In this document: one piece after another, positions 1 to 64,000 of the stretch
How the letters are laid out: each line of letters starts with the position of its first letter
Position numbering within the stretch: position 1 is the first letter of the stretch
Assembly (NCBI RefSeq): GCF_045865695.1
Contig: NZ_BAACAP010000234.1
Span: forward strand, 1-64,000
Direction: 5' to 3'
Source: Scytonema sp. NUACC26
GTDB taxonomy: Bacteria; Cyanobacteriota; Cyanobacteriia; Cyanobacteriales; Nostocaceae
DNA length: 64,000 nucleotides
Program-made: the position numbers and the translations under genes
Notes under the pieces: model-generated
The model's input: only the letters and a program-made list of their open reading frames with translations
Database searches by the model: none
Told to the model about the DNA's origin: nothing

Positions 1-165
1 CCCTATCTCAAGCGCGGAGACGCTTCGCGAACCAGTGACCAGTTAACAATAATGAATCAATTTCTTTTTTTATAGATAAATTCCGAGACTTGTACCGTAT
101 AAATAACTGCATAATTATTACTGGTCACTGGTTCGCGAAGCGTCTCCGCGCTTGAGATAGGGTCA
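1..165. repeat. Perfect ~42-bp inverted repeat (1-45 / 121-165) flanking an 75-bp AT-rich spacer. Likely MITE-like or long hairpin element, possibly truncated at the window edge.
   Basis: ccctatctcaagcgcggagacgcttcgcgaaccagtgaccag at 1-42 is the exact reverse complement of 124-165. A related copy of the core gagcgtctccg..ttgagatag lies at 55256-55325. An STRR heptamer follows at 166-190. Confidence 0.6.
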
Positions 166-305
166 CTGATTACTGGTCACTGATTTGCCTTTGTTGCGAA
201 AGAATAGAAGGGTTTTGCTAAAGATTTTCTATTGTGGACTAGTCTGTAATGTGTAAATTTATATACTTATTACTTATTGTTTTTTTCCAAGTCTCTTGAA
301 CAGCC

Positions 306-1778
306 TTGGAGTTTGACAAAAATCGCATACAGACTATGAAAATCTCCCGTAAAACTATCAGATCGTTCATTCTTGCTGGATTGGTTGCAGTTACAATTGT
401 ATTTGGAACCCCAGCAATTTCCTATAATGCTGAGCCTCACAAGCACGAGCAAGCAAGTACTAATACCAAACTAGCAGCACTCGATATTAATCGTAATAGT
501 TCTGCTAGCAAATATTCCGATAGTCTTCGTCTTGCTCGCCAACAGGTGGTGACTGCAAAAGTGAGAAAGAACGTTGTTGATTTGACTCCAGAAGAGAAAC
601 ATGCATTTGTAAAGGCTCTGCAAAAACTCAAGCATACCTTTTCAGAAGGTAGTCAGATAAGTATATACGACCAATTTGTTGCAGTGCATGTCGCAGCGAT
701 GGGCTTAATGTTTGATGGCGCACAAGGTCCGGCAGCTGGACATGATGGTGCTCATGAAAGCGACCTCTTCTTACCTTGGCATCGTGAGTTTATACACAGA
801 TTTGAACAAGCATTGCAATCAGTAGACCCCAACGTCACCCTTCCTTACTGGGATTGGACAGATGCTCGAGCATTATCAGTTATCTTTCAAGATGACTTTA
901 TCGGACCAAATGGTCAAGGAGTCACCATTAGCATACCCTTAGATTTAGGCAATGCTCAAGGAGGTTCACCTTCATCTTCAAACGATGCTCCAAACGGTGC
1001 TCCAAATGGTGCTCCAAATGGTGCCATACCACCGAACAGTTCAGATGAAGGTTCTGGTGCTCCAAATTTGGTAGAGGTTCAAGGGGGACCAGTTTTATCC
1101 GGACCTTTCTCATTAGCAAACGGATGGGTTTTAAATCCAAACTTGCACTTTAAGCCATCAGGGGAAACATTAGGCAACACAGTCTTACGGTTTTTGCAAG
1201 TGCCTCCCACAAATAATTATCCCGTTCCCAAAGAAGATGTCGAGCAACTCTTCCCCATTAACGATTATCCAACTTTTCGCCTAGCTTTAGAAGGTTTTAT
1301 CAAACCAAGCTCTACAGGACAACCAACACGAGGAGTTTTTCAACATAACTATTTCCATAGCTTTGTTGGTGGAGCTACGTTTGACCCAACGGTAGGTCGT
1401 CCCGAACCTTTAGGTACAATGGCTGACCTTGCTGCTTCTATCAACGATCCCGTATTTTGGCTGATTCATTCCAATGTCGATCGCCTTTGGGCTGAGTGGC
1501 AAGAAAAAGGTCATGCTGGTAGTGCTTATTATCCTGCTTCTGGTAACAGATATGGAGAGAACCTCAACGACCGATTATGGCCTTGGGATGGAGGTGAATC
1601 CACTCCTGCAAACTGGGGTCCTGGAGATTTATTATCTCTACTGCCTGCTTTCTCTTCAAATGATATTGTTACACCTGCCGATACTTTGAATTACAAAAAG
1701 TATGGTTATACTTATGACACTCTGAAAGTTTCATCTCGCCCACATAAAAGTGGAGTAAAGAAAGTAGCAAGTCTTTGA
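306..1778 (+). CDS. Tyrosinase / polyphenol oxidase (type-3 copper protein) with N-terminal signal or membrane anchor. An internal NDAPNGAPNGAPNGA low-complexity repeat lies at 981-1025. The true start is possibly the ATG at 336 (MKISRK...).
   Basis: CuA motif HDGAHESDLFLPWHREFIHRFE...PYWDWT and CuB motif FWLIHSNVDRLWAEWQ are both present. Hydrophobic N-terminus ILAGLVAVTIVFG. Confidence 0.9.
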   Translation: MEFDKNRIQTMKISRKTIRSFILAGLVAVTIVFGTPAISYNAEPHKHEQASTNTKLAALDINRNSSASKYSDSLRLARQQVVTAKVRKNVVDLTPEEKHAFVKALQKLKHTFSEGSQISIYDQFVAVHVAAMGLMFDGAQGPAAGHDGAHESDLFLPWHREFIHRFEQALQSVDPNVTLPYWDWTDARALSVIFQDDFIGPNGQGVTISIPLDLGNAQGGSPSSSNDAPNGAPNGAPNGAIPPNSSDEGSGAPNLVEVQGGPVLSGPFSLANGWVLNPNLHFKPSGETLGNTVLRFLQVPPTNNYPVPKEDVEQLFPINDYPTFRLALEGFIKPSSTGQPTRGVFQHNYFHSFVGGATFDPTVGRPEPLGTMADLAASINDPVFWLIHSNVDRLWAEWQEKGHAGSAYYPASGNRYGENLNDRLWPWDGGESTPANWGPGDLLSLLPAFSSNDIVTPADTLNYKKYGYTYDTLKVSSRPHKSGVKKVASL

Positions 1779-1821
1779 GAACTCATAGGACTTTCCGTCT
1801 GTCGATCCGGTGGCTCTGCCT

Positions 1822-1975
1822 TGCTCGTTCCCAGGCTCAGCCTGGGAATGCATATTAGGAGGCGGAGCCTCCACAAAAGCAGTTTACTGATACTATAACC
1901 ATAAAACAAAATAATTTAACAAGATCGAGGCAGAGCCTCGAAGTACTCATTCCCAGGCTCAGCCTGGGAACGAGA
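1822..1975. terminator. Pair of palindromic hairpins (ttcccaggctcagcctgggaa, two copies) between convergent genes. Likely bidirectional terminator or repeat element.
   Basis: Identical palindromes at 1831-1851 and 1950-1970, plus a ggaggcggagcctcc palindrome at 1858-1872. Located between the tyrosinase stop and the minus-strand caspase-family gene stop. Confidence 0.45.
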
Positions 1976-1992
1976 AGTACTGGTCATACATT

Positions 1993-4191
1993 TCACACTA
2001 CTTGATAGATGAAACTTAAACTTGCCCATTGATTCACATCCAATACATAAGAATCAGAGGCTGTACCATTCATGTCCCTAACTGCACTAGCATTGTGTAA
2101 ATCTTGAAGCACAGCTTGTGCAACTTCTAGAGGATTCATCACAACTTGAATGTGCTGCTGTTCTGCTTTTGGGTTTTTAGCAGTTTCCAGAGCAGCCAGA
2201 GTTTGAGTAAAGGGCGCTGTGCTAAAAATAAGTTGGGTTTCAGCTAAAGAAGCTGGTGCTTGTACAACCCATTCAAAACCGGATGTTGTTTGCGGGAAAA
2301 CACGGATTTCTCCTGGCGGAATTACTAAATTGACAAGCTGTGATTGACTTTCCGAGTTTTCGGTTTCAGTTATTTTATACCAAGGAAATAACGCGATCGC
2401 TGTTTTACTGCTATTTAATCCCAACAACATTAAATATACAGGGCGATCGCTTGTATTTTCTATCCGATACTGTATCCGGTTACCAATGGTGACAGTAGGT
2501 ATATCCCCAGTTTCGGGGCTAAATGTCTTTTTACTCGATGCATCTGGACTTTGAGTTCGCAATGTTTCTCTTTGCATTAAAGTTCGCGGTGCTAGAGTCC
2601 CAAGCATCTCTAATGTTGCTTTCACACCCAATAGCGATGAACCCTCATTTGCTGTCAGTCGCCAGAGTTTTGCTGCTAGCAAGGTTTGTAGTTTTGGCAC
2701 TAAGCGGAGGGCTGCTACTTTTACAGCTTCTCCTGCTTCCCCAAAGGTACTGGGGGTATGTTCGCCACCTAAAGAAAATAAACCGTAACGGCTTGGAGAA
2801 ACCACTGTTGCATTTGTGATGGTCGATTCTTTACTCTTGGATTCTGGGAGTTTTCCAAACACCCAGTCAGCGAATTGTTCTCCTGCTACCGCAGTAGATA
2901 CGCGAGACACTGTTGAAAAGGCGCTTGTTGCATCTACTCTTTCTATTCTTTCTAGTTTGGTGTCAAGAGCAACTATTAAGCCCACATTTTTAGGTAACAC
3001 GCGCACTGCTTCTTGAATGAGTTTCCCTACTTGTGGTTCGCTCTCATTATTGACTATTTGCGCTTTTGCTGTTAAACCAGTGCGCGATCGCAATACCAGT
3101 TGAGAGTTTGCTATTGATGGAAGGAGAGTCAGGCGGGAATGAGATCCTAAATACTCCAATACGTTTAAAGGTATACCTCCCAACCACAGATGAAGAGTTT
3201 TCCCATCCTCCTCAATTCCCGTCACCACTCCGGACGCCCCCAAGTTTGAGTCTGGAAGAAAATGATTGGCAACAAATGCCCGTGCTTGTTGATTATTTTT
3301 ATCAATTTTATCAGCTATTATTGCAGGCTGCTGTTTAGTACTACCTATTTGCTGTAAAGAACCTGCCACGTGAGATATACAAACTTGAACTGTTGTTGCT
3401 GGGGTCGTTTCCCAGAGATATTGAGTTAGGGCATATGTAAATAATCCCGCACTAAACCCTGATAATTGTATCTCTCGTGCTTGTTGTTTGGGTTGAGAGG
3501 TTGCTGTCAGTACAACACTAGGCGAGGAACTAGATGCTTTATCCTTTAATTGTTTTTGTAACTGAAGTTCCTCTGCTACCACAACAGCATCTACTAGAAC
3601 TGGACGACTCCGAGTTTTCAATCCTGTAGGTAACGATGTTTGGGGAACGTAGTAACTTGTATCCAAGACTGTTGTTGCGCGATGCGTAGGTAGCGATCGC
3701 ACCAATAACAGCAAAGTTTCCTCTAATAAATAGTTGACATTTTTATCATCTTGTGGATTTTTCTCTTTAACAGGAACTAGAGCGTTGTACAGAGTATCTT
3801 GGGAAGTCTCCAGTCCAACGCGACTGCCATAACCACTAAAATGAAACACAGCTGCATCATCGGGCTGAACTTGCTTAACAAAGTGTTCTGAAAAAGCCAG
3901 CTCGATATCTTCCCTAGTTGCTTGAGCGTCCGTCAAGCAAAGAATATCCGACGGTTGAAAACCAAAGCGGTGAATCAACAGTTCCTTGTGCAGTTCTACA
4001 TCTGTCAAACAACCTGCAAGCTGTGAAAGTTGTGGATACTGATTAATGCCTACCAATAACGCCAACTTGCGCGGTGTTGGTAGTGCCAAAGCTTGAGAAT
4101 AGCGGTTTCCCAAAGTCAACCACTCGTTGTCAGTGACACCCATTACCGCGAGTATAGAGCCAATCCTTTGTAAAAACTTCCGCCGCTTCAT
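1993..4191 (-). CDS. TAT-signal caspase-family (peptidase C14) domain protein with a long C-terminal beta-rich domain. The catalytic Cys appears substituted, making this a likely pseudo-protease.
   Basis: N-terminus MKRRKFLQRIGSILAVMGV is a twin-arginine motif. C14 fold signature LALLVGINQYP...FHFSGYGS retains the His. The expected D-x-C-x-SG position reads VLDTSYY with no Cys. Confidence 0.8.
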   Translation of the reverse strand: MKRRKFLQRIGSILAVMGVTDNEWLTLGNRYSQALALPTPRKLALLVGINQYPQLSQLAGCLTDVELHKELLIHRFGFQPSDILCLTDAQATREDIELAFSEHFVKQVQPDDAAVFHFSGYGSRVGLETSQDTLYNALVPVKEKNPQDDKNVNYLLEETLLLLVRSLPTHRATTVLDTSYYVPQTSLPTGLKTRSRPVLVDAVVVAEELQLQKQLKDKASSSSPSVVLTATSQPKQQAREIQLSGFSAGLFTYALTQYLWETTPATTVQVCISHVAGSLQQIGSTKQQPAIIADKIDKNNQQARAFVANHFLPDSNLGASGVVTGIEEDGKTLHLWLGGIPLNVLEYLGSHSRLTLLPSIANSQLVLRSRTGLTAKAQIVNNESEPQVGKLIQEAVRVLPKNVGLIVALDTKLERIERVDATSAFSTVSRVSTAVAGEQFADWVFGKLPESKSKESTITNATVVSPSRYGLFSLGGEHTPSTFGEAGEAVKVAALRLVPKLQTLLAAKLWRLTANEGSSLLGVKATLEMLGTLAPRTLMQRETLRTQSPDASSKKTFSPETGDIPTVTIGNRIQYRIENTSDRPVYLMLLGLNSSKTAIALFPWYKITETENSESQSQLVNLVIPPGEIRVFPQTTSGFEWVVQAPASLAETQLIFSTAPFTQTLAALETAKNPKAEQQHIQVVMNPLEVAQAVLQDLHNASAVRDMNGTASDSYVLDVNQWASLSFIYQVV

Positions 4192-4347
4192 AGTTAGCTA
4201 TCAGCCCTCAGTCCATCCGCCCTTATAGTTTGCCAGATGCTCGCACAAAAAAACTTTCTTTTTGCACTGGATTCACTATCAGCTTAAGGGCTGAGGTCTG
4301 TAGTGTAAAGTAAAAATTTATACTTTATTCTTTGTCCCGAATGTGCC

Positions 4348-5526
4348 TTAGACAGGTAGTGGCACTCGCATTGCTCTTGCCAACTCTGCAGCCACTTCTG
4401 GACGAGAAAATTCTGGTGGCGGTAACTCTCCGCGACGCAGCATTTCCCTCACTTTTGTTCCTGATAAGTGAATGCGTTCTTCAAGGCTACTTGGACTAGT
4501 TTTACTTGTCGCCATTTGCTGAGTGCGCGTGCAGTAGAAAGCGTGTTCAAACTTCATCGGTATAATGCCCAATTCTTCAGGTTGAAACTCATCAAAAATG
4601 TGTTGAGCATCATAAGTCCCATAGTAGTTTCCTACTCCTGCGTGATCCCGACCCACAATAAAATGAGTACAGCCATAGTTTTTGCGAATTAAGGCATGGA
4701 AAATTGCTTCCCTTGGGCCAGCATAACGCATTGCAGAGGGATTAATTGCCAAAATGACGCTGTTTTTGGTATAATATCTATCCAGTAAAATTTCATAGCA
4801 GCGCATCCGCACATCCGCCGGGATATCATCTTCTTTTGTTGCGCCTACTAAGGGGTGCAAAAATAAACCATCTACAGTTTCTAAAGCGCACTTTTGGATG
4901 TACTCGTGAGCGCGGTGGATGGGATTGCGAGTTTGGAAACCAACGATAGTTTTCCAACCCTTTTCCCTAAACATTTGGCGCGATACAATCGGATCGATTT
5001 GATAGATGGGAAATATTGGATGGGGGTCGCGTTGCAGCAACCACACATCTCCTGCAAGGTTTATCGCTCCCTGATTGTATAACACCTCTACGCCGGGATG
5101 CTTGGGATCGTTAGTACGGTAAACGTTAATCGCTTCGAGGCTCTTATCGTAGTGGTACTTCTGTGTGAGTTCTAAAACACCAATGTACTCACCTTCTGGA
5201 TTATCCAAACGAATTAATCCGCCTTCCTCCAACGATGCAGCAACAACTTCATCTACAGACAGCGTTACGGGAATTGACCAAACACTACCGTTAGCCAGTC
5301 GCATTTCTGTAACAACGCGATCGTAATCCTCCTGGTTCATAAAACCAGTGAGTGGACTAAAACCACCAATCGCGATCATTTGGAGATCGGAAACCGCTCG
5401 TTCATCCAGTTGCACTCGTGGTAGAAACTCAGCTTTCGAGAGAAATTCCTGCCTTTGTTCGGGTGTAGCGATACGATTCACCAACTGCCCGCCATGGGGC
5501 GCAATAGCGTCAAGATGATAACTCAA
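4348..5526 (-). CDS. sat: Sulfate adenylyltransferase (ATP sulfurylase).
   Basis: [13 protein letters not shown] and GRDHAGVG motifs, 392 aa, full-length ATP-sulfurylase architecture. Confidence 0.95.
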
Positions 5527-5599
5527 GGTTGTGCCTTCTGTGTAATAACTACAGTTTTTTTTAAGCTATCTAACTAAGTTACCAAATATTGAGCACTAG

Positions 5600-5672
5600 T
5601 TAAGTGTTAGTGGTTCGTGGTTAGTTGTTGTCACTGGTCAAGTCGTTACTGGTCAGGTGGTCAGGTGGTCAA
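5600..5672. repeat. STRR heptamer array (CACTGGT/CAGGTGGT variants).
   Basis: gtcactggtcaagtcgttactggtcaggtggtcaggtggtc tandem units downstream of sat. Confidence 0.8.
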
Positions 5673-6022
5673 AGCGTCATCCTCAAAATATTCCGCTTTT
5701 GTCGGATTATGCTGTAAGTCGTAGCGGAATTTACGAAGAAGATTAAAGCATGGCTTTTTTGATTGATACAAATATGGTTCTCCGTCTCGCACAGCTAGAA
5801 CATCCAATACGCTCTGATTCTTTAAATACTCTTACTACATTGAAAGCACGAGGAGAAGACTATTATTTAACATCATAAAACTTAATTGAATATTGGCGCA
5901 CTTGCACTCGTCCAATTGAAAAAAATGGTTTGGAAATGAATGTTTTTTTTGAAACATTGGACAAAGAAACAAGATCCCCAACTTCTTTAAGAAGTCAGGG
6001 ATCTAATTATAATCTTTACAAT

Positions 6023-7903
6023 TCACCCTTTTACACAAACAACTTGCTTAAGAGTTGCTACAACTTCAACTAAATCGGCTTGATTGTTCATCACCTCATC
6101 TATAGGTTTGTAAGCACCTGGAATTTCATCCAAAACACCTTCATCTTTACGACACTCTACACCTTTTGTTTGCTCAATTAAATCGTCAAGAGTATAAACA
6201 TTCTTTGCCTTATTTCGAGATAGCAAACGACCTGCACCATGAGAGCAAGAACAAAAACTATTGGCACAACCTTTGCCTTTAACAATGTAAGATTTTGCCC
6301 CCATTGAACCAGGGATAATGCCATAGTCGTCTTTTTCTGCACGCACTGCACCCTTACGAGTGACGTATACATCCTCGCCAAAATGCAGTTCTTTTTCAGC
6401 GTAATTGTGATGGCAATTGACCTCTAGTAAAGGTTTAATTGATTTACCACCTGCTAAATGTTTCTCAACGATGTGCTTGAAACGTGCCATCATTACCTCA
6501 CGGTTGACACGCGCATAGTCCTGCGCCCATTGCAAATCGTGCCAGTATGCTTGGAATTCTGGCGTACCAGCAATAAAATAGGCTAAATCTGGGTCTGGCA
6601 ATTTATTGTCTGCCATTTTTGCTAAATTTTTAGCAGTGTTGATATGGCATTGAGCAAGATTATTGCCAATATGACGCGAACCGGAATGCAACATCAGCCA
6701 AACTTGGTTCTCTGTATCGAGGCAAACTTCTAGAAAATGATTTCCAGATCCGAGAGAACCCATTTGTTTCATCGCTTTACTTTGTAAATCTTGCACCCCT
6801 GGATGCAAGTCCTTAAAGTCGCGCCAGCTTTGCCAGTTGGTAATAGTTTTTTCAACCTCTTTATTTTCGTTAAATCCAGTAGGAATTGCTGCTTCAATAT
6901 CCAAGCGGATTTTTTTCAGTTTTCCTTCTAGTTTGTCACCATTAAATGGTGTTTTTATCGCCATCATACCACAGTTGTGAACGAAGACACCCGCTTTCAA
7001 AGCAAAGTTGTGATATTCAGGTACTGTAAAGCAATAAACATCTTGTGTACAGTCTAAAGATAGAACAGCTACAACTTTGTGATTACACTGATGTTCTTTT
7101 TTTCGGTGATTGTGTAAACCAATTGGAGTTTTGATTTGTGCATTACAAATGTCACAGGTATAGTGCAAATCACCAGAACGATCGCGATCGCCCATGAATT
7201 TTAAATTCTCAGGTCGGTTATCTGATTCATTAAAGTTTTGATGATGAATAACTGTTCTTTGTCCTTCAAATCTAGGAACCTTTCCTAGCAAGCCCGATCT
7301 AGCAATAATCCAATGTGCTTTGTGCCATCTACCTGAGTAGGGCTGAGCGATTAAGGTATAACCATCTTTGTCAGTGGTTGAGTAGAACGGCATCAAAGAT
7401 GTTCCAGATTGAAGATGTTGTGCTTCCTCATAGTTTCCATCTCTAAGCATAAATTGGTGATCTGGAGTGCAGATAATTTCTTCACCATTGTCCAGAATGA
7501 CTTTTACAAGAGGAGCATTACGTCTAGTTAACCTTGCTTTTGCCTTAGCTGCTACGACTTTTCCAGTGGAGGTACAAGAGTAAACTATAAATTCTTCATT
7601 ACATTCAGCTAAATCTTTTATAGAATACAATTTACCATCGACTAAAGGAATAAGAGTATCACCTACAAAGCAGCCAATATCCACGCCGACAGCAGCTGGG
7701 ATAATTGCTTCTTTTGTGGCAATGACTGAACCAACTAAGGCTCCTTTACCTAAGTGAACGTCTGGCATTAATGCTACGTGTTTAAATACAAATGGCAGTG
7801 ATGCTACATTCTTTGCCATCTTGGTTTCTTCTGTTCCCAATGGGTGGTTTGCCCAAGACAGGACAGGTGATGGTGTGGAAAGTTCTAATTCTTCGTAGGG
7901 CAT
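6023..7903 (-). CDS. rtcB: RNA-splicing ligase RtcB interrupted by a 233-aa intein.
   Basis: RtcB motifs PDVHLGKGALVGSV, GSGNHFLE and SCSHGAGR. The conserved GVDIGCGMM site is split as GVDIGC|FVGDTLIPLVDG...FVHN|CGMMAIKT. Confidence 0.95.
   Translation of the reverse strand: MPYEELELSTPSPVLSWANHPLGTEETKMAKNVASLPFVFKHVALMPDVHLGKGALVGSVIATKEAIIPAAVGVDIGCFVGDTLIPLVDGKLYSIKDLAECNEEFIVYSCTSTGKVVAAKAKARLTRRNAPLVKVILDNGEEIICTPDHQFMLRDGNYEEAQHLQSGTSLMPFYSTTDKDGYTLIAQPYSGRWHKAHWIIARSGLLGKVPRFEGQRTVIHHQNFNESDNRPENLKFMGDRDRSGDLHYTCDICNAQIKTPIGLHNHRKKEHQCNHKVVAVLSLDCTQDVYCFTVPEYHNFALKAGVFVHNCGMMAIKTPFNGDKLEGKLKKIRLDIEAAIPTGFNENKEVEKTITNWQSWRDFKDLHPGVQDLQSKAMKQMGSLGSGNHFLEVCLDTENQVWLMLHSGSRHIGNNLAQCHINTAKNLAKMADNKLPDPDLAYFIAGTPEFQAYWHDLQWAQDYARVNREVMMARFKHIVEKHLAGGKSIKPLLEVNCHHNYAEKELHFGEDVYVTRKGAVRAEKDDYGIIPGSMGAKSYIVKGKGCANSFCSCSHGAGRLLSRNKAKNVYTLDDLIEQTKGVECRKDEGVLDEIPGAYKPIDEVMNNQADLVEVVATLKQVVCVKG
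6974..7672 (-). mobile_element. Intein with HNH homing-endonuclease domain inserted at the RtcB GCG active-site motif.
   Basis: Cys1 (CFVGDTLIP, block A), C-terminal VHN followed by +1 Cys, and HNH signature VIHHQNFNESDNRPENL plus C/H-rich HYTCDICN...HNHRKKEHQCNH. Coordinates derived by codon counting (aa 78-310). Confidence 0.8.
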
Positions 7904-8203
7904 AATTAAATTTTGGATGCGTGGATTTTAGATGCGTGGATGCGTGGATTAATTGGATTGGATACTTTTACACAAGCTAATTGCATGAATTTCACTAACC
8001 TTAATACTGCTTGGGTAAGCCATAAATTTCAAACCGCGTAGGTTGGGCTTACCGTGTGAGAAACCCAACTTTGTTCGTGCTTTGTTGGGTTTCGTTCCTC
8101 AACCCAACCTACCTGTTTACTATTTCTATTTGTAATATAATTGTAGTATAAGAAATTAGCGATGGCAAGCCTTTAAAGTTCGCCCACAACCAAGCACGAA
8201 AAT

Positions 8204-8236
8204 CCCTACTCCCTAACCCCTAACCCCTATTCCCTG
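8204..8236. repeat. CCCTAAC-type heptamer STRR.
   Basis: ccctactccctaacccctaacccctattccctg. A similar array lies at 33490-33520. Confidence 0.6.
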
Positions 8237-8263
8237 TAAATAATGTAACATTAGTTATAATAG

Positions 8264-9196
8264 GTGAAGAAAAATAAACAAACTTCTATGGCAGTTCGTC
8301 AAGATACTATCTGGGAACGCTTTTTATCCCCTGTGGTGCGTCTCCTCATTGATGAACAGGGATGGCGGCGATATGCAGAAAGTGTTGATTGGGAAAAAGA
8401 AAGCGATCGCTATCGACGTGCTGATGTAACGATTCCCACATACTACAGCAGTCAAAACTTTCACGGAATTAAGCGCGGGTATCTTAACTCTGGTGCAGCA
8501 GTAACCTATGACCCCATTACCCAATATGTTTTACCTCCTAACGAAACCATTGTCCGTCAAGCGTTAATTGATGCGATTCAGGTACAACCGCGAAGGATTT
8601 TAGATTTGGGTTGTGGAACGGGTTCGACTACTTTAATGTTAAAACAGGCATTCCCCCAAGCCGAAGTCATAGGTTTGGATTTATCGCCTTATATGCTTGT
8701 GAGGGCTTCGCACAAATCACAAAATGCTGGTTTGGATATTTCCTGGAGACATGGTGATGCTGAGAGAACTGGTTTTCCAGATGCTTCCTTTGATTTGGTA
8801 ACTGCCTCTTTATTATTCCACGAAACACCAACTGTCGTCTGTCAAGCAATTTTACACGAAGCCTTCCGGTTACTAGTATCTGGCGGACAAGTGTTGATTT
8901 TGGATGGCAATCAAAAAACTATTCGGCAATTGGATTGGCTGAACAATGTTTTTGAGGAGCCGTATATTGAGGAATATGCATCTGGAAGCGTTGATGCTTG
9001 GATGGGTGCTGCTGGATTTGGCTCCGTACAAACTCAGGATGTTTGGTGGATTAACCAAGTCACAAGCGGAATTAAGCCGATTGTGTCTGGCGCTCGCAGT
9101 GTTCAAAGAAATGCCATGCATTACACTCCAGGGGACACCACAGTAGATAATGGATTGCAGGGATTTCCATTACCAGCTTGTAGTATACTTCCATGA
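8264..9196 (+). CDS. Class I SAM-dependent methyltransferase.
   Basis: Motif I ILDLGCGTGSTT, motif post-I VIGLDLS, Rossmann-type layout. Confidence 0.8.
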   Translation: MKKNKQTSMAVRQDTIWERFLSPVVRLLIDEQGWRRYAESVDWEKESDRYRRADVTIPTYYSSQNFHGIKRGYLNSGAAVTYDPITQYVLPPNETIVRQALIDAIQVQPRRILDLGCGTGSTTLMLKQAFPQAEVIGLDLSPYMLVRASHKSQNAGLDISWRHGDAERTGFPDASFDLVTASLLFHETPTVVCQAILHEAFRLLVSGGQVLILDGNQKTIRQLDWLNNVFEEPYIEEYASGSVDAWMGAAGFGSVQTQDVWWINQVTSGIKPIVSGARSVQRNAMHYTPGDTTVDNGLQGFPLPACSILP

Positions 9197-9900
9197 GTCT
9201 AAAGGCGATTCTGTTTGACTTTAATGGTGTCATCATTAATGATGAATCCATTCACGAGCAACTTATAGAGCAACTTCTAATTGAAGAAAACCTAACGATA
9301 AAACCAGGTGAGTACCGCAAAGTTTGTTTGGGGCGTAGCGATCGCGCTTGCGTAAAAGAATTGCTAGCCAAACGAGGGCGAGTGGTGAGTGAGAACTATC
9401 TCACTCAGTTGCTTCACCGTAAAGCAGAAGGTTATGTTCGGGAGATAGAAAAAATTGAAAAATTACCTCTCTACCCTGGTTTAGAAGACTTACTCTTTCA
9501 AGCGCGTGCTCGTAATTTAAAAATAGGAATCGTCAGTGGCGCGATTCATAAAGAAATTGACCTCATACTCAATCGTGCCAACCTAGCTCAACATTTTAAC
9601 CCGATTGTTGCAGGTGACGATCTTCCCACCAGTAAACCAGACCCACACGGTTATTTGCTGGCGGTAAAACGCCTCAACCAGGAATATCCCGATTTAAACT
9701 TTGTACCAGAAGAGTGTTTAGCGATTGAAGATACCTTTGCTGGTATACAAGCGGCGAAACAAGCGGGAATGCAAGTGGTGGGAGTCGCGCATACTTACCC
9801 CTTCCATATGCTACAGCGCCAAGCTAACTGGACAATAGATTATCTGAGCGATTTAGAACTCGAACGAGTTCAGGAAGTTTACGAGCAGAAAAATGGTTAA
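9193..9900 (+). CDS. HAD-IA family hydrolase (beta-phosphoglucomutase-like). Overlaps the upstream methyltransferase by ATGA, so likely co-transcribed.
   Basis: AILFDFNGVII (DxDGV-type motif I), SGAIHKEID and GDDLPTSKPDP motifs. Confidence 0.8.
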   Translation: MSLKAILFDFNGVIINDESIHEQLIEQLLIEENLTIKPGEYRKVCLGRSDRACVKELLAKRGRVVSENYLTQLLHRKAEGYVREIEKIEKLPLYPGLEDLLFQARARNLKIGIVSGAIHKEIDLILNRANLAQHFNPIVAGDDLPTSKPDPHGYLLAVKRLNQEYPDLNFVPEECLAIEDTFAGIQAAKQAGMQVVGVAHTYPFHMLQRQANWTIDYLSDLELERVQEVYEQKNG

Positions 9901-9961
9901 CTCACTGTTGGTAGTGTTCTTGTAAATAAAGCAGGAGTGGTGCGATCGCTTCCGCAAACGC

Positions 9962-10262
9962 AGACAACACAGTTAAACTGTGGGACAAAAACGGCAACTT
10001 GTTGCACACCTTAATAGGGCATAATGCTCCGGTAGGGTCAGTCGCTTTCAGTCCTGATGGTAAAACACCTGAGCAAGCGAGGACAGCAGGCTCATTCTCT
10101 GGGATTTACAGAGGATTCTCAATTTAAATGACTTGGCATATGCGTGCAATTGGATGCGGGATTATCTGCGGACGAATGCGGAGTTGGGGAAGGGAGTTAA
10201 CTTAGATCGGACTCAAGAGGCCCGCTCTTTACGTGATGGGATTGTTTCTTACCAGTAGCAAT
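9962..10262 (+). pseudogene. Remnant of the C-terminus of a WD40-repeat protein gene, with no start and frame breaks.
   Basis: Translates to [33 protein letters not shown], then an out-of-frame [22 protein letters not shown] tail typical of cyanobacterial WD40 protein C-termini. No ORF of 60 aa or more here. Confidence 0.55.
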
Positions 10263-10391
10263 TGATGGGTAATGCAGGTACAATCGATGTTGTAGCTGAC
10301 GCGATAAGCGCTCTTTCAGCTTCCGCTTCGCGAACGCAGTTAAAATCAAATAGTTAAGCTTAAAGTCTAAATTCTTGAAAGACACAATAAT

Positions 10392-10622
10392 ATGACTGAG
10401 ACTGCGGAAAAACTCAAGCTAGAACTTTCTCAACTCTCTCTACAAGAACGTGCCGAACTTGCACGCTTTTTGATTCATTCCTTGGATGAAGGTGTAAATG
10501 ATGATGTAGAGGCTGCTTGGGATATAGAATTAACCCAACGGTTGGAAGATATTCATTGCGTAACGGCGATTGGCGAACCATCAAATCAAGTGTTTTCCCA
10601 GTTACGAGAGAAGTATTTGTGA
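10392..10622 (+). CDS. Putative addiction-module antitoxin component (TIGR02574-like).
   Basis: ELSQLSLQERAELARFLIHSLDE...EAAWDIELTQRLEDI matches the conserved pattern of this small antitoxin family. No intact toxin gene follows it. Confidence 0.55.
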   Translation: MTETAEKLKLELSQLSLQERAELARFLIHSLDEGVNDDVEAAWDIELTQRLEDIHCVTAIGEPSNQVFSQLREKYL

Positions 10623-10715
10623 AGTTTATAGGTTGTTTAGGTAATTGCCATCGCACATGGAAAGCGCAAACCGGATTACTAGAAAAAGCGACAAATTGAG
10701 ATGTAAAGCGCTCGC

Positions 10716-11381
10716 TTGAGACAGATCGATATTTCAACATATAGGCGAAATATGACTACAAAAGTTTTTATTCAACCAGAAGAAATTATTCATTTATCAG
10801 GTATCAGTTGGCAAACCTATGAAAGTTTACTTAATGAATTGAGCAAAAATCGCCGTCTTCGGCTAACTTACAACCGTGGTAATTTAGAAATCATGGCTCC
10901 TTCTCCAGAACACGAACGTTACAAGACTTTAATGGGACGCTTTGTTGAAACCATAGCTGAAGAATTAGAAATTAGAATTGAACCATTTGGTTCTACTACT
11001 TATAAATATCCACAGTTGAGTGGAGCAGAACCAGATGAAAGTTTTTATTTAAAAAACATTGATATTATTCGTGGCAAAAAGAGGATAGATTTACAACAAG
11101 ACCCTCCACCAGATTTAGTTGTTGAAATTGATATCACTAGTAGTTCGGAGAATCGATTACAAATCTATTCTGATATAGGAATAGCCGAAGTTTGGTGTTA
11201 CAATGGAGAAGATTTTAGTATTTATATTCTTCAAAATCGAGAATATGTTAAAACAGAGCGAAGTTTAGCTTTTCCAAATTTAGCAATTTTAGAAATTGCA
11301 AGGTTTTTAGACAAAGTTGGAGAAAAAGATTATTTGGAGTTAGTAAAGGAATTTCGTCAATGGTTGCGGAATCACAAGTAG
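10716..11381 (+). CDS. Uma2 family (DUF820) putative restriction-endonuclease-like protein.
   Basis: Characteristic cyanobacterial Uma2 N-terminus IQPEEIIHLSGISWQTYESLL...RLTYNRGNLEIMAPSPEHE and core PDLVVEIDITSSS..D.K.YSDIGIAEVW. Confidence 0.8.
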   Translation: MRQIDISTYRRNMTTKVFIQPEEIIHLSGISWQTYESLLNELSKNRRLRLTYNRGNLEIMAPSPEHERYKTLMGRFVETIAEELEIRIEPFGSTTYKYPQLSGAEPDESFYLKNIDIIRGKKRIDLQQDPPPDLVVEIDITSSSENRLQIYSDIGIAEVWCYNGEDFSIYILQNREYVKTERSLAFPNLAILEIARFLDKVGEKDYLELVKEFRQWLRNHK

Positions 11382-11439
11382 AGAATTTAGGTAAAACTTT
11401 CTCTAAACATCAGAAACTTGTTTATTTAGATTATTTTCT

Positions 11440-11470
11440 TGTGGTACGGGCGTCCTCGCCCGTACATAGC
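11440..11470. repeat. Small palindromic repeat (acgggcg...cgcccgt family). Other copies at 36505-36530 and 40170-40190.
   Basis: gtggtacgggcgtcctcgcccgtaca compared with acgggcgagacgcccgt elsewhere. Confidence 0.5.
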
Positions 11471-11480
11471 TATCTATCTT

Positions 11481-13976
11481 TCAGAGAGGAGAACCAGATA
11501 GCAAGAGGTTAGATAACTTTACGATCGCTATTGTTTTATCATCAGATCCGACACCAACTACAGTTGTACCATCAGGACTCAGCACAGTATGACGATTGAG
11601 TCCATCAATATCTGAAATGTGTTTGTTATTCATCCAATCCCACAACTGTGTATAACAACAATCATTAAAAATAATTATTTTGCCATCAGAGCTAATACTT
11701 AATGACTCTAAGGAACTACTACTATAACCCTGCAATGTTTTTAGCAGTGTTAAACTTGGAGCATCCCAAATCTTGACCATCCAACGAGTGCTCTCAATAT
11801 TATTCTTATCAACTTGACGATCCATACCACCAGTGACAAGTAATTTACCATCTGTGCTAGTTGAAATAACCTCTACTTCACGAGAATGAGCAGCTAAGCT
11901 TTTTACAAATTGCTGATGTGGCAAATCCCAGATTTTTATATCACCTAACGTTCCAACATATAAAGTTTGACCATCATGACTTTCCGCTACTGAAAGAACT
12001 TGAACGTGAGTGTCTATCATATGTTGAATCTGACGGCGATTCAAATCCCAAACTTTCACAGATGTATCTTTCCAACTGCTACTCACTAACCTTTGACCAT
12101 TATGACTGATTTTTAAAGTTTGAATTGCTCCAAGATGAGCGGGAGATAGTATTTCCTGTAGTATACCAAGCTTATGATTCCAAAGTTGGATTGTACCTGT
12201 TGATGTGCCAACAATTAAGGTTTGATTATCTGGACTAAAGACAAGGGATTGTATTTTGCTAGAAGAAACAGTCAAAGTTTGTCGTAGTTTTTTGCTCTGA
12301 ATATCCCAAATTTGGATCGTACCGTCTTCATTGCCATTAGCAACTGTCTGATTATTGGATGCGATCGCCAAAGCTTGAATATATCCTTTTCCTTCTAAGC
12401 GTTGCACAACGCCATCGCTTTTGAGATTTTCTGTTGAAATTTGTTGTTTGAGTTCGGAGTGAATTTGAGGAAGTTTGAACAGTGGTGCGATCGCATATAC
12501 TCCAAGTAAAAAAACTGTAACAGTCATCCAAATCCATCTTTTTTTCTTGAGTTGTTGCACTTGAAAGTTAGTCTGACTAAGTAATGGTGTATTTTCGCAA
12601 TTGCAAATAGGTTCTGCATTTTGAACCAATTGTGCTAATAAATCTGTCATTGCTTGATTTGCCAATTTTAGAGGTACGTACCTCCTGAATTGAAAAAACT
12701 GGAACTCGAACGGCAATTCTGTACGACTAGCTACAGAGAAACCTAGCCCAGTGAAAAACTGTCTATCTGCAAGCGAGCAATTAAAATAGAGAGGTCGTGA
12801 TATTTGATGGCTGAGACGTGCTAACAAGAACTTGCTAAGATATTGTTGTTGATATTGCGGTTCAATATGTAAGTTATACAATATCGAACAGTCTCCTCGT
12901 TCGGAAAAGTGAATGTAACCAATTGGATAACCATCTTGTTCGAGAATCCACTCTTGGCTCTGAGCAAAGAACCATAACAAACAGATTGAGAATAACAACA
13001 CCCATAAGGCAATGGTTATTCCTGAAAATTCGATGCCAAAGACAGAAAAGTTAAAATAAGCAAACTCTGTAAACCCAAAAATTGCTTCAAAACCCCAAAT
13101 AAGTCCACTGAGCACAACAAAAGGACGGCTAGATATCAAAGCAATTACAGTTAACATATTGAATCGAGATTGCCTAAATCGTTTCCTACGCCAAAAAGTT
13201 TTGTAAATGTACCATTGCTCCTCAATTTCTTGGAAGGAACGAATTGAGAGATGAGGTAACAGAGGTAGAGTGGATGACTGACTAGTTATTAGTGTTGGTT
13301 CGTGCAACAATCTCATCCCAAGTAGTTTGGAAAATTGTAGTTCTTTAGGCATATCTTGTTTGGGAAGAGCAACAAACCCAATACGTGCATAGAATCCTTG
13401 TAGGTGAGGAGAACAGATAAGATAAACAAGTTTTCTTGTATTCTTCAAACAGTACCAAAGTAAGTGCGCTCCAACACCTTGTAAGCGATGTTTGGGATCG
13501 ATGTAAATTGCAGAAAGCACAGTATAATTTGTTCGTATCAAAAGCGATGCCCGTCCAACAATTTGCTGTTTATGCTCGGCTACCCAGATCGCACTATTAG
13601 AAGAGCTTCTTGATAGTAACAATATAGTAAGGAAATAAGTTCCAACTCCCGTTCCAATTGCCAGTCCAATTCCCACAAAAATAGATAGATCGATTGAGCT
13701 TAGTATCGAGAAAATTTGTTGCCAATCCTGTAGGAAATTATTTGGTAAATTTCCCATCTCGTATATGTAGGCTCGATAATAAACTTGTAGTTTCTCCAAA
13801 GCTGTTTCTAGCATTGCTCGGATACCGATCGCAATCGCCAAAATAGATAGAACAAGAAGCGTGCAAAATAGAGTTTTCAAGCTTCGCAATAGTATTTCTC
13901 TAACAGTACCTCTCCGGAATGAGTACCCTGGGGGTGGAGTATGGGATTCAAGAGGTAGTTTTCCAGATGAGGACAT
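11481..13976 (-). CDS. Multi-pass membrane protein with two GNAT acetyltransferase-like domains and a C-terminal WD40 beta-propeller.
   Basis: N-terminal TM segments. GNAT core IVGRASLLIRTNYTVLSAIYIDPKHRLQGVGAHLLWYCL...GFYARIGF. Second GNAT-like GYIHFSERGDCSILYNLHIEPQYQQQY. C-terminal GTIQIWD, TIQLWN, VKVWDL and VKIWDA WD repeats. Confidence 0.8.
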   Translation of the reverse strand: MSSSGKLPLESHTPPPGYSFRRGTVREILLRSLKTLFCTLLVLSILAIAIGIRAMLETALEKLQVYYRAYIYEMGNLPNNFLQDWQQIFSILSSIDLSIFVGIGLAIGTGVGTYFLTILLLSRSSSNSAIWVAEHKQQIVGRASLLIRTNYTVLSAIYIDPKHRLQGVGAHLLWYCLKNTRKLVYLICSPHLQGFYARIGFVALPKQDMPKELQFSKLLGMRLLHEPTLITSQSSTLPLLPHLSIRSFQEIEEQWYIYKTFWRRKRFRQSRFNMLTVIALISSRPFVVLSGLIWGFEAIFGFTEFAYFNFSVFGIEFSGITIALWVLLFSICLLWFFAQSQEWILEQDGYPIGYIHFSERGDCSILYNLHIEPQYQQQYLSKFLLARLSHQISRPLYFNCSLADRQFFTGLGFSVASRTELPFEFQFFQFRRYVPLKLANQAMTDLLAQLVQNAEPICNCENTPLLSQTNFQVQQLKKKRWIWMTVTVFLLGVYAIAPLFKLPQIHSELKQQISTENLKSDGVVQRLEGKGYIQALAIASNNQTVANGNEDGTIQIWDIQSKKLRQTLTVSSSKIQSLVFSPDNQTLIVGTSTGTIQLWNHKLGILQEILSPAHLGAIQTLKISHNGQRLVSSSWKDTSVKVWDLNRRQIQHMIDTHVQVLSVAESHDGQTLYVGTLGDIKIWDLPHQQFVKSLAAHSREVEVISTSTDGKLLVTGGMDRQVDKNNIESTRWMVKIWDAPSLTLLKTLQGYSSSSLESLSISSDGKIIIFNDCCYTQLWDWMNNKHISDIDGLNRHTVLSPDGTTVVGVGSDDKTIAIVKLSNLLLSGSPL

Positions 13977-14169
13977 TAAAATATACCTATGACAAACTGC
14001 ACGTTTCTCTTAGCTTTTCACGAGCTTCAAATTATCGAGAACCGCAATTACACTGAAAAAAAGGAAAACCTTTTATAGCAGTCTTATCTGATTTGTGAAA
14101 AAAATGAAGTACTGTAGTAAGTACGGCTATGCCGTTAAAATTAAATAGTGGAGCCAAAGAATATACACT

Positions 14170-14772
14170 ATGCCTTACAGTCAATTTGATTCTATAGGAA
14201 AAGTTAAATCTGCTTTTGGAATCTCCACAGTTGAGGGAGTGCGTTTTTTTCCTCAAATATCACCATGTGAACCTTCAACTTTAACTGAATTTTTAGAAGA
14301 AAGTTTACCCTTAGCGATCGCAACTGGAAGTGAAAAAGCTCATTCAGAATTAATTATAAGTCCCGTGCTTTTAGAAGTGCGTAAGATTCTTAAGCGTCAA
14401 ATTAGTTTATTCTCTGGTGATAATTTTGATGTAGACGCTTCAGTTAGTCTAAATGGTAGATGTGACTTTCTCATTAGTCGTTCGCCGGAATTGTTAGAGA
14501 TTGAAGCTCCTAGAGTTATTATTGTTGAAGCAAAACAAGCCGATTTAAAGTTGGGAATAGGTCAGTGTGTTGCAGAAATGATAGCCGCTCAAAGGTTTAA
14601 TGAGTTAAAAGAAAATCCTACTAATACTATTTATGGCAGTATTACAAGCGGTACTCAGTGGCGATTTCTTAAGTTAGAAGGGAAAATTGTTACAATCGAT
14701 CTTACCGATTATTCTTTACCACCGATAGACCAACTTCTTGGGATTTTAGTTTGGATGGTACAAAACGCTTGA
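14170..14772 (+). CDS. Hypothetical protein with a predicted PD-(D/E)xK nuclease-fold core.
   Basis: E (SELIISPVLLE), D (GRCDFLIS) and ExK (VIIVEAKQ) in canonical order and spacing. No other recognisable domain. Confidence 0.5.
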   Translation: MPYSQFDSIGKVKSAFGISTVEGVRFFPQISPCEPSTLTEFLEESLPLAIATGSEKAHSELIISPVLLEVRKILKRQISLFSGDNFDVDASVSLNGRCDFLISRSPELLEIEAPRVIIVEAKQADLKLGIGQCVAEMIAAQRFNELKENPTNTIYGSITSGTQWRFLKLEGKIVTIDLTDYSLPPIDQLLGILVWMVQNA

Positions 14773-14948
14773 CTAAAAGAAATTTAAGCAATTTTTCAGT
14801 AATTACCCACTACCATTTAATATTTTATGTGCTACATTAAGTAGTATAGTAATACATCAGCAAAACTGTGGTTCGGGTTCTACATACCCGACTGGTGCGC
14901 CAACCTATGGATTGAGCGTATACCGTTCTTGCAATGCATTGCTAAACC

Positions 14949-15020
14949 GTTTGATTAGCTCAGTTGGTTAGAGCAACCGAAGCCATCGGTCGGACGTAGG
15001 TTAAAATCCTACATCAAACT
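14949..15020 (+). tRNA. Degenerate tRNA-like element, likely a pseudo-tRNA. Perfect 7-bp acceptor stem and D-arm, but aberrant anticodon and variable regions and a T-loop lacking TTC.
   Basis: Acceptor gtttgat/atcaaac. D-arm gctc-agttggtta-gagc. T-stem gtagg/cctac with loop ttaaaat. Anticodon-region loop contains CAT. Confidence 0.3.
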
Positions 15021-15028
15021 CCCCTCTT

Positions 15029-15104
15029 TGAAAGTGAGCTCATTGGATAGAGCGATCGACTCATAATCGATTGGTTGCAGGTTCGATTCCTGCACTTTCC
15101 ACCA
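15029..15104 (+). tRNA. tRNA-Met(CAT)-like gene with genomically encoded CCA. Deviates from consensus (U1-C72 mismatch, G8), so it may be a variant or pseudo-tRNA.
   Basis: Manual fold: acceptor tgaaagt/actttcc (6 of 7 bp), D-arm gctc-attggata-gagc, anticodon stem atcga/tcgat with loop ctCATaa, variable tggtt, T-arm gcagg-ttcgatt-cctgc, discriminator a, then cca. Confidence 0.45.
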
Positions 15105-15548
15105 AAGAAAGTCCGGGTCAAAAGACACTACCCTGTCACGGTAGCTTTACATGGTATGGGAGAAATCCCAAGACGGTTCGACTCCGTTGTTATGCAAACT
15201 CTGCAATGTGGGTGCTCGCGGTTGGACGTTACTCAGTGATGTTCAATCGCCACAGTGAAGAAGCCTGTGCAATTGTCTTCTCCTTAATTTGAGTTTGTTC
15301 GAGCGTTTGTCATATCCATTTTCTCTACGAGAATTCTGGAATTGGCAAATGCAACGGCAAATCTGAGTGCTATTTTTCCTTGTAAGAGGAATTATAGCAA
15401 TATGGCGATAAGCTGGGTACAGCTTGCGCTAAGAGCGATCGCTACAACTGGTAATAACCAGAGTAGTGTTTTGCCCTCTTAATCCAATTTTAGAGACGCA
15501 ATTTGCCCGCAACTGAACTGCAAACACCCACACTTGTAGAGTTTCAAT

Positions 15549-15589
15549 TAATCACTGGTCACTGGTTACTGGTCACTGGTCACTGTATT
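15549..15589. repeat. STRR heptamer array (CACTGGT) forming the 5' region or leader of the SPFH gene.
   Basis: atcactggtcactggttactggtcactggtcactg. Confidence 0.8.
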
Positions 15590-17113
15590 ATGTGGAAAAC
15601 ATTTTATATCAAACCTAACGAAATCGGAATTTTATATCACAGAAGTGATTTCAAGAAAATTTTACAGCCCGGTACTTACACTTATATCGGACGCCATTGG
15701 CAAGTCAAAACCTATGACCTCAACCAACCAGAAGCCAAGATTGAGAACCTCGAACTTTTGTTGAGAGATCGTGGCTCCGAGTTACAACAACATCTCATAG
15801 TCGTGCGAACAGCTTACAACCAAGCAGCTTTAGTACGCTTGGGTCAAAATTGGATGAGCATTGCACCCAATCAACTACGGGCTTTTTGGCGCGGTTTTAT
15901 TGAGGTAGAATCCCATGTCTTCAACTTGGAAGAAAGCTTGGAATTACCAACAGAATTCGTACAGCAAGTACGCGGAATTGCTTTGAACGGACTGAAAAAG
16001 TTTCAAATTTCAGAGTCTGAAATTGGTTTGCTGTACGTACAAAATAACTTTGTCCGACCCCTAGAACCAGGAGAGTACGCTTTTTGGTCGCAAGACAAAG
16101 ATGTTTCACTCCGAACGCTCAGCCGGATTGTACCTAATCCTAGCTTTCCCCTCGAAGATGTATTGATTGAAAAACATCCTGACTTTGTTGCAGCGTATTG
16201 TGAAGTCGTACAATCGCTGACTTATCAAGTCGCAATTGTGAGATATCAAGGGAAAGTTATTTCCATCCTACCGCCATGCGATCGCAAATTGTTTTGGAAA
16301 GGTGTTGAGGTGGAGACGATCGACATCAGCACTGATGCTAAGTTACCTTCTCGTTTGGTGGCTGAGTTAGTTTCCGGTAAACCTGAAACTCTAGCTTTGA
16401 GCCGCAATTCTTTGCATATTCGCGAAGTACCAACACAACACCTGGGGTTACTCTACATCAATCAAGAGTATCAATCACAACTCCAAGCAGGAATGCATGC
16501 ATGGTGGCTGTTTGGGCGTTCTTTGCAAACAGAAATCTTTGACCTTCGTTACTCAACACTTGAAGTATCCGGTCAAGACATTCTTTCTAAAGATAAAGTC
16601 CCTTTGCGTTTAAACTTAACTGCTGGCTACCGCATTCTCGACCCACTTAGAGCCAAGAATGGTTTATCAGATATTACCACTTACCTATACAAAGAACTAC
16701 AGTTTGCTTTGCGTGGTGCTGTTGGGGAAAGAACTCTAGATGCATTGTTGGAGGATAAAGGCGCAATTGATAGCAGTGTCTCCGAATACATTCGCTCCAA
16801 AACTGCTGACTATGGAATTGAAGTCGATTCAGTTGGGGTAAAAGATATTATTCTTCCTGGTGAGATTAAGACGATTCTGAGCAAGGTTGTGGAAGCAGAA
16901 AAAGCAGCCCAAGCAAACGGAGTCCGTCGTCGTGAAGAAACTGCTGCAACTCGCAGTATGTTGAATACTGCTAAGGTCATGGAAGATAATCCCGTTGCGT
17001 TGCGTCTCAAGGAGTTAGAAGTGCTCGAAAGAATTGCCGAAAAGATTGAGAAAATTCAAGTCAATGGCAGTTTGGATAGTATCTTGACGGAGTTGATTCG
17101 GATTAATCGCTAG
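15590..17113 (+). CDS. SPFH/band-7 domain protein with a large N-terminal domain of unknown function. The ORF is open from 15503, but the ATG at 15590 after the STRR is the more plausible start.
   Basis: C-terminal SPFH signature LRLNLTAGYRILDPLRA...GIEVDSVGVKDIILPGEIKTILSKVVEAEKAAQANGVRRREE...LRLKELEVLERIAEK. Confidence 0.75.
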   Translation: MWKTFYIKPNEIGILYHRSDFKKILQPGTYTYIGRHWQVKTYDLNQPEAKIENLELLLRDRGSELQQHLIVVRTAYNQAALVRLGQNWMSIAPNQLRAFWRGFIEVESHVFNLEESLELPTEFVQQVRGIALNGLKKFQISESEIGLLYVQNNFVRPLEPGEYAFWSQDKDVSLRTLSRIVPNPSFPLEDVLIEKHPDFVAAYCEVVQSLTYQVAIVRYQGKVISILPPCDRKLFWKGVEVETIDISTDAKLPSRLVAELVSGKPETLALSRNSLHIREVPTQHLGLLYINQEYQSQLQAGMHAWWLFGRSLQTEIFDLRYSTLEVSGQDILSKDKVPLRLNLTAGYRILDPLRAKNGLSDITTYLYKELQFALRGAVGERTLDALLEDKGAIDSSVSEYIRSKTADYGIEVDSVGVKDIILPGEIKTILSKVVEAEKAAQANGVRRREETAATRSMLNTAKVMEDNPVALRLKELEVLERIAEKIEKIQVNGSLDSILTELIRINR

Positions 17114-17292
17114 TAAACTGATAAAGCTAACTAGTCAGGATAGTCATTTGTCATTGGTCAATCGCTCGCTTACATCTGATACAGTTCTTGTGGGGTGGGC
17201 ATCTTGCCCGCCTAGAATAGTTATTGTAAATTGATTTTCAAAATTAGTGTAATATACGTCAAACAATTAAGAACGCTAGAATTATCAATGTA

Positions 17293-17592
17293 ATGCACGT
17301 TATCAGCCGTAAAAAGTTGCGAGAATTTTGTCAACGACATGGAGATTGCTATGAAGTACTAGACGACTGGTATAAAATTGCAACTAAAGCTCACTGGAAA
17401 AACTTAGTGGAGGTTCAAGCCGCTTATCCTCGAGCGGAAGCAGTTAATAATTTTACAGTTTTTAATATTAAAGGTAATAAATATAGATTGATTGTTAGTA
17501 TTAATTATGAAAAACAAGTTATCTATATTAAATATGTCTTAACTCATGCAGAATATGACAAAGATAACTGGAAAAATGACCATTACTATTAA
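17293..17592 (+). CDS. higB: Type II toxin HigB (RelE-superfamily mRNA interferase, COG4680/PF09907).
   Basis: MHVISRKKLREF...WYKIATKAHWKNLVEVQAAYPRAEAV.NFTVFNIKGNKYRLIVSINYEKQVIYIKYVLTHAEYDK, near-consensus for the family. Confidence 0.8.
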   Translation: MHVISRKKLREFCQRHGDCYEVLDDWYKIATKAHWKNLVEVQAAYPRAEAVNNFTVFNIKGNKYRLIVSINYEKQVIYIKYVLTHAEYDKDNWKNDHYY

Positions 17593-17980
17593 TTCAGAAA
17601 TGTATAGTCAATTACTTTCTAAATATCAACCTCGAATTATTAAGACAGAGGCTGAAAATGAAGAATTTTTAAAGGTAGTGGAGGAATTGTTGGCTCGTCA
17701 AAATCTAACTCCAGAAGAAAGTACAATTTTAGAGTTACTGGTAAAGTTAATTGAAGATTTTGAAGATAAACATTATCAATTAAACTATTCTACACCACGT
17801 TCTCGAATGATTCATTTGATGGAAGCACAGAATATTACAAAGGATAACTTATTAGAAGTTTTTGGTTCATCTGATATGGTTGATAAAGTCATAAATGGTG
17901 AATTAGAAATAGGTTTACCAGAGGCTTTAGCATTAGGGAAATTATTACACGTTGATTCTAGCTTATTTTTCTATGATTAA
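17576..17980 (+). CDS. higA: HigA-type antitoxin (COG5499 HTH protein). The ORF track extends the start to 17546, but the ATG at 17576 overlaps the higB stop region.
   Basis: N-terminal ...EFLKVVEELLARQNLTPEESTILELLVKLIEDFEDKHYQL and C-terminal HTH-like segment, immediately downstream of and overlapping higB. Confidence 0.7.
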   Translation: MTITINSEMYSQLLSKYQPRIIKTEAENEEFLKVVEELLARQNLTPEESTILELLVKLIEDFEDKHYQLNYSTPRSRMIHLMEAQNITKDNLLEVFGSSDMVDKVINGELEIGLPEALALGKLLHVDSSLFFYD

Positions 17981-18037
17981 AAATTAATAGGAATAGGGAG
18001 GAACGACCCATTCCCTGTTCCCCGTTGCCTTCTTGTT

Positions 18038-18150
18038 GAAAATTATTCCGACTTTGTTACGGCTTATTGTAAAGTCGTACAATCGCTAACTTACCAAGTC
18101 GCAATTGATAAGATATCAAGGAAAAGTTATTTCCATCCTCCCACCATGCG
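18038..18150 (+). pseudogene. About 110-bp fragment of an SPFH-gene paralog, roughly 85-90% identical to 16175-16290 of the intact gene, with a frameshift.
   Basis: gactttgtt.c.g..tattgt.aagtcgtacaatcgct.actta.caagtcgcaattg...agatatcaagg.aaagttatttccatcct.cc.ccatgcgatcgc is shared with the intact gene. An indel breaks the frame. Confidence 0.7.
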
Positions 18151-18348
18151 ATCGCTGTCTAAGGAACGTAGTAAATTAGCAATTCCGATTGTTGCTCGTC
18201 TTAGTTCTACCCGCTCTTCTTGAGCCTGATTTTCCACTGTAGTTAATCCCTCTATATTGTGCGTGAGTTCAGCAATCCAATCTGTTAATGCTTGGATAGC
18301 ACGACGACTATTCGCTTCGACAATTTGCTGAAGTTCATAAAATTCCAT
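18127..18348 (-). CDS. Small hypothetical ORF (73 aa). Its 3' end overlaps the SPFH fragment, so it may be spurious.
   Basis: ORF only. No recognisable motif. Confidence 0.25.
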   Translation of the reverse strand: MEFYELQQIVEANSRRAIQALTDWIAELTHNIEGLTTVENQAQEERVELRRATIGIANLLRSLDSDRMVGGWK

Positions 18349-18721
18349 TGCTAGATATTTTGCGGGTAGTAAAACAGTATTATTTTACTCCCATCCCGTC
18401 AGAAGATTACTTAAACAAGTAGGTGGGGCTATGCCCTACAGAGCGATCTGGTGGGCAGTGTCTACCCTACTACCGCGTCCACCTTAAAATGGTCGGTGAA
18501 GACAGCAGGGGGAGCAGGGGTGCTCTTGCGCTCTTGAGAAAGAATCTAGACTCATTGACCGATTAATTTCTACCCACCAATTAAGCCTAGATACACTACT
18601 ACAAAGATCGGGAATTTTAGAGCGTCCAAGGAGTAACGCCAAAATACTACTCTATAGTAAAGAGTGCGTTTCAACACATTAGAATCTAGAGTAATTGGGA
18701 TTTTGAGGGTAAAAATTCTTT

Positions 18722-19972
18722 ATGTATCAATATAGTATTAGTTTTTTATTTATTATCTTACTTGCGGTAAACTTAATGTTTCCTCAGTTGGCATTAGCAG
18801 AAGATGAACTTCAAACACAATTCTTAGCTCAGATACAAAGCCCAAAACAATCAATGTCTCCCAAAGCAGCTTTAGAAAGATTATTTGTTAGCAAACAAAT
18901 ACAACCTGATTGGTTTGCATCAGAATTTTTAGCTCAAGTATCCATAGTGCAAATACGACAAGTCATTGCTGAATTAAAGAAGCAGTTGGGAAATTATCAA
19001 GGTATACAAAATAATGAGCGAGATTACTTGGTACTTTTTAGTCAAGCTTCAGTACCTACTAAAGTAGTTTTAAATCCCAAAGGTCAGATTTCAGGTTTGC
19101 TGTTTCAACCTCCGCAAGCTAAAGTTGTTAGTTTAGAAGAAGCGATCGCTCAATTTAAAGTATTACCCGGTCAAGTTAGTTTTCTAGTTCAAGAAAACAA
19201 CACGACAAAAGCTGAATTAAACACTAGAACACCTCTAGCTGTTGGTTCAGCTTTTAAGCTAGCCGTACTCCAAGCACTGAAATCAGAAATGGCTTCAAGC
19301 AAAAAGACATGGAAAGATGTCGTGCAACTGATACCGGGTGAGAAAAGTTTACCATCTGGAATGTTACAAACATGGCCAGATGGGTCATACTTGACAGTGC
19401 AGACACTTGCAGCTTTGATGATTTCTCTCAGCGATAATACGGCAACAGATATATTAATTAACTTGCTCGGACGAGAGGAAATTGAGTCTGTGTCACCCCG
19501 TAACCGTCCTTTCCTGACAACCCGCGAAATGTTTGTTTTAAAAGGTTCTGGAAATCTGGACTTATTGAAACGTTATCAAACAAGCAACGAATCTCAACGC
19601 CGTGCAATATTGAGAGAGATTGCCAAAAAACCGCTTCCTGATGTGAACGAATTTATAGGGACTAACCCAGTTGCTTTGGATGTAGAATGGTTTTTTACGG
19701 CAGAAGAACTCTGCGAACTCATGAAACAAGTTGCCGATTTGCCACTGATGAGTATTAATCCTGGTGTTGCTAATGCCGAAAATTGGCAACAGGTAGCGTA
19801 TAAAGGGGGATCTGAGCCTGGTGTTCTGAATTTGACAACTTGGTTACAGGCAAAGAATGGTAAAAATTACTGTATGGTTGCTACTTGGAACAACAGCAAT
19901 GCAGCTGTAGAAGAGTCGAAGTTTACGGCATTGTATGGTGGGGTAATTGCTAAACTAGCAGCTAATAATTAA
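18722..19972 (+). CDS. Secreted serine hydrolase of the class A beta-lactamase fold.
   Basis: Signal peptide. S-x-x-K (GSAFKLAV), SDN (ISLSDNTATD) and a KGG variant (AYKGGSEPG) of the KTG motif. Confidence 0.7.
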   Translation: MYQYSISFLFIILLAVNLMFPQLALAEDELQTQFLAQIQSPKQSMSPKAALERLFVSKQIQPDWFASEFLAQVSIVQIRQVIAELKKQLGNYQGIQNNERDYLVLFSQASVPTKVVLNPKGQISGLLFQPPQAKVVSLEEAIAQFKVLPGQVSFLVQENNTTKAELNTRTPLAVGSAFKLAVLQALKSEMASSKKTWKDVVQLIPGEKSLPSGMLQTWPDGSYLTVQTLAALMISLSDNTATDILINLLGREEIESVSPRNRPFLTTREMFVLKGSGNLDLLKRYQTSNESQRRAILREIAKKPLPDVNEFIGTNPVALDVEWFFTAEELCELMKQVADLPLMSINPGVANAENWQQVAYKGGSEPGVLNLTTWLQAKNGKNYCMVATWNNSNAAVEESKFTALYGGVIAKLAANN

Positions 19973-19975
19973 TGT

Positions 19976-19996
19976 CATGCACGTTATCAGGCGTAA
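19976..19996 (+). pseudogene. Orphan 5' fragment of a second higB copy (first 20 nt, 19 of 20 identical to the higB start at 17293).
   Basis: atgcacgttatcaggcgtaa compared with atgcacgttatcagccgtaa. The downstream sequence is unrelated. Confidence 0.5.
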
Positions 19997-20253
19997 TTTG
20001 AGCTACTTATGAGTCGAATACGCATTGTTTGGGCAGAACAGAAGGTAGGAGTTGCAAGGAATGCGAGCGAACAACTTTTGAATTAGCATTGAGTGTAATA
20101 TGGTATTGCGAGCGCTTCCTTAGTAGCTTGGAATTAAACTCCAGAGCTACAGAGGATACAAAAGAAAGCGTTTCTGTATTTTCCGTACTTTCCAGAAGAA
20201 GACAGAGGTTACAATCAAGGTCGTGAAGCCAATGCCTGTAGGACTCGGGGACT

Positions 20254-21618
20254 ATGAGAATTAAGCAAATTTCCGTCAGAGGCTTATTCGGAATTTTCGA
20301 TCATGTGATTCCATTGAACATGGATGAACGCATCACTATCATTCATGGTCCAAATGGGTTTGGTAAAACTGCAATATTAAGAATTTTAAATAGTTTTTTT
20401 AACTCTCGATATGCAGAATTAAGAACTATCGCGTTTAGAAGTTTTCGAGTAGAGTTTAATAATAGTAATGTTATTGAAATTATAAAAAATTCTGATAATG
20501 AGAAAGGCGAACCCAGAAATAATCTTGTTTTTTATTTCTATCATCCTAATTCAGATATACTTTCTTTTTCTCCAAGACCAATTAAGATTCGTACTGACTT
20601 AGACATTCCTATTAGTAGTATTTTAGATGAATTGATACCAGGATTAGAACGTATAAGTCCAAGAAAATGGTTATATATTCCTACTGAAGAAACACTTTCT
20701 TTAGAAGAAGTTATAGAGCGTTTTGAAAATTTATTGCCCTCTGATTTTAAATTGCAAGAATCACGAGAAGAGCCTGAGTGGCTAGAAAAATTAAAGAGCA
20801 ATATTCATGTGCGATTAATTGAATCGCAACGCTTGCTTAACTTTGTTCCTAACCGTTCTTCCAGAAGAAATCTGACAACACCTTCAATGTTGTCAACTGT
20901 ATCTGCCTATTCTGATGAACTTGCCAAGCTGATGCAAGATAAATTTAAGGAGTACGGTACAATATCTCAATCTCTCGATCGAACTTTTCCCGTAAGAGTG
21001 GTGAAGCAACAACCAGTTTCAGATTTAACAGATGAACAGCTTCGTCATCAACTAAACAACCTTGAAGAGACTCGCTCTCATCTTATAGAAGTAGGTTTGT
21101 TAGATAAAGATGAAGATTCAGAATTTCAAATTCAGCCTCAAGATATCGATGAAAGCACTAAAAATGCTTTGTCAGTATACGTTGAAGATGTTGAAAAAAA
21201 GCTGAGTGTTTTTGTTGAAATAGCTGACAAGATTGAGTTGTTAAGGACAATTATCAATAACAAATTTGCTTATTCCTACAAAAAGATAAGCTTTAGTAAG
21301 GATAAGGGATTCGTTTTTACAACACATAACTCTCCACTATCTAATTTAAAAACTCTTTCATCAACAGATTTATCATCTGGCGAACAACATGAGTTAGTGC
21401 TTCTCTACGAACTGCTATTTAAAGTCCAACCTAACTCTCTAGTCTTAATTGATGAACCCGAACTATCTCTTCATGTAGGATGGCAAATACAGTTTTTAAA
21501 AGATTTACAAGAAATTATAAAGCTCACAGATGTAGATGTTCTAATGGCTACTCATTCACCAGATATCATTCAAGATCGCTGGGATTTAACAGTTGAACTC
21601 AAAGGGTTAGAAAAGTGA
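20254..21618 (+). CDS. ABC-type / RecF-SMC-like AAA ATPase (AAA_15/AAA_21 family), resembling the AriA ATPase of the PARIS defense system.
   Basis: Walker A GPNGFGKT, signature LSSGEQ, Walker B LVLIDEPELSLH, H-loop MATHSP. A long insertion lies between Walker A and the signature motif. Confidence 0.85.
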   Translation: MRIKQISVRGLFGIFDHVIPLNMDERITIIHGPNGFGKTAILRILNSFFNSRYAELRTIAFRSFRVEFNNSNVIEIIKNSDNEKGEPRNNLVFYFYHPNSDILSFSPRPIKIRTDLDIPISSILDELIPGLERISPRKWLYIPTEETLSLEEVIERFENLLPSDFKLQESREEPEWLEKLKSNIHVRLIESQRLLNFVPNRSSRRNLTTPSMLSTVSAYSDELAKLMQDKFKEYGTISQSLDRTFPVRVVKQQPVSDLTDEQLRHQLNNLEETRSHLIEVGLLDKDEDSEFQIQPQDIDESTKNALSVYVEDVEKKLSVFVEIADKIELLRTIINNKFAYSYKKISFSKDKGFVFTTHNSPLSNLKTLSSTDLSSGEQHELVLLYELLFKVQPNSLVLIDEPELSLHVGWQIQFLKDLQEIIKLTDVDVLMATHSPDIIQDRWDLTVELKGLEK

Positions 21619-22481
21619 GAGAGTTTCTGACGATTGACCGGGAAGCCAACCAAATTCGATTGCGGCGGAGTACTTTTTCAGGAACTTTTTTATTAGTGGA
21701 AGGTAGTTCCGACAAAACTTTCTACGAGCGTTTTATTGACAAAGCAGCTTGTCAATTAGCCAGCGTTTCGGGAAAACCTTCAAGTAAGCTGCGTGCGATC
21801 GCTGTTTTAGAAATTTTAGAAAAATCAACTTTCCAAGGAATTCTAGCTATTATTGATGCAGACTTTGAGCGCCTTGAAACTTTAACATACACCAGTCCTA
21901 ATCTGTTTCGCACCGACACTCACGATCTTGAAACTATGCTAATCAACTCACCAGCACTTAACAAAGTAGTTGCTGAATTTGGCTCTGAAGAGAAAATAGC
22001 TCAGTTTAATCGAGAGATAAGATTAGCATTGCTTGAAACTGGAATGTCAGTAGGTTATCTGCGTTGGCTTTCTCAGTGTGATGGGTTGAACCTAACCTTT
22101 GAGGGTATTACATTCAGCAAATTCATTGATGAGCAAACTCTACAGATTGATGAGCTTAAACTGATTCGAGAAGTGAAAAATAAATCTCAAGCCTTTTCCT
22201 TGAAAGATGAAGATCTGCAACAACGGCTCATGAGCCAAAAAAACAAAAGTCACGATTCTTGGCAAATCTGCTGCGGTCACGATCTAGTGCAACTTCTGTC
22301 ACTCGGCTTACGCAGAGCGATTGGCTCTAACAAAGTTGCTGATGTTGAACCTAACAGTCTTGAGCGTAATTTGCGGCTTGCCTATGAAGAAGTTTACTTC
22401 TGTAAGACACAGCTTTACCTAGATGTTCGCATATGGGAAAACAATAATCAACCGTTTAGGGTTCTCCGCAACGAAGTTTAA
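21615..22481 (+). CDS. DUF4435 / Toprim-like (OLD-family-type) nuclease-domain protein, an AriB-like partner of the upstream ATPase. GTG start overlapping the upstream stop (GTGA).
   Basis: Toprim-like conserved acidic residues: LLVEGSSDKTFYERF (Glu) and ILAIIDADFERLE (DxD). Size and gene coupling match the two-gene ATPase plus DUF4435 arrangement. Confidence 0.65.
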   Translation: MREFLTIDREANQIRLRRSTFSGTFLLVEGSSDKTFYERFIDKAACQLASVSGKPSSKLRAIAVLEILEKSTFQGILAIIDADFERLETLTYTSPNLFRTDTHDLETMLINSPALNKVVAEFGSEEKIAQFNREIRLALLETGMSVGYLRWLSQCDGLNLTFEGITFSKFIDEQTLQIDELKLIREVKNKSQAFSLKDEDLQQRLMSQKNKSHDSWQICCGHDLVQLLSLGLRRAIGSNKVADVEPNSLERNLRLAYEEVYFCKTQLYLDVRIWENNNQPFRVLRNEV

Positions 22482-22591
22482 CGATGCATATATTCCGTTT
22501 GTTAATATTTACCTTTTTTTGGAAGCACCTTAATTTTTTACTAGTAGCTGGGAACTATATCACTGTAGTCTTTTACAGTGGTGAGTCAGCT

Positions 22592-23848
22592 ATGACGTTT
22601 AAAATTCTTAGCTTAGATGGTGGTGGAATCCGTGGTGTAGTTTCGCTACAAATGCTACAAGAGGTGGAACGTGAAATCTGGGAAACTTATAAATTAGAGT
22701 TGCATCAATACTTTGACATGATTGCTGGTACTTCCACTGGTTCAATTATCGCTGCTGGGTTGGCAAAGGGCTTAAATACAAAACAACTTCTTGAGCTATA
22801 CAGAAACAATGCCAAGGACATCTTTCCTTACCCGAAGACAGTATTTGGAAAAGCTTGGCAAAAGGTCAGAAGTATATTTTTTCCCAAATATGCTCATGAT
22901 GGATTAGAGCAAGCACTTTCACAAAAAGGTGCTTTGGGCGATACAAAAATTTGTGACATTTCCCAAACTCTATTGTTAATTCTTGCTTATGATATGCGTT
23001 ATCGCAACACAACTTTTTTTACCAATTTCCATCCCGATTTGGGACTACGCTGGTACGATGAACTTCCACTAACAGATATATGTATTAGTTCCGCATCAGC
23101 ACCTACTTTCTTCCCACCACGTGAATTGAAAGCATTTGATGAAAAGAAGTTTGGTAAATGGTCATTTCCCCATATTGATGGTGGGGTTTGTGCTAATAAT
23201 CCATCTTTAGCCGCAATTAGCCAAGCTTTAAAGATAAGCCGCAATCCTAAAATCTCTGTAGAAGAGAAGCAAAAATATAACTTAGAGAATCTCAAACTAG
23301 AAAATATTTCTGTACTTTCTATTGGTACGGGTAGAAGCGCAAATCCTTATGAATACGAACAAATCAAAAGATGGACTTCATTGAGTTGGGTAGCACGACT
23401 TGTGGATGTGTTCATGGAGCCGACAGGTGAAATAAATGCTACCATCTGTCAAAATATTATCGGAGGTTTTGAGTCGGGACGTTACCTTCGACTAGACTTT
23501 GATTTGAATGAAAGATATAAAGTTCTAGTTAACGAGGATGATAAAACCGCTCGTTCTCTGATTGGAAAAAAGGAGAAACGAAAAAATAAGTATTTAGTGG
23601 AAACTAAGTATTCATTTGAAACTGTTAATGAAGAGATGGATAATTCCACATCAACAAATATTGAGACTTTAATTGCAGCGGCTCAAGCCTTTATTAACTC
23701 TGGTCTGATTTATGATTCTAGAGTATACGGCAAAGGACCTAAAGTCAAAAATGCAATTACGGAGTTTATTGCTAACAATCCTGTTGCTCGCAATACTACA
23801 GACCAGTTTCAGGAACTATCAAGCATTGAGCCATTAATTCACACATAA
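22592..23848 (+). CDS. Patatin-like phospholipase with an approximately 200-aa uncharacterised C-terminal domain. The ORF is open from 22484, but the ATG at 22592 has an SD-like GGTGAG.
   Basis: Oxyanion GGGIRG (LDGGGIRGVV), nucleophile elbow GTSTGS, catalytic DGG (IDGGVCANNP). Confidence 0.9.
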   Translation: MTFKILSLDGGGIRGVVSLQMLQEVEREIWETYKLELHQYFDMIAGTSTGSIIAAGLAKGLNTKQLLELYRNNAKDIFPYPKTVFGKAWQKVRSIFFPKYAHDGLEQALSQKGALGDTKICDISQTLLLILAYDMRYRNTTFFTNFHPDLGLRWYDELPLTDICISSASAPTFFPPRELKAFDEKKFGKWSFPHIDGGVCANNPSLAAISQALKISRNPKISVEEKQKYNLENLKLENISVLSIGTGRSANPYEYEQIKRWTSLSWVARLVDVFMEPTGEINATICQNIIGGFESGRYLRLDFDLNERYKVLVNEDDKTARSLIGKKEKRKNKYLVETKYSFETVNEEMDNSTSTNIETLIAAAQAFINSGLIYDSRVYGKGPKVKNAITEFIANNPVARNTTDQFQELSSIEPLIHT

Positions 23849-24084
23849 GGGAACATCCTTTTTAGCAAATTGCGATTTGGAAAAATCCGGACACAATAAC
23901 TATTTGTGTCCTAAGAATAGTCCTAAAAATAATCGCTATTCAAGTCATGGAAAACGATTAAAGTGAGCGGTGTTGTGCGTAAATGTGAGTAAGACGCGAC
24001 CGCTCGCACTTCGATTGGAAACGGACTCATAGGCAACATTTTAATTGATGAATATAATGCGATTGCTGCTCTTATACAGTTTTA

Positions 24085-27000
24085 TCAATAACTGTCAAAA
24101 GGTGAAATTGAACCAGCAGAGCAAGAAGCAGGGTTAAATAACGGAGTATGAGGGAGCGCAGAAGGTACAATAGCTACTAAAACTACATTCCCTTTAGTAT
24201 CAACTACCCATCCTTGGGCTTCTACAATTGGAGACGAATTGACAAAATCTACTTTTTGTGTATTTCTCTGTGTTGCGACAGTCGTGTTTCGGATATCTGT
24301 AACATTATTCTCTCCCTCCGCCTTCAACGTTACCCAATTTGCCATCACTGCATCACCCATCAACGGTTCTGTAGGGCTAGATGATATTCCTCCACGTCCT
24401 GTCACAATCATAGAACTTTTTCTTTGATTTCCATCTCCACAGCTAGTAGCAACTTGCTGAGAAGCATCAACTAAATTTATGGGAAGTTCCACCAATCCGC
24501 CACTAGGGTCAACATCAGGTCTATTAATATTTACCTGACCGCTTAAATTAGGGCTTGTCTGAGAAATTGCCGTAATATCATTTGTTTGTAAGAGTTGAGG
24601 ATCGAGTTTGGTTGGCTCATTCGTTCCCAATATACTCACTAAGTCGGCGCGATCGCGAAGAATCATACCAAAAATAGCAGTAGCGTTGATATTAATTTTT
24701 CCACCCAAACCATTGAATGCATTGGCAACTACATCGCTATTTTCCTTTGGAACAGCAACTATGAAACCGTTGTTAGCATTGATAGTTATATTTCCACCAT
24801 TACCATTTTTACCAGCAATAGCCGATATCTGACCGTTGCGACGCATGAGTAATAATTTTTGCACGTCGATGGTAATATTTCCACCTTGACTAGATGCTGT
24901 ATTGGCAAATATGCCAGTAGGAGAATTTGCAGCAACCGAAGTCTGATTCAAGCTAGGTGTACTACCTGAAATAATCAGGCGATCGGCTTTGTTGATGTTA
25001 ATATTACCTGCATCACCATTTCCAGAAGCATTGGTAATTAATTGTCCGCCACTAGTGAGTTCTACAGTCTTTGCCTCAACAGTGATATTACCACCTCTGA
25101 ATGCATTTCCACTTTCTGCCCTTATATTTGCTGCATCTGATACTAGTAAAGTCCCAGTAGGAACCATAATGCTAATATCACCTGCTTCATCTCTAGCATA
25201 AGTTGTGCTGTTAGTTTGTAAAATAGATACGGGAGAAAATGTACGACGATTTGGGGCATTTGGAAAAAGTTGGCGACCTGAGATTTCTACTTTATCTGTA
25301 GCATTAATCTCAATCTTACCGGGTTTGCCACCATCAAAAGATTGACTTGTCACTTCTGCACCAGCAGTTATAGAAACAGACCTTCCACTGATTTTAATAT
25401 CACCAGCATTGCCCACATTAGGATTATTTTTTTTAGCTTCTGCCAAACCTACTTCAGTCGTAATCCGGCTATTTTGTACAGATACCAAACCCTGAGAGCC
25501 AATTGTAATATTGGCAGAATTCCCACTAACAAAGCTTTTGGTATTGATGTTGCTATTATTTGCTATGGACACCGATTCTTTACCAAACAGTGATATGTCT
25601 CGCGTACCCGTGACTTCACTAAACGTGGCACTAACAATATAAGCATTATCCAACGAGATCGAACCATTGGCTTTGAGTGATATACCTCCTCCACCTTTTC
25701 CCCCTCGGCGATTATAGGTGGATATGACTTTATTTTCTATATCTGTACCCAGCCCTATTAAAGATATAGAACCACTGGCTTCCACGGAAATATTTCCACT
25801 ACGTCCAAAACCAAAATTACCGATACTGTCGTTTCTATAGTTACTTGCATCCAATGCAGGCTTATCCTCTAGTCTAGGATTCCCACCTGGCTGGATATAA
25901 GCCGGGTTAGTAATGAAAATATCACCTGCTTTTATATTGATATCACCTGCATCACCTCTACCCAAGGTACGGCTCCGAAGGAATCCATCATTAAGTTCAA
26001 CTTTATCTACTGCATTAACTTGAATATTGCCAGATTTCCCACCACCTCTTGAGGATACGGTAGATACTTCCGATCCACCAGTTAGAGAAACAGACCGTCC
26101 ATTGATTTCAATATTACCAGCGTTAGTAACTACAGATGTATTTGTTGGTGGATCTGTATGAGTAAAAATCCTGCTATTTTGTACGATTACAGAACCCTCA
26201 GATTTTACTTTAATATCTCCTGCATTTCCACTCAAAAAGCTAGAGGCATTAATCCTGCTCGCATCCGCCAAAGATAGTCCCTCTTTGCCAAATAGCGATA
26301 TGTCACCTCCTCCCGCAACCTCGCTAAAGGTAGCACTGACAACATAAGCATTTGATAAACTCAGAGAACCGTTGGCTTTGAGCGATATATCTCCTCCGCC
26401 TTTTCCTCCACGGCGATTGTAGGTGGATATGACTTTATTTTGTTGATTGTTCTGTAGATCTTTACCTAGTCCTATTAAAGATATGGAACCATTGGTTTCT
26501 AAGGAGATATTACCACTGCGCCCGGTTCCATAACCATTGAGTCCAGAGTCATTACTGTAATTACCTGCATCTATTGCTGGTTTGTCATCTAGTGTCGATC
26601 TGTTACCAGGATCGGGATAAGCAGGGTTTGCGATCGCAATATCGCCATTCGCTTTAACATTAATGTTACCTGCATCACCACTCCCCAAAGTGCGAGTCTT
26701 CAACCTTCCACCCTTCAATTCCACTGAATTCGCATTAACGTTAATGTCACCAGTATTACCATTCGATCTAGTCCCAGCCACATTTTCAACCAGGCTGTCC
26801 CCATCCATTTTTAATGCTCCAGTAGCGTTAAGCGAAATATTTCCAGTCTCATTTGCCACTTTTGTCAAACCGGGCTTAATTCCAGCAGAAATCTGGCTTC
26901 CTCCAGAAATATCTAAATTACGAGTGGTAATTGCTATACTCCCAACACCTTTATCCATCACATTAACAGAAGCTCGATTGGTGAGAGATACATCTGCTCT

Positions 27001-27777
27001 TTCTACTTCTGAGGGAACGCTTAAGAATAAGTTGCTACCATCAAGATTCAGCCCTACCGTTCCCGATCCATTAACTCCAGCCAACTCAATCCGACCATCT
27101 GCAGCCTGCAACAAACCGCCATCTACACTGACCTTACCACCCACCAGTGCCAAAGTTTTACCCGGTTGCACCTGTAGACCAACAGCTCGAGCGCTTCCAT
27201 CCTTTGACTGGGATTGATTGACAATGCTTCCCGCATTACCTCCAAATTGCAGACCAATAGGAACACTAATTGTTAACAAAGAAGTTGTTTGAGGTGCAGC
27301 CGCGCTAAACTTTGTACCATCTGCAAAATTCAGACTTGTCGCCGTACTTGCAAAGAACGAGCCGCCGATATTCAGCGCTGCGTTTTTGCCAAAAATAATT
27401 CCATTTGGGTTGAGCAAAAATAAGTTAGCTGAACCATTAGTACGAATTAATCCATCAATGTTAGAGATTGACTGACCTGTAACTCGACTGATAATATTTT
27501 GAACATTTACAGAGTTATTAAAGAAAGCAGTGCTACCCGTAGGAACAGAAAACTCTTGAAAACTATGAAACAGGTTACCATTAGCTGGCGTGCCTCCTTC
27601 AATAATTCTGGTGGCACCATCTAATCTAACGGTAGAATTATTGGGCAGAGTAGTATCTGGAGAGATTTGGGCAATGGCATAATTGGTAGAGAAAAAAAAT
27701 GTACTGCTTATCGGTATACCTAGTAACAAAACCCAACGGTTACTCATCAGAGACATTGCGCTCTCCCAGTGCTGCAT
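24085..27777 (-). CDS. Filamentous hemagglutinin-type (TpsA/FhaB-like) giant exoprotein with an N-terminal TPS secretion domain and beta-helical repeats. Contains a tandem duplication of roughly 265 aa.
   Basis: Signal peptide. TPS domain with NPNGIIFG, beta-helix G-rich repeats. Two near-identical segments (..NPAYPDPGNRSTLDDKPAIDAGNY.. and ..NPAYIQPGGNPRLEDKPALDASNY..). No TpsB transporter gene in the window. Confidence 0.85.
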   Translation of the reverse strand: MQHWESAMSLMSNRWVLLLGIPISSTFFFSTNYAIAQISPDTTLPNNSTVRLDGATRIIEGGTPANGNLFHSFQEFSVPTGSTAFFNNSVNVQNIISRVTGQSISNIDGLIRTNGSANLFLLNPNGIIFGKNAALNIGGSFFASTATSLNFADGTKFSAAAPQTTSLLTISVPIGLQFGGNAGSIVNQSQSKDGSARAVGLQVQPGKTLALVGGKVSVDGGLLQAADGRIELAGVNGSGTVGLNLDGSNLFLSVPSEVERADVSLTNRASVNVMDKGVGSIAITTRNLDISGGSQISAGIKPGLTKVANETGNISLNATGALKMDGDSLVENVAGTRSNGNTGDINVNANSVELKGGRLKTRTLGSGDAGNINVKANGDIAIANPAYPDPGNRSTLDDKPAIDAGNYSNDSGLNGYGTGRSGNISLETNGSISLIGLGKDLQNNQQNKVISTYNRRGGKGGGDISLKANGSLSLSNAYVVSATFSEVAGGGDISLFGKEGLSLADASRINASSFLSGNAGDIKVKSEGSVIVQNSRIFTHTDPPTNTSVVTNAGNIEINGRSVSLTGGSEVSTVSSRGGGKSGNIQVNAVDKVELNDGFLRSRTLGRGDAGDINIKAGDIFITNPAYIQPGGNPRLEDKPALDASNYRNDSIGNFGFGRSGNISVEASGSISLIGLGTDIENKVISTYNRRGGKGGGGISLKANGSISLDNAYIVSATFSEVTGTRDISLFGKESVSIANNSNINTKSFVSGNSANITIGSQGLVSVQNSRITTEVGLAEAKKNNPNVGNAGDIKISGRSVSITAGAEVTSQSFDGGKPGKIEINATDKVEISGRQLFPNAPNRRTFSPVSILQTNSTTYARDEAGDISIMVPTGTLLVSDAANIRAESGNAFRGGNITVEAKTVELTSGGQLITNASGNGDAGNININKADRLIISGSTPSLNQTSVAANSPTGIFANTASSQGGNITIDVQKLLLMRRNGQISAIAGKNGNGGNITINANNGFIVAVPKENSDVVANAFNGLGGKININATAIFGMILRDRADLVSILGTNEPTKLDPQLLQTNDITAISQTSPNLSGQVNINRPDVDPSGGLVELPINLVDASQQVATSCGDGNQRKSSMIVTGRGGISSSPTEPLMGDAVMANWVTLKAEGENNVTDIRNTTVATQRNTQKVDFVNSSPIVEAQGWVVDTKGNVVLVAIVPSALPHTPLFNPASCSAGSISPFDSY

Positions 27778-27859
27778 AAAAGTTCTATATACAGTATTAA
27801 TACATACGTCCGTGGAGAGGCTCAGTGACTATAACTTATTTCTTAACTGAGTGCATCAG

Positions 27860-28096
27860 CTAGTCTGACTTCAGCACTTCTAAATTGCTAATAATTTTAT
27901 CGTTTCGGATATCCTCTAACCACTCGTCATACAATAAGGCACATCGAGCAGGGAAAGTACTGAGAGTTGCAATAGCTTTATTTATTTCACTCACCCAGGC
28001 TTTTGCCTTCTCTGGAGAATCATTCTGCCGAATCCATTTTGCTGCTGTTTTGATATCAGCTTTTGCTACAGGAAGAATAATGACTCGATATTTCAT
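27860..28096 (-). CDS. RelE/ParE-family toxin-like protein, possibly truncated or divergent.
   Basis: N-terminus MKYRVIILPVAKADIKTAAKWI is typical of ParE/RelE toxins. Overlaps the upstream antitoxin gene by 4 nt. Confidence 0.5.
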   Translation of the reverse strand: MKYRVIILPVAKADIKTAAKWIRQNDSPEKAKAWVSEINKAIATLSTFPARCALLYDEWLEDIRNDKIISNLEVLKSD

Positions 28097-28380
28097 TTCT
28101 CATCCAGCGATTGCATAATCTCTCTAAATACCTCGTCAACAGGCTCCCCTTTTCCTTCCTTCATTTCTTGCAGTGCTACTTTGATCGCTTCAATTGTCTC
28201 AAGCCTTTCGACAAGCTCAAGCAACTTTTGATAAGATTCTACATCTTGCACTACAAGCTCGGCTTTTCCGTTAACCGTTAAAACTACTGGCTTACCTGTT
28301 TTCCTCAACTGATCCATGAACTCAGCGGTATTTCGCTTGAAGTTTGAGAGAGAATTAATACCCCTGCTGATGTCTAACAC
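28093..28380 (-). CDS. Phd/YefM-family antitoxin. Likely GTG start at 28380, preceded by a perfect GGAGG SD. The ORF track extends to 28443.
   Basis: NFKRNTAEFMDQLRKTGKPVVLTVNGKAELVVQDVESYQKLLELVERLE, the Phd/YefM fold signature. aggaggtaatGTG lies upstream. Confidence 0.7.
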   Translation of the reverse strand: MLDISRGINSLSNFKRNTAEFMDQLRKTGKPVVLTVNGKAELVVQDVESYQKLLELVERLETIEAIKVALQEMKEGKGEPVDEVFREIMQSLDEK

Positions 28381-28455
28381 ATTACCTCCTAAGCAATCAC
28401 TCTTTTGAGTATACACTAAATTTAGTGCAAATTTAGCGTACACCTATCAATAGAT

Positions 28456-28508
28456 ATATTATCGGAGGTTTTGAGTCAGGACGTTACCTTCGACTAGACT
28501 TTGATTTG
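28456..28508. repeat. 53-bp direct repeat of an internal patatin-gene segment (23454-23506), with one mismatch.
   Basis: atattatcggaggttttgagtc[a/g]ggacgttaccttcgactagactttgatttg in both places. The first copy encodes NIIGGFESGRYLRLDFDL inside the patatin gene. Confidence 0.75.
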
Positions 28509-28558
28509 TATCTCCCCTACGTATGTTTCCAATTTTAAACTTTACTAAATACTAGTAG

Positions 28559-29320
28559 ATGACGGACAATAAGCAGTACTTATACACTTCTCATCCTTTG
28601 GGTAAGGAGATCGACATAGATAAATATATGATTAAAGCCGTACTTTTTGACCTAGACGATACACTCGTAAATCATGATGCAGCAATTAGAGATACAGCAA
28701 GTGTGTTGTTCGATAAAGTCATACCTAATAGTAAACATGAGTTCAATGTATTCCAAGAACAATGGATATTTTTGAATCGAGAATGGTACAAAAAGTTCTT
28801 TGCCAAACAAGTCACATTTCAGGAATCAAGCAGAGGGAAACTGCGAGAGGCATTCTCGAAATACGGTTGTCAATTCTCAGACAGGGATGCAGATACCTTA
28901 TTATTAGAGTATTGGGAAGACTATGTAGGTAAATGTCAACTGTTTAATGATGTCGCTGAGTGTTTTGCACAATTACAGAAATACAAGATCGGAGTGGTAA
29001 CAAACGGTCAATCGGCGCAGCAGGTTGAAAAACTTAGACGATGCGGTATTTTATCAGTTGTAGATGTGGTTGTTACTTCAGAAATGGCAGGATTTGCGAA
29101 GCCTGCACCCCAGATTTTCCAATATGCTTGTGCCGAACTCGGAGCACAACAAACACTTTGTGTTTATGTCGGAGATAGTATTGAACTAGATGCGATCGCC
29201 GCCAGAGATGCCGGATTAATAGGAGTTTGGCTTAACCGTTTTCAAAGGGATTTGCAGGTATCTCCTCGGATTGTAAAACAAATCAATCGCCTCACTCAAC
29301 TACTAGAGGTAGTTTTGTAG
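28559..29320 (+). CDS. HAD-superfamily hydrolase (HAD-IA).
   Basis: Motif I AVLFDLDDTLV, motif II VVTNG, motif IV GDSIELD. Confidence 0.8.
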   Translation: MTDNKQYLYTSHPLGKEIDIDKYMIKAVLFDLDDTLVNHDAAIRDTASVLFDKVIPNSKHEFNVFQEQWIFLNREWYKKFFAKQVTFQESSRGKLREAFSKYGCQFSDRDADTLLLEYWEDYVGKCQLFNDVAECFAQLQKYKIGVVTNGQSAQQVEKLRRCGILSVVDVVVTSEMAGFAKPAPQIFQYACAELGAQQTLCVYVGDSIELDAIAARDAGLIGVWLNRFQRDLQVSPRIVKQINRLTQLLEVVL

Positions 29321-29457
29321 AAGCTCCTTCTGCAAAGGTGTTATTTGAAGTATTATCGCCGATCGCAGCAATGGGGAATAGCGCACTGAACTTATTAGAT
29401 GTATCAAATTCAGTACTAGCTCAAGCAAGAACAGATGTCATTCATTAGCAAGTTATT

Positions 29458-29916
29458 ATGGAACAAATACAAAAACCCTATCAAGTCAATATTAGACCTG
29501 GTGAAATTAAAGATGCCGAGCGAATGACTATTCTTTGTAAAGAACTTGGGTATCCTGTCACGCTTCAAGAAATTCAGCAACGTCTCGCCTCAATTCAACG
29601 AAATAAGACTCATGCTATTTATGTAGCGACCCTAGCAGATGACTATGTTGTTGCTTGGGCGCACGCTCACATTTGCGACACAATAATTAGCCCTACACAG
29701 GCGATACTCTTCGGATTAATTGTAGATGAAAGTTATCGTCATTGTGGAATTGGGAGTCTGTTAATGCAACACATTGAGCATTGGGCGCTTCTAAATAACT
29801 GTCAAGGAGTTCTTTTTCGCTCTAATATTAAACGCAAAGAAGCTCACTCTTTTTATGAGAGAATTGGTTATACCAATATAAAACAGTCCCTCACGTTTCA
29901 AAAAGTATTAACTTAG
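29458..29916 (+). CDS. GNAT family N-acetyltransferase.
   Basis: Acetyl-CoA binding core LIVDESYRHCGIGSLLMQHIEHWA. Confidence 0.8.
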   Translation: MEQIQKPYQVNIRPGEIKDAERMTILCKELGYPVTLQEIQQRLASIQRNKTHAIYVATLADDYVVAWAHAHICDTIISPTQAILFGLIVDESYRHCGIGSLLMQHIEHWALLNNCQGVLFRSNIKRKEAHSFYERIGYTNIKQSLTFQKVLT

Positions 29917-29923
29917 GAAAAAT

Positions 29924-31087
29924 ATGCAATTAACGGCATCTTCCATACCTCAAGGATTTAGTACATTTGTGACCAACCTAGGAATACGAGATACTAGTGA
30001 GGATTTCTTATTTATCAAATCGGACGTTGAAAGTGTTGCTGATGGAGTTTTTACTCAAAGTCTTTTTGCTGGTCCAAGCGTAACAATTAGTCGCGAACAC
30101 TTAAAGGATTCAAAAGCACAAGGAATTATTGTTATCTCCAAAAATGCCAATGTTGCTAATGGTGTTGTTGGCAAAACGGATGCAGAAGAAGTGATACAAC
30201 TTGTTTCTGCTGAAACTGGAGTTCCTGCAAATAATATCTTGATTGCTTCTACAGGTGTTATTGGTAGACGTTACCCAATGGAAAAAATCCGAGCAGGTTT
30301 ATCAGGTATAGGAAAAAAATTAGTTCCTGCTGATTTTCATTTAGCTTCTCGTGCTATTATGACTACCGATAACACACCTAAGTTGGCAACACGGCAAGTC
30401 GGGAATGCAAAGCTAGTAGGAATTGCCAAAGGTGTCGGTATGATTGAGCCTAATATGGCAACGTTGCTGACTTTCTTTTTTACAGATGCTGCTCTTTCTC
30501 CAGATGTGTTACGTTCTATTTTTCGACCTATTATAGATAAAACTTTTAATTGTCTGAGTATAGACACTGATACTTCTACTAGCGATACTGCTGTCATTCT
30601 TGCTAATGGTTTGGCTGGAGAAGTTCAGGAACATGAATTTTCTCGTGCATTATATGAAATTGCTCATGAGTTAACCTTAATGATAGCGCGAGATGGAGAA
30701 GGTGCTACTAAGGTAATTGAAGTGACGGTAGATTCAGCTAGCAGTTATTCACAAGCTAGACGAGTTGCCAAAGCAATTGTGAATTCACCCTTGGTGAAAA
30801 CTGCAGTGTATGGAGCAGATCCAAATTGGGGAAGAGTGGCTATGGCTATGGGGAAATGTGAAAGCGATCGCGAAATCAATCAGGATAATGTTGTTATTAG
30901 GTTTGATAATATTCAAGTTTATCCTAATAGTTCCAATGATGAAAATCTCGAACAGTTGCGACAAATTATGTCAAAGGACAAAGTGAATATCCATGTAAGC
31001 CTGAATATTGGAGAAGCTTCTGCAACTGTCTGGGGTTGCGACCTATCGGAAGGTTATGTAGACACTAATTCTAAGTACTCAACTTAG
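29924..31087 (+). CDS. ArgJ-family protein (ornithine acetyltransferase / N-acetylglutamate synthase fold). Clustered with GNAT and HAD genes, so it could be a secondary-metabolism paralog rather than the housekeeping argJ.
   Basis: Autoproteolytic-site region PNMATLLTFFFTDAALS (ATML-type motif with Thr nucleophile) and ArgJ C-terminal KVIEVTVDSASS...AKAIVNSPLVKTAVYGADPNWGRV. Confidence 0.75.
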   Translation: MQLTASSIPQGFSTFVTNLGIRDTSEDFLFIKSDVESVADGVFTQSLFAGPSVTISREHLKDSKAQGIIVISKNANVANGVVGKTDAEEVIQLVSAETGVPANNILIASTGVIGRRYPMEKIRAGLSGIGKKLVPADFHLASRAIMTTDNTPKLATRQVGNAKLVGIAKGVGMIEPNMATLLTFFFTDAALSPDVLRSIFRPIIDKTFNCLSIDTDTSTSDTAVILANGLAGEVQEHEFSRALYEIAHELTLMIARDGEGATKVIEVTVDSASSYSQARRVAKAIVNSPLVKTAVYGADPNWGRVAMAMGKCESDREINQDNVVIRFDNIQVYPNSSNDENLEQLRQIMSKDKVNIHVSLNIGEASATVWGCDLSEGYVDTNSKYST

Positions 31088-31124
31088 TTAGTGGTGAGTG
31101 GTTAGTTGTGATTTTAATCGCATT

Positions 31125-31232
31125 ATTACCCCCCATTATCCCCCCGATGTATTGGGGGGAAACAAGAAAAATTCGGTTCCCTCCCCTTTCACGCGTGGAG
31201 GGTTAGGGTGGGGTAAAAAATATTTGATACAT
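31125..31232. repeat. Dispersed repeat (gggaaacaagaaa ... gagggttagggtggggtaaaa) related to the nested repeats at 58330-58640.
   Basis: Shared blocks ccccc..tggggggaaacaagaaa and gagggttagggtggggtaaaa with 58340-58400 and 58618-58645. Confidence 0.6.
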
Positions 31233-31276
31233 CAATCATGACTTTTAAAACATCCTCTCAATCCAAAATAGTATTG

Positions 31277-31450
31277 CTATTGTGTTACATGAAATTCGGT
31301 TGTCTTCTTATTGATTGCAGAAAGCAGTCCGCCTTGACGATAGCGGAAGACGATTAGGGGTGTTTGTTCGTAAAACCCAAGTACTTCCATAACATCACCA
31401 ATATCGTAACGGTAGAAACCACTATAATTAACTAATAATGAAGTGGCTAC
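31277..31450 (-). pseudogene. Partial duplicate (3' fragment) of the adjacent GH3-family gene.
   Basis: Encodes NYSGFYRYDIGDVMEVLGFYEQTPLIVFRYRQGGLLSAINKKTTEFHVTQ, about 95% identical to residues of the 559-aa GH3 protein. It lacks the rest of the gene. Confidence 0.8.
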
Positions 31451-31724
31451 CGCCATCGCTTTGTGTGCCAAAGAGTAAATTACATACACAAGCATAAATG
31501 TACAACTCGTTAACTCCCTTGTGGAAGTGGTGCTAAACCTCTCTCCCGAAGACCAGAAACTTTTTCAATCCAGACTCAATGCCAGATAGGTAGAGGCAGC
31601 AACTAACAAAAATTTGACACCAACAGAAAAAGCCGAGCAATTTCGTCAATGGGTGGCTCAATTCCCCAAAAGTAGTGTAAGCCTGTTTGCCGAAGCTTGC
31701 CAGCGTGAAAATATTGATGACGAG

Positions 31725-33404
31725 CTAATCTTCTGACAATCTCACCTCATATTGAACTGGTAACCCAGCAAGAAAAGCCCGGTTTTCACTAATATGAGGT
31801 ACTTTCAATTGTCCCTCTGGAATTCCATTTTGCAGTTGACGTTGGCGGAGTGTAGTAAAGCTACCTGGGGCTAAAATTCGGAGTCGCGGAGGCGGTACTC
31901 GATCCCGGCGATTGGCTTCGTAGGAAATATGAATTTCCTTTAGCTTGCTGTCAAAGCTGGATAGAAAGGCTTGGGGATCGCTAAGTGTATAATCGGGGGT
32001 AAGTTCAATGTTGATTAAATAGTAAGATGGGAAATCATTTTCAGCCAAGGTGATACAAAAATCTTCTAAGGATACGCTGAAATCTCGTTGCAAAGCTTGC
32101 ATCACTTGTGTTACATGAAATTCAGTTGTCTTCTCATTAATTGCTGAAAGCAGTCCACCTTGACGGTAGCGGAAGACAATTAGGGGTGTCTGTTCGTAAA
32201 ACCCAAGAACTTCTACAACATCACCAATGTCGTAACGGTAGAAACCACTATAATTGGTTACTAAGATGCGATATCGCTCTCCAGTTTTTACCTCATTAGC
32301 TAGTAGGGTTTTAGGATGCTCTGCTTCCCACTGGTCTTCTGGTACAAACTCAAAAAAGCCAGTCTCAATTGCTAAGATGCTGCTATCTTCATTTACATCG
32401 TGGTAAATACCGAAAATGGCTTCTGAGGTGGAATAACCCGCACCAAATTGCGGTGTATCTCCAAAATAAGTGGGAAATCGTTCAAAATAAAAGTCCGACG
32501 TTCCTCCACGCGCAGCAATAATAAACGATAAATTGGGCCAAGCGAGTTTGGGGACTATTCGTCCTTGCGATCTCCAGATTTCTCTTAATTGTGCGGCTCG
32601 CTTGGGATTTGCAAACCATCCTTTTTCTAATTTTACTCGCAATTCAGGAGCGATTTTTAACCAACTTGCGATCGCTCCAGTCTCTATATCTCTAATTAAC
32701 TCTTCAGCGTAACGTTCCAGATAACTACAATTTTGCAATATAAGCATGGGAAAGCTTTCCGCCATCCCCCGCATGGAGTCTTCTCGCAAGGCGAACAGCA
32801 AACAAACATAATGACGAGCTAAGCTATCAGCGATTTCTAGGGTTTCATAAGGGTTAGCAAATAGCTGCTGGCAGATAAACTTACTCATACGAAGGTTAAC
32901 TTCACCAGCTGTACCATACTCAATACCGCCCGTAGTACGTCCTTGCAGCTGTACTGACTTGGTTACCATTAATTTACCAAACTCTAACCCTCTTGCTGAC
33001 AGCGCCTCACATAAAAAGCCAGTGCTCGTCCAATAAGCCTTTTCTAAAGATTTCTTTGTTTTCCGAGTGACCGGAACTAGTTTCTTTTTTCCAGTCGATC
33101 CGCTGCTTTGAATGAGGTGAGCGATGGGTTCGGCTGTGAGAATGTTTGCTTCACCTTTTGCTATACGTGTAGTGTAAGGTTCATAGCTGCTGTAAGGTAG
33201 AACTGGAACCTGCTCTCGAAAGCGATCGATAGTTTTAATGTCTCTAAGTCCATATTCCCGACCTAGTTCAGTATTTTGATGTGCTAACAGCAGATTGCGT
33301 AAAAAATTCTCTTGCACAGCACTAATTTGACGAGTTTTTCTCACAAAATTGGCTTTCGACTGTCTAGCTATAGCGCCTAAAACTGAAAAAAAGAAATTTT
33401 CCAT
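31725..33404 (-). CDS. GH3-family acyl-acid amido synthetase (adenylate-forming).
   Basis: GH3 motif LIQSSGSTGKKKLVP, roughly 560 aa, family-typical C-terminal YRYDIGDVVEV. Confidence 0.8.
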   Translation of the reverse strand: MENFFFSVLGAIARQSKANFVRKTRQISAVQENFLRNLLLAHQNTELGREYGLRDIKTIDRFREQVPVLPYSSYEPYTTRIAKGEANILTAEPIAHLIQSSGSTGKKKLVPVTRKTKKSLEKAYWTSTGFLCEALSARGLEFGKLMVTKSVQLQGRTTGGIEYGTAGEVNLRMSKFICQQLFANPYETLEIADSLARHYVCLLFALREDSMRGMAESFPMLILQNCSYLERYAEELIRDIETGAIASWLKIAPELRVKLEKGWFANPKRAAQLREIWRSQGRIVPKLAWPNLSFIIAARGGTSDFYFERFPTYFGDTPQFGAGYSTSEAIFGIYHDVNEDSSILAIETGFFEFVPEDQWEAEHPKTLLANEVKTGERYRILVTNYSGFYRYDIGDVVEVLGFYEQTPLIVFRYRQGGLLSAINEKTTEFHVTQVMQALQRDFSVSLEDFCITLAENDFPSYYLINIELTPDYTLSDPQAFLSSFDSKLKEIHISYEANRRDRVPPPRLRILAPGSFTTLRQRQLQNGIPEGQLKVPHISENRAFLAGLPVQYEVRLSED

Positions 33405-33615
33405 TGAGGTTTCGTAAACGTCCGAGCTTTCTGTGGAAGAAGTACAGTCGTAAATGTACCCTGTTTTTAGTACACCTTAACAGAGGCATCTCCTACTCCC
33501 TACTCCCCACTCCCTATTTCTAATAAAGTTGAACAGAACGGGAGCTATTTTGGTCTTTTATATGTCTATTTCTACATCCTGGTATGTTAACTGGTAACTA
33601 AGTAACTCGGCATAG

Positions 33616-34791
33616 ATGACCAACATTTCCTTTTCCAAACAGGCTCCCACATTATTGGTACTATTGGCGGCGGGCTGTCTAACTAGCATGACAGGTGGTA
33701 TTATAGCACCTGTGTTTCCTGAGATTGTAGAACAATTACGGATCGATCCGGGTTGGGCTGGAACTCTTGTCAGTATCCACACTTTGATGACTGCCCTCTC
33801 TAGTCCAGTGTTGGGTGTTTTAGCAGATCGTATTGGTAAAGTAAAAGTCTTGATTTTCTCACTGGTTTGCTACGGTTTGTTTGGCGCGGCTGGTGGGTTA
33901 ATGCAAAGCTTTGACTCTCTGCTATTGATGCGTGCTCTATTAGGCGTGAGTAATGGTGGCATTGCGGCGGCTAGTATAGGTCTGCTGGGAGGGATGTATG
34001 AAGGAGAGTCGCGATCGCGAGTTATGGGTTACGCTACTAGTGCGCTAGCAACTGCCAGTATAATATTTCCTCTTTTAGGGGGATGGGTAGGGTCTGCTCA
34101 CTGGCGATTTGCTTTCTGTCTTTACGTTTTGGCGCTCCCTGTAGCGCTAGCAGCAACCTTGGTTCTACGAAAAAGAAAATTTCAACAGGCAACAACTCTT
34201 GACTTAAAAAACACCCAAAATCTCAGTACAAGTCTGTTAAAACCTAGTGTCCTCATGCTCTTTCTAGGACTAGCACTTGCCTCAGCGATGTTCTATGTCG
34301 TAATTGTTTACGCTCCTCTTTATTTCAAAGCTGCTATTGGAGCTGATACGGTAATCAACGGTGCGATTCTCGCGTCAAGAGCCATTGGTGCAGCGATCGC
34401 ATCCGTAGTAGCTGCTAGTCTGCTAGCCAAAAGATTCGGGGTCACCCCAGCCATCGGTATGGGCTTTGGATTGATGGCGCTTACATTAATCACAATTCCC
34501 CATCTAGAACACGTTCAATTAGCTTTGTTCGCTGCACTTTTATTTGGAATGGGATTTGGCATCGTCATGCCCAACCTTTACAGCATATTATCTGACTTAT
34601 CCCCTGTAAATCAGCGTTCTGGTATATTGGCGATCGGCACTGGAATTTCTTCACTCGGACAATTTCTATCTCCCGTTTTTCTCGGACCCATATGGAAAAG
34701 CAGTGGTGAAGTCGTGTTTTATGTAGCAGGTGCTGTAGGAATCGTCATTTGTTGTCTCAGTCTCTTAAAATCAGTGACCAGTAACCAGTGA
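33616..34791 (+). CDS. MFS transporter. The 3' end runs into an STRR heptamer array.
   Basis: 12 predicted TM segments, MFS motif GVLADRIGK. The C-terminal SVTSNQ is encoded by TCAGTGACCAGTAACCAG STRR units. Confidence 0.85.
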   Translation: MTNISFSKQAPTLLVLLAAGCLTSMTGGIIAPVFPEIVEQLRIDPGWAGTLVSIHTLMTALSSPVLGVLADRIGKVKVLIFSLVCYGLFGAAGGLMQSFDSLLLMRALLGVSNGGIAAASIGLLGGMYEGESRSRVMGYATSALATASIIFPLLGGWVGSAHWRFAFCLYVLALPVALAATLVLRKRKFQQATTLDLKNTQNLSTSLLKPSVLMLFLGLALASAMFYVVIVYAPLYFKAAIGADTVINGAILASRAIGAAIASVVAASLLAKRFGVTPAIGMGFGLMALTLITIPHLEHVQLALFAALLFGMGFGIVMPNLYSILSDLSPVNQRSGILAIGTGISSLGQFLSPVFLGPIWKSSGEVVFYVAGAVGIVICCLSLLKSVTSNQ

Positions 34792-34850
34792 CCAGTAATC
34801 AGTGACCAGTGACCAGTGACCACTAACCACTAACCACTAACAACTAACCA
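34772..34850. repeat. STRR heptamer array (CAGTGAC/CACTAAC) between convergent genes.
   Basis: tcagtgaccagtaaccagtgaccagtaatcagtgaccagtgaccagtgaccactaaccactaaccactaac. Confidence 0.85.
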
Positions 34851-35581
34851 CGCTCCTGTAAAACTTTTTCAAATCGGTTTTCCCAAGTTTTGTGATTGGA
34901 TTTAGCTTCTTGAACTAAAGGTGACAAAGACAATATCTGATTCACAAGCCAATTGACTACAGAGAGGGGAAACCTTAGCGGTCTGGCAATGTCTAGAAAT
35001 AATACCGCACGGTATCCCTCTGTATCATTCCAAACTTCATGGGGAAATGTATCATCGAAAAACAGACTCTTTCCTTCTTCCCAGTATGCTATTCGATCGC
35101 CTATGCGAATTCGACAGGCAGCTCGTGGTTCGGGTACTATCAATCCTAAATGATATCGAATCAACCCCTTATGCTTTCCTCTATGTTCGGGGATGTGCTT
35201 GCCAGGAGCTAGAATCGAAAAAAATGCTGCTTTCAAACCTGGAATTTGCTGCAATAGTTTCCAGGTTTCGGGACACCGTTCGCAATTCTTTTTTGCTGTA
35301 AAGCCAAAGGCATAAAAATAATAAGTCTTCCAGCCATCGTCTGGACTAATACGTTGTTGGCGAGGCATAATATCTTGAAAGTTTGGCAACGCATGAGTGT
35401 GCTGGAGAACCTGCTCTAACTCCTTGCGAATAACTAACCAATTTGTTTCTAGTTCACTAGCCCAAGGAAACTGCTCATTATCAAAAAAAAGAGAATCTCC
35501 AACCTTAGAATATTTAGACACTAAACTCTCTAGTTTTTTTACAACAGGAGTTTTAATAACTTCGCTCACCAAGTCTTTCAT
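34844..35581 (-). CDS. Aspartyl/asparaginyl beta-hydroxylase family (2OG-Fe(II)-dependent, LpxO-like) protein.
   Basis: HIPEHRGKHKGLIRYHLGLIVP (HxD/E...H cupin-type iron site of PF05118). Confidence 0.75.
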   Translation of the reverse strand: MKDLVSEVIKTPVVKKLESLVSKYSKVGDSLFFDNEQFPWASELETNWLVIRKELEQVLQHTHALPNFQDIMPRQQRISPDDGWKTYYFYAFGFTAKKNCERCPETWKLLQQIPGLKAAFFSILAPGKHIPEHRGKHKGLIRYHLGLIVPEPRAACRIRIGDRIAYWEEGKSLFFDDTFPHEVWNDTEGYRAVLFLDIARPLRFPLSVVNWLVNQILSLSPLVQEAKSNHKTWENRFEKVLQERG

Positions 35582-36030
35582 TGATTACTGCTCACTGTTA
35601 ACATATAAACCAATTTAACTAACTACTCCAATTTTGTATAATTTCTGCAAATTCTGCATAACCTGTAGATTGAGGATGAGCACCATCATTAGCTTTATTC
35701 AGTTAATTTTTTTGGCTTGAAGCTACGAGCGCTAATGAGTTATCGTTGTAGAGCTAAGAAACTGATTTATCCATTGGCTGTAAATATCGGCAGCACAGTT
35801 GGGTATTTCCACAATCGTACCAACACTGCAAGTTAAACCAGATACACTGATAGCTTGTGCGGATAAAGCTTTGTATAATCCTAAACAACAAGGGCGCGAT
35901 CGGCTCTGTACAGCTTGAGTACAAATTGTTGAACAAAAATGAGAGATTAGTTACAAATGTTTGAGTGGGATCGCTTTTTTCTATAATTAGATGAAAAAAT
36001 AGTCATAGCAGTCTAGTTGAGAAACTAGTT

Positions 36031-36417
36031 ATGACTCGGCATGAGAATATTGCTCAATCGAAAGCCAATTCGTGTTCCTTACAATGCAGTACAAGACACT
36101 GGGGCAAAGTTGAAGTCCTTGAGAAAGGCAACAACTATCGGATTAACCGGATAGAAATCAAACCCAAACACAGTATCAAACAACAAATTCACTATCATAG
36201 ATGCGAACATTGGGTTGTTGTTTCAGGAACTGCAAAGGTTACCTGTGGTAACCAAGAGTTATTACTAAACCGGAATGAGTCCACGTTTGTGCCTTCTGCA
36301 ACGTTTCACAGAGTAGAAAATCCAGGGTTTATTCCGCTAATTATCTTGGAGATTCAAAATGGGGAGTATTTAGGCGAAGATGACACGGGACGCGCTGTGG
36401 ATTTAACGGCAGTTTAA
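36031..36417 (+). CDS. Small cupin protein (phosphomannose-isomerase type II C-terminal-like cupin_2).
   Basis: YHRCEHWVVVSGTAKVTCGNQELLLNRNESTFVPSATFHRVENPGFIPLIILEIQNGEY. Confidence 0.75.
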   Translation: MTRHENIAQSKANSCSLQCSTRHWGKVEVLEKGNNYRINRIEIKPKHSIKQQIHYHRCEHWVVVSGTAKVTCGNQELLLNRNESTFVPSATFHRVENPGFIPLIILEIQNGEYLGEDDTGRAVDLTAV

Positions 36418-36651
36418 TTGCTACTGGTAGTCTGTCGCATTCACTATAGCGCTTCTCACTTGAATCCAATGCAGTTTTTGTGGTACTATGCATCTTGCCC
36501 GCCTAGAACGGGCGAGACGCCCGTACCACAACACTATTATCTGCGTAAGAGAACAACTGTAATGTTGTTACAGTTTTTGATACACAAGCCTCCGATCGCA
36601 CAGACTCCCTACAAAATAGCGATCGTTATCTAGTAGAGAGACTTAACAATT

Positions 36652-37044
36652 ATGACTCAAGCTGAAAATAGTGCTCAGCTAAACGCGAATCCTACCTCCT
36701 CCCATGCTGGTACGAGGTATTGGGGAAAGGTTGAGGTCATAGAAGAAGGAGAATATTATCGAATTAGCCGTGTAGAAATTAAACCTAAGCACAGTATTAA
36801 ACCACAAATTCATTACCATCGTAGCGAACATTGGGTTGTTGTTTCGGGTACTGCAAAGGTTACTTGTAACGACCGAGAAATATTACTAAACTGCAATGAG
36901 TCAACTTTTGTACCACCTGCAACGCTTCACAAGGTGGAAAACCCTGGATTTATTCCACTGATTATTCTGGAAATTCAGAATGGAGAGTACTTGGGTGAAG
37001 ATGATACCGAACGCCCCATGGATTTGGCTTTAGTTGAATCTTGA
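36652..37044 (+). CDS. Small cupin protein, tandem paralog (about 75% identity) of the 36031-36417 gene.
   Basis: YHRSEHWVVVSGTAKVTCNDREILLNCNESTFVPPATLHKVENPGFIPLIILEIQNGEY. Confidence 0.75.
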   Translation: MTQAENSAQLNANPTSSHAGTRYWGKVEVIEEGEYYRISRVEIKPKHSIKPQIHYHRSEHWVVVSGTAKVTCNDREILLNCNESTFVPPATLHKVENPGFIPLIILEIQNGEYLGEDDTERPMDLALVES

Positions 37045-37122
37045 GCAGGTAGTTAATTTGCGTAGAAGCAAAAGTGCTTAGGAGCGGGTAAGGTTTGAGG
37101 GTCGCCCCTCGCCCCTCAAACC

Positions 37123-38613
37123 TTACCCGCTCTGATTCATTACTCGATCGCGCCCTTGTTTTTTGGCTTGATAAAGTGCTTTATCGGCTAATGTGACTAA
37201 CTCTTCAGGTAAAGTCTCTGATGTTGGAATCAAACTACTGACTCCCAAACTTAATGTTACATAGCCCTCACACTGGGATTGGGGTAATGGTAATTTAAGT
37301 TTTTGAATTTCTGCTCGTATGAGTTCTGCTACTTGTATTGCTCCTGTTGAGTTAGTATTCGGAAGGAGAATTGCAAATTCGTCTCCACCATAACGAGAAA
37401 CTAAGTCAGCAGAGCGTTTTACACAATTACTAATCGCACTAGCAACTTTTTGCAAACAATAATCTCCGGCTAGATGACCGAGTGCGTCGTTATAGCCTTT
37501 AAAATTATCAATATCGCATAGAATTAACGACAAAGGTAACTGCTCTCTTTGTAGCCTCCGCCATTCTTTTTGTAAAGCTTGGTCTAATTTGCGGCGATTA
37601 GCTACATGAGTTAACCCATCTAAATGAGCAAGGCGTTCTAGTTCTTTATTGGCTTGTTCTAATTGCTGATAAAGCTGTGATTGTTGGATTGCGATCGCTA
37701 ATTGATCGGCGATTACTTTAACAAGTTGCAAATCGGATTCCGTCCAAGGACATGATTGATGTCTCACAATACAGAGGCTTCCCCAAACCTTTTCGTTTAA
37801 ATAAATAGGGATAGGCAAACAAACTTTTGAATACTGTTCGAGCCAATTTAGACTATCAGTTGATTGCTTCACTCGATCTAAACAAAAATTTTGTAACTGT
37901 TCGAGTTGTTCAGCTAAAAAATTATTTGTAGGAAAAATTTCTTGTTTTTGTAAACTTAGAAATGATGTTCCAGGCAAATACTGTTCTACGAGTTGCCATG
38001 TTTCTTCGTTGGATGAATACTGCATAATTCCAACCCACATAGCCTCGACTAAATTACCGATACCCGTCACAGTTGTAGAAAAGATAGCCTCTAAATCTAA
38101 AGAATTGCGAATGGCTTGAATCATACGGTTTAGAGTTTGCTCGCGTTGATATTGCGATCGCAATGCTGCTTCTGTTTGTTGGCGTTGTAAAATCTCTCTT
38201 TCAAGTTGTTGTTTTTGAGAAATAATCATTATTTGATTATTCACTCGTGCCAAAATTTCCTGAATTTGAAAAGGTTTAGTCACATAATCTGCTGCCCCAA
38301 TCTGAAATGCTTTAGCTTTATCTAAGCCTTCACTTAAAGCGCTTAGAAAGATAATTGGAATGTCTCTAGTTTGCGGGTCTAGTTTCAACTTTTGACAAAC
38401 TTCATATCCACTCATATCTGGCATAAGAATATCCAGTAAAATTAAATCTGGTGGAGAAATTAAAGCTACCTCCAGCGCTACTTGACCGCTTGTTACAGGT
38501 CTAATTTTATAACCATTTTTTCCTAAAATTTTAAAGAGTAAACCTAAATTACTTGGTGTATCATCTACTACTAAAATTTCTGCTCTTAAAGTGTTTTTCT
38601 TTGTATAACTCAT
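37123..38613 (-). CDS. Response regulator with REC, GAF-like and GGDEF diguanylate cyclase domains.
   Basis: REC domain [11 protein letters not shown]...[14 protein letters not shown]...K. GGDEF active site [11 protein letters not shown] with the upstream D-x-LTG-L-N-R pattern. Confidence 0.9.
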
Positions 38614-39223
38614 TGGTTAATATGACAAAAGTATAAAAACAAGTCATTCATATAGAACTCCTATTTGATTTATGAAATATAAGTAGTAGGGTGGGCAATG
38701 CCCAACGCCACTCCTCTCAACGCGCACAAAGACGCGCACTCCAGGTGGCTCCCCTACAGTACTTAGATTTTTTCACCAATCAGGTAGGATTCCTATATTT
38801 ATACTTTTGCTTTAGAAAAATTAAAATAACCATAGTATTTCTGATGAAAAAATAATCGAGCAATTAAATCTACGTTATTGTACTTAATTTCTTGAATCTT
38901 ATACTTGTCGTTGTGTTATTAATTTTATCTGAAAGAATACTGAATTCACTAATAAAGAGTTACAAGGTTTATTCCGGATAGTTATGGAATTTTATATTAA
39001 ACAAGTAAAATTTTTACTAACGGAAGATAGTATCAAGGAGTGAGGATAAAGGATGGAATTTTGAGAAGTCCCTAAATTTACTTAGGAAAAAAAGAAAGAG
39101 AAGCCGTTAATTTTTCAAATACATGACTGCTCAGTCCCTTCTTCCTTTAATAAAAAGCAAAAAAAATTAAGTATTATTACAAGCTTATCTTGCATCACTT
39201 ATTGTGTAAAAGTGAACTTTTGG

Positions 39224-40108
39224 TTAAGCAAAACGATAATTTTGCGTTTCCCCCATCAGTTCATAGCCCATCGCTTCATACATCCGGGTGCTGAAAGCAT
39301 TATTTTTATCCGCATACAAAAAGCAGTAACGCTGACCGTCATTTAGCAATCTTTGAGTCAGAGCTGCCGTGCAGGTTTTTCCATAGCCTTTCTGGCGATG
39401 TTCTTTTGGAGTGAAGACAATGGAGACTCGAAATCCATTGGCAGTTTGTCCAATTGTGCATCCCATGGAAACGGGTTCGCCATCTTGCCAGAGAAACACA
39501 TGACCGCCATCGATTTGACGAGTTGCCCAAGCCTGACAATCGTTTGGAAGTCTGCCCAAGGCTTCTTCGGAAAAGGCAGCATACCATTGGCTAACGAGAG
39601 AGACATCTGTTTCGGTAGCTTGTCGTAACTGACCTGGTGCCCAGGTGAAGGGGCGAAGCTGTTCTAAGCGGTAGGCACATAGAGTTGTTTCAGGCGTATG
39701 AGGTTGTCCGGCGATTTGTGTCCAGATTTGGGCGAAGCGTTGAGCGATCTCTGGTGGAGCATTTACCATCGACAAAGTGCTATGCCGCTTCAAATGTTCC
39801 GCCAGTAAATCGACTCCGCTCAGATGAGTCAGCATTGAAATGAAAATGGATTTGCCTGAAGGATTTATTGCTACAGCGACGACTTCTTGATTGGACTCTA
39901 AGGTGAGCAGATCGAGGGATTGCTTTAACGGTTCTGGTGGTGTATAAGCGAGTGCATAACAGTGGGATAGGATGGCGTGATGCAACGCTTCGTTACGCAG
40001 TAGGAAATCGCGCACCCGTCGATCAAAACTATAAGCATTCTTATGCTGAATGAGTTCTACGCGATCGCTCACCTTGTTTTTCTCACAAATCAGTGGGTCA
40101 AATAGCAC
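39224..40108 (-). CDS. GNAT family acetyltransferase with an N-terminal domain of unknown function.
   Basis: C-terminal GNAT core RQKGYGKTCTAALTQRLLNDGQRYCFLYADKNNAFSTRMYEAMGY. Confidence 0.7.
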   Translation of the reverse strand: MLFDPLICEKNKVSDRVELIQHKNAYSFDRRVRDFLLRNEALHHAILSHCYALAYTPPEPLKQSLDLLTLESNQEVVAVAINPSGKSIFISMLTHLSGVDLLAEHLKRHSTLSMVNAPPEIAQRFAQIWTQIAGQPHTPETTLCAYRLEQLRPFTWAPGQLRQATETDVSLVSQWYAAFSEEALGRLPNDCQAWATRQIDGGHVFLWQDGEPVSMGCTIGQTANGFRVSIVFTPKEHRQKGYGKTCTAALTQRLLNDGQRYCFLYADKNNAFSTRMYEAMGYELMGETQNYRFA

Positions 40109-40231
40109 TCTTTGATTATTGAACTGTAGGTAGGGCTAAAGCCCACCCTACAGTACTACCCTCTTGCTAACGGGCGAGACGCCCGTTTCACAAGAAATTC
40201 TTGGAGATTTTTTTCTTTGGAAGTCCCTAAG

Positions 40232-41656
40232 CTAAATTTCGACTTCTGAAACTAAAGTAGTCTGAGACTTGGCAGGTAAAACATTTCGCATAATGTCAAC
40301 AATTGACCGACTTCGTGGTTCTCGAACAAAAAGCAAAGGCAGTAGGGCAATTAATCGCAAAACAGCCGAAAGAGCAAACAGTCCGGGTAAACCCCCAATA
40401 ATATTTAGCCCAGCTACAAAGCCACCAAATGCTGAACCTAGACCTCCACAAACTCCAGCAACAGCAGCCGCAATGGCAAAATACTGAGAAGGACGATCGA
40501 GTGGTGCTACTGACATTTGAATATTACTGCTGCATAACTCAATGGCTGCTATGGAACCACCAGTTACTAAATGGATTGTTGGTAACAAGACCCATAGAGA
40601 AACGGAATCGACACCAACAAACAGCCAAAATATTGGTGTTACTGCCATCAAAATTCCAACTAACAGTAAAAGCGGACGGTTTCCTATTCTGTCAGCTAAC
40701 TTACCCCACAACACAAGCAGGACTAAGTTAGCACCTGCTGCTAAACTGGTATAAAGCGTGACTGTATTTAGATCCAACGCTAAATCTCTCATCATATAAA
40801 GATTAAAGAATGGTGCGCTCAAATTGAGTGCAAACGTCCACAGACCTAAGTACAATAGTAATTTGATAAAGTTAACGTCTTTGAAAATACTTGTCTTTTG
40901 AGGTTGACTGTCTTTATTCTCTTGCGGATTGGGTAAAGTTTCAGCATGAGTCACTTGTGGATTCACATCTTGCATCCAAAACTGACATATCAAACTTACT
41001 ATCCCAAGAATGATTCCACCCAACAGCATCACTCCAAAACCTTGAATTGTACCACCAGGCCAAGCGGATATGCCAAAGCCTAGCAACGGTAGACACAATA
41101 AGTTTGTTAGGCTTGCGGTACTATTGCGAAAACCAAAATATCTTCCTCGCAACTGTTTAGGAACTAAAGCTGCCATCCAGCTGAACCAAGCTGAAGAACC
41201 TAAAGCACTTAATACATTAGCAATAAAGATGATACTTAATGTTAGCGTAACTAGTTGATGGTTCTTGGAAGACCCCATCCACGCAATACCTAATAATAAA
41301 ATGAACCATAACAGCCTTGATGGAGCAAAAATGGCTAGCACGTACCAATGACGGCTCTTAGTACGATCTGCAATGAATGCTCCTAGTGGTTGTAAAAAGT
41401 TAACCAGCATGGGAATTGACGATAGCAACCCGATTTCTACTGGTGTTGCACCTAGTTCTAGAAGAAAGTTCACCAGCAAGACACCACTTGTAATGTTGGA
41501 GAAGATAGCAGCTAAGATGCCATCTATCGTGGATGCTGTCAGGCTAGTTCTTATGCCTTGTTTAGAAATTTTTGCGATCGCATTCTTTTTTTGTACTGGT
41601 GTTAAGCTAGGAAGAGGTTCCAGCGCTTCTAAAGTAGCAGAAGATAAATTGTTCAC
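40232..41656 (-). CDS. MFS transporter.
   Basis: 12 to 14 hydrophobic segments, MFS-type loop motifs, 474 aa. Confidence 0.85.
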   Translation of the reverse strand: MNNLSSATLEALEPLPSLTPVQKKNAIAKISKQGIRTSLTASTIDGILAAIFSNITSGVLLVNFLLELGATPVEIGLLSSIPMLVNFLQPLGAFIADRTKSRHWYVLAIFAPSRLLWFILLLGIAWMGSSKNHQLVTLTLSIIFIANVLSALGSSAWFSWMAALVPKQLRGRYFGFRNSTASLTNLLCLPLLGFGISAWPGGTIQGFGVMLLGGIILGIVSLICQFWMQDVNPQVTHAETLPNPQENKDSQPQKTSIFKDVNFIKLLLYLGLWTFALNLSAPFFNLYMMRDLALDLNTVTLYTSLAAGANLVLLVLWGKLADRIGNRPLLLLVGILMAVTPIFWLFVGVDSVSLWVLLPTIHLVTGGSIAAIELCSSNIQMSVAPLDRPSQYFAIAAAVAGVCGGLGSAFGGFVAGLNIIGGLPGLFALSAVLRLIALLPLLFVREPRSRSIVDIMRNVLPAKSQTTLVSEVEI

Positions 41657-42075
41657 TAAAATTAAGTTAATAAGCTACAAAATTAGGTGAGTAAAGACTG
41701 ACCATACCAGTGCTAGAGCTTCTACACTGAAGCTTAGCGCGACCGTCCCCGCTTATGTAACGGTCAGCAGTATGATACATTTTTCAATCTATCGAAACAT
41801 TAACTTAAAGTAAAATTCTTCCAAAGGATGAAATACCATTGTAGATTGTTTATTTTTGTTAAGCTTCTTTGAGGAAGGTTGATGGGATGGCAGTAGTTTT
41901 TATCTGAGAAAAGCACAGGGCACAGGGCAGAAGGGAGGAATAAGTATTGAAGGAGAGATGTGGCTGGAGTCACGGAACTGACAAAAATGTTAGCGCTAAG
42001 AAACTTTAAAAGTTTTTTGCGATTTAGGAATTCAGTGAGACAATCAAACCTAATTCTTTTCAACTCAAGTAAGAC

Positions 42076-42351
42076 ATGGACGAGCGCACAAAAGCTATTC
42101 AAGCCCTCACTGCTCAACGCTGGCGCGTATCGCTGATCCTAAGTGGAGCCATGATGTTAATCTACTTTGGCTTCATTCTGCTGATTGCTTTCAATAAACC
42201 GTTATTGGGTTCATCGATCGTTCCAGGACTCAGTCTTGGTATTTTGTTGGGAGCACTGGTGATTGTCTCAGCATGGATATTAATTTTTCTTTACGTGCGC
42301 TGGGCAAACAATAATTACGATGACAAAATTGCAAGACTGACACGTAAATAA
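42076..42351 (+). CDS. DUF485 inner-membrane protein (YjcH-like), the usual partner of ActP.
   Basis: Two TM helices, sits immediately upstream of the cation/acetate symporter. Confidence 0.7.
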   Translation: MDERTKAIQALTAQRWRVSLILSGAMMLIYFGFILLIAFNKPLLGSSIVPGLSLGILLGALVIVSAWILIFLYVRWANNNYDDKIARLTRK

Positions 42352-42430
42352 AGGCTAGTGGTTTGTCAAACAACCAATAACTCACAATTGTTTAATTCTT
42401 AAATCCAAAATTACAAATCCAACATCAATT

Positions 42431-44005
42431 ATGAATAGTTTGTGGTGTCACCTGCCACTGGCTGAAGTGGATCTTAAAAACCTCGGTCACTTCAACCCAC
42501 TGGCAATATTTTTTTTCTTAGTGTTTGTCGCTAGTTCTCTTGTTATTACTTACTGGGCTGCAAAGCGTACCAACAGCACATCTCACTTCTACACTGCTGG
42601 TGGTAATGTCAGCGGTTTCCAAAATGGGCTGGCTTTAGCAGGAGACTTCATGAGCGCCGCTAGCTTTTTGGGGATTGCTGGACTCGTCGCACTCAATGGC
42701 TTTGATGGTCTTATTTATTCTATCGGCTTTTTGGTGGGTTGGCCGATCCTTATGTTCTTAGTCGCAGAACCTCTGCGTAATTTAGGCAAGTACACCTTTG
42801 CTGATGTGGTGGCTTATCGTTTGCGACAAGCACCAGTGCGAATAGCTGCTGCGATTGGTTCATTAGCAACGATCAGCTTCTACTTAATTGCCCAAATGGT
42901 AGGTGCTGGCGAACTTGTGAAGCTGCTATTTGGGTTTGACTATGAATTAGCTGTTGTCATCGTCGGTTGCGTGATGATGGCTTACGTGATTTTCGGTGGG
43001 ATGATAGCCACAACTTGGGTACAAATTATTAAGGCTATTCTATTGCTGGGTGGAACTATTTTACTCGCCATTTTGGTATTATCAAAATTTGGCTTTAACC
43101 CATTGGTACTTTTTAGCAGTGCAGCTGCTAAATATGGAGCAGGTGTGTTGGCTCCTGGTAAACAAGTTTCCGATCCCTTCGATGCGATCTCTTTGGGAAT
43201 GTCGTTGATGTTTGGGACAGCAGGATTACCCCACATCCTGATGCGGTTCTACACAGTACCCGATGCTAAGTCAGCGCGAATTTCTGTAACATATGCTACA
43301 GCTTTTATTGGTGTTTTTTACCTTCTCACCTTTATTCTTGGCTTTGGAGCGATGGTGCTAGTCGGTCAAGATGCAATCAAGCAAATTGGGACTGGTGGTA
43401 ACATGGCAGCACCAATGCTAGCTGACTTCTTGGGTGGTGATGCCTTTTTAGGCTTTATTGCTGCTGTTTCCTTCGCGACGATTTTGGCGGTTGTTGCGGG
43501 GTTAACTCTTTCGGGTGCAGCGGCATTGTCTCACGATTTGTGGGTGAATGTGGTAAAATCTGGCCATGCTAGCGAGACGGAACAGCTGAAGGTGGCTCGT
43601 TTTGCAACTATGATGTTGGGAGCATTAGCGATATTGTTAGGTATCTTGTTTAAGGGGCAAAACGTTGCTTATATGGTGGGTTTAGCATTTGCGATCGCTG
43701 CCAGTGGAAACTTCCCCGCGTTGCTTTTATCAATGCTTTGGCGACGCTTCACTACCAATGGTGCAGTAGCCAGTATGTTGGTGGGTACTCTCTCCTCTTT
43801 GGTGCTGATTTATTTCTCACCCACAATTCAGGTGACTATCCTCAAGCATGCTTCTGCACCCTTCCCATTGAAAAATCCAGGGTTAATCAGCATTCCTCTG
43901 GCATTTTTGGTAGGTATTGTCGTTTCACTTTTAACTAGCGAACAACAAGCACAGGAAAAATTTGCAGAAGTTGAAAACCGCATTCATATTGGTTTTGACA
44001 ATTAA
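42431..44005 (+). CDS. actP: Cation/acetate symporter ActP (sodium:solute symporter family).
   Basis: SSF-family topology and motifs, DUF485 gene directly upstream, 524 aa. Confidence 0.85.
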
Positions 44006-44322
44006 GGTTAGGCGTTCCTGTTAATATCTCTTTCACTTCAAGACTGTTACAACAATTGAAGGGGAAAGCCCACGAGACTAGGACTCTACGCCGTGCTACG
44101 AGTCTTAGTAATCCTTGAGGCGTGGGATGAACCCAAATCAAATAGGATTGCTATATAAACACAAATTTATTATGATTACAATTCGCGCAAATACGCCAAG
44201 ACGCTATATTTGCGTAATTTTCATGTGACGGAATGATATTTATGCATAAGCTGATTTTGCCTAACGCTATTTAAATACGTAGGTGAATAAATAGCTTAAG
44301 CAGTTCTAGATAACTTCCGATT

Positions 44323-47300
44323 ATGTCCAAGCACGAGTTTCAGCGTAATTTTGCCGTCATTATTGGGATTAATGATTATTCAAATGGCATCCCACCTTTA
44401 GAAACGGCGGTTCCTGATGCTCGCAAACTCGCTGAGATTCTAGAAGATTACAAATATAGCGTGCGGCTTCTTCTAAACCAAGAAGCTTCTCTGGAAGGAC
44501 TAAACCAACTACTTGCTGCTTTTCACGCACAGAAAATTCCTCTTGCTCAAGAAACGATCGCACTCAATGAAAATGATAGGATTGTATTTTACTTTGCCGG
44601 ACACGGGCTTGCTTTAGATGCATTAGAAAATGAAGAAGGTCCGGCTGGCTATCTCGTACCTGCTGAAGCTCGACCCGGTAATATCAATACTTACCTGCAG
44701 ATGCAGAAACTACATGATGCTCTGCTTGCGCTACCTTGCAAACATTTGTTGGTTATCCTTGATTGCTGCTTTGCAGGCGCATTCCGTTGGTCAAGTCACA
44801 AAAGAAATGTCGTGCGTTTGCCAGTTGTCTACCAAGAACGTTACGATCGCTTCATCCAAGACCGAGCTTGGCAAGTCATAGCATCTGCGGCTGACGATGA
44901 GAAGGCTTTGGATTTTGTTGCATCTCGTGGAACTGTAGAACATCACTCTCCTTTTGCTACAGCACTGTTTCAAGCATTACGCGGTGATGCCGATATTTTT
45001 TTACCAGTTCAAGATGGCACACCAACTGGGGATGGAGTCATTACAGCAACAGAACTCTACGTTTATCTGGGGGCGAAATTGGCGACAATGACTCAAAAAC
45101 TCCACAGTCGCCAAACTCCTGGTTTATATCACTTAGCAAAACATGACAACGGGGAATACATTTTTCTAGTTCCCGGTCACAAATTGAACTTACCATCTGC
45201 TCCTCAATTGAATCTTGAGAATAACCCTTATCGAGGTCTAGAATCCTTTGATGAGGCTCATAGCGATTTGTTTTTTGGCAGAAAGCAATTAACACAAGAG
45301 TTGAGTCAAGTGGTTTGCGATCGCCAACTGACGGTAGTCTTAGGAGCTTCAGGAACAGGTAAATCCAGCCTTGTGAAAGCCGGATTATTGCCCTACTTGC
45401 GTAAATCTACTACAGATCAGTGGCATATTATTGACCCAATTCGTCCCGGTATCTCTCCAATAACTGCGCTTTCTCTTGTTCAAAAGCAACTCTCAACCCC
45501 GAAAGAGAAAAAACTGCCACTGCTTGATGTTGTAACTACTTGGTGCAATGCCAATCCTCAAAGCAAACTACTGCTTGCAATCGACCAATTTGAAGAATTA
45601 GTGACCATGTGTCAAAACGATAAGGAGCGATCGCAATTTTTCAAAGAACTGGAACAAGCACTGACTCAACCGCAATTCCATATTGTCATCACATTACGCT
45701 TGGACTTTGAACCACAATTTTTAACGTCTGCTTTTCCCAGTCGTTGGAGGAATGCCCGATTTATGATACCCCCAATGACTCAAAACGAGCTTCGAGAAGT
45801 CATTGAAAAACCAGCAGCAGAACAAGTGCTTTATTTTGAACCACCACAATTGGTAGAGCAATTAATTAATGAAGTGGTTCAGATGCCTGGAGCACTCCCA
45901 CTACTTTCTTTTACTCTGAGCGAACTTTATTTGAAATATTTAAACCGTCGAGGCGATAACCGCGCTCTCACAGAACAAGATTATAACGATTTGGGAGGAG
46001 TTGCTGGCTCTCTTACCCGTAGAGCTACCCAAGAATATGAAAAGTTAGTAAAAATGGATTCAGCTTACGACTACACTATTCGTAAAGTTATGTTGCGAAT
46101 GGTGACTGTAGATGGCGGTGCGATGGCTCGCCGACGAGTCCCTTTGCGCGAATTTGAGTATCCCAATGCAGAAGATAACGAGCGAGTTGAAGAAATTATT
46201 CAACGCTTTACCGATGCTCGATTGATTGTGAGTGGAAAAGAAGTTAATGGGGAACCTTACGTAGAACCAGCTCATGATGCTTTAGTGTTGGGATGGAATC
46301 TTTTACAAAAGTGGAAAGACGATAAGCATCAAAATGAGAGTGTAGTGCTACGCCAACGTCTAACGCTTGCAGCTAATGATTGGTATAACAACGATCGCAA
46401 ATCGGACTATCTCTGGAGTCACGATCCCCGCATTGCCGTGTTAGAAAAAGTCTTAGAATATCCTCCTCAGAAGAACTGGTTGAATCAACTAGAAACAGAA
46501 TTTGTAAAAAGTAGCATTCACAAAAGACAAGATGAACTTGAAGAAGCCAGAGAGCGTTGGCGAATCTCACAAGAACGACAGCAAATTGCTCAGGCTCGCC
46601 TATTAGCAACTCAAGCCCAATTGATACAAAGAGAGGATATTAGTTTATTACAATTGAGTACTTTGCTAGCTGTTGAATCTATGAAACGGTTCAACAAGCT
46701 GGAAATGAGATATCTTTTAGCAGATCAAACCCTACGTCAAGGGTTAGCTTTGCTTCCACGCTCCATCGCTCGTATTAATAAACAGAACCAGCAGAATTAT
46801 ACTTGTTCAAATTCATTAGCTTTTTGTTCTGATGGCAAACATATAGCGATCGCTAATGATGCCATAAGACTGTTAGAAATAAAAAGCGGTCAAGAAGTGG
46901 CTAGTCTGGAGTATGAAAAAAATGTAACTGTTGCTACCTTAAGTCCAGATGGTAACTATGCTGCTACTTACTGTGCTGCTACTTGCGCTCAGAAGGGAGT
47001 CGTCAAAGTTTGGCAGTTAAAAAACCAACAATTAATTGCAGAAATAGTTCGTGCCGAACCCGTACAGTATATTATTTTCAGCCCCAATAGCCAATATATA
47101 CTTATTGTGAGCGGAGGTTTTAGAGGTGTATGGCAATTGACCGATTCTTCAGATGTCATACCTGTAGCATTACCATTGTTAAAATTGCCAGATTTTTCTA
47201 GCGCTCAAGAGCCAATTTCTTTCAGTCCCGATGGCAAATATCTAGCTGAATTTGTTGAAGATAGCCCTGGTTCCGGAGAAGGTAGAAGACAAGTTTGGAA

Positions 47301-48930
47301 ACTTTCTAGTAGGCGGCGAGTTATCAACGAAACAGTAAATTTATCTTCACCTTCTAGCTCTGAAGTCAATTTAGCTGTTTCCGAAAATATCGACGATATA
47401 GCATTTAGTTCAGATGGTCAATTTTTTGCGGCAACAGTGACTCTAACTACTATAAAAGTATGGAAAATTCCTAGTGGTAGAGAAGTTATGACTATGGAGC
47501 ATAATGCATGGATTAATACGATTGCAGTGAGCTTTAATGGTCAGTATATAGCGGTTGGAGACAGAAAAGGAGAAGCAATTGTTTGGGAGGTTCCTCACGG
47601 TTATCAAGTGGCATATATCAAAGATAACCCGACAACTTGGTTGGGTCGTGTTATTTTTAGTCCCGATGGAAATCATTTAGCTACTGTTGGTAAGGGATTT
47701 AATAAAATTGCCAGAGTTTATCACGTGTTTCGCGGTCAAGAAGTTGCCCGCTTGCTTCATGAAAATTATGTTGTCAATATTGCCTTTAGTCGAGATGGTA
47801 AGTATATAGCAACTCAGGAAGATTCCAATCCAGAAAAAGGGTATAGCGATACTGTACGCCTATGGCAAATCGTTGATAACTTTGATGGTAAAATTGCGAT
47901 TGAGCTTGACCTTGAGAACTTTATAAATAGCATCACTACAAGTTCTCGCGGTAAGTATTTGGGGATGACTTGCAGTCAAGCTAGTGGGTTACAAGTTTAT
48001 GATATGGAGCATTATCAGAAGGTAAGATTTATTCATCATGAAGGAGCACATTATGCTGCCTTTAGTACAGATGAAAAATTGGTAGCTACTGTTGGTGAAG
48101 ATCGAACGGTAAAACTTTGGGAGTTAGCCAGCGGTGAGGAATTGCTAGCAATCGAACATAATGCACCCGTTATTGCGATCGCCTTTAGTCAAGATGCAAA
48201 GTTTTTAACTACATTGGTTCACCTGACAACTATATATAGAGACAACATTGAAGTTTTAATTTGTGATGTTATTGTGTGGGACATTACAACTTATCAACAA
48301 GTTGACAAATTAGAAAATATAAAGTTCATCAGCATGAGTCCTGATGGAAATTATTTAGTGATTCTTCCGGAAAATGCAAACTTTTTGGATAAAAATTTAT
48401 TAATTATAAAAGTTGTAGGAAGAAAAGAAGTGACACGGATAACGCTAGATAATGAGGGATTAAGTGAATTTATCCTAAGTACAGATGGAAAGTACTTGGC
48501 TGGTTTTGGCGGATTTTATGGCTCGGATACATCCGTAGATAGTGATGGATTCATCCAAGTGTGGGACTTGTCCGGTGAAGAAGTTTTACCCGTTATAAAA
48601 CTCGGTAGATCGGTAACAAAAGTAGTTTTCAGCCCAGGGAGTCGTTTCTTAGCAGCAGCTGTTGGTGGTGATACTGTAAGAATATGGGATTTAATAAGTA
48701 AGCAAGAAGTGTCACGTATTGAAGTATATGGCGGTATAAATCATATTATTTTTAGCTGGGACAGCGAACATTTAGTGACTGTTAATTGTTTAAACAAAGT
48801 TCAAATCTGGAATTTACAGCCAGAAATTTTAATTGAAGAGGCTTGCAGTCGATTGACTTGCAATCTAACTTTAGAAGAGTGGAATTTGTATTTAGGCGAA
48901 CCTTATCAAAAAACTTGCCCTAATGTCTAG
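44323..48930 (+). CDS. STAND NTPase: N-terminal caspase (peptidase C14) domain, central NACHT-type ATPase and C-terminal WD40/beta-propeller repeats (1535 aa).
   Basis: C14 signature AVIIGINDY, catalytic His (FAGHGLA) and Cys (LVILDCCFAG). NACHT lead-in NNPYRGLESFDEAHSDLFFGRK. Walker A GASGTGKSSLVKAGLLP, Walker B LLLAIDQFEE. Many FSPDGKYLA and VKVWQL repeats. Confidence 0.85.
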   Translation: MSKHEFQRNFAVIIGINDYSNGIPPLETAVPDARKLAEILEDYKYSVRLLLNQEASLEGLNQLLAAFHAQKIPLAQETIALNENDRIVFYFAGHGLALDALENEEGPAGYLVPAEARPGNINTYLQMQKLHDALLALPCKHLLVILDCCFAGAFRWSSHKRNVVRLPVVYQERYDRFIQDRAWQVIASAADDEKALDFVASRGTVEHHSPFATALFQALRGDADIFLPVQDGTPTGDGVITATELYVYLGAKLATMTQKLHSRQTPGLYHLAKHDNGEYIFLVPGHKLNLPSAPQLNLENNPYRGLESFDEAHSDLFFGRKQLTQELSQVVCDRQLTVVLGASGTGKSSLVKAGLLPYLRKSTTDQWHIIDPIRPGISPITALSLVQKQLSTPKEKKLPLLDVVTTWCNANPQSKLLLAIDQFEELVTMCQNDKERSQFFKELEQALTQPQFHIVITLRLDFEPQFLTSAFPSRWRNARFMIPPMTQNELREVIEKPAAEQVLYFEPPQLVEQLINEVVQMPGALPLLSFTLSELYLKYLNRRGDNRALTEQDYNDLGGVAGSLTRRATQEYEKLVKMDSAYDYTIRKVMLRMVTVDGGAMARRRVPLREFEYPNAEDNERVEEIIQRFTDARLIVSGKEVNGEPYVEPAHDALVLGWNLLQKWKDDKHQNESVVLRQRLTLAANDWYNNDRKSDYLWSHDPRIAVLEKVLEYPPQKNWLNQLETEFVKSSIHKRQDELEEARERWRISQERQQIAQARLLATQAQLIQREDISLLQLSTLLAVESMKRFNKLEMRYLLADQTLRQGLALLPRSIARINKQNQQNYTCSNSLAFCSDGKHIAIANDAIRLLEIKSGQEVASLEYEKNVTVATLSPDGNYAATYCAATCAQKGVVKVWQLKNQQLIAEIVRAEPVQYIIFSPNSQYILIVSGGFRGVWQLTDSSDVIPVALPLLKLPDFSSAQEPISFSPDGKYLAEFVEDSPGSGEGRRQVWKLSSRRRVINETVNLSSPSSSEVNLAVSENIDDIAFSSDGQFFAATVTLTTIKVWKIPSGREVMTMEHNAWINTIAVSFNGQYIAVGDRKGEAIVWEVPHGYQVAYIKDNPTTWLGRVIFSPDGNHLATVGKGFNKIARVYHVFRGQEVARLLHENYVVNIAFSRDGKYIATQEDSNPEKGYSDTVRLWQIVDNFDGKIAIELDLENFINSITTSSRGKYLGMTCSQASGLQVYDMEHYQKVRFIHHEGAHYAAFSTDEKLVATVGEDRTVKLWELASGEELLAIEHNAPVIAIAFSQDAKFLTTLVHLTTIYRDNIEVLICDVIVWDITTYQQVDKLENIKFISMSPDGNYLVILPENANFLDKNLLIIKVVGRKEVTRITLDNEGLSEFILSTDGKYLAGFGGFYGSDTSVDSDGFIQVWDLSGEEVLPVIKLGRSVTKVVFSPGSRFLAAAVGGDTVRIWDLISKQEVSRIEVYGGINHIIFSWDSEHLVTVNCLNKVQIWNLQPEILIEEACSRLTCNLTLEEWNLYLGEPYQKTCPNV

Positions 48931-48933
48931 GAA

Positions 48934-49040
48934 ATGGGGATTGGGGATTGGGGAACTCGGAGTCCCCTCCTTGTTGAGGGGCAATGGGGATTGGGGATTG
49001 GCGATTGGCGATTGGCGATTGGCGATTGGCGATTGAGTTT
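48934..49040. repeat. Heptamer tandem repeats (GGGGATT / GGCGATT).
   Basis: gggattggggattgggg...ggggattggggattggcgattggcgattggcgattggcgattggcgattg. Confidence 0.85.
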
Positions 49041-49382
49041 TGGAGCGAAGCAACTTTACCTTTTTAGCTTGTTGACTAACTCCCCTGGCAAAAGCCTAGG
49101 GGATTCTTCAGCGTTGAATTAGATTTGGTTGTCCACAGTTTATAAGGTGGCCCCATTTTTTCTTGCCCAATTCTAGCCCTTGCCTTAAGGACGGCAGAAA
49201 CACTTCGCCACGCTTCGTGTTTCACCCTCAAGGGTTTTCAGCCGTTTTTCCTATAATATTTACTTAAGTAAGTCAGCAAGAATAGACAGAATTGTGTAAA
49301 GATGTGTAAATAAGGGTGAAATCTTTACTGATGACCAATGACAAATGACGAAGACTGACTAGTTAACTTTAATTGTGCTGAC

Positions 49383-49835
49383 CTACTCACTGTAAGCTTT
49401 GCCTTGTAAAACTAAAACCGAACAAGGGGCGTTGTGAAGGACATAACTGCTGACACTCCCTAACAAAACTTCCGTAAAACCTCTAAAACCTCGGCGACCA
49501 AGTACGATCAAATCAGCCTTCCAACTTTTTGCTAAATTGCAAATTGCTTTTCCTGGTTCTCCCACTCGACATGAGGACTCTACTATAACTCCTTGCTCTT
49601 GCGCCTTTCTCTGGTAGGTTTTAAGTAGTTCTTCGCCTTCTTGAGTTTTTTCTTTAATTTCAGATGGAAAAGTGAGTTTTGAGCCAAAATCCACACAGTT
49701 GAAGATCGTTAAGCTAGCTGAGTCCTTTTTGGCTAATTCTAAAGCTTCCTCAAATACCATCTGTGTTTCAGGAGATGCATCAAGAGCTACTAAAATTTTT
49801 TTAAAACTCACGGACAACCTCCTATTGCGTAGCAA
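49383..49835 (-). CDS. Universal stress protein (UspA family).
   Basis: ILVALDASPET... and C-terminal ATP-binding motif LIVLGRRGFRGFTEVLLGSVSSYVLHNAPCSVLVL. Confidence 0.85.
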   Translation of the reverse strand: MLRNRRLSVSFKKILVALDASPETQMVFEEALELAKKDSASLTIFNCVDFGSKLTFPSEIKEKTQEGEELLKTYQRKAQEQGVIVESSCRVGEPGKAICNLAKSWKADLIVLGRRGFRGFTEVLLGSVSSYVLHNAPCSVLVLQGKAYSE

Positions 49836-49875
49836 CCTTCTTTAGTTGTTATTTTCCTACAAAAACGGCTCTCGG

Positions 49876-50391
49876 CTATTTTTTCTTTGAAATCACCTCA
49901 AAATTGAAAGAAGCAATACAGCGATCGTTTACGTAAATTTCTATAGTATGCTTACCAGTCGGATCGCCGGGAGTAATAGTCCAAAAATTTTCAATCGTTC
50001 CTTTTTTTGCTTGCTGTATGCGTTTTGTGACTGCTTCTGTCCCGTTGGTTGATAGTGAAAAGTCTTCTCCGCTATCTGTACTCCATGTCTCTGGTACTTT
50101 AGGTAATTTGATAACTTCACGCCATGTCACCGCACCGTGGTAGTTTTTGAGATGAATTCGCCATCCGTATTTGTTTCCTTCTTTTAATATCACCTTACTT
50201 GTAGGTATAAAGGTAGCTTTACGACTATTGTTATCTCTTAAAACTCCAAACTCCGCTTTATTGACAGTAATAGATTTAACATTCGCTGGTTGCGAATAGA
50301 CTATATCGTTAATTGTAAAAGAAGCAATACTCCAAGGAATTAATCCGCAAGTGGTTAGTACAATAAAGTAAGACCAATGTTTTCTTTGCAT
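49876..50391 (-). CDS. Hypothetical secreted protein with an N-terminal signal peptide.
   Basis: ORF plus hydrophobic N-terminus. No recognisable motif. Confidence 0.45.
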   Translation of the reverse strand: MQRKHWSYFIVLTTCGLIPWSIASFTINDIVYSQPANVKSITVNKAEFGVLRDNNSRKATFIPTSKVILKEGNKYGWRIHLKNYHGAVTWREVIKLPKVPETWSTDSGEDFSLSTNGTEAVTKRIQQAKKGTIENFWTITPGDPTGKHTIEIYVNDRCIASFNFEVISKKK

Positions 50392-50492
50392 GAGTTTCTT
50401 ATCCTATCATGCTAACTATTCATCAATAAAAAATATTATTTTTTTGATAAAATGACGACACTTTATAGAGATTTTATACAAACGGTCACTGG

Positions 50493-51308
50493 TCATTGGT
50501 CACTGGTTACTGTCTCCTGCATATTTCTAACAATTTTTGCGATCGTTTTCCTTGTGCCAAATCTTACACTTGCAGCTAAGATTTTGTTTTTAATTCCAGT
50601 AATAACAACCGTCTTACCTTCCATTAAGGAAGTGTAGCCAATTCGAGCTACAGTTTCCGCATTCATGAGCTTTTTACCGTTAACTATCTTAGAGTCTTCC
50701 ATAGCCGCCCTTTGCTGAAATCCAGATTCTGTTGGTCCCGGACAAAGTGTTGTTACGGTGACACCAGTTCCCTCTAATTCATTAGCAATTGCTTCGGAAA
50801 AAGACAAAACATAAGCTTTGGTTGCAAAATACACTGCCATCAGAGGTCCCGGCTGAAATGCTGCAGTGGAAGCAACATTCATTATTCTGCCGTAACCTTG
50901 CTTAACCATATCTTTAAGAAAGAGCTTTGTTAAATGGGTAAGACTCACCATATTAACTTGCAGCATTTGCAATTCAGTATTAAGGTCAGTTTCATTAAAC
51001 AAACCATAGATAGCAAATCCAGCATTATTAACTAAAATATCTACACTAATCTTTTCTTGTTGTAATTCTTGAAAAATTTCTTCTGGAGAAGCAGGATTGG
51101 ATAAATCTTTGGTAATAACTTTAACTGCAATACTATATCTTTGGTTTAATTCTTGTGCAATTTGAACTAATTTTTCACCATTTCTTGCTATTAGCACGAG
51201 ATTATAACCTTCTCGAGCAAATAACTTCACTAATTCATAACCAATTCCACCAGATGCTCCAGTAATGAGTACTGTTTGCTTCTGATTCTTTTGGGTTGTT
51301 GTTTTCAT
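50493..51308 (-). CDS. SDR-family oxidoreductase (classical short-chain dehydrogenase).
   Basis: TGASGGIGYEL cofactor motif, NNAG, catalytic Y-x-x-x-K (YFATK). Confidence 0.9.
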   Translation of the reverse strand: MKTTTQKNQKQTVLITGASGGIGYELVKLFAREGYNLVLIARNGEKLVQIAQELNQRYSIAVKVITKDLSNPASPEEIFQELQQEKISVDILVNNAGFAIYGLFNETDLNTELQMLQVNMVSLTHLTKLFLKDMVKQGYGRIMNVASTAAFQPGPLMAVYFATKAYVLSFSEAIANELEGTGVTVTTLCPGPTESGFQQRAAMEDSKIVNGKKLMNAETVARIGYTSLMEGKTVVITGIKNKILAASVRFGTRKTIAKIVRNMQETVTSDQ

Positions 51309-51439
51309 GATTTTTCTGACAAGTATTACTTTTTCCTTTGTTAGATTACATAAAAAGGGAAAGCGAGTACTGCTATATCTGTCACCGATTGAGATAAGAT
51401 TTTTATCTTATATCGTTTCTCCATTTGTTAGCGACAGAA

Positions 51440-51715
51440 GATCCCCCCTAGCCCCCCTTAAAAAGGGGGGAAATACTTTTAAAGTTTCCCTTGAAAAGGG
51501 GGGGGAGACTTTTAAAGTTTCCCTTAAAAAGGGGGGAAATACTTTTAAAGTTTCCCTTGAAAAGGGGGGGAGACTTTTAAAGTTTCTTTGAAAAAGAGGA
51601 AAAAATAATTTCAAATCGTCCCTTTAAAAAAGGAAAAATAATTTCAAATTGTCCCTTAAAAAGAGGGGGAAAATACTTTTAAAGTCCCCCTTGGGAAGGG
51701 GGATTTAGGGGGATC
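51440..51715. mobile_element. MITE-like element with terminal inverted repeats gatccccctagcccccc / gggggatttagggggatc. The interior is expanded by five or more tandem roughly 31-bp units. A short 72-bp relative lies at 58519-58590.
   Basis: Terminal inverted repeats at 51440-51457 and 51697-51715. Internal ccttaaaaaggggggaaatacttttaaagttt units repeated. Both copies are followed by cttgaa. Confidence 0.65.
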
Positions 51716-52157
51716 TTGAATATTGTGCTACTGATGAAAAGACTTTTCAAACATCCACTTAGAAAGTTTTTACAAACTCAATGAGCGCTTTTTTATCTTC
51801 ATCTGATAATTCCAAGCCAAAAGTATGAGCTTTACAATTTTGATTTTTTAGTAATTTATACTAAGTAGCTGCCTGAGATACGTACACTTAGGGATTGGGT
51901 ATTAATTGTCTAATTCCCAGTTTCTAGACCCTCAGTAACTATTTTTTATAGTTTTATCTTGGCACTTTGGCACGCTCGGAACTTGTAGAGTGAGTATAGT
52001 ATAGATCGAGTGCAAGAGTGTCGAAAGACATCATACCCCGGTAAAACACCGGGGATTTTTATAAAATCTCATAAACTTTACACTTTAATACAAAAATTGA
52101 TACAGTTGTAGCTTTCCGAGAGAGAATAAAGAGAATTGCCTCTGTGGTTAGCTAAGT

Positions 52158-52976
52158 ATGAAAAAATTGATTAGGGGTCTGCGCGAATTTAAAGCGAGTT
52201 ACTATTGTAGATATCAAGAGTTATTTAAGCAACTTACTCACGGTCAAAATCCTAGAGTATTGTTTATTACCTGTTCTGATTCCCGTGTCGATCCAAACCT
52301 GATTACCCAAGCTGGACTGGGTGAATTGTTTGTCATTCGCAATGCTGGTAATATTATTCCGCCGTATGGTGCAACTAACGGTGGTGAAGGTGCCACTATT
52401 GAATATGCTGTTCAAGCATTGGATATTCGACAGATTATTGTTTGCGGTCACTCACATTGCGGTGCAATGAAAGGGCTGATGAAGTTAGACAAGTTGCGCG
52501 AGGAAATGCCTCTCGTACATGATTGGTTGAAGTATGCAGAAGCAACCCGACGTTTGGTAAAAGACCATTACAGCAATTACGAAGGGGAAGAATTACTAGA
52601 AATTATCATTGCCGAAAATGTACTGACTCAAATTGAGAATTTACGAACATACCCTGTGATTCGCTCTAAGCTCTACCAAGGACAATTAAGTATTTATGCT
52701 TGGATTTATCAAATTGAGACAGGAGAGGTTTTGGCATACGATGCGGAAAATCACGCTTATGTCCTCCCTCAAGCTCAACTTCCTCCAACAGAGGTAGATG
52801 AAACCCTACTTCTTCCCCTTCCAGCTTGCGAGATCTGGAGCACTCCTGAAACTCGAGCAAAAGAGGTTCAACCAATCCAGGAAATAGACATAACTCATAA
52901 TCATCGGTTTCCAATGACATCTCTTTCTCAAGAGCAACTAGAGCGAATTTATCGAGGCTCTTTCAGTGACCAGTGA
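52158..52976 (+). CDS. Beta-class carbonic anhydrase with C-terminal extension (CcaA/IcfA-like, 272 aa). The 3' end is built from STRR heptamers.
   Basis: Zinc ligands CSDSRVDP and HSHCGAM. C-terminal ...SFSDQ* is encoded by agtgaccagtgaccag STRR units. Confidence 0.9.
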   Translation: MKKLIRGLREFKASYYCRYQELFKQLTHGQNPRVLFITCSDSRVDPNLITQAGLGELFVIRNAGNIIPPYGATNGGEGATIEYAVQALDIRQIIVCGHSHCGAMKGLMKLDKLREEMPLVHDWLKYAEATRRLVKDHYSNYEGEELLEIIIAENVLTQIENLRTYPVIRSKLYQGQLSIYAWIYQIETGEVLAYDAENHAYVLPQAQLPPTEVDETLLLPLPACEIWSTPETRAKEVQPIQEIDITHNHRFPMTSLSQEQLERIYRGSFSDQ

Positions 52977-53075
52977 CCAGTGACCACCTGACCAGTAACC
53001 AGTGACCACCTGACCACCTGACCAGTGACCACCTGACCACCTGACCAGTGGTCACTGATTACTGATTACTGATTA
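52963..53075. repeat. Long STRR array (CAGTGAC / CACCTGAC / TGATTAC units) between convergent genes.
   Basis: gtgaccagtgaccagtgaccacctgaccagtaaccagtgaccacctgaccacctgaccagtgaccacctgaccacctgaccagtggtcactgattactgattactgatt. Confidence 0.9.
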
Positions 53076-54407
53076 CAACAGTCTTAATTGAGTGTCTCTA
53101 CCTTCTGCTAGGACAAAGTCTTGTTCTTGGGTCAGTGGTTCGAGTGACACTTCTACATCATTAGCTAATAAGTTATGTGCCGCATCTAACATTAACTCTG
53201 CTATGTCTTTGAGGTCATTACGGTTGTTTAAGTACGTTTTTAATGCTTCCATTGGGTCAATACTGTTACTTGCACTTAACTCTGGAATACGGGGACGAGC
53301 CAATTGGCTGATTAGTTCTGGTTGGATGCTATGGGTATGTGCCGCACTGAGAGCGCGATGCAATTCAGATGTATCAATTAAATCTAATTGTTCCGAGCGA
53401 AGTTTGTAAATCAACCGTACCACAGCATCCTGGATGTTGTGTTTTGCGATCGCTTTCACAATTGCTGCTTGCGGATCTTCTATCTTAGAGACATCAATTT
53501 CAATAGTCTGAAAAGTTCGTGCGGGGAGGGGGCAAAATTCCCACTGAGTATCGCCCCGCTCAATTTCTAACATCACATACCCTTTCTCTTCCTTTTCTTC
53601 ACTAAAATCAACCCGTTCGATACTTCCTGGATAAACAACAGGAGGATTGTTAGACTTATTGAGATTTTGGTGGCGATGGACGTGACCCAAGGCGACATAA
53701 TCAAAGCAAGGTCGTGCTAGCAAAGAGACAGGAAGTGTAAAGCCTTTTCCTACTGCTAAATAGCGTTCTGCTCCTAGAGATGCATTATCCGCCATTAAAT
53801 GACCTAAAAGAATAGTTGGTACATTGGGATCGAGACGGCGAATTTCTGCTTCTAGTACTACCTCAAGACGTTCGATCAGCAGCTGGTTAATTTCTACTAA
53901 CGATAAACCTTCCGTTTCTTGACGAGTCATCAAAGTCGAGCGAGTGAGCCAAGGAAGGGTGAGAATTTGTATTAATCCATTACGAGTCGTAATGCGATGA
54001 GTTGTTAGGCTATCACCTACAATCACTCCCGGTACGCCCAAAGTCCGATAAATACAAAGACTAGCGCCTCCTAACCCTTGAGAATGTTGATCGTGATTTC
54101 CAACAAGCAGAACTGTGGGGATCTTGGCATCTGCAAGGCGACGAAACTGAGCAGCAAAAGCTTCTTGTACGTATGGAGGGGGCGTTGCGTCGGGAAAAGC
54201 ATCTCCTCCAAATATAACTAAATCGACTGGTTCCGATATTGCTTTGTTAATACACTGAGATAGAGAATTGACAAAATCTTCCAATCGCGTATTTAATCCG
54301 GTTTCGGGGTTAATTTTTCCGTGGGAAAAACCACTTCCCATATGAATATCAGAGAGATGAAGAATTTTTATCATATATTTGTCATTGGTCAGGTGGTCAT
54401 TAGTCAT
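53073..54407 (-). CDS. Metallophosphoesterase of the SbcD/Mre11 DNA-repair exonuclease family.
   Basis: Motifs ILHLSDIHMG, FGGDAF, GNHD and GHVH (calcineurin-like phosphoesterase), 444 aa. No adjacent sbcC. Confidence 0.8.
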   Translation of the reverse strand: MTNDHLTNDKYMIKILHLSDIHMGSGFSHGKINPETGLNTRLEDFVNSLSQCINKAISEPVDLVIFGGDAFPDATPPPYVQEAFAAQFRRLADAKIPTVLLVGNHDQHSQGLGGASLCIYRTLGVPGVIVGDSLTTHRITTRNGLIQILTLPWLTRSTLMTRQETEGLSLVEINQLLIERLEVVLEAEIRRLDPNVPTILLGHLMADNASLGAERYLAVGKGFTLPVSLLARPCFDYVALGHVHRHQNLNKSNNPPVVYPGSIERVDFSEEKEEKGYVMLEIERGDTQWEFCPLPARTFQTIEIDVSKIEDPQAAIVKAIAKHNIQDAVVRLIYKLRSEQLDLIDTSELHRALSAAHTHSIQPELISQLARPRIPELSASNSIDPMEALKTYLNNRNDLKDIAELMLDAAHNLLANDVEVSLEPLTQEQDFVLAEGRDTQLRLL

Positions 54408-54478
54408 TGGTCAGGTGGTCACTGGTCAGGTGGTCACTGGTCAGGTGGTCACTGGTCACTGGTCAGGTGGTTATTTCA
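54379..54478. repeat. STRR array (GTCATTG/GTCAGGTGG/GTCACTG units) at the 5' end of the SbcD-like gene.
   Basis: gtcattggtcaggtggtcattagtcattggtcaggtggtcactggtcaggtggtcactggtcaggtggtcactggtcactggtcaggtgg. Confidence 0.9.
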
Positions 54479-54977
54479 CTAATGATAAATGACTTATGAC
54501 AATCATTAAAAATTCAAAATCAAAAAAATTGTTGGTTATCAACAAATTGTTCATTGCAAACTTCTTATTTAAGAATTATATATAGGTTAAGAAGTAGAAG
54601 CAACTTTCAATGACAAATGACAAATGACTATTGTAAAAAGTACCTAAACATACATAAATTCTCCGGAACTACAAATAACATTAGGTATACAAGTACATGG
54701 ATGCTAAGAGGAAGAATCGGGAAAAAAACAATGCCCAATGCCCACTACTTATTTTCATCCGTCCTCGTGTACTCAATTCATGATGACTACTTAAAAGTTT
54801 GCTTTCATTAACCCATGTATGCATTTGTAAATTTGTTGAGAATTTTCCTCATGTGTCATTCTTTTTTGTAGCTTTGGCAACAAAGTAAAGGAAAAAATTA
54901 TCCCTATTGGGTGAGGCTATGCTTGACAAATCTGTGCAAATATGCATTCAATAGCTAAAGAAACGAAGGAGTTTGCT

Positions 54978-55229
54978 ATGTATAAACAAATGTGTTGGTT
55001 ATCACAGTTTGGCGAAAGAGGGGAAAAAGTTCTGCATTTGCAGACTGCACCTAATCAACCTTGGCGTCCTTACACTACGTTTCCACAATTTTCTGTCCCC
55101 GATTACCCAATACCAGGAGGTTCTAAGGGTTGGGCAACTTATCAAAAACTTCTAAAAGCAGGCTGGACATTAGTGCATAGCGCCCGTGCTAATGAATTTA
55201 GCTCTAAATCTATTGAAGTTAAGAGTTAA
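54978..55229 (+). CDS. Hypothetical small protein (84 aa from ATG 54978; the ORF is open from 54942).
   Basis: ORF only. Has a Trp/Pro-rich sequence but no recognisable motif. Confidence 0.3.
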   Translation: MYKQMCWLSQFGERGEKVLHLQTAPNQPWRPYTTFPQFSVPDYPIPGGSKGWATYQKLLKAGWTLVHSARANEFSSKSIEVKS

Positions 55230-55255
55230 CACCATTACCATTTTGGATTTTAGAT

Positions 55256-55325
55256 TTTGGAGCCACTGCATTGGTCGGGTTCCCCGGCTCGTTCGCTGAG
55301 CGTCTCCGTGTTTGAGATAGCAAGT
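55256..55325. repeat. Copy of the gagcgtctccg..ttgagatag repeat family, related to the inverted-repeat element at 1-165.
   Basis: ggctcgttcgctgagcgtctccgtgtttgagatagc compared with cgcgaagcgtctccgcgcttgagatagg at 1-40 and 124-165. Confidence 0.55.
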
Positions 55326-55353
55326 GGCGTGATTTTAGATTGAGAAAGTCAAT

Positions 55354-57189
55354 TTAATAGCCTTTTGCGGAACCTTCTCCACGCGGATCGGCTGCGCCTT
55401 CTAAAGTTCCATCAGGTGCAACTATAATTGTGTTGATATTTCCCCAAGGCGCAGTTTGCTGAATCTTATGTCCCCGTCTTTGTAATTCTGTGATGGTAAG
55501 AGCATCTAAACCTAAAGGTTCTACTTTCAATTCATCTGGTAACCACTGATGATGTATGCGCGGCGCAGATACGGCAGAACCTGCATCCATGTTGTATTCT
55601 AGTACATTAAGAATAACTTGCAGCACTTGAGTGATAATCGTGCCGCCACCGGGCGCACCTACTGCCATGCGGAGACGGCCATTTTCACTAATAATAGTAG
55701 GAGTCATACTCGATAAAGGAATTTTGCGAGGTGCGATCGCATTGGCTTGATTACTAACAAGTCCAAAAGCGTTGGGAACTCCGGGTGCTTTTGCAAAATC
55801 ATCCATTTCATCATTAAGCAATATACCAGTTTTAGGCACTACGACTCCAGAACCAAAACCATAGTTGACGGTGAACGTCAAACTAACTGCATTGCGCTGT
55901 TCATCGATAACCGTCAAATGACTTGTCTCCGGCGACTCAGCAGGTAATTTTTTCTTAAATCCGCGTGCATCCGCTACAGGGTGCGGTTTCAATTTTGGGT
56001 TTTGAACCGCACCCTGTAGCAGACGGACGCGGACATTTTTTTGCTTTAATGTTTGGAAGTCTGCAGGTTTTACCTCGCTAGAAGATCTCGCCCGTTGCAT
56101 ATCTATTTCTTGACGGCGTTGTTTAGCATAAGCATCGCTAAGCAATTGTGTAACGGGTACTTTCACAAAATCAGGATCGCCCAAATGTTGAAAGCGATCT
56201 GCATAAGCGATTTTCATTGCTTCCACCATCAGGTGTAACGCATTTGGGTGATGCCATCCCAAGGATTTCAGATCTGTGTCACCAATAATATTTAAAATCT
56301 GTAATAAATGAACTCCTCCTGAAGAAGGTGGAGGCATAGAACACACTTTAGCTTTGCGAAAATTTCCACAAATAGGGGGACGCCAAGTTGTTTTGTAAGA
56401 TTTTAAGTCTTCTAAAGTTATTAGCCCCCCGTTTTTTGCCATGTCAGCAGCAATAGTGCGGGCGATATTTCCGGTGTAAAAACTTTGGGGATTTTTAGCA
56501 ATTTCTTCTAAAGTTTTGCCTAAATCTTGCTGTACTAACCTTTCACCTGGTTGATAAAATTCTCCGTTACGAGTGAAAATAGATCGTGCAGCTGGATTGT
56601 TGAGAATAACTTTTTTGCGCTCTTCATAGACTTTTAAAGAACGCCAGGTCATGCGATCGCTGAGAATAAAACCGTCTTTTGCAAGAGCGATCGCGGGCTT
56701 CAATACCTCTTGCCAAGATAGTTTACCATAGCGTCGGTGAACTTCATACATTCCTGCTACAGTTCCTGGTGTTGCCACAGCTAAGTAACCATCAACACTG
56801 ATATTAGGTCTAACTTTGCCTTGTGCATCCAAGTACATATTTTTGGTTGCTGTGATTGGCGCACGTTCACGAAAATCTAAAGCTTTAATTTCACCAGTCT
56901 TTGACTCGCGCAATAGTAAAAAACCACCACCGCCAATTCCAGCTGAGAAAGGTTCGACAACAGAAATTGCAAAAGTCGTCGCAACGGCTGCATCAACTGC
57001 ATTCCCACCCTTACGTAACAGACTCACTCCTGCTTCACTCGCTAGGGGATGAGCAGAAACAACCATTGCCTTTTTTGCTCGTAGTGGTGGAATAACGGTA
57101 GCTACTACAGTTTGGCTGTAAAATAAAATACTAAAAGAAAATGCGGTAAATGCTACCCGTTTGCCTTGATTAAAAATAGGGTTTGTCAT
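55354..57189 (-). CDS. ggt: Gamma-glutamyltranspeptidase / glutathione hydrolase.
   Basis: Ntn-hydrolase nucleophile region ETSHLTVIDEQRNAVSLTFTVNYGFGSG and small-subunit GGG motifs, 611 aa with signal peptide. Confidence 0.95.
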   Translation of the reverse strand: MTNPIFNQGKRVAFTAFSFSILFYSQTVVATVIPPLRAKKAMVVSAHPLASEAGVSLLRKGGNAVDAAVATTFAISVVEPFSAGIGGGGFLLLRESKTGEIKALDFRERAPITATKNMYLDAQGKVRPNISVDGYLAVATPGTVAGMYEVHRRYGKLSWQEVLKPAIALAKDGFILSDRMTWRSLKVYEERKKVILNNPAARSIFTRNGEFYQPGERLVQQDLGKTLEEIAKNPQSFYTGNIARTIAADMAKNGGLITLEDLKSYKTTWRPPICGNFRKAKVCSMPPPSSGGVHLLQILNIIGDTDLKSLGWHHPNALHLMVEAMKIAYADRFQHLGDPDFVKVPVTQLLSDAYAKQRRQEIDMQRARSSSEVKPADFQTLKQKNVRVRLLQGAVQNPKLKPHPVADARGFKKKLPAESPETSHLTVIDEQRNAVSLTFTVNYGFGSGVVVPKTGILLNDEMDDFAKAPGVPNAFGLVSNQANAIAPRKIPLSSMTPTIISENGRLRMAVGAPGGGTIITQVLQVILNVLEYNMDAGSAVSAPRIHHQWLPDELKVEPLGLDALTITELQRRGHKIQQTAPWGNINTIIVAPDGTLEGAADPRGEGSAKGY

Positions 57190-57651
57190 AAAGAGCGATC
57201 GTGGATAGCGTACACTGGGACTGATAAAAATATTATCGCGTCTACAATCACTTGAATTGACGGCAATACAATGTTCGCAGATTGGAGAAGGTTGTAAGGT
57301 TAAGGCGTAACAAGTGAGTGCCTAACCGAAAACCCCTTAGAGAAAACTATAGAGGGAATGAGTACAGTTTTGGCAGCAGGAGCAGCTTTTGGTGCAGCAT
57401 GGCGGTTACGTCATGAAAACTAAACTCCAGTGGAGAGACAGCCACTTCAATCTATTCTACAGTAGATGTACAGGGTATAAAAAGGTGACCCTATTGTCGA
57501 ACCCACAGGAGTTTATCAATTGGATAACGGGCGATTGGTCATGAGTAGAGACTGTCTCTGATTCTAGTAAAAGTGGTGTTTTACGTCAGGTAATTGCATT
57601 AATATTGGTAGAGTTAGCAAGCGATCGTATTATTTTGAATAGGAGTTACAT

Positions 57652-58053
57652 GTGACAAAAGTAAATATAAATGTAGATGACAACAATTTTCCAAAACTGA
57701 TTCATCGAGTTACAGAAAGTGGAGAACGTATAGTAATTGAACAACAAGGAAAAGCAACAGCTGCAATTATTATCTATGATGATTTAAAACGACTTGAAGC
57801 ATTAGAAGCTGCCATACTCAAAAAAGCAGAACTAGAAGAATATGAATTGCTAACAGTAGCAATGAAAAATTCAGCTTTTGATTTTCTTAAAGACCAAGAA
57901 GAAGATATTTACACCTTAGCTGATGGAAAACCATTTCACGATCTAGAATATACTCAATCGGTAGTAAGTGAACCAGATTTCTGTTCCATAACAGAGCCAG
58001 AAGAAGATATTTACACCTTAGCTGATGGAAAACCATTTCATGATAAAGGGTAA
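57652..58053 (+). CDS. Phd/YefM-like antitoxin-domain protein with a duplicated C-terminal 15-aa repeat (EEDIYTLADGKPFHD, two copies). No adjacent toxin.
   Basis: N-terminus NFPKLIHRVTESGERIVIEQQGKATAAIIIYDDLKRLEA matches the Phd/YefM fold. The perfect 45-nt tandem duplication is seen directly in the sequence. Confidence 0.5.
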   Translation: MTKVNINVDDNNFPKLIHRVTESGERIVIEQQGKATAAIIIYDDLKRLEALEAAILKKAELEEYELLTVAMKNSAFDFLKDQEEDIYTLADGKPFHDLEYTQSVVSEPDFCSITEPEEDIYTLADGKPFHDKG

Positions 58054-58329
58054 GCAATTTCGGATCTTCAGTCTTGTTTGTCACTTTCAGGTAATTTGGC
58101 ATTATAGGTAAAAAATTATACTTTTAGAGAACTTAGTTTGTATTGATAATTTTCCTACTCTAGATAGATTTAAATAATATATTTTAGTTGAAGTGTTTTA
58201 AATTAGTTATAGTCAAGAGAATCCTTCCTTTGACTAAACGTAAAGTGGTAGAGTCGCAAAAATCCATTTGTTATAACGCTAAAAAACTACCATCATACTC
58301 AGATTGCCTACCTTTAAGTATCTACAGTG

Positions 58330-58645
58330 TACACAAAAATTGAATTTACCCCCCTTAGTCCCCCTTTGGTAAGGGGAGAAACAAGAAATTTAGTTCCTTC
58401 CTTTCCAAGGGAAAAAACAGACCTTTCCAAGGGAAGAAACAGAAAATCTAATTCCCTCCCCAATCCATCGGGGCTACGGTGTACACACAAGTTTCCTAAA
58501 GTGCCTTCTTGCAGTTTCGATCCCCCTAGCCCCCCTTAAAAAGGGGGGAAATCTTAAAAGTCCCCCTTTTTAAGGGGATTTAGGGGGATCTTGAAAGTGT
58601 GTACACCGCAGAATCCATCGGGGAGGGTTAGGGTGGGGTAAAACC
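58330..58645. repeat. Nested repeat region: a short MITE-like copy (58519-58590) sits inside a larger inverted-repeat element (..ccccaatccatcggggctacggtgtacacac / gtgtgtacaccgcagaatccatcggggagg..).
   Basis: Inverted repeats at 58457-58488 and 58596-58625. Terminal inverted repeats gatccccctagcccccc ... gggggatttagggggatc at 58519-58590. Blocks shared with 31125-31232 and 51440-51715. Confidence 0.6.
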
Positions 58646-58748
58646 AAGCTCAAATTCAGATTGACAAGCTATTTCCAACTCATACATACACATTAGTATT
58701 TAAGTATAATAACTCACTGGTCACTGTTCACTGCTCACTGCAATAATT

Positions 58749-61700
58749 ATGGTTACAGAATTAACAACTAAAGAAAGCGATAACTTAGATCTCAGACAGC
58801 TATTGAAAACACTCTCGGCTGTTAAAAAAGGAGATTTTTCTGCTCGCATGCCCATAGATCAAACGGGTATAGCAGGAAAGATAGCTGATGCACTCAATGA
58901 CATAATCGAACAAAACGAGCGATTAACGGAAGAATTACAACGTATTAGTAATGTTGTAGGGAAAGAAGGTAAAATTACCGAGCGAGCCACCCTTGGGAAT
59001 GTACGGGGTTCTTGGTCAGCTTGTGTTGATTCTGTCAATACTCTAATTACAGATTTGGTTCAGCCAACGGCGGAAACTGCGCGTGTTATCCGGGCTGTGG
59101 CGAATGGTGACTTATCCCAAACGATCGCACCAGAAATTGAAGGTAGACCCCTGAAAGGAGAGTTCTTGCAAACTGCCCAAATGGTCAATACAATGGTGGG
59201 ACAGTTAAACTCCTTTGCGTCTGAGGTGACGCGGGTTGCTCGTGAGGTGGGTACTGAAGGGAAACTAGGTGTTTTAGCTGAGGTCAAAGGTGTTGCGGGG
59301 ACTTGGAAGGATTTAACCGAGTCTGTGAATATGATGGCGGGAAATCTAACCGCCCAGGTACGTAATATTGCGGAAGTGACAACGGCGGTGGCAAATGGCG
59401 ATTTGTCGAAGAAAATCACCGTTAATGTAAAAGGGGAAATTTTAGAGTTGAAGAATACGGTTAACATTATGGTTGACCAACTCAACTCTTTTGCGTCGGA
59501 GGTGACTAGGGTTGCAAGGGAAGTCGGCGCTGAAGGAAAACTGGGGGGTCAAGCTCAAGTCCCTGGGGTTGCAGGGACTTGGAAGGATTTGACGGATAGC
59601 GTGAATTTTATGGCAGGAAGTTTAACCGCCCAGGTACGTAATATTGCGGAAGTAACAACGGCGGTGGCAAATGGCGACTTGTCAAAGAAAATTACTGTGG
59701 ATGTAAAAGGGGAAATTTTAGAACTGAAGAACACTATCAACACGATGGTGGATCAATTGAATTCTTTTGCATCGGAGGTGACGCGGGTTGCGCGAGAAGT
59801 GGGTACGGAAGGGAAACTCGGCGTACAAGCAGAAGTACAGGGAGTTGCAGGGACTTGGAAGGATTTGACCGATAGCGTCAATATGATGGCAGGAAATTTG
59901 ACAGGGCAGGTGCGTAATATTGCGGAGGTAGCAACTGCGATCGCAAACGGTGACTTGTCGAAGAAAATTACTGTGGATGTCAAAGGGGAGATTTATGAAC
60001 TCAAAAACACCATCAACATTATGGTGGATCAACTCAGTTCTTTTGCATCGGAGGTCACGAGGGTGGCTCGTGAAGTGGGTTCGGAAGGAAAACTCGGCGT
60101 ACAAGCAGATGTGAGGGGAGTTGCAGGTACGTGGAAGGACTTGACGGACAGCGTGAACTTTATGGCGGGAAGTTTAACCGCCCAAGTGCGGAATATTGCA
60201 GAAGTGACAACGGCGGTAGCAAACGGCGACCTGTCCAAGAAAATCACTGTGGATGTGAGAGGAGAAATTTTAGAGTTAAAAAATACCATCAACACCATGG
60301 TGGATCAACTCAACTCCTTTGCAGGTGAAGTCACGAGGGTGGCTCGTGAAGTGGGTGCTGAAGGAAAACTGGGCGTACAAGCTGAGGTCAAGGGTGTTGC
60401 GGGAACCTGGAAGGATTTGACCGATAGCGTGAATTTTATGGCTGGAAATTTGACAGCCCAGGTACGTAACATTGCGGAAGTCACAACGGCGGTGGCAAAC
60501 GGTGACCTGTCGAAGAAAATTACCGTCGATGTGAAAGGGGAAATTTTGGAGTTGAAGAACACCATTAACATCATGGTGGATCAGTTGAGTTCCTTTGCTT
60601 CTGAAGTTACCAGGGTGGCTCGTGAGGTGGGTACGGAAGGGAAATTGGGCGTACAAGCGGAAGTGAAAGGCGTTGCAGGGACTTGGAAAGACCTGACGGG
60701 TGCGGTAAATATGATGGCAGGAAACCTGACAGACCAGGTACGTAATATTGCGGAAGTGGCAACTGCGATCGCAAACGGCGACCTTTCTAAGAAAATTACA
60801 GTACAGGTGAAAGGTGAGATATATGAACTTAAAAACACCATGAACATTATGGTGGATCAGTTGAACTCCTTTGCATCAGAAGTCACTAGGGTGGCGCGAG
60901 AAGTTGGTTCCGAAGGAAAACTCGGCGTACAAGCGGATGTGAGGGGAGTCGCCGGAACTTGGAAGGACTTGACCGACAGCGTAAACTTTATGGCGGGAAG
61001 CTTAACCGCTCAAGTACGAAACATCGCCGCAGTGACGACAGCCGTCGCAAACGGTGACTTGTCCAAGAAAATTACCGTTGATGTCAAAGGCGAGATCTTA
61101 GAACTCAAAAACACCATCAACACAATGGTGGATCAGTTAAACTCCTTTGCTTCTGAAGTTACCAGGGTGGCTCGTGAGGTGGGTACCGAAGGGAAACTCG
61201 GCGTACAAGCCAAAGTACCGGGAATTGCAGGGACGTGGAAGGATTTGACCGACTCGGTAAACTCAATGGCGGGAAGCTTAACTTCCCAAGTGAGGAACAT
61301 TGCGGAAGTGACGACAGCAGTGGCAAATGGTGACTTATCGAAGAAAATCACCGTTGATGTGAAAGGCGAGATATTAGAACTCAAAGATACCATCAACACA
61401 ATGGTGGATCAGTTAAACTCCTTTGCATCTGAAGTTACCAGGGTGGCTCGTGAAGTGGGTACGGAAGGTAAACTTGGCGCACAAGCTTACGTGAAAGGCG
61501 TTGCAGGAACTTGGAAGGACTTGACCGACAACGTAAACTCAATGGCGGGTAACTTGACAGCCCAGGTGCGAAATATTGCGGAAGTGACAAAAGCGGTGGC
61601 AAACGGTGACTTATCTAAGAAAATTACCGTTGATGTGAGAGGTGAAATTCTCGATTTGAAAAACACTATCAACACAATGGTGGATCAATTGAGTTCCTTT

Positions 61701-64000
61701 GCATCTGAGGTCACCAGGGTGGCTCGTGAAGTGGGTACGGAAGGTAAACTCGGAGGTCAAGCACAAGTCACTGGTGTTGCGGGAACTTGGAAAGACTTGA
61801 CCGATAATGTGAACTCAATGGCGGGGAACTTAACAGCACAAGTGCGCGGGATTGCGCGAGTTGTGACAGCAGTTGCTAACGGTGACTTGAAACGCAAACT
61901 GATGCTTGATGCTAAGGGGGAAATTGAAACCCTAGCAGAAACCATTAACGAAATGATTGACACCCTAGCAACCTTTGCCAATCAGGTAACTACCGTAGCC
62001 CGTGAAGTGGGGATTGAAGGAAAATTGGGAGGTCAAGCGAAGGTACCTGGTGCGGCTGGTACGTGGAAAGATTTGACAGATAATGTCAATGAACTGGCTG
62101 CAACTCTGACAACTCAGTTAAGAGCGATCGCAGAAGTCGCAACAGCAGTAACGAAAGGTGACTTAACACGTTCGATTTCCGTGGAAGTACTGGGTGAGGT
62201 CGCAATCTTAAAGGACAACATCAACCAGATGATTGCTAACCTGAGAGAAACAACCCAGAAAAACACCGAACAAGACTGGTTGAAGACGAACCTTGCTAAG
62301 TTCACCCGAATGTTACAGGGTCAGCGAGACCTAGAGACAGTTTCCAAGTTAATTCTCTCAGAGTTAGCGCCACTGGTAGGAGCATCTCACGGCGTCTTCT
62401 ATATTATGGATGGCATAGAAGACAATCCATTCTTAAAGCTATTAAGTAGTTATGCTTACCGGGAACGCAAGCACCTTGCCAACCGCTTCCACCTTGGTGA
62501 AGGTTTGGTAGGACAGTGCGCTTTGGAAAAAGAACGCATTCTGCTGACAGAAATACCTTACGATTATATTAAAATTGGTTCTGGGTTGGGAGAAGCAGTG
62601 CCACTCAACGTTGTGGTTTTGCCCGTCCTATTTGAAGGACAAGTCACAGCAGTGATTGAACTGGCATCATTCCGACGCTTCAATGAAATTCACCTGACTT
62701 TCTTTGACCAACTCACCGAAAGCATTGCAATTGTATTAAATACCATTGCAGCTAGTATGCGGACTGAAGAGTTACTCAAGCAATCGCAGTCCTTAGCACA
62801 GGAGTTACAAGCACAGCAAAACGAACTTAGAGAAACAAACAAGCGCTTGGAACAACAAGCCAAAACCCTAAAAGCTTCTGAAGAATTATTGAAGAAGCAG
62901 CAAGAAGAGTTACAACAAACTAACGCTGAACTCGAAGAAAAAGCAGAGTTGTTGGCGTTACAGAACAAAGAAGTCGAGCGTAAAAATCAAGAGATTGAAT
63001 ACGCGAGACGTTCTTTGGAAGAAAAAGCAGAACAACTCGCCCTTTCCTCAAAATACAAATCCGAGTTTTTAGCAAATATGTCCCATGAATTGCGGACGCC
63101 ACTCAATAGCTTGTTAATTTTGGCGAAGCTACTATCAGATAATGTAGGAGGCAATTTAACTGACAAACAAGTCGAGTACAGCCGAACAATTTTCTCCTCT
63201 GGAAATGACTTGTTAGCGTTAATCAACGACATTTTGGATCTAGCGAAAATTGAATCCGGTACTATGTCAATTGATATAGACCAAATGTTGTTTACAGAAT
63301 TGCACCAACATATCGATCGTACCTTCCGGCAAATTGCTGCTGACAAAAACCTTAGTTTCCACATCGAACTTGCTGCTGACCTTCCCAGAAGCATTCATAC
63401 AGATGCCAAACGCTTGCAGCAAGTGCTAAAAAACCTGCTAGCCAACGCATTCAAGTTTACTGAACGTGGAGAAGTCCGCTTGCGGATGTTTGTCGCAACT
63501 CAGGGATGGTCTCACCACCACGAATCTTTAAATCGCGCCCTCACTGTTATCGGCTTTGCTGTTAGCGATACAGGTATTGGCATTGCTAACGAGAAACAAA
63601 AGATAATTTTTGAAGCGTTTCAACAAGCTGATGGCACAACTAGTCGTAAGTATGGCGGTACGGGATTGGGCTTGTCAATTAGCCGAGAAATCACCCGTTT
63701 GTTAGGTGGAGAAATTAAACTGGTTAGCCACTTAGGTGAAGGAAGCACCTTTACGCTTTACTTACCCCAAGCTAGAGGATATGAGGACTCGTTGATATGG
63801 CGACACGGAGACAGAGTTTCTTCATTGTCTCCTTCTGAAATGACTAGTCAATCTCATTCCTCACCGCAAAGCGACTTATCCCATCCTCCTCTCTCCCCAT
63901 CCCCCACTCCCCCCATCCCCCCATCTCCCAACTCCACCCCTTGGGAACTCCCTGATATCCCAACTCCCACTTCTACTTTATCTACTAATCTCAACACTCA
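58749..64000 (+). CDS. Giant poly-HAMP hybrid sensor histidine kinase: about 12 HAMP-linker repeats, then GAF, coiled-coil, HisKA, HATPase_c and a Pro/Ser-rich linker. Partial: it continues past the window end, which is why it is absent from the supplied ORF track.
   Basis: ATG at 58749 follows an in-frame stop at 58710. Repeated ...[65 protein letters not shown]-box [16 protein letters not shown] around 63070. N-box [12 protein letters not shown]-boxes DTGIGIA and [13 protein letters not shown]. All minus-strand ORFs in 59060-63394 are shadows of this gene. Confidence 0.9.
59005..62334 (+). repeat. Tandem array of about 12 repeats of 276 bp (92 aa), each encoding one HAMP domain plus a connector, inside the sensor-kinase gene.
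   Basis: The GGGACTTGGAAGG phase marker recurs at 59298, 59574, 59850, 60126 and so on to about 62058, with an exact 276-bp period. Units are roughly 85-95% identical to each other. Confidence 0.9.

Follow-up and report, generated by a model that had tools for sequence, protein, structure and literature searches.

An intein with a truncated and probably inactive HNH nuclease domain interrupts the metal-binding motif of RtcB in Scytonema sp. NUACC26

Introduction

RtcB is among the 15 most frequent bacterial hosts of inteins, with 27 inteins recorded, Cyanobacteria included (Novikova et al., PMC4760082, Table 1). The classical archaeal case is the RtcB of Pyrococcus horikoshii (PH1602, 'Pho Hyp-2'), whose splice junction is at Cys98 (PMC4150793). 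Its archaeal host protein belongs to a different RtcB subfamily, with an extein of 481 aa as against 393 aa in the protein of Scytonema sp. NUACC26 described here. The P. horikoshii intein is some 390 aa long and equipped with a LAGLIDADG nuclease; it shares its insertion point with the Scytonema intein, homology of the two beyond the HINT fold being without support.

Several other systems resemble parts of the element. The class-1 inteins of Npu and Ssp DnaE and of Ssp and Npu DnaB reside in other host genes and are split or mini-inteins without an HNH remnant. Gyrase inteins (P0064 in GyrA; P0067, P0070 and P0072 in GyrB) are 42-73% identical to parts of the Scytonema intein but differ from it in exteins and insertion sites; P0064 carries an HNH-like motif, and P0067 is a mini-intein. 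The nuclease part resembles the phage HNH family phrog_7545 and colicin-type HNH enzymes, although the match ends at a deletion and the H-x3-H helix is missing. Finally, a curated family exists for exactly this element: the NCBIfam exception model NF052663.1 ('RtcB_rel_intein2', intein-containing RtcB family protein) matches the Scytonema protein from end to end (positions 1-626 of 626) with 1298.8 bits, against a cut-off of 1050. The same model also passes the 715-aa form of Nostoc calcicola FACHB-3891 (locus L011; 1299.3 bits) and a two-intein form (L007; 1236.8 bits), and rejects an intein-less protein (L047; 844.9 bits); it names the protein and is silent on the state of the nuclease. The kind of element is already catalogued, and what is new here concerns the condition of the one copy in Scytonema sp. 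NUACC26.

Results

The rtcB gene of Scytonema sp. NUACC26 was analyzed within a stretch of 64,000 nt (the window), in which the gene and its intein are laid out as follows.

6023-7903, minus strand: rtcB precursor ORF, 626 aa plus stop (WP_407895910.1, Scytonema sp. NUACC26)
7673-7903, minus strand: N-extein, aa 1-77, ending in AAVGVDIG, placed by alignment to PDB 1uc2
6974-7672, minus strand: intein, 233 aa (699 nt), precursor aa 78-310, identified by Pfam and TIGRFAM models, an AlphaFold2 model, Foldseek and empty orthologues
7670-7672, minus strand: codon TGC of Cys1, the block A nucleophile
7457-7468, minus strand: block B, TPDH (T69-x-x-H72), conserved in every aligned relative
6974-7042, minus strand: blocks F and G, from DVYCFTVPEYHNFAL to GVFVHN with the terminal His-Asn, recognized by TIGR01443 above its cut-off
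6974-6976, minus strand: codon AAC of the terminal Asn
6971-6973, minus strand: codon TGT of Cys+1
6026-6973, minus strand: C-extein, aa 311-626, starting at Cys+1 (CGMM), which corresponds to P. horikoshii Cys98

By exact-sequence look-up the precursor is WP_407895910.1, for which RefSeq gives the product 'RtcB family protein'. Its 626 codons form a single reading frame without interruption, and Pfam PF01139 (RtcB) matches the protein with an E value of 4.5e-123 in two separate stretches. In the alignment to PDB 1uc2, the Asp of GVDIG in the N-extein falls on D95, a metal ligand of the P. horikoshii protein. The C-extein contains GSLGSGNHF, HSGSR, CHHN and CSHGAGR, and the metal-binding and GMP-His motifs of RtcB are all present, counting the D-x-x-C that would arise once the protein is spliced. 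The predicted masses are 69.8 kDa for the precursor, 43.4 kDa for spliced RtcB and 26.4 kDa for the intein, in agreement with the ~44 and ~26 kDa estimated in an earlier, sequence-only reading of this DNA. A palindromic element upstream of the gene (8038-8112) occurs once, with no repeat within the window.

That reading had placed a 233-aa insert, splitting the GVDIGCGMM of RtcB, at 6974-7672; these coordinates are exact to the base, and the intein hallmarks it quoted were both found, within GVDIG/CFVGDTLIP at the start and GVFVHN/CGMM at the end. Cys1 and the terminal Asn are thus in place, and the insert lies at the GCG motif and not elsewhere. Searches with intein models gave scores above the cut-off throughout: 71 bits (E 1e-19) against 35.8 for Pfam Intein_splicing (PF14890), 41.8 against 24.5 for TIGR01445 (N-terminal splicing region) and 27.2 against 15.6 for TIGR01443 (C-terminal splicing region). 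Because these models pass their cut-offs, the insert is to be read as an intein and not as a chance resemblance. The N-terminal nucleophile and the TxxH of block B are present (Cys1 and T69-P-D-H72), as are the C-terminal His-Asn and the Cys+1 nucleophile that follows it (GVFVHN/C). Block F has a Cys (VYCFTV), compared with Asp in many class-1 inteins, and this Cys is common to the whole RtcB intein family, copies with an intact nuclease included. An AlphaFold2 model of the intein, built on 73 sequences, showed the HINT fold with a mean pLDDT of 90.5 and low confidence only at residues 161-200. Compared with the PDB by Foldseek, the model matched mini-inteins best (Ssp DnaB, Ssp DnaE, Npu DnaE, Mtu RecA and Npu DnaB; E 4e-9 to 1e-7, target TM 0.74-0.83), and all 50 of the top 50 matches were inteins or BIL/HINT domains. 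The insert is a true intein of the class-1 type (Cys1, TxxH, HN, Cys+1).

The position of the intein was analyzed by comparison with related genes. One genome per species was scanned, which yielded 323 related loci, and the best 80 of these were parsed; architectures were counted from genome loci, a protein search with the intein having returned only fragments of at most 406 aa and no full-length precursor. Among the best 80 of 323 loci, 45 have an intein at this very rtcB codon, two are broken, and 34 encode an uninterrupted RtcB of 393 aa (626 minus 233) that reads through the site as GVD(I/V)GCG(M/V/I), so that alignment to homologs lacking the insert, which the sequence-only reading had put forward as a check, bears it out. 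Orthologues without the insert are found in Scytonema tolypothrichoides, Tolypothrix campylonemoides, Fischerella muscicola PCC 7414 and Nostoc linckia NIES-25, and the intein-less orthologues are about 86-90% identical to the exteins of the window RtcB. Across the empty site, the intein-less allele L047 reads GCTGCTGTCGGCGTGGATATCGGT followed directly by TGCGGAATGTGC. In the window the intein splits GVDIG/CGMM, with the conserved, metal-binding Cys of GCG directly after it. The stretch of P. horikoshii RtcB that aligns with VGVDIGC is IGYDINC98; as judged by this alignment, the insertion point is the same as that of the classical archaeal RtcB intein. Related RtcB inteins were also seen in metagenome-assembled genomes labelled Acidobacteria and Myxococcota. 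As a side observation, rtcB of the L082 type contains an element of roughly 235 nt that may be a group I intron.

Between the two splicing regions, the intein contains what is left of a nuclease domain, with the following elements.

7190-7255, minus strand: HNH remnant, a beta-beta hairpin TVIHHQNFNESDNRPENLKFMG, intein aa 140-161, with the HH pair and the structural Asn kept
7163-7180, minus strand: deletion junction RSGDLH, intein aa 165-170, defined by comparing the DNA with L011 and Tolypothrix bouteillei (L081), both by blastn and directly, and by protein alignments
7091-7156, minus strand: C2H2-like zinc finger, C-x2-C-x12-H-x4-H, CDICNAQIKTPIGLHNHRKKEH, intein aa 173-194, defined by its sequence pattern

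The HNH string of the sequence-only reading, IHHQNFNESDNRPENL (intein aa 142-157; 7202-7249), contains the catalytic His on beta-1 and the structural Asn, and its Cys/His cluster is the finger listed above; both were found. The HNH motif amounts to the first two-thirds, from the N-terminal side, of a colicin-like site HH-x11-N-x8-H-x3-H. The nature of the domain is best seen in longer relatives. Inteins of 322 aa occupy 29 of the 45 intein-bearing loci among the best 80 of 323, and within the same set of 80 the motif HH-x11-N-x8-H-x3-H is kept in 30 of 31 full-length inteins (320-325 aa) and the finger C-x2-C-x12-H-x4-H in 31 of 31. The nuclease domain of the full-length inteins is highly conserved, with a mean column identity of 79%, and matches phrog_7545 HNH at an E value of 3e-10 over profile positions 64-145. 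The window remnant matches the same profile at 4e-5, over positions 66-128 of 160 only. Pfam HNH_3 gave 18.9 bits for the window intein, under the cut-off of 24.8 and confined to profile positions 19-37 of 46, and 19.2 bits, likewise below threshold, for the full-length L011 intein. In the AlphaFold2 model of a full-length relative, a helix at residues 162-175 carries the H-x3-H and further helices extend to residue 257, whereas the window model has strands at 140-144 and 157-161 and then no helix. The HNH alpha-helix with its metal-ligand histidines (H-x3-H) is absent from the window intein: His23 of the motif has become Arg, and His27 is deleted with the helix. The finger forms a beta-beta-alpha element in both models; Pfam zf-C2H2 scores it at 13.8 bits (E 0.08), below the cut-off of 25.2. 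A profile search of the PDB with the nuclease domain found weak matches to C2H2 fingers only (ZNF692, BCL11A and BCL6; E 0.08-0.4), and neither the full-length intein nor the nuclease-domain profile retrieved an HNH structure from the PDB by sequence search.

The missing part was lost by a deletion that can be placed precisely. The closest full-length intein, that of N. calcicola L011, shares 94% identity with the window intein where the two can be aligned and served as the reference for the deletion; rtcB of T. bouteillei L081 is broken by frameshifts. At the DNA level, the window reads ATGGGCGATCGCGA, TCGTTCTGGTGATTTGCAC and TATACCTGTGAC without a break, and both L011 and L081 carry 267 extra nt between the same flanks. 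The protein reads MGDRD-RSGDLH-YTCDIC in the window versus MGDRD-HSAYHRSL...EIANRY-YTCDIC in the relatives, with RSGDLH standing in place of about 95 aa. The net loss, in frame, amounts to 267 nt or 89 aa, corresponding to residues 167-255 of the L011 intein, and includes a helical domain of about 85 aa; the HH...N hairpin and the C2H2-like finger were left. The junction is disordered in the AlphaFold2 model, with pLDDT below 50 at residues 166-168. The deletion end-points showed no clear microhomology when the window was compared with L011 and L081. A link between the deletion and the HIP1 octamer beside the junction (GCGATCGC, 7184-7191) was considered and rejected, as L011 and L081, which lack the deletion, have the octamer too.

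Since the H-x3-H helix and the helical bundle are gone and the HNH match stops at the deletion, the nuclease of the window intein is very probably an inactive relic, and the copy as a whole is most likely immobile while competent for splicing. The earlier description as an HNH endonuclease and mobile parasite therefore stands for the ancestry of the element and probably not for the present copy, which lacks that helix and the ~85-aa domain. Shortened inteins are found elsewhere too: among the best 80 of 323 loci there are 13 others, of 144-301 aa, whose deletion end-points differ. Such different end-points point to independent deletions in these 13 inteins and to repeated loss of the nuclease, in agreement with the prediction of the homing-cycle model (reviewed in PMC7765530). 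The finger also varies: the L019 intein has a 53-aa insertion within it, and the inteins of L038, L056 and L009 (144-164 aa) have lost it wholly while the gene is kept.

Selection and past mobility were assessed in comparisons with L011. The dN/dS ratio was 0.04 for the N-terminal and 0.13 for the C-terminal splicing region, and 0.08 for the exteins. With the motifs described above, these values indicate an intact splicing domain that purifying selection maintains, and splicing is predicted. For the HNH remnant and finger the ratio was 0.18-0.19 against L011 and ranged over 0.15-0.24, well below 1, values drawn from small counts (4-9 changes per class) in a comparison that spans the L011/L019 branch, where the nuclease domain is intact. 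Synonymous divergence was much lower in the intein (dS 0.28) than in the exteins (dS 0.80); third positions differ at 35 of 233 codons in the former and 129 of 393 in the latter (Fisher p 5.6e-7), and a tract of 90-97% nucleotide identity coincides with the intein, the exteins being mostly 79-90% identical. By the lower intein dS, the inteins of the window and L011 appear to share an ancestor more recent than that of their host genes, a discordance that indicates past horizontal homing, or gene conversion, between Nostocales lineages. A foreign origin was not to be read from base composition, as the GC content of the intein (0.36-0.41) is too close to that of the exteins (0.40-0.43).

Discussion

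The most satisfactory account of these data, and one that we regard as very probable, is that the RtcB intein of Scytonema sp. NUACC26 splices and descends from a 322-aa homing intein whose nuclease has since decayed by deletion. The 69.8-kDa precursor would be translated as a single chain, from which the HINT domain would excise itself through an N-S acyl shift at Cys1, trans-thioesterification to Cys+1, cyclisation of Asn233 and an S-N shift. Ligation of GVDIG to CGMM would build the metal-binding D-x-x-C of the 43.4-kDa RtcB, a site that could not exist before splicing. The ancestor would have been a 322-aa homing intein whose inserted domain joined a colicin-like HNH (HH-x11-N-x8-H-x3-H) to some 85 aa of helical bundle and a C2H2-like finger, and which may have spread horizontally among the rtcB genes of Nostocales by cutting intein-less alleles. 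In this lineage the in-frame deletion of 267 nt, together with the His-to-Arg change, would then have taken away both the metal-binding helix and the bundle, and the intein would now persist only because RtcB function needs precise protein splicing. The window copy would represent the degeneration stage of the homing cycle.

Other readings of the insert and its remnant were weighed. One is that the intein is still active and mobile, the HH...N hairpin and the finger sufficing to cut or nick empty alleles. The HH pair and the structural Asn are indeed kept, the finger is intact and shared by every full-length relative, the match to phrog_7545 persists (E 4e-5), the dN/dS of the remnant is below 1, and some beta-beta-alpha-Me nucleases function with fewer ligands. 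However, both C-terminal His ligands are lost (one changed to Arg, one deleted), the alpha-helix of the beta-beta-alpha-Me fold is missing from a model in which the junction is disordered, the helical domain deleted is likely the DNA-binding part, and Pfam HNH_3 stays under its cut-off; moreover, the many independent deletions in relatives indicate that the domain can be dispensed with once the intein is fixed. We consider present nuclease activity very unlikely. The same hairpin and finger might instead have been co-opted as a module that senses metal or zinc, redox state or nucleic acids and gates splicing. Such a module, if real, would restrict the activation of RtcB, in which the +1 nucleophile is the active-site Cys, to particular conditions. 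It is in keeping with this idea that the deletion spared the finger exactly, that the remnant has a dN/dS of only 0.15-0.24 and that Cys1, Cys+1 and a metal-ligand Cys all meet at the junction; yet L038, L056 and L009 keep the gene wholly without the finger, and model confidence is low at the junction and the finger, so that co-option appears very improbable.

Two further readings deny splicing altogether. Loss of splicing, with rtcB a dead gene in Scytonema sp. NUACC26, would be compatible with rtcB not being known as essential in bacteria, and with the fragmented rtcB of T. bouteillei, the closest relative by N-extein. An uninterrupted ORF of 626 aa, a deletion that keeps the frame, dN/dS values of 0.04-0.13 for the splicing regions and 0.08 for the exteins, and catalytic motifs intact in both intein and RtcB argue against it and make it extremely doubtful. 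Virtually no weight can be given to the idea that the insert belongs to this RtcB subfamily as a conserved accessory domain that does not splice: its presence in many Nostocales is the sole point in favour, and it has to face 34 close orthologues that precisely lack the insert among the best 80 of 323 loci, the full set of splicing residues, intein models above their cut-offs and a metal site in which a retained insert would part the Asp from the Cys. The data are best accommodated by a splicing intein with a decayed nuclease.

As a discovery the locus is ordinary and of small value. Its main value lies in annotation, as the RefSeq name 'RtcB family protein' hides a mature enzyme of 393 aa, predicted to arise by splicing, and the probable relic of an intein nuclease. 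This 233-aa Cys1/Cys+1 intein and its naturally minimised relatives of 144-164 aa are possible cis-splicing tools, in which role the window intein competes with many better-characterised cyanobacterial inteins. For the family, the rtcB loci portray the homing cycle cleanly in a single bacterial order, with empty sites, intact 322-aa inteins, at least 14 inteins that appear to have been truncated independently, and a synonymous-rate signature indicative of horizontal transfer.

Inteins in related rtcB genes

Relatives of the window rtcB were compared at the level of genomic loci. The protein search with the window intein retrieved only fragments of up to 406 aa and missed the window's own 626-aa protein, though this was present in the searched collection; counting architectures from that search would mislead.

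The rtcB locus of Desmonostoc geniculatum HA4340-LM1 (L019) encodes an intein of 375 aa, 92% identical to the window intein and otherwise of full-length type, in which the C2H2-like finger is split by an in-frame insertion of 53 aa (PAFLTSLKCRGAEGQRGRG...). This insertion, probably a small repeat or MITE, is a further route to nuclease decay. A fragmented gene was found at a second locus:

L081, 4204-6452: fragmented rtcB of Tolypothrix bouteillei VB521301_2 (proteins P0039, P0073)

Among the best 80 of 323 loci, L081 is the nearest relative of the window gene by its N-extein (98.7%). Its rtcB was called as at least four fragments, with frameshifts lying within an intein of full-length type; this points either to a pseudogene or to an error in the assembly.

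One protein matched in the search, P0028, from a Kofleriaceae MAG, comprises 331 aa of full-length intein-like sequence (MCLVGG...) with HNH and finger intact and no RtcB extein attached. Its block B is degenerate, reading CASTQ instead of CTPDH, and its C-terminus (...GVFLRT|CSSG) lacks the His-Asn pair. By its sequence, P0028 looks like a stand-alone intein-like ORF; it served solely as the structure-prediction target for the full-length relative.

Region upstream of the window rtcB

Two features were recorded in the intergenic region upstream of the window gene:

Window 7914-7950: three overlapping copies of the repeat TGGATGCGTGGATT, shortly before the start codon of rtcB
Window 8038-8112: nested palindrome of 75 nt, GTAGGTTGGG...GAAACCCAAC / GTTGGGTTTC...CCCAACCTAC

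The nested palindrome occurs once, no further copy being found within the 64,000-nt window.

Additional interruptions of rtcB

A second interruption, at the DNA level, was observed in the intein-bearing rtcB of several cyanobacterial or metagenomic relatives:

L082, 6987-7231: interrupting element of rtcB; same element in L083, and in proteins P0003, P0007, P0010, P0020 and P0021

The element, of about 235 nt and without an ORF, follows the GSLGGG codons, at the His metal-ligand motif GNHF. Read-through into it generates a recurrent tail, KRLPLTVVIQ*, and the downstream exon starts with NHFIEV. The Rfam group I intron model (RF00028) matches the element at 22.8 bits with E 0.0016, which falls short of the model's gathering score (50). 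The element is not present in the window rtcB.

Three other loci carry two inteins:

L007, L008, L010: rtcB ORFs with two inteins, 980-1061 aa long, from locus position 4001

Their additional intein, of about 410 aa and with LAGLIDADG-like motifs (LLGVILADGT and LAGYLDGDGT), separates ...FCS from CSHGAGR, its insertion point lying two residues ahead of the GMP-accepting His; the same genes have a shortened intein at the GVDIG|C site. Taken with the other rtcB insertions, this LAGLIDADG-like intein means that in Nostocales rtcB three catalytic motifs are struck by three kinds of element.

Follow-up and report, generated by a model that had tools for sequence, protein, structure and literature searches.

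A PARIS-type ariAB cassette beside an apparently unrelated patatin gene in the filamentous cyanobacterium Scytonema sp. NUACC26

Three consecutive genes on the forward strand of a Scytonema sp. NUACC26 contig (NZ_BAACAP010000234.1) encode an ABC-type ATPase, a DUF4435 protein and a patatin-like protein. They lie within what is called here the window, meaning the whole stretch of 64,000 nucleotides that was analysed (positions 1 to 64,000). A preliminary description, made from the letters of the sequence, had proposed that the three genes form a defence cluster, in which a PARIS-like pair is coupled to a patatin that could act as a second effector. The open reading frames and the GTGA overlap of the first two were found as claimed, and the patatin gene does lie on the same strand 110 bp downstream, as confirmed by its ATG at 22592. 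The features of the locus are the following:

20151 to 20253, plus strand: non-coding leader of ariAB and its likely promoter (blastn extents and an alignment of 16 loci)
20254 to 21618, plus strand: ariA, an ABC-type (AAA_15/AAA_21) ATPase of 454 aa (Pfam, PADLOC and an alignment to solved AriA)
21615 to 22481, plus strand: ariB, a putative DUF4435/Toprim nuclease of 288 aa with a GTG start (Pfam, PADLOC, alignments and AF2 fold)
22482 to 22513, no strand: junction of two separately conserved units (blastn extents; the similarity to S. hofmannii PCC 7110 ends at 22482)
22514 to 22591, plus strand: upstream region proper to the patatin gene, also kept in orthologues that lack a preceding ariAB
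22592 to 23848, plus strand: a predicted patatin-like lipid acyl hydrolase of 418 aa with a single domain (Pfam, motifs and fold)

The stop codon of ariA and the start codon of ariB share four nucleotides, GTGA ('...gaaaaGTGAgagag'), and by analogy their products would be the sensor and scaffold subunit and the effector subunit of PARIS, respectively. By blastn, some 18 AriAB loci of other cyanobacteria are similar to the window from about 20151 onward, and no conserved ORF occurs in the leader among the AriAB loci compared. The leader carries a −10-like TACAAT/TAGAAT box at about 20212-20217 of the window and, in the alignment of 16 loci, a 5′ UTR block (ATGAAGCCAATGSCTATAGGACT) that is kept across loci; it probably acts as the ariAB promoter. 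A DUF433 gene occurs upstream of ariA in a few loci, and in Trichormus variabilis it overlaps the start of AriA. It was considered as a third component and rejected, being found in about five loci only, at varying positions, and nowhere in the window. The region around the three genes is rearranged, as had been noted: a HigB gene (PF09907, E 1.8e-31) is found at 17293, positions 19971-19996 repeat the start of higB over 26 bp, and a fragment of Band_7, 106 bp long, occupies 18050-18155.

The published detection rule for PARIS combines AAA_15 at a score of at least 32 bits, or AAA_21 at a score of at least 27 bits, with DUF4435 at a score of at least 27 bits (PMC9122126). Against Pfam, the ATPase scored 66.9 bits with AAA_15 (E 3.2e-18) and 53.5 bits with AAA_21 (E 5.1e-14), while its adjacent and co-oriented partner scored 49.2 bits with DUF4435 (E 7.5e-13), which places both proteins within the rule. 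In PADLOC, the top models for the pair were those of AriA (PDLC04164, E 3.2e-24; PDLC02979, E 2.1e-21) and of AriB (PDLC02983, E 1e-23, covering profile positions 3-227 of 236). The motifs quoted beforehand are all present in the translations, namely GPNGFGKT, LSSGEQ, LVLIDEPE and ATHSP in the ATPase, where the catalytic motifs are intact, VEGSSD and IIDADFE in the DUF4435 protein, and GGGIRG, GTSTGS and DGG in the patatin. The closest solved relatives of the ATPase are AriA structures (8ux9/8v45, E 4e-12), and alignment to 8ux9 pairs K38, the Walker A lysine, with AriA K39, and E401, the Walker B glutamate, with E393.

The relationship of the smaller protein to solved AriB is more distant. 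Alignments of 17 and of 35 sequences show E29, G30, D33, D81, D83, T100, D101, H103, D104 and E106 to be invariant. The Toprim acidic residues of E. coli AriB (E26, D30, D88, E90 and E122) find counterparts among E29, D33, D81, D83, D101, D104 and E106, and judging from motif spacing they would correspond one-to-one. Outside the Toprim core, the clade has an invariant TDTHDLE motif and a WQxCCGH motif that varies little or not at all. Searches of PDB sequences with phmmer and with a family profile retrieved no AriB, only an RNase M5 Toprim at E 0.5, so the link to solved AriB was made by fold. The AF2 model (pLDDT 93.4) matched only the AriB chains 8ux9_A and 8v46_D in the PDB at E <= 0.001, with a TM of 0.54-0.57 over about 326 columns. 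PARIS is known from 11 clades that diverge from one another and vary in their trigger-sensing surfaces (PMC11464382), and the missing sequence match is therefore not defining; rather, it reflects the remoteness of this member. At about 17% identity to E. coli AriB and with no PDB sequence match, this AriB may have a tRNA target other than that of the E. coli protein, and the system may answer to another trigger.

The distribution of the pair was surveyed across 65 genome loci with a DUF4435 relative. Wherever sequence is available, the gene immediately upstream of AriB is AriA, which holds for essentially all 65; both genes are full-length in 47 of the 65, and the identical 4-nt overlap recurs in 33 of these 47. 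A look-up in the contig index gave no record of the exact AriB sequence of the window. Across cyanobacterial genera the clade retains 65-82% amino-acid and about 80% nucleotide identity, and it is frequently placed among housekeeping genes. Clustering of flanking ORFs over the 65 loci yielded no conserved third gene, only lineage-specific housekeeping synteny, and no relative of AriB turned up in the IMG/VR viral contigs scanned. In some genomes AriAB has decayed through deletion or IS insertion, a pattern typical of dispensable defence genes.

Some of these observations would also suit an OLD-like ABC-Toprim module unlike E. coli PARIS, with another nucleic-acid target or a role outside defence. 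The low identity to solved AriB, the TM of 0.54-0.57 and the lack of a PDB sequence match are in keeping with it, as are the unusual conservation of the clade across genera, its frequent housekeeping surroundings, its absence from IMG/VR viral contigs and its invariant motifs beyond the Toprim core. However, every computational criterion for PARIS points the other way, the known breadth of PARIS accommodates divergence of this kind (PMC11464382), and the decay by deletion and IS insertion fits dispensable defence genes; a module of this other kind thus seems unlikely. The gene content, motifs, fold and gene pairing of PARIS are all present in the cassette. Together, family models, motifs, predicted fold and conserved pairing support the view, already taken in the preliminary description, that the ATPase-DUF4435 pair has the AriA/AriB architecture and appears to be a typical representative of PARIS as already described.

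The third gene belongs to another well-known family. Its reading frame opens at 22484 and ends at 23848, and the start was placed at the ATG at 22592, since NUACC26 annotates an identical 418-aa protein and the homologues all begin MTFKIL. The protein scored 90.9 bits with Pfam Patatin (E 1.6e-25), and its catalytic motifs are invariant in the family: GGGIRG (oxyanion), GTSTG with the nucleophile S48, and DGG with D196. It had been credited with some 200 aa of C-terminal sequence lacking an assignment, an impression that arose because the Pfam Patatin model ends halfway through the fold. Family conservation in fact reaches about residue 395, and the PADLOC lipase model PDLC00758 spans residues 2-342 (E 5.2e-67). 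The AlphaFold model (pLDDT 88.6, pTM 0.90) forms one compact domain with no separate C-terminal one, in which residues 403-418 are the only low-confidence or disordered tail, and it aligns with plant patatin-17 over 408 columns (E 1e-21, TMt 0.81) and with CapV at a TMt of about 0.75 (0.72-0.76). In this predicted structure the C-terminal part is an integral portion of a normal patatin fold. The family occurs widely among filamentous cyanobacteria; the literature was searched for a characterised member from cyanobacteria, and nothing of direct relevance came up.

It is conceivable that the patatin is itself an independent defence gene, such as an orphan CapV-like effector or one component of a system not yet described, in a hotspot of defence and toxin-antitoxin genes. 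Its match to the PADLOC CBASS phospholipase model (PDLC00758) and a score of 182.6 bits with NCBIfam CBASS_lipase speak for this, as do HigB, Phd and Uma2 genes close by, together with fragments of genes, and one homologue that has a DNA methyltransferase and a PIN gene in its vicinity. However, 182.6 bits is below the curated cut-off of 200 for NCBIfam NF041079, and no CD-NTase was found by Pfam among ORFs of at least 90 aa from about 6 to 35.6 kb, nor beside seven homologues. Moreover, the top fold match is the plant patatin and not CapV, and relatives occur in housekeeping and lipid-metabolism neighbourhoods that are syntenic across genera. An independent defence role is consequently quite doubtful.

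Those neighbourhoods bear equally on the proposal that the three genes form one system, in which AriA would sense infection and control both the AriB nuclease and a patatin co-transcribed by read-through. The arrangement at the locus has some appeal, with all genes on one strand, a spacer of just 110 bp and a patatin that resembles CBASS lipase effectors. The spacer contains no recognisable terminator and no consensus σ70 site, and a promoter and terminator consensus scan of 19900-24150 gave nothing above the shuffled expectation; by this evidence either a separate patatin transcript or read-through co-transcription with ariAB in NUACC26 is possible. Against a shared function, not one of the 65 AriB loci, 52 of which extend 3 kb or more downstream, has a patatin relative within 8 kb of AriB, and a lack of co-occurrence was one of the outcomes that the preliminary description had itself named as refuting. 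Nor is AriAB found beside patatin homologues, close or distant, in any of seven contexts, where the patatins are stand-alone genes in lipid-related or housekeeping settings. The stand-alone homologues include proteins of 83, 73, 72, 72 and 67% identity. Three Nostoc loci share a neighbourhood of patatin, class-V aminotransferase and PLD-family genes, and patatins of about 50% identity sit in a conserved order of S26 peptidase, dihydroorotase, patatin, TsaE, CofD and RuvC. The patatin relatives on IMG/VR viral contigs are distant (at most 37% identity), and none of 80 has AriA or AriB nearby.

The DNA between the two units points in the same direction. By blastn, homology of the AriAB cassette ends at 22474-22482 and that of the patatin unit starts at 22514, which puts a breakpoint between ariB and the patatin gene. 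The patatin upstream region, about 80 nt in length, has a conserved block (CTGGGAACTATAT) some 45 nt upstream of the ATG and is common to orthologues without ariAB; region 22514 to 22591 may serve as the patatin promoter. The nearest relative, Scytonema hofmannii PCC 7110, shares synteny with the window (89% in the Band_7 region and 91% in AriB) but has a different gene after AriB and no patatin there. The neighbourhood data have thus largely refuted a three-gene system with the patatin as second effector, and such a system is highly improbable. It is only barely plausible that in NUACC26 alone the juxtaposition has been co-opted, with a read-through patatin serving as a second, membrane-targeting effector in a nascent three-gene variant of PARIS.

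What very probably lies here is a self-contained PARIS cassette and an unrelated stand-alone patatin gene, side by side through a strain- or lineage-specific accident in a rearranged region, and not a new three-gene system. This is in essence the fallback offered in the preliminary description, in which a simple PARIS-like pair has an unrelated lipase as its neighbour, and the neighbourhood and breakpoint evidence favours it. In E. coli PARIS, an AriA hexamer sequesters AriB, a trigger induces its release, and cleavage of tRNA protects against phage (PMC11464382). By analogy, the AriA ATPase scaffold would keep the AriB Toprim nuclease inactive until a phage-encoded trigger protein bound AriA and freed it; AriB would then dimerise and cut host tRNA, and the resulting halt in translation would abort the infection. 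An AriA-AriB complex, a trigger, an RNA target and a defence phenotype may accordingly be expected of the NUACC26 cassette on the E. coli model. The patatin, through a Ser48-Asp196 dyad, would free fatty acids from membrane lipids, and its fold and its neighbourhoods in other genomes make lipid turnover or remodelling its most likely role.

The main result is therefore negative, in that the order ATPase-Toprim-patatin is very probably a coincidence. Its significance is mostly one of annotation, and nothing points to a new principle. Nonetheless, a well-conserved PARIS clade is widespread in filamentous cyanobacteria, and Scytonema sp. NUACC26 holds an intact copy.

Compared with known systems, the cassette is closest to the PARIS of E. 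coli B185, which is carried by a P4-like satellite (8UX9, 8V45-8V49). Both are two-gene cassettes of an AAA_15/21 ABC ATPase and a DUF4435 Toprim protein, of similar size (464 and about 300 aa in B185 vs 454 and 288 aa in NUACC26). The Walker A lysine, the Walker B glutamate and the acidic Toprim motifs (E-x3-D and D-x-D) are kept in both, and the predicted AriB fold matches full length. On the other hand, the NUACC26 AriB is so divergent, at about 17% identity, that the solved protein is undetectable from it by sequence, and the NUACC26-clade cassette is chromosomal in filamentous cyanobacteria and was found neither on a satellite nor in viral contigs.

The patatin shares its fold, its Ser-Asp dyad and strong PADLOC and NCBIfam lipase scores with CapV and CapE, the cyclic-nucleotide-activated phospholipases of CBASS (TMt 0.72-0.76). 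Unlike these, it has no adjacent cyclase, scores under the NCBIfam equivalog cut-off, is about 60-80 aa longer with insertions, and has relatives in housekeeping and lipid contexts. Structurally, the closest match is the lipid acyl hydrolase Pat17 of plants (1OXW, 4PKB), which likewise has a single domain, a similar length and the same catalytic motifs, but it is only 21% identical, and the cyanobacterial patatin, unlike it, is predicted to be cytoplasmic.

Finally, P2 Old, Gabija GajA and retron-associated PtuA belong to the same ATPase superfamily as the NUACC26 ATPase, with PtuA and GajA models as secondary matches. Those systems use Toprim_Old, fused domains or other partners, whereas the NUACC26 ATPase has a separate DUF4435 partner, and it is this separate partner that defines PARIS (class 4 OLD-like).

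The ATPase, its DUF4435 partner and the neighbouring lipase occupy three consecutive reading frames:

20254-21618, plus strand: ariA, ABC-type ATPase, 454 aa
21615-22481, plus strand: ariB, DUF4435/Toprim protein, GTG start, 288 aa
22592-23848, plus strand: patatin-like lipid acyl hydrolase, ATG start at 22592, 418 aa

The three ORFs lie where the preliminary description had placed them, and each motif quoted there was found in the translations. The GTGA overlap it reported is visible in the sequence around 21615 (gaaaaGTGAgagag), where the ATPase stop and DUF4435 start codons share four bases. The annotation of Scytonema sp. NUACC26 includes the identical 418-aa protein, and all homologues open with MTFKIL, so the patatin truly starts at the ATG at 22592 and the ariB-patatin spacer is therefore 110 bp, as had been stated.

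The proposal that the first two genes have the AriA/AriB architecture of PARIS is well founded. The published detection rule (PMC9122126) sets minimum scores of 32 bits for AAA_15 or 27 bits for AAA_21, together with an adjoining DUF4435 of at least 27 bits; the pair lies above these thresholds, with Pfam scores of 66.9 bits (AAA_15) and 53.5 bits (AAA_21) for the ATPase and 49.2 bits (DUF4435) for its partner. The top PADLOC models were AriA for the ATPase (E 3.2e-24 and 2.1e-21) and AriB for the DUF4435 protein (E 1e-23, with nearly the full profile covered). Among solved proteins, AriA itself is nearest to the ATPase (8ux9, 8v45; E 4e-12), and the Walker A lysine (K38/K39) and Walker B glutamate (E401/E393) align between the two; E. 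coli PARIS cannot function without either residue (PMC11464382). In AriB, alignments down to 30% identity show no variation at E29, G30, D33, D81, D83, T100, D101, H103, D104 or E106, a pattern that agrees with the E-x3-D ... D-x-D/E acidic constellation of the PARIS AriB Toprim site. Sequence searches of the PDB with AriB found no AriB. Its AlphaFold model (pLDDT 93.4) matched just two PDB chains at E ≤ 0.001, 8ux9_A and 8v46_D, each of them the AriB of a PARIS complex (17% identity; TM 0.54-0.57 across the whole length); generic Toprim domains scored far lower. Considering the detection rule, the PADLOC results, the AriA alignment and the residues and fold of AriB together, the pair belongs to the PARIS family, as a true though distant member.

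Relatives of AriB with 65-82% identity number in the hundreds and occur in Nostoc, Stigonema, Allocoleopsis, Hormoscilla, Planktothrix and other cyanobacteria, with more distant ones in Bacillota, Acidobacteriota, Planctomycetes and Methanothrix. Neighbourhoods were compared at 65 loci from species-representative genomes, and an AriA relative lay directly upstream of AriB wherever sequence was available. Both genes are full-length in 47 of these loci, 33 of which have the same 4-nt overlap. Clustering of the flanking ORFs at the 65 loci gave no conserved third gene; the only synteny it revealed, with housekeeping genes in two sets of Nostoc genomes, is lineage-specific. In Trichormus variabilis ariA is overlapped by a DUF433 gene, which was rejected as a constant partner, its occurrence being sporadic. 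The ATPase-DUF4435 pair is thus a self-contained two-gene cassette, whose nucleotide homology runs from 20151, about 100 nt upstream of ariA, to 22474-22482. The non-coding leader (20151-20253, ~100 nt) shows nucleotide-level conservation in many genera of cyanobacteria. It holds a -10-like box (TACAAT/TAGAAT) and, in the 5' UTR, a conserved block (ATGAAGCCAATGSCTATAGGACT), and these elements suggest that the cassette brings its own promoter. The block contains a short palindrome (GCCAATGGC), and the leader could be a promoter plus operator, or a structured 5' UTR. In Nostoc sp. P9119 (L054, 6737-7765), ariB is split by a ~1.3-kb insertion coding for a 342-aa transposase-like ORF, and at another locus (L036, ~8354-8487) it is broken by a ~130-bp insertion; in some Nostoc genomes, it seems, insertions have inactivated the cassette.

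The patatin, which had been proposed as a third component of the system, lies outside this cassette. No patatin relative occurred within 8 kb at any of the 65 AriB loci, 52 of which extend for 3 kb or more downstream. All of the closest homologues of the patatin (83, 73, 72, 72 and 67% identity) stand alone, with no AriAB nearby, and neither AriA nor AriB was found beside viral-contig patatin relatives (80 distant relatives). Homology of the patatin unit begins at 22514 and so includes ~80 nt of upstream sequence with a conserved block (CTGGGAACTATAT), which is kept in orthologues from genomes without an upstream ariAB. The nearest relative, Scytonema hofmannii PCC 7110, shares synteny with the window (Band_7 region 89%, AriB 91% identical), but has a different gene after AriB, and the homology ends exactly at 22482. 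In the same genome (L071 7859-8816; window 14195-17117 and 21706-22482), ariA is deleted and ariB is 5'-truncated (271 aa), which looks like a decaying PARIS locus. By the standard that the preliminary description set for its own refutation, the neighbourhood comparison goes against the suggested coupling: the patatin is an unrelated, ordinary lipase beside a PARIS pair. Read-through transcription from ariAB may reach it in NUACC26, since a scan of the 110-bp spacer gave no predicted terminator and no consensus promoter. Co-transcription by itself would not make the three genes a system, because co-occurrence elsewhere is wholly absent.

The neighbourhoods of the patatin are of a different kind. 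Three Nostoc genomes (L002, L158, L160) have in common a patatin, class-V aminotransferase and PLD-family (cardiolipin-synthase-like) arrangement, and at a further locus (L001) a close orthologue is convergent with a lipoxygenase gene; the recurrence of such neighbours is a hint that the close subclade may act in lipid remodelling or on oxylipins. A much larger set of homologues with ~50% identity holds the order S26 signal peptidase, dihydroorotase, patatin, TsaE, CofD and RuvC, a core-genome synteny common to Nostoc and Calothrix (L074-L076; Calothrix NIES-2100), so the window's gene may be a second, more mobile paralogue.

Nor does the protein carry some 200 aa of unknown C-terminal domain, as had been supposed. 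The Pfam Patatin model (90.9 bits) ends near the DGG motif at residue 208, but the PADLOC lipase model spans residues 2-342 and family conservation reaches about residue 395, with invariant positions throughout. AlphaFold predicts one compact domain (pLDDT 88.6, pTM 0.90), with disorder limited to residues 403-418, that matches plant patatin-17 over 408 columns (E 1e-21, TMt 0.81), followed by CapV and CapE (TMt 0.72-0.76). CBASS lipase models score the patatin strongly (E 5e-67 in PADLOC; 182.6 bits in NCBIfam), which would fit an independent defence-type role, but the chance of such a role is small: NCBIfam sets its curated threshold higher, at 200 bits; Pfam scans of the window ORFs (≥90 aa, about 6-35.6 kb) gave no cyclase gene, and none stood next to the homologues that were examined; and the best structural match is the plant enzyme. 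For these reasons the patatin is read as a lipid acyl hydrolase that is constitutively active and serves lipid turnover.

The surroundings are rearranged, as first described. A HigB toxin gene lies at 17293, and a 26-bp copy of its start region (24/26 bases) recurs at 19971-19996, directly after a beta-lactamase-like gene. Downstream of higA, at 18050-18155, 106 bp of the Band_7 gene (16181-16285; 90% identity) recur as a fragment. The two copies resemble scars of recombination in a variable region upstream of ariAB, and the Band_7-to-ariB segment is entirely different between NUACC26 and S. hofmannii PCC 7110. Convergent with the patatin is a gene (24085-27777, minus strand) for a 1230-aa exoprotein with an N-terminal two-partner-secretion domain (E 6.2e-65) and a long repetitive beta-helix-like sequence; a Phd/YefM antitoxin gene follows at 28093-28443. 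At ~59350-61700 (plus strand), composition is odd (GC up to 0.49, GC skew ~+0.3), and at least nine tandem protein repeats occur (period ~276-285 bp, 34-residue motif). The window ORF listing has no plus-strand ORF of ≥90 aa there, and the repeats may belong to a long reading frame that continues past the window end. An RtcB RNA ligase gene split by an intein lies at 6023-7903 (minus strand; Pfam RtcB E 4.5e-123, Intein_splicing E 8.8e-19). Cleaved tRNAs are repairable by RtcB, and its nearness, 12 kb from a tRNA-cutting type of system, is probably coincidental.

It is directly evident which components, catalytic residues and fold AriAB has, and that its genes are coupled; for its assembly, trigger, target and phenotype we infer by analogy with the mechanism of E. 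coli PARIS (PMC11464382). On that model, AriA would form a scaffold sequestering AriB, and a phage trigger protein would bind AriA and, in an ATP-dependent manner, bring about the release of AriB, which would then dimerise and cleave tRNA, leading to translation arrest. Since the trigger-sensing surfaces of AriA are poorly conserved between PARIS clades (PMC11464382), the cyanobacterial clade would be expected to respond to a trigger specific to cyanophages and perhaps to cut another tRNA. PARIS itself is a known kind of system, to which the NUACC26 cassette adds a new, computationally identified member from a widespread cyanobacterial clade.

Follow-up and report, generated by a model that had tools for sequence, protein, structure and literature searches.

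Proteins that join a caspase-like protease to an nSTAND1 NTPase and a WD40 region are known in filamentous cyanobacteria as 'true orthocaspases' with AAA_16/WD40 accessory domains; their NTPase is of the nSTAND1 clade of Kaur et al. (2021). The family has been covered computationally by that study, by orthocaspase surveys and by a 2026 STAND survey, and among the accessory domains of cyanobacterial orthocaspases WD40 is found most often (PMC8283722). The nSTAND1 domain was defined as a STAND clade distinct from NACHT, and nSTAND1 proteins with caspase effectors have already been described, nSTAND1 being also present in some EACC1-caspase systems (PMC8195603). In the literature we did not find an experimental characterisation of any caspase-STAND-WD40 protein. 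Several other systems resemble this family: the EACC1-caspase two-gene systems (Kaur et al. 2020), the bacterial gasdermin-associated caspase-like proteases fused to NACHT, WD40 or TPR domains, in which recognition of a ligand has been proposed to lead directly to cleavage (bioRxiv 10.1101/2021.06.07.447441), the Avs/bNACHT proteins, and the Apaf-1 apoptosome.

We analyzed one Scytonema gene within the window, that is, the whole 64,000-nucleotide stretch of DNA under study. The gene is a single uninterrupted frame of 1535 codons with an ATG start, as seen in the open reading frame list and its translation, and the start codon and first codons are kept in four orthologs:

44323..48930, + strand: coding sequence of the 1535-aa caspase-nSTAND1-WD40 protein, identical (100%) to WP_407895943.1 / GAA6621244.1

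The protein has four parts (Peptidase_C14, nSTAND1 NTPase, helical linker and a 15-blade WD40 region), and its architecture and motif set are identical to those of the cyanobacterial 'true orthocaspases'. The sequence-only reading had described one 1535-aa frame with the motifs FAGHGLA, LDCCFAG, GASGTGKSS and DQFEE, all of which are present, and a fusion of caspase, STAND and WD40 parts, which Pfam profiles confirmed. The protein is already deposited and correctly named, as "caspase family protein" of Scytonema (hankhaensis) NUACC26 in RefSeq and, for the identical protein, as "nSTAND1 domain-containing NTPase" in UniRef. It is one among more than 10,000 relatives (10,074 cluster representatives at 50% identity, E<=1e-30), and cyanobacteria carry this already annotated arrangement very commonly. 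The ortholog group itself is narrow: only six clusters exceed 60% identity.

The N-terminal part contains the protease:

44344..45192, + strand: Peptidase C14 domain (orthocaspase/metacaspase-like), aa 8-290
44587..44613, + strand: catalytic His motif FYFAGHGLA (H94), aa 89-97, aligned to SGHG of Yca1 and AtMC4
44758..44778, + strand: catalytic Cys motif LDCCFAG (C149), aa 146-152, aligned to DSCHSG of Yca1 and AtMC4

This domain has the caspase-hemoglobinase fold (p20-like domain) that characterises Peptidase C14, and the Pfam Peptidase_C14 model matches aa 8-223 with 60-65 bits (cutoff 21.4). Searched against PDB sequences as single sequences, the caspase and NTPase parts gave nothing useful, and a 13-sequence profile was required to reach the metacaspases Yca1 (4f6o) and AtMC4 (6w8s). 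In that alignment H94 and C149 occupy the canonical dyad positions, which makes the protein a 'true' and not a 'pseudo' orthocaspase. The dyad, correctly predicted to be intact, is invariant in 61 homologs, as are the residues around it (Y90-F91-A92-G93-H94-G95 and D147, C148, C149, F150, G152). The motifs were also retained at matching positions in the best 120 database matches (His motif 120/120, Cys motif 117/120, Walker A of the NTPase 118/120). D147 occupies the S1-pocket position of the Asp in the metacaspase DxC motif. In metacaspases, this Asp is tied to P1 specificity. Its presence here suggests Arg or Lys at P1, and on these alignments the enzyme probably cleaves after one of these residues. 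The window contains a second caspase homolog (1993-4191, - strand), in which FSGYG replaces SGHG and LDTSYY replaces DxCxxG; it had been said to have lost the catalytic Cys, which is correct but understated because the His is lost too.

The central part of the protein belongs to the STAND class of P-loop NTPases, and specifically to the nSTAND1 clade rather than NACHT:

45226..46404, + strand: nSTAND1 NTPase module, aa 302-694 (NBD, helical domain, winged helix)
45343..45369, + strand: Walker A GASGTGKSS, aa 341-349; G341, G344, G346, K347, S348 and S349 invariant in 61 homologs
45568..45597, + strand: Walker B LLLAIDQFEE, aa 416-425; D421, Q422 and E425 invariant, E424 at least 90% conserved
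45688..45708, + strand: putative sensor-1 region ITLRLDF (R459); R459, F462 and E463 invariant
45883..45912, + strand: GxP-type motif MPGALPLLSF of the helical domain; P522, L525, L527, L528, S529 and F530 invariant
46264..46284, + strand: winged-helix His motif EPAHDAL (H651); E648, P649, A650 and H651 invariant

The nSTAND1 model PF20703 matched with 346-350 bits (cutoff 27.1) over positions 1-378 of its 379. The NACHT model PF05729 reached only 20.0 bits, below its gathering score of 26.7 and more than 300 bits below nSTAND1, so the NACHT-type NTPase proposed from the sequence alone was not upheld. Because nSTAND1 is a clade separate from NACHT, the Scytonema protein is not a bNACHT. The NBD, helical domain and winged helix of the STAND class are all present, and the STAND motif set is intact and shows little or no variation across 61-117 homologs, the motif functions being assigned by position. 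The sequence-only reading had named a non-NACHT ATPase without STAND features as an outcome that would speak against it; the ATPase proved to be non-NACHT but is clearly STAND. From its location after Walker B, ITLRLDF would act as sensor 1. EPAHDAL lies at the end of a beta hairpin in the AF2 model (E635-639/E645-649), where H651 appears to take the position of the His in the NB-ARC 'MHD' motif. NB-ARC itself had no match in the 1535-aa protein, even at E<=10.

Downstream of the NTPase, the protein continues with a linker, the propeller region and a short tail:

46405..46812, + strand: long helical linker without transmembrane segment, aa 695-830
46813..48837, + strand: WD40 region of about 15 blades (PF00400, blade anchors, AF2, Foldseek)
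48835..48927, + strand: C-terminal tail EEACSRLTCNLTLEEWNLYLGEPYQKTCPNV, conserved in orthologs and modelled with low confidence

The linker is modelled as three helices (722-771, 773-789 and 795-821, AF2). Its maximum Kyte-Doolittle(19) value is 0.71, which rules out for this protein a transmembrane topology with an extracellular propeller. In contrast, 84 of 118 relatives reach at least 1.6 in the same region and carry a hydrophobic, TM-like segment between NTPase and propeller that the Scytonema ortholog group lacks; a transmembrane topology with extracellular propeller is likely for the majority of relatives. PF00400 detected the WD40 region with 111.8 bits (cutoff 27), and many other beta-propeller models matched aa ~840-1510, each under its own family cutoff. 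The many FSPDGxYLA and VKVWxL repeats announced earlier hold as 15 degenerate blade anchors but not as exact repeats, since exact SPDG occurs four times and exact KVW twice in the protein. In the AF2 model aa 821-1535 are all-beta, with ~59 strands and pLDDT 74.7. The pTM of this model is only 0.50. The best Foldseek match of this part was 2YMU (E 4e-30), and Apaf-1 (3shf), with its 7+8 double propeller, ranked 8th among generic tandem double propellers. The region, which is the presumed sensor, probably forms two beta-propellers in tandem. Its blades are the least alike among the top matches (mean pairwise identity 0.25-0.29 versus a family median of 0.49), and we found no blade-period DNA repeat in the WD40 region; these two observations rule out a recently shuffled or hyper-repetitive propeller. 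The 15 blades are individually diverged yet conserved between orthologs, suggesting that the ligand is fixed. The tail corresponds to the C..RL...L......R..C..P pattern included in the family consensus.

Set against the systems described above, the protein differs from each of them. In the Apaf-1 apoptosome, an AP-ATPase with NB-ARC recruits an Asp-specific caspase via CARD, whereas in the Scytonema protein the NTPase is nSTAND1 and the protease is metacaspase/paracaspase-like (DxC motif) and fused in cis. Its caspase domain is related to that of the EACC1-associated type, although the NCBIfam model NF047832 gave 63.8 bits, far under its cutoff of 140; together with the absence of a 5' EACC1 transmembrane gene, this ruled out membership of the EACC1-caspase systems. 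The gasdermin-associated fusions likewise combine Peptidase C14/CHAT, repeat and NTPase domains, but no gasdermin gene was found among the ten neighbours of the Scytonema gene. The Avs/bNACHT proteins belong to a different STAND clade and have a TPR-like sensor and a nuclease, Sir2 or similar effector instead of WD40 and a protease. A PADLOC search of the protein returned no Avs model, only a generic 'caspase' (41 bits) and a weak mad8. The sensor-switch-effector logic noted earlier is a fair analogy. The Avs/bNACHT assignment that accompanied it was not sustained, as neither an Avs match nor defence genes among the ten neighbours were found.

We also analyzed the surroundings and evolution of the gene. 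The gene stands alone, and its ten flanking genes are ordinary metabolic, transport or signalling genes. Nine have Pfam identities of the housekeeping type, and the tenth (49876-50391, 171 aa) has no Pfam match, with orthologs that carry PF27186 (PM0630). None of the ten gave a meaningful match in PADLOC, and the nearest defence locus, PARIS-like, lies ~20 kb away (20254-23848). The next upstream gene varies between genomes, despite conservation of the segment directly before the gene:

44210..44322, + strand: conserved upstream region; the final ~110-130 bp ahead of the ATG align well in 4/4 orthologs

Judging by this conservation, the segment presumably holds a promoter and 5' leader that belong to the gene itself. 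A promoter consensus scan gave one 9-of-12 match farther upstream (44148-44176), the match count of the region being no higher than that of shuffled sequence, and no RNA family matched near the gene and no EACC1-like or other conserved small ORF was found upstream. Four genomes of the Scytonema clade have the gene at one shared chromosomal position. The nearest paralog clade, in contrast, is located in a three-gene array. The question of whether this is a core gene across Nostocales, raised by the sequence-only reading, receives a divided answer: the locus is conserved within a narrow Scytonema/Tolypothrix bouteillei clade but not beyond it, and in more distant Nostocales, approached from the neighbouring PM0630 gene, the entire block has lost its synteny. 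An exact-peptide-pattern scan of genome contigs recovered only 3 loci, the patterns being too specific. All domains are under purifying selection, with dS and dN/dS (about 0.13-0.17) the same as in the housekeeping neighbours. The propeller shows no acceleration (omega 0.13-0.20 in WD40 versus 0.11-0.18 in the NOD). Base composition is the same as in the flanks, and recent horizontal transfer has no support, as both GC content and dS match the flanks.

We propose, with a probability of roughly 0.6, that the protein is a cytoplasmic, ligand-gated, ATP-dependent and self-oligomerising protease, a one-chain switch resembling the apoptosome. At rest it would be a monomer with ADP in the nSTAND1 module, kept closed by its propellers. 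A ligand, probably a protein, would bind the 15-blade region and lift autoinhibition, and nucleotide exchange would then allow the NTPase modules to oligomerise. We infer that oligomerisation gathers the N-terminal caspase-like domains and activates them by proximity, so that the H94/C149 protease may cut cellular targets, probably after Arg or Lys, with growth arrest or cell death as the predicted outcome.

What the switch responds to can be read in several ways. It is possible, if doubtful, that the protein is an anti-phage receptor of the Avs/bNACHT type, whose propellers bind a conserved phage protein and whose caspase domain causes abortive infection. Its tripartite logic is that of Avs proteins, nSTAND1 proteins with peptidase effectors have been predicted to be counter-invader systems (PMC8195603), STAND surveys class caspase-like effectors as defence-type, and other family members adjoin transposases, CHAT-TPR genes and a gene for a ParE toxin. 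In fold, the protein resembles Avs3 and Avs4 much as it resembles other STANDs. However, the Scytonema NTPase is not NACHT and matches no PADLOC Avs model, and the gene lacks a defence-island context, with 0/10 defence-related flanking genes, the PARIS-like locus at a distance and a fixed position in four genomes. Its housekeeping-like dS and omega, unaccelerated sensor, individualised blades that were not recently shuffled and flank-like base composition point in the same direction, and for the Scytonema copy a defence role is unsupported. These same features, namely stable synteny, ordinary purifying selection in every domain and 15 diverged blades conserved between orthologs, would fit a domesticated protein that senses an endogenous signal and controls host-programmed cell death or stress or developmental proteolysis, for instance in the formation of sacrificial cells (necridia). 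A cytoplasmic sensor and the parallel with Apaf-1, which senses cytochrome c, agree with this, and for filamentous cyanobacteria there are documented forms of regulated cell death, necridia among them (PMC9415839). Even so, we consider it unlikely: the flanking genes are not developmental, and the confinement of the ortholog group to a narrow clade argues against a general developmental executioner, which should be conserved more widely. To our knowledge, no executioner has been assigned to these forms of death in filamentous cyanobacteria.

A non-lethal role, in which an ATP-dependent assembly processes specific proteins or the caspase domain only binds them, seems improbable. Many bacterial STANDs act as regulators and not as death switches, inactive caspase domains are common binding modules in related conflict systems, and the pseudo-orthocaspase at 1993-4191 in the same window indicates that inactive forms exist. 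Against this, both dyad residues and the S1 Asp are strictly conserved, in this protein and in almost every one of the best 120 homologs, which argues for real catalysis.

Among bacterial proteins, the caspase-STAND-WD40 class comes closest to the animal apoptosome, and knowledge of its targets and triggers would inform how programmed cell death arose and how cells are sacrificed in multicellular cyanobacteria. The Scytonema gene itself adds little to this; its value is that of a practical test case, because a soluble, single-gene protein under steady purifying selection should pose fewer difficulties in expression and study than most of its relatives, which carry a membrane-like segment. More speculatively, and at long odds, its TM-less, solo and syntenic ortholog group, with 15 individually diverged yet ortholog-conserved blades and housekeeping-like rates of evolution, may be no anti-phage receptor but a domesticated bacterial 'apoptosome' that responds to an endogenous cytoplasmic ligand in developmental or stress-induced cell death, such as that of necridia. 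If this were true, the necridial cells through which Scytonema filaments break and release hormogonia could depend on such a domesticated 'apoptosome'.

The gene lies in one unbroken ORF of 1535 aa (44323..48930, plus strand; ORF listing and translation), and its ATG and first codons are kept in four orthologs. Both the single ORF and every motif quoted in the sequence-only reading were confirmed, the motifs at these positions:

aa 89-97, FYFAGHGLA, catalytic His motif
aa 146-152, LDCCFAG, catalytic Cys motif
aa 341-349, GASGTGKSS, Walker A
aa 416-425, LLLAIDQFEE, Walker B

Pfam searches identified Peptidase_C14 at aa 8-223 (60-65 bits against a cutoff of 21.4) and WD40 PF00400 at aa ~840-1510 (111.8 bits against a cutoff of 27), the latter region also matching many other propeller family models, each under its own cutoff. 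The protein belongs to Peptidase C14 ('true' orthocaspase type), to nSTAND1 and to the WD40 propeller proteins. The NTPase had been called a NACHT-type STAND module; it is a STAND module, but of the nSTAND1 and not the NACHT class. For NACHT/bNACHT proteins, NB-ARC/AP-ATPases, every PADLOC Avs family and gasdermin-protease systems, a defining feature was looked for in each case and not found, and the EACC1 two-gene system was likewise rejected, as no small EACC1-like ORF lies upstream of the gene in NUACC26 or in the orthologs compared. The organisation is solo.

The query is 100% identical to GAA6621244.1 / WP_407895943.1, a 'caspase family protein [Scytonema sp. NUACC26]' (strain classified as Scytonema hankhaensis NUACC26; Nostocales, Scytonemataceae), and the UniRef name of the identical entry is 'nSTAND1 domain-containing NTPase'. 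Among its best 120 database matches the motifs were found at matching positions in 120 (His), 117 (Cys) and 118 (Walker A) proteins. When aa 1-700 were searched exhaustively, the representatives of 50%-identity clusters numbered 10,074 at a limit of E<=1e-30 and 30,650 when it was relaxed to E<=1e-10, with essentially all of the top 150 aligning across nearly the whole 700 residues. WD40 (83/473) and AAA_16 (60) are the commonest accessory domains of cyanobacterial orthocaspases (PMC8283722). Our literature search found no experimental study of a caspase-nSTAND1-WD40 protein.

There are 15 blade anchors within the C-terminal 700 residues, a region modelled as all-beta with about 59 strands (pLDDT 74.7, pTM 0.50). 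The structure closest to the modelled propeller was the 'highly repetitive propeller' 2YMU; Apaf-1 (3shf) ranked eighth among the generic tandem double propellers matched by this model of pTM 0.50. Mean blade-to-blade identity in the query is 0.25-0.29, the lowest among the top matches (family median 0.49, maximum 0.71), and no blade-period DNA repeat was found in the gene. Between the NTPase and the propeller, 84 of the 118 caspase-nSTAND1-WD40 relatives carry a strongly hydrophobic 19-residue segment (KD>=1.6), which suggests a membrane-spanning helix that would place their WD40 sensor outside the cytoplasm; a membrane-spanning topology has already been put forward for some family members in a review (PMC7475262). 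In the query, residues 722-821 form long helices in the predicted model, and the linker peaks at a Kyte-Doolittle score of 0.71 over a 19-residue span. In a crude NJ tree, the query, five orthologs and the next clade (homologs P0007-P0011) make up an 11-member clade in which this segment is missing. Because linker hydrophobicity is low and the protein falls in this clade, we predict that it is wholly cytoplasmic.

In NUACC26 the gene has these neighbours:

upstream: GGDEF response regulator, GNAT, MFS transporter, sodium:solute symporter
downstream: Usp, small PM0630-family protein, SDR, beta carbonic anhydrase, metallophosphoesterase, gamma-glutamyltranspeptidase

PADLOC gave no meaningful match in any of these ten flanking genes. 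Orthologs 86% identical to the query occur in S. hofmannii PCC 7110 (WA1_36970), Scytonema UIC 10036 and Tolypothrix bouteillei, and NUACC21 has one at 70% identity. The shared order is GGDEF, MFS, a variable slot, the gene, Usp, PM0630 and SDR, with PM0630 missing from the NUACC21 locus. About 110-130 bp before the ATG are conserved along with the gene, and the adjoining upstream gene varies among genomes. In the comparison with two other loci (L001 and L002), the slot (38614-44322) holds the following:

NUACC26: GNAT (39224-40108) and sodium:solute symporter (42431-44005)
PCC 7110: dCache-HAMP-cyclase-globin gene, MscS-cNMP channel, Gln-synthetase fragment
T. bouteillei-type genome: no additional gene

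The spacer 3' of the gene (48931-49382) measures 452 bp, compared with 14 bp in the orthologs, and contains the heptamer tandem repeats TGGGGAT x2.9, TGGCGAT x7.3 and ATGACAA x2.7, which we take to be of the STRR type typical of heterocystous cyanobacteria.

All modules of the protein are under selection, with a dN/dS (Nei-Gojobori) of 0.11-0.20 in every domain, propeller included. The whole gene (dS about 0.5-1.2, omega 0.13-0.15) is indistinguishable from the neighbouring MFS, Usp, SDR, GGT and GGDEF regulator genes (omega 0.11-0.19), and its GC content is that of the flanks. Beyond the orthologs, the next most similar proteins fall to 46% identity and lie in other genomic contexts, and the flanking block is itself scrambled in more distant Nostocales. 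Therefore, the gene has been inherited vertically and is a paralog, specific to its lineage, within a large and expanded family; it is not a core gene of the Nostocales as a whole, nor is it a cassette borne on an island. The paralog clade closest to it (46% identity) has a conserved three-gene array of its own, common to Scytonema sp. UIC 10036 and Stigonema ocellatum (locus L009, 1744-14335; locus L012, 91-13522), in which C14-DUF7379 (~1,100 aa) is followed by two tandem caspase-nSTAND1-WD40 genes.

Several other features were annotated in the window:

1993-4191, minus: second caspase homolog, 732 aa, Peptidase_C14 and DUF4384
6023-7903, minus: RtcB RNA ligase with inserted intein (Intein_splicing PF14890, aa 85-310)
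10716-11381, plus: Uma2-family putative restriction endonuclease (PADLOC candidate PDC-S17, 2.6e-47)
11481-13976, minus: GNAT-WD40 fusion, 831 aa (GNAT aa ~125-205, C-terminal propeller aa ~515-820)
14949-15101, plus: two tRNA genes side by side (Rfam RF00005, 55 and 60 bits)
20254-23848, plus, first gene: AAA_15/AAA_21 ATPase (full-length PADLOC AriA match 2e-21; other AriA model 3e-24)
20254-23848, plus, second gene: DUF4435 protein (AriB match 1e-23), 4-bp overlap with the first
20254-23848, plus, third gene: patatin-like phospholipase (PADLOC 'Effector Phospholipase' model 3e-67)
24085-27777, minus: 1230 aa, TPS (two-partner secretion) domain at the N-terminus, no further Pfam match; probably a secreted filamentous exoprotein

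By their profile matches, the three tightly packed genes at 20254-23848 are a PARIS-like AriA/AriB pair with an appended patatin gene; this is the sole clear defence locus in the window, ~20 kb from the query gene. The second caspase homolog had been described as lacking the catalytic Cys, which was borne out, and the catalytic His is lost too (FSGYG replaces SGHG, LDTSYY replaces DxCxxG). Judged by these residues it is a pseudo-orthocaspase, and its N-terminus (MKRRKFLQRIG...), which resembles a Tat-type signal, indicates that it is probably exported.

For the general mechanism we favour, with a probability of about 0.6, a one-chain, apoptosome-like switch, in which the cytoplasmic WD40 region would act as the sensor, the nSTAND1 module as the nucleotide switch, and the cis-fused metacaspase-like protease would be switched on by induced proximity. 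The anatomy of the protein supports this switch: its domains are identified, its motifs are intact, it is predicted to be cytoplasmic, every module is under selection, and the gene stands alone. The steps of the switch itself are drawn from other STAND clades, and the likeness to the working of Apaf-1 and Avs proteins holds by analogy only. The architecture fits the sensing of phage, in keeping with the Avs/bNACHT-like defence role originally proposed, but context, turnover and sensor evolution lend this role no support for the NUACC26 copy, leaving it possible though doubtful. Regulated cell death in response to an endogenous ligand would fit the stability of the gene and its individualised blades; however, the ortholog group is narrowly distributed, which weakens the case, and we consider it unlikely. 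A non-lethal regulatory role seems quite improbable. The apoptosome-like switch remains our preferred reading of a gene that is ordinary and already annotated, and what is new for the ortholog group is modest: the missing TM-like segment, the unusually individualised blades, and an evolutionary rate equal to that of its housekeeping neighbours.

Follow-up and report, generated by a model that had tools for sequence, protein, structure and literature searches.

Reading frame and surroundings of the gene

The window, that is the whole stretch of 64,000 nucleotides from Scytonema sp. NUACC26, ends within an open frame for a poly-HAMP hybrid histidine kinase on the plus strand (58749..64000). The nearest in-frame stop codon on the 5' side is a TAA at 58710, and the first start codon after it is the ATG at 58749. 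From this ATG the frame runs to the window end over 1750 codons with zero in-frame stops, as proposed in the initial annotation, and the 3' part of the gene lies beyond the window end. The gene is real and intact, and the window holds the N-terminal ~80% of a large soluble sensor kinase. A caveat raised earlier, that the gene could be a pseudogene, finds no support in a frame that is intact over 1750 codons with its repeat units spaced at 92 aa.

Between 59 and 63.4 kb the list of open reading frames contains minus-strand entries only. This had been noticed correctly, together with the statement that the kinase gene is invisible, which is a window-edge artefact and not a property of the gene: it is absent from the list because reading frames running past the window end go unlisted. 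The minus-strand entries (59060..63394) have lengths of 88-141 aa and several of them recur with the repeat period. We regard them as shadow reading frames and not as genes, based on the list itself and on the variation between units, which is found at the third codon position of the plus-strand frame. For annotation the lesson is that a 5.2-kb stretch with antisense shadow reading frames only was a single intact kinase gene crossing the window edge.

The spacer 5' of the gene (58054..58748) was compared with the upstream regions of orthologs. The segment 58141-58213 is conserved 5' of the orthologs from Scytonema and Tolypothrix and contains overlaps with promoter-like hexamers; repeat-rich, MITE-like DNA follows at ~58320-58612. 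Synteny was assessed in 80 ortholog loci, where none of the nine upstream window proteins adjoins the kinase ortholog. What lies beside the orthologs differs from locus to locus; a further hybrid kinase and a large, unrelated protein recur most often (11-12 loci). These 80 loci revealed no partner gene conserved next to the ortholog, and no AskC-like partner was identified nearby.

Domain organisation

All domains described below are encoded on the plus strand. The poly-HAMP array (58791..62255, aa 15-1169) was delimited by motif counting and Pfam. Thirteen GD[LF] and 12 GxEGK[LI] motifs alternate strictly and thus mark 13 canonical and 12 non-canonical domains, 25 HAMPs altogether, with a spacing of 92 aa and one gap of 97. 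Pfam HAMP matches 11 stretches (E 7e-124) and HAMP_2 matches 12 (E 4e-103), corresponding to about one of each per unit. A profile of the unit finds 12 units of 92 aa. The earlier estimate of about 12 tandem HAMP-containing units is therefore correct for the units, although each contains two HAMPs and the domain number is not 12. Each di-HAMP module consists of a non-canonical (group C) HAMP followed by a canonical (group D2) HAMP, joined by a linker of fixed length.

Eleven di-HAMP units keep an exact 276-bp (92-aa) register (59178..62213), according to TRF and the alignment of the units, and the diverged N-terminal unit is offset from these 11 by an insertion of five residues. The first domain, HAMP1 (58791..58928, aa 15-60), is a canonical D1-type HAMP and aligns without gaps to HAMP1 of AskA in PDB entry 9TRK. 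HAMP3 (59067..59219), also canonical, matches AskA HAMP3 residue for residue. It carries Pro106 of the input helix within LVQPTAE and the 5-residue connector insertion within EGRPLKGEF, both at the same position as in AskA, and it is the site of the single 97-aa spacing of the array. This combination of proline and insertion is conserved in AskA-like arrays (PMC13446029). Each of the 12 non-canonical HAMPs has one G[ST]W motif, and these motifs hold the only tryptophans of the array.

No membrane segment was found in the translated sequence: the highest hydropathy over 19 residues is 1.81, in the core of the GAF domain, and this stretch includes charged residues. Pfam reports no N-terminal domain other than HAMP, and with the array starting at aa 15 no sensor domain precedes it. 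Matches to SpoIIID, HTH_6, GatB_Yqey, ApoLp-III and some other Pfam families overlap HAMP helices; none has an individual stretch that is significant, and we take them to be most probably spurious.

The array is followed by a GAF domain (62322..62738, aa 1192-1330; Pfam GAF_2 E 1.4e-18, GAF E 2.3e-8). We considered a bilin-binding GAF domain and rejected it as improbable on the sequence: only one Cys is present, a Cys-His motif is missing, and members of the family are frequent in phyla that are not photosynthetic. A heptad-rich helical linker, presumed from the sequence to be a coiled coil, connects the GAF and DHp domains (62739..63056, aa 1331-1436) and is covered in part by a PDB match, 7z8n_A, which extends over aa 211-517 of the C-terminal fragment used as query. 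The DHp domain (63057..63260, aa 1437-1504; Pfam HisKA E 9.5e-20) has the H-box HELRTPL, with the predicted phospho-acceptor His1446 at 63084-63086. The catalytic ATP-binding domain HATPase_c (63402..63773, aa 1552-1675; Pfam E 1.6e-25) has the G2 motif GGTGLGL, and in the translation all of the kinase boxes H, N, G1, F and G2 are intact.

The window closes with a Ser/Pro/Thr-rich linker (63819..64000) whose final 60 residues include 16 Ser, 15 Pro and 8 Thr, and which contains an imperfect CCCATCCC microrepeat at 63880-63929 (TRF periods 8 and 16). In the orthologs 475-530 residues follow the G2 box, versus 108 in the window, so that ~370-420 residues are expected past 64000. Every full-length relative examined has three receivers, the acceptor Asp being present in each, and three C-terminal receivers are accordingly expected beyond the window end, on the basis of relatives that are at most ~85% identical. 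The domain order given in the initial annotation, from HAMP array through GAF, coiled coil, HisKA and HATPase_c to a Pro/Ser linker, agrees with Pfam and the motifs, and the relatives support its suggestion that the linker leads to receivers.

Divergence of the units and stability of the array

The units had been described as near-identical, and the array as highly prone to recombination and assembly collapse. We find the DNA of the units to be diverged. TRF reports 9.6 copies with 80% matches, and the in-register DNA identity among units 1-10 is 67-83% with a mean of 77%, while unit 11 is ~60% identical to the others. Exact repeats within the array reach at most 44 nt, and every 55-mer is unique. 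The mean protein identity among the units is 86%. Differences between units at codon positions 1, 2 and 3 number 468, 372 and 2016, and pS between the paralogous units is 0.47-0.88 (mean 0.66), close to saturation and comparable to the pS of 0.74 between genera, measured against Fischerella.

Units diverged to this extent (pS 0.66) are a poor substrate for frequent homologous recombination, and without a repeated 55-mer collapse is not favoured in an assembly with k-mers of at least 55. In a comparison with the ortholog from Fischerella, 11 of the 12 units are collinear and 92-100% identical in protein, and this unit-by-unit collinearity, together with the exact 92-aa spacing, argues against mis-assembly or decay. 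A three-unit higher-order repeat was also considered, in which the pair of units at aa 328 and 420 is similar to the pair at aa 604 and 696 (protein identity 92-96%) and for which 10-unit orthologs exist, but the pattern is too weak to claim one.

More than 8000 relatives were found at E < 1e-30, typically of 2200-2900 aa and from many phyla; the closest are cyanobacterial, with the best ~85% identical. Among 71 orthologs the modal number of units is 13, with 12, 10, 9, 8, 7 and 5 also present, and the differences are always whole units. The expectation that copy number may vary thus holds between species. The window array is one unit below the mode and lacks a counterpart of Fischerella unit 3. 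We searched for the crossover footprint of this missing unit, but the result is ambiguous: window unit 2 has TESVNMM, as in Fischerella unit 3, together with ITVNV, which is specific to unit 2 of Scytonema and Tolypothrix.

The variation between species and the missing unit are what would be expected of an unstable, recombination-prone or mis-assembled array, with the gene as a collapsed or decaying copy. Eight metagenome-assembled contigs that break off inside the array point the same way, and so may the 44-nt exact match, which joins units two periods apart and may be a small gene-conversion tract. We nevertheless consider this explanation very improbable. Besides the DNA divergence, the absence of a repeated 55-mer and the intact frame, a monotonic diagonal with Fischerella over 11 of 12 units would not arise from a collapsed or shuffled assembly, and 12-unit arrays are found in eight other genomes. 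The repeats are ancient and under purifying selection, and the array rarely changes in length, doing so by whole 276-bp units.

Relation to known poly-HAMP proteins

The crystallised AskA segment of 9TRK aligns with residues 8-293 without gaps (E 9e-128), and all sequence hallmarks published for the family that fall within the window are present. The closest known systems are AskA (MXAN_0712; PDB 9TRJ, 9TRK) and its paralog AskB (MXAN_6735) of Myxococcus xanthus, which like the window protein are soluble and consist of a D1 HAMP with di-HAMPs, GAF, DHp, ATPase and several receivers, the receivers of the window protein being taken from its relatives. The tryptophan of the HAMP-HAMP interface and the proline and insertion of HAMP3 are shared with AskA. 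The number of HAMPs differs, with 25 in the window protein compared to 21 in AskA and 31 in AskB (counts for the Ask proteins from PMC13446029). Unlike AskA and AskB, the protein belongs to a filamentous cyanobacterium and has no known tie to the sensing of ambruticin or the development of fruiting bodies; no AskC-like gene was identified close to it. The AskA-like family has already been described and crystallised, and the window protein is an ordinary further member. No experiments on any cyanobacterial AskA-like member were found in the literature searched.

Fungal kinases of the Nik1/Os-1 type lack a GAF domain and have one receiver. The window protein resembles the fungal and amoebozoan group III kinases (Nik1/Os-1/TcsC/Drk1) in being soluble and in having paired HAMPs arrayed at the N-terminus, in front of DHp, ATPase and receiver. 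A shared origin has been proposed (PMC13446029), and the fungal arrays are shorter (PMC7643160). The fungal kinases belong to eukaryotes and signal into the HOG pathway, whereas the window protein is bacterial, has a GAF domain between array and DHp, has three receivers in its relatives and has its nearest kin in cyanobacteria, which places it outside the fungal class.

A further comparison concerns the poly-HAMP arrays of chemoreceptors (groups A/B, Aer2-like and FrzCD-like). These likewise alternate canonical and non-canonical domains with tight junctions and zig-zag packing states, but are of independent origin, have a methyl-accepting output instead of a kinase, and have Phe instead of Trp at the interface (PMC13446029). 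In the window protein Pfam finds no MCP signalling domain, the output is a kinase and the interface residue is Trp; the sequence match to Aer2 is marginal (3vol, E 0.0056).

We assign the region to a cyanobacterial (Nostocales-type) kinase-associated poly-HAMP hybrid histidine kinase, AskA/AskB-like and of bacterial class III. The probability of this assignment, including the explanation of the array as a rod that relays signals, is put at roughly 85%.

Conservation and proposed mode of signalling

HAMP domains are obligate dimers. Two chains of the window protein would form one continuous parallel four-helix rod, as suggested by the AskA crystal structures and the published models (PMC13446029). 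Adjacent HAMPs would be tightly packed in alternating states, x-da or knobs-into-holes in the canonical and da-x or knobs-into-holes in the non-canonical domains. A shift in the equilibrium of these coupled states, along with the binding of a ligand to the GAF domain if there is one, may then travel down the coiled coil as a rotation of the helices and reach the DHp domain, where the rotation would set the autophosphorylation of His1446. The phosphoryl group would move from His1446 to the protein's own receivers and from there to partners. The initial annotation had likewise taken poly-HAMP chains for signal-transmission rods, which agrees with the published structural model, although the authors of that model state that the signalling role of poly-HAMP arrays is still unclear (PMC13446029).

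Conservation was compared along the protein. Between the window and Fischerella the protein identity is 98% in the array (pS 0.74), 88% in the GAF domain and 81% in DHp-CA. Across phyla the ATPase domain is 66-73% identical, the GAF domain 50-71% and the di-HAMP unit 85-91%, a figure which for the middle units is biased upward by choosing the best of many target units, and which for the two terminal units is 78-85%. Across phyla positional orthology is confined to the first, penultimate and last units, and the middle units match a generic unit. By these identities no other part of the protein is as conserved as the array, which is more constrained than the catalytic core.

This conservation fits the reading that we favour, in which the array itself may be a sensing or modulating element, responding to physical or chemical stress or to the binding of a partner, and not a passive wire. 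The reading is drawn by analogy with AskA and with the fungal group III kinases, where according to the literature the array has a part in osmosensing and in the response to fungicides. It is rather unlikely, though conceivable, that the GAF domain is the true sensor, of a small ligand, and that the array serves as a structural or dimerising extension or as a tuning element without an input of its own. The GAF domain lies between array and kinase throughout the family and has been labelled a sensory GAF domain (PMC13446029), and the array has no input domain in front of it. The GAF domain is, however, among the less conserved parts, with cross-phylum identities below those of the di-HAMP unit. 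Fungal group III kinases sense by the array and have no GAF domain. Moreover, in the comparison with Fischerella the residues specific to the position of each unit are retained at 96-100% with the synonymous sites saturated, which is not expected of a passive spacer.

The same position-specific residues, conserved between genera, would also fit distinct docking sites along the rod, and the array might then be mainly a long scaffold on which partner kinases, regulators or DNA dock, instead of a conformational relay. AskA and AskB are reported to bind AskC, MrpC, FruA and promoter DNA in vitro (PMC7643160). We hold this to be improbable. The DNA binding was seen solely in vitro, with no mechanism established for it (PMC13446029), the Pfam matches to HTH and SpoIIID were set aside above, the N-terminus of the window protein is short and acidic, unlike a basic DNA-binding tail, and the neighbours of the orthologs gave no conserved partner.

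By these comparisons the Nostocales units are ancient and positionally conserved, and not recently amplified. As a speculative and unlikely extension, the rod could be position-coded, with units that are not interchangeable: they would carry docking or modification sites at set distances from the kinase, or the rod would be a tensioned device whose length (13, 12, 10, 7 or 5 units) sets the output. Both the position-specific residues shared with Fischerella and the high conservation of the di-HAMP unit across phyla would agree with such a rod. If this were true, the near-identity of units reported for the AskA-like family would reflect selection and not recent amplification. The gain for biology is modest; an array that is more constrained than the catalytic core, and units that are ancient and positional, bear on what poly-HAMP arrays do.

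Kinase gene and domain content

On the plus strand a stop-free frame runs from ATG 58749 past the window end (58749-64000, 1750 codons). The closest in-frame stop upstream is TAA 58710, with no start codon between it and 58749, so the gene call of the initial annotation was correct. The gene had also been described as invisible to the ORF track, as the ORF lister reports only minus-strand ORFs of 88-141 aa in 59060-63394. This is an edge artefact, since the lister by its own description omits ORFs running off the source.

Pfam HAMP matched 11 separate stretches of the kinase (E 7e-124) and HAMP_2 matched 12 (E 4e-103), together with GAF_2 (aa 1192-1330), HisKA (aa 1437-1504) and HATPase_c (aa 1552-1675), all on the plus strand, which largely bears out the domain reading made earlier. 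The kinase retains intact N, G1, F and G2 boxes and an H-box with His1446. No membrane segment is present in the kinase sequence. The final 60 residues within the window are rich in Ser, Pro and Thr. This coding Pro/Ser linker contains an imperfect CCCATCCC microrepeat (63880-63929) whose period of 8 or 16 is not divisible by three. The linker is the most variable part among orthologs: in many loci matches stop at query residue 519, in others at ~590.

Anatomy of the array

Tandem Repeats Finder reported 9.6 copies of a 276-bp period at 59185-61837, matching at 80% and free of indels. In the protein, eleven units follow each other in exact 92-aa register starting at aa 144, and a unit HMM adds one diverged N-terminal unit, giving the 12 units counted earlier. 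Each unit holds two HAMPs, one canonical, where a GD[LF] motif closes the first helix, and one non-canonical with a GxEGK[LI] motif. The 25 HAMPs (13 canonical and 12 non-canonical) alternate strictly, and each motif recurs at 92 aa except for one 97-aa step at HAMP3. The array has exactly 12 tryptophans, each in the G[ST]W with which helix 2 of a non-canonical HAMP begins.

At the DNA level the units are not near-identical, as had been claimed. Identity among the ten best units is 67-83% (mean 77%) and about 60% for the eleventh. Exact repeats reach at most 44 nt in any register, and every 55-mer is unique. Unit-to-unit protein identity averages 86%, and synonymous differences between paralogous units reach a proportion of 0.47-0.88 (mean 0.66). 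The differences between units number 468, 372 and 2016 at codon positions 1, 2 and 3, respectively; this concentration at the third position identifies the plus frame as coding and the minus-strand ORFs as its shadows.

Family assignment

The kinase belongs to a known and recently crystallised family. A two-unit query against solved structures matched PDB 9TRK and 9TRJ ('histidine kinase, Gcn4p') at E 1e-88, and with the first 327 residues as query, aa 8-293 aligned to residues 44-329 of 9TRK with zero gaps (E 9e-128). Both structures, of Myxococcus xanthus AskA, come from Coles et al. 2026 (PMC13446029), where poly-HAMP arrays are divided into two families. The kinase-associated family pairs HAMPs of the non-canonical group C with those of the canonical group D, always with a D1 HAMP first, and the array is followed by GAF, DHp, a catalytic domain and one or more receivers; hallmarks include tight HAMP-HAMP junctions with a conserved Gly, an interface Trp and, in HAMP3, a proline in the input helix and a connector insertion (PMC13446029). 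All published hallmarks were found in the window kinase at identical positions. The type member AskA has 21 HAMPs and AskB has 31 (PMC13446029), compared with 25 here.

Marcos-Torres et al. 2020 (PMC7643160) present AskA, AskB and Amb07 as the bacterial equivalents of group III kinases of fungi. AskA and AskB are tied there to development and to the ambruticin response, and are reported to bind AskC, MrpC, FruA and promoter DNA in vitro. In the literature searched no studies of a cyanobacterial member were found.

Relatives and the missing C-terminus

The protein search returned at least 8000 scored candidates, each with E < 1e-30. The matches listed span 1831-2932 aa, with most at 2200-2900 aa, and show 68-84% identity across >94% of the query; they were found in Acidobacteriota, Chloroflexia, Planctomycetota, Verrucomicrobiota, proteobacteria and Nostoc. 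Relatives from distant phyla among them (P0001-P0120) share 68-79% identity with the window protein across >94% of its length. Such identity is unusually high for a protein of >2000 aa and suggests extreme constraint or horizontal transfer. One ortholog, in Nostoc linckia NIES-25 (L027), lies on a 1.78-Mb replicon labelled as a plasmid.

A genome scan gave 510 related stretches, of which the best 80 were compared as ortholog loci. Nearly all named ones among these 80 are cyanobacteria, mostly Nostocales, the closest being Scytonema, Tolypothrix, Fischerella, Westiellopsis and Nostoc at 80-85%. Three C-terminal receiver domains are present in each of three full-length relatives examined, and the acceptor Asp is retained in all three receivers in 5/5 cyanobacterial orthologs. 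Downstream of the G2 box these five have another 475-530 residues and the window kinase has 108; about 370-420 further kinase residues are therefore expected beyond 64000.

Upstream region

Synteny of the window's upstream genes with the best 80 of 510 loci was not found, and the genes adjoining these orthologs differ from locus to locus. At 49383-57189 the window carries universal stress protein, short-chain dehydrogenase, beta-carbonic anhydrase, metallophosphoesterase and gamma-glutamyltranspeptidase genes, which are unrelated and of housekeeping or stress function. Before these, at 44323-48930 (plus strand), lies a 1535-aa STAND-type protein that joins many WD40 repeats to a caspase-like Peptidase_C14 domain (aa 8-223) and an nSTAND1 NTPase (aa 302-694, E 4.5e-103). 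A 133-aa Phd/YefM antitoxin-domain ORF with a GTG start (57652-58053, plus strand, domain E 8.8e-8) sits immediately 5' of the kinase spacer.

A 73-bp segment at 58141-58213 is conserved 5' of the Scytonema, Tolypothrix and Nostocaceae orthologs (L002-L004). It overlaps promoter-like hexamers (58123-58170) and may be the kinase promoter region. From its end to the ATG there are ~155-166 bp in these three loci versus 536 bp in the window, where repeat elements are inserted between the two. The repeat-rich spacer (58320-58612) has nested inverted repeats, with CTACGGTGTACACAC copies at 58474-58488 and 58597-58611 on either side of a 29-nt hairpin (58519-58590), and a 22-bp tandem pair (58400-58443). 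Fragments of it match scattered positions across many Nostocales loci, and it resembles a small mobile (MITE-like) element.

Array length and stability

Unit counts were taken from 71 near-complete orthologs. Thirteen units are found in 45 of these, 12 in eight, 10 in nine, 7 in four and 5 in two, while 8, 9 and 11 units occur once each. The spacing is exactly 92 aa in 6/6 loci checked, save the 97-aa step at HAMP3, and array length thus changes by whole in-frame units only.

Window units 2-12 map on a monotonic diagonal to units 2 and 4-13 of Fischerella muscicola PCC 7414 (L017), with identities of 92, 100, 98, 99, 98, 98, 98, 96, 97, 96 and 97% in order, whereas units inside one protein are ~86-88% alike. 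Each array position therefore has a conserved sequence of its own, and the window array corresponds to a 13-unit array minus the unit 3 equivalent. A hybrid unit marking the crossover at unit 3 was sought in the window and gave an ambiguous signal. The array had been considered prone to collapse and mis-assembly; collinearity and constant spacing speak against a collapsed, shuffled or recently amplified array in this lineage. Contigs end within the array in eight metagenome-assembled or draft genomes (L007, L038, L057, L061, L069, L073, L074, L079), so low-coverage short-read assemblies can break there despite the diverged units.

Constraint and function of the array

Synonymous sites have reached saturation between the window and Fischerella (pS 0.74-0.79). 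Protein identity is 98% in the array (pN 0.031), 88% in GAF (pN 0.072) and 81% in DHp-ATPase (pN 0.118), and the same order was repeated in 15 other cyanobacterial loci. Across phyla, identity is 85-91% for a middle di-HAMP unit, a figure biased upward to some extent by picking the best among many target units, and 78-85% for the last two units. DHp reaches 72-82%, the ATPase domain 66-73%, GAF 50-71% and HAMP1-3 36-70%. Positional identity across phyla is kept by the first, penultimate and last units only.

Following the published structures (PMC13446029), two chains would form a single continuous parallel four-helix rod, in which canonical and non-canonical HAMPs would adopt alternating packing states with opposite helix rotations. 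Adjacent HAMPs would be conformationally coupled, possibly under tension. A shift of this equilibrium would pass through the GAF domain and coiled coil to DHp and set autophosphorylation, with phosphotransfer next to the protein's own receivers. Sensing could instead proceed through a ligand on GAF with a passive array, or the array could be a docking scaffold. As the array is the most constrained part of the protein, we favour it as an active sensing or modulating element of the kinase.

High similarity of modules within an array has been ascribed to intragenic amplification (PMC13446029). In this lineage, purifying selection acting on old copies accounts for it better. The modest addition made here is to the evolutionary picture of the array, which is old, positionally conserved and very strongly constrained.
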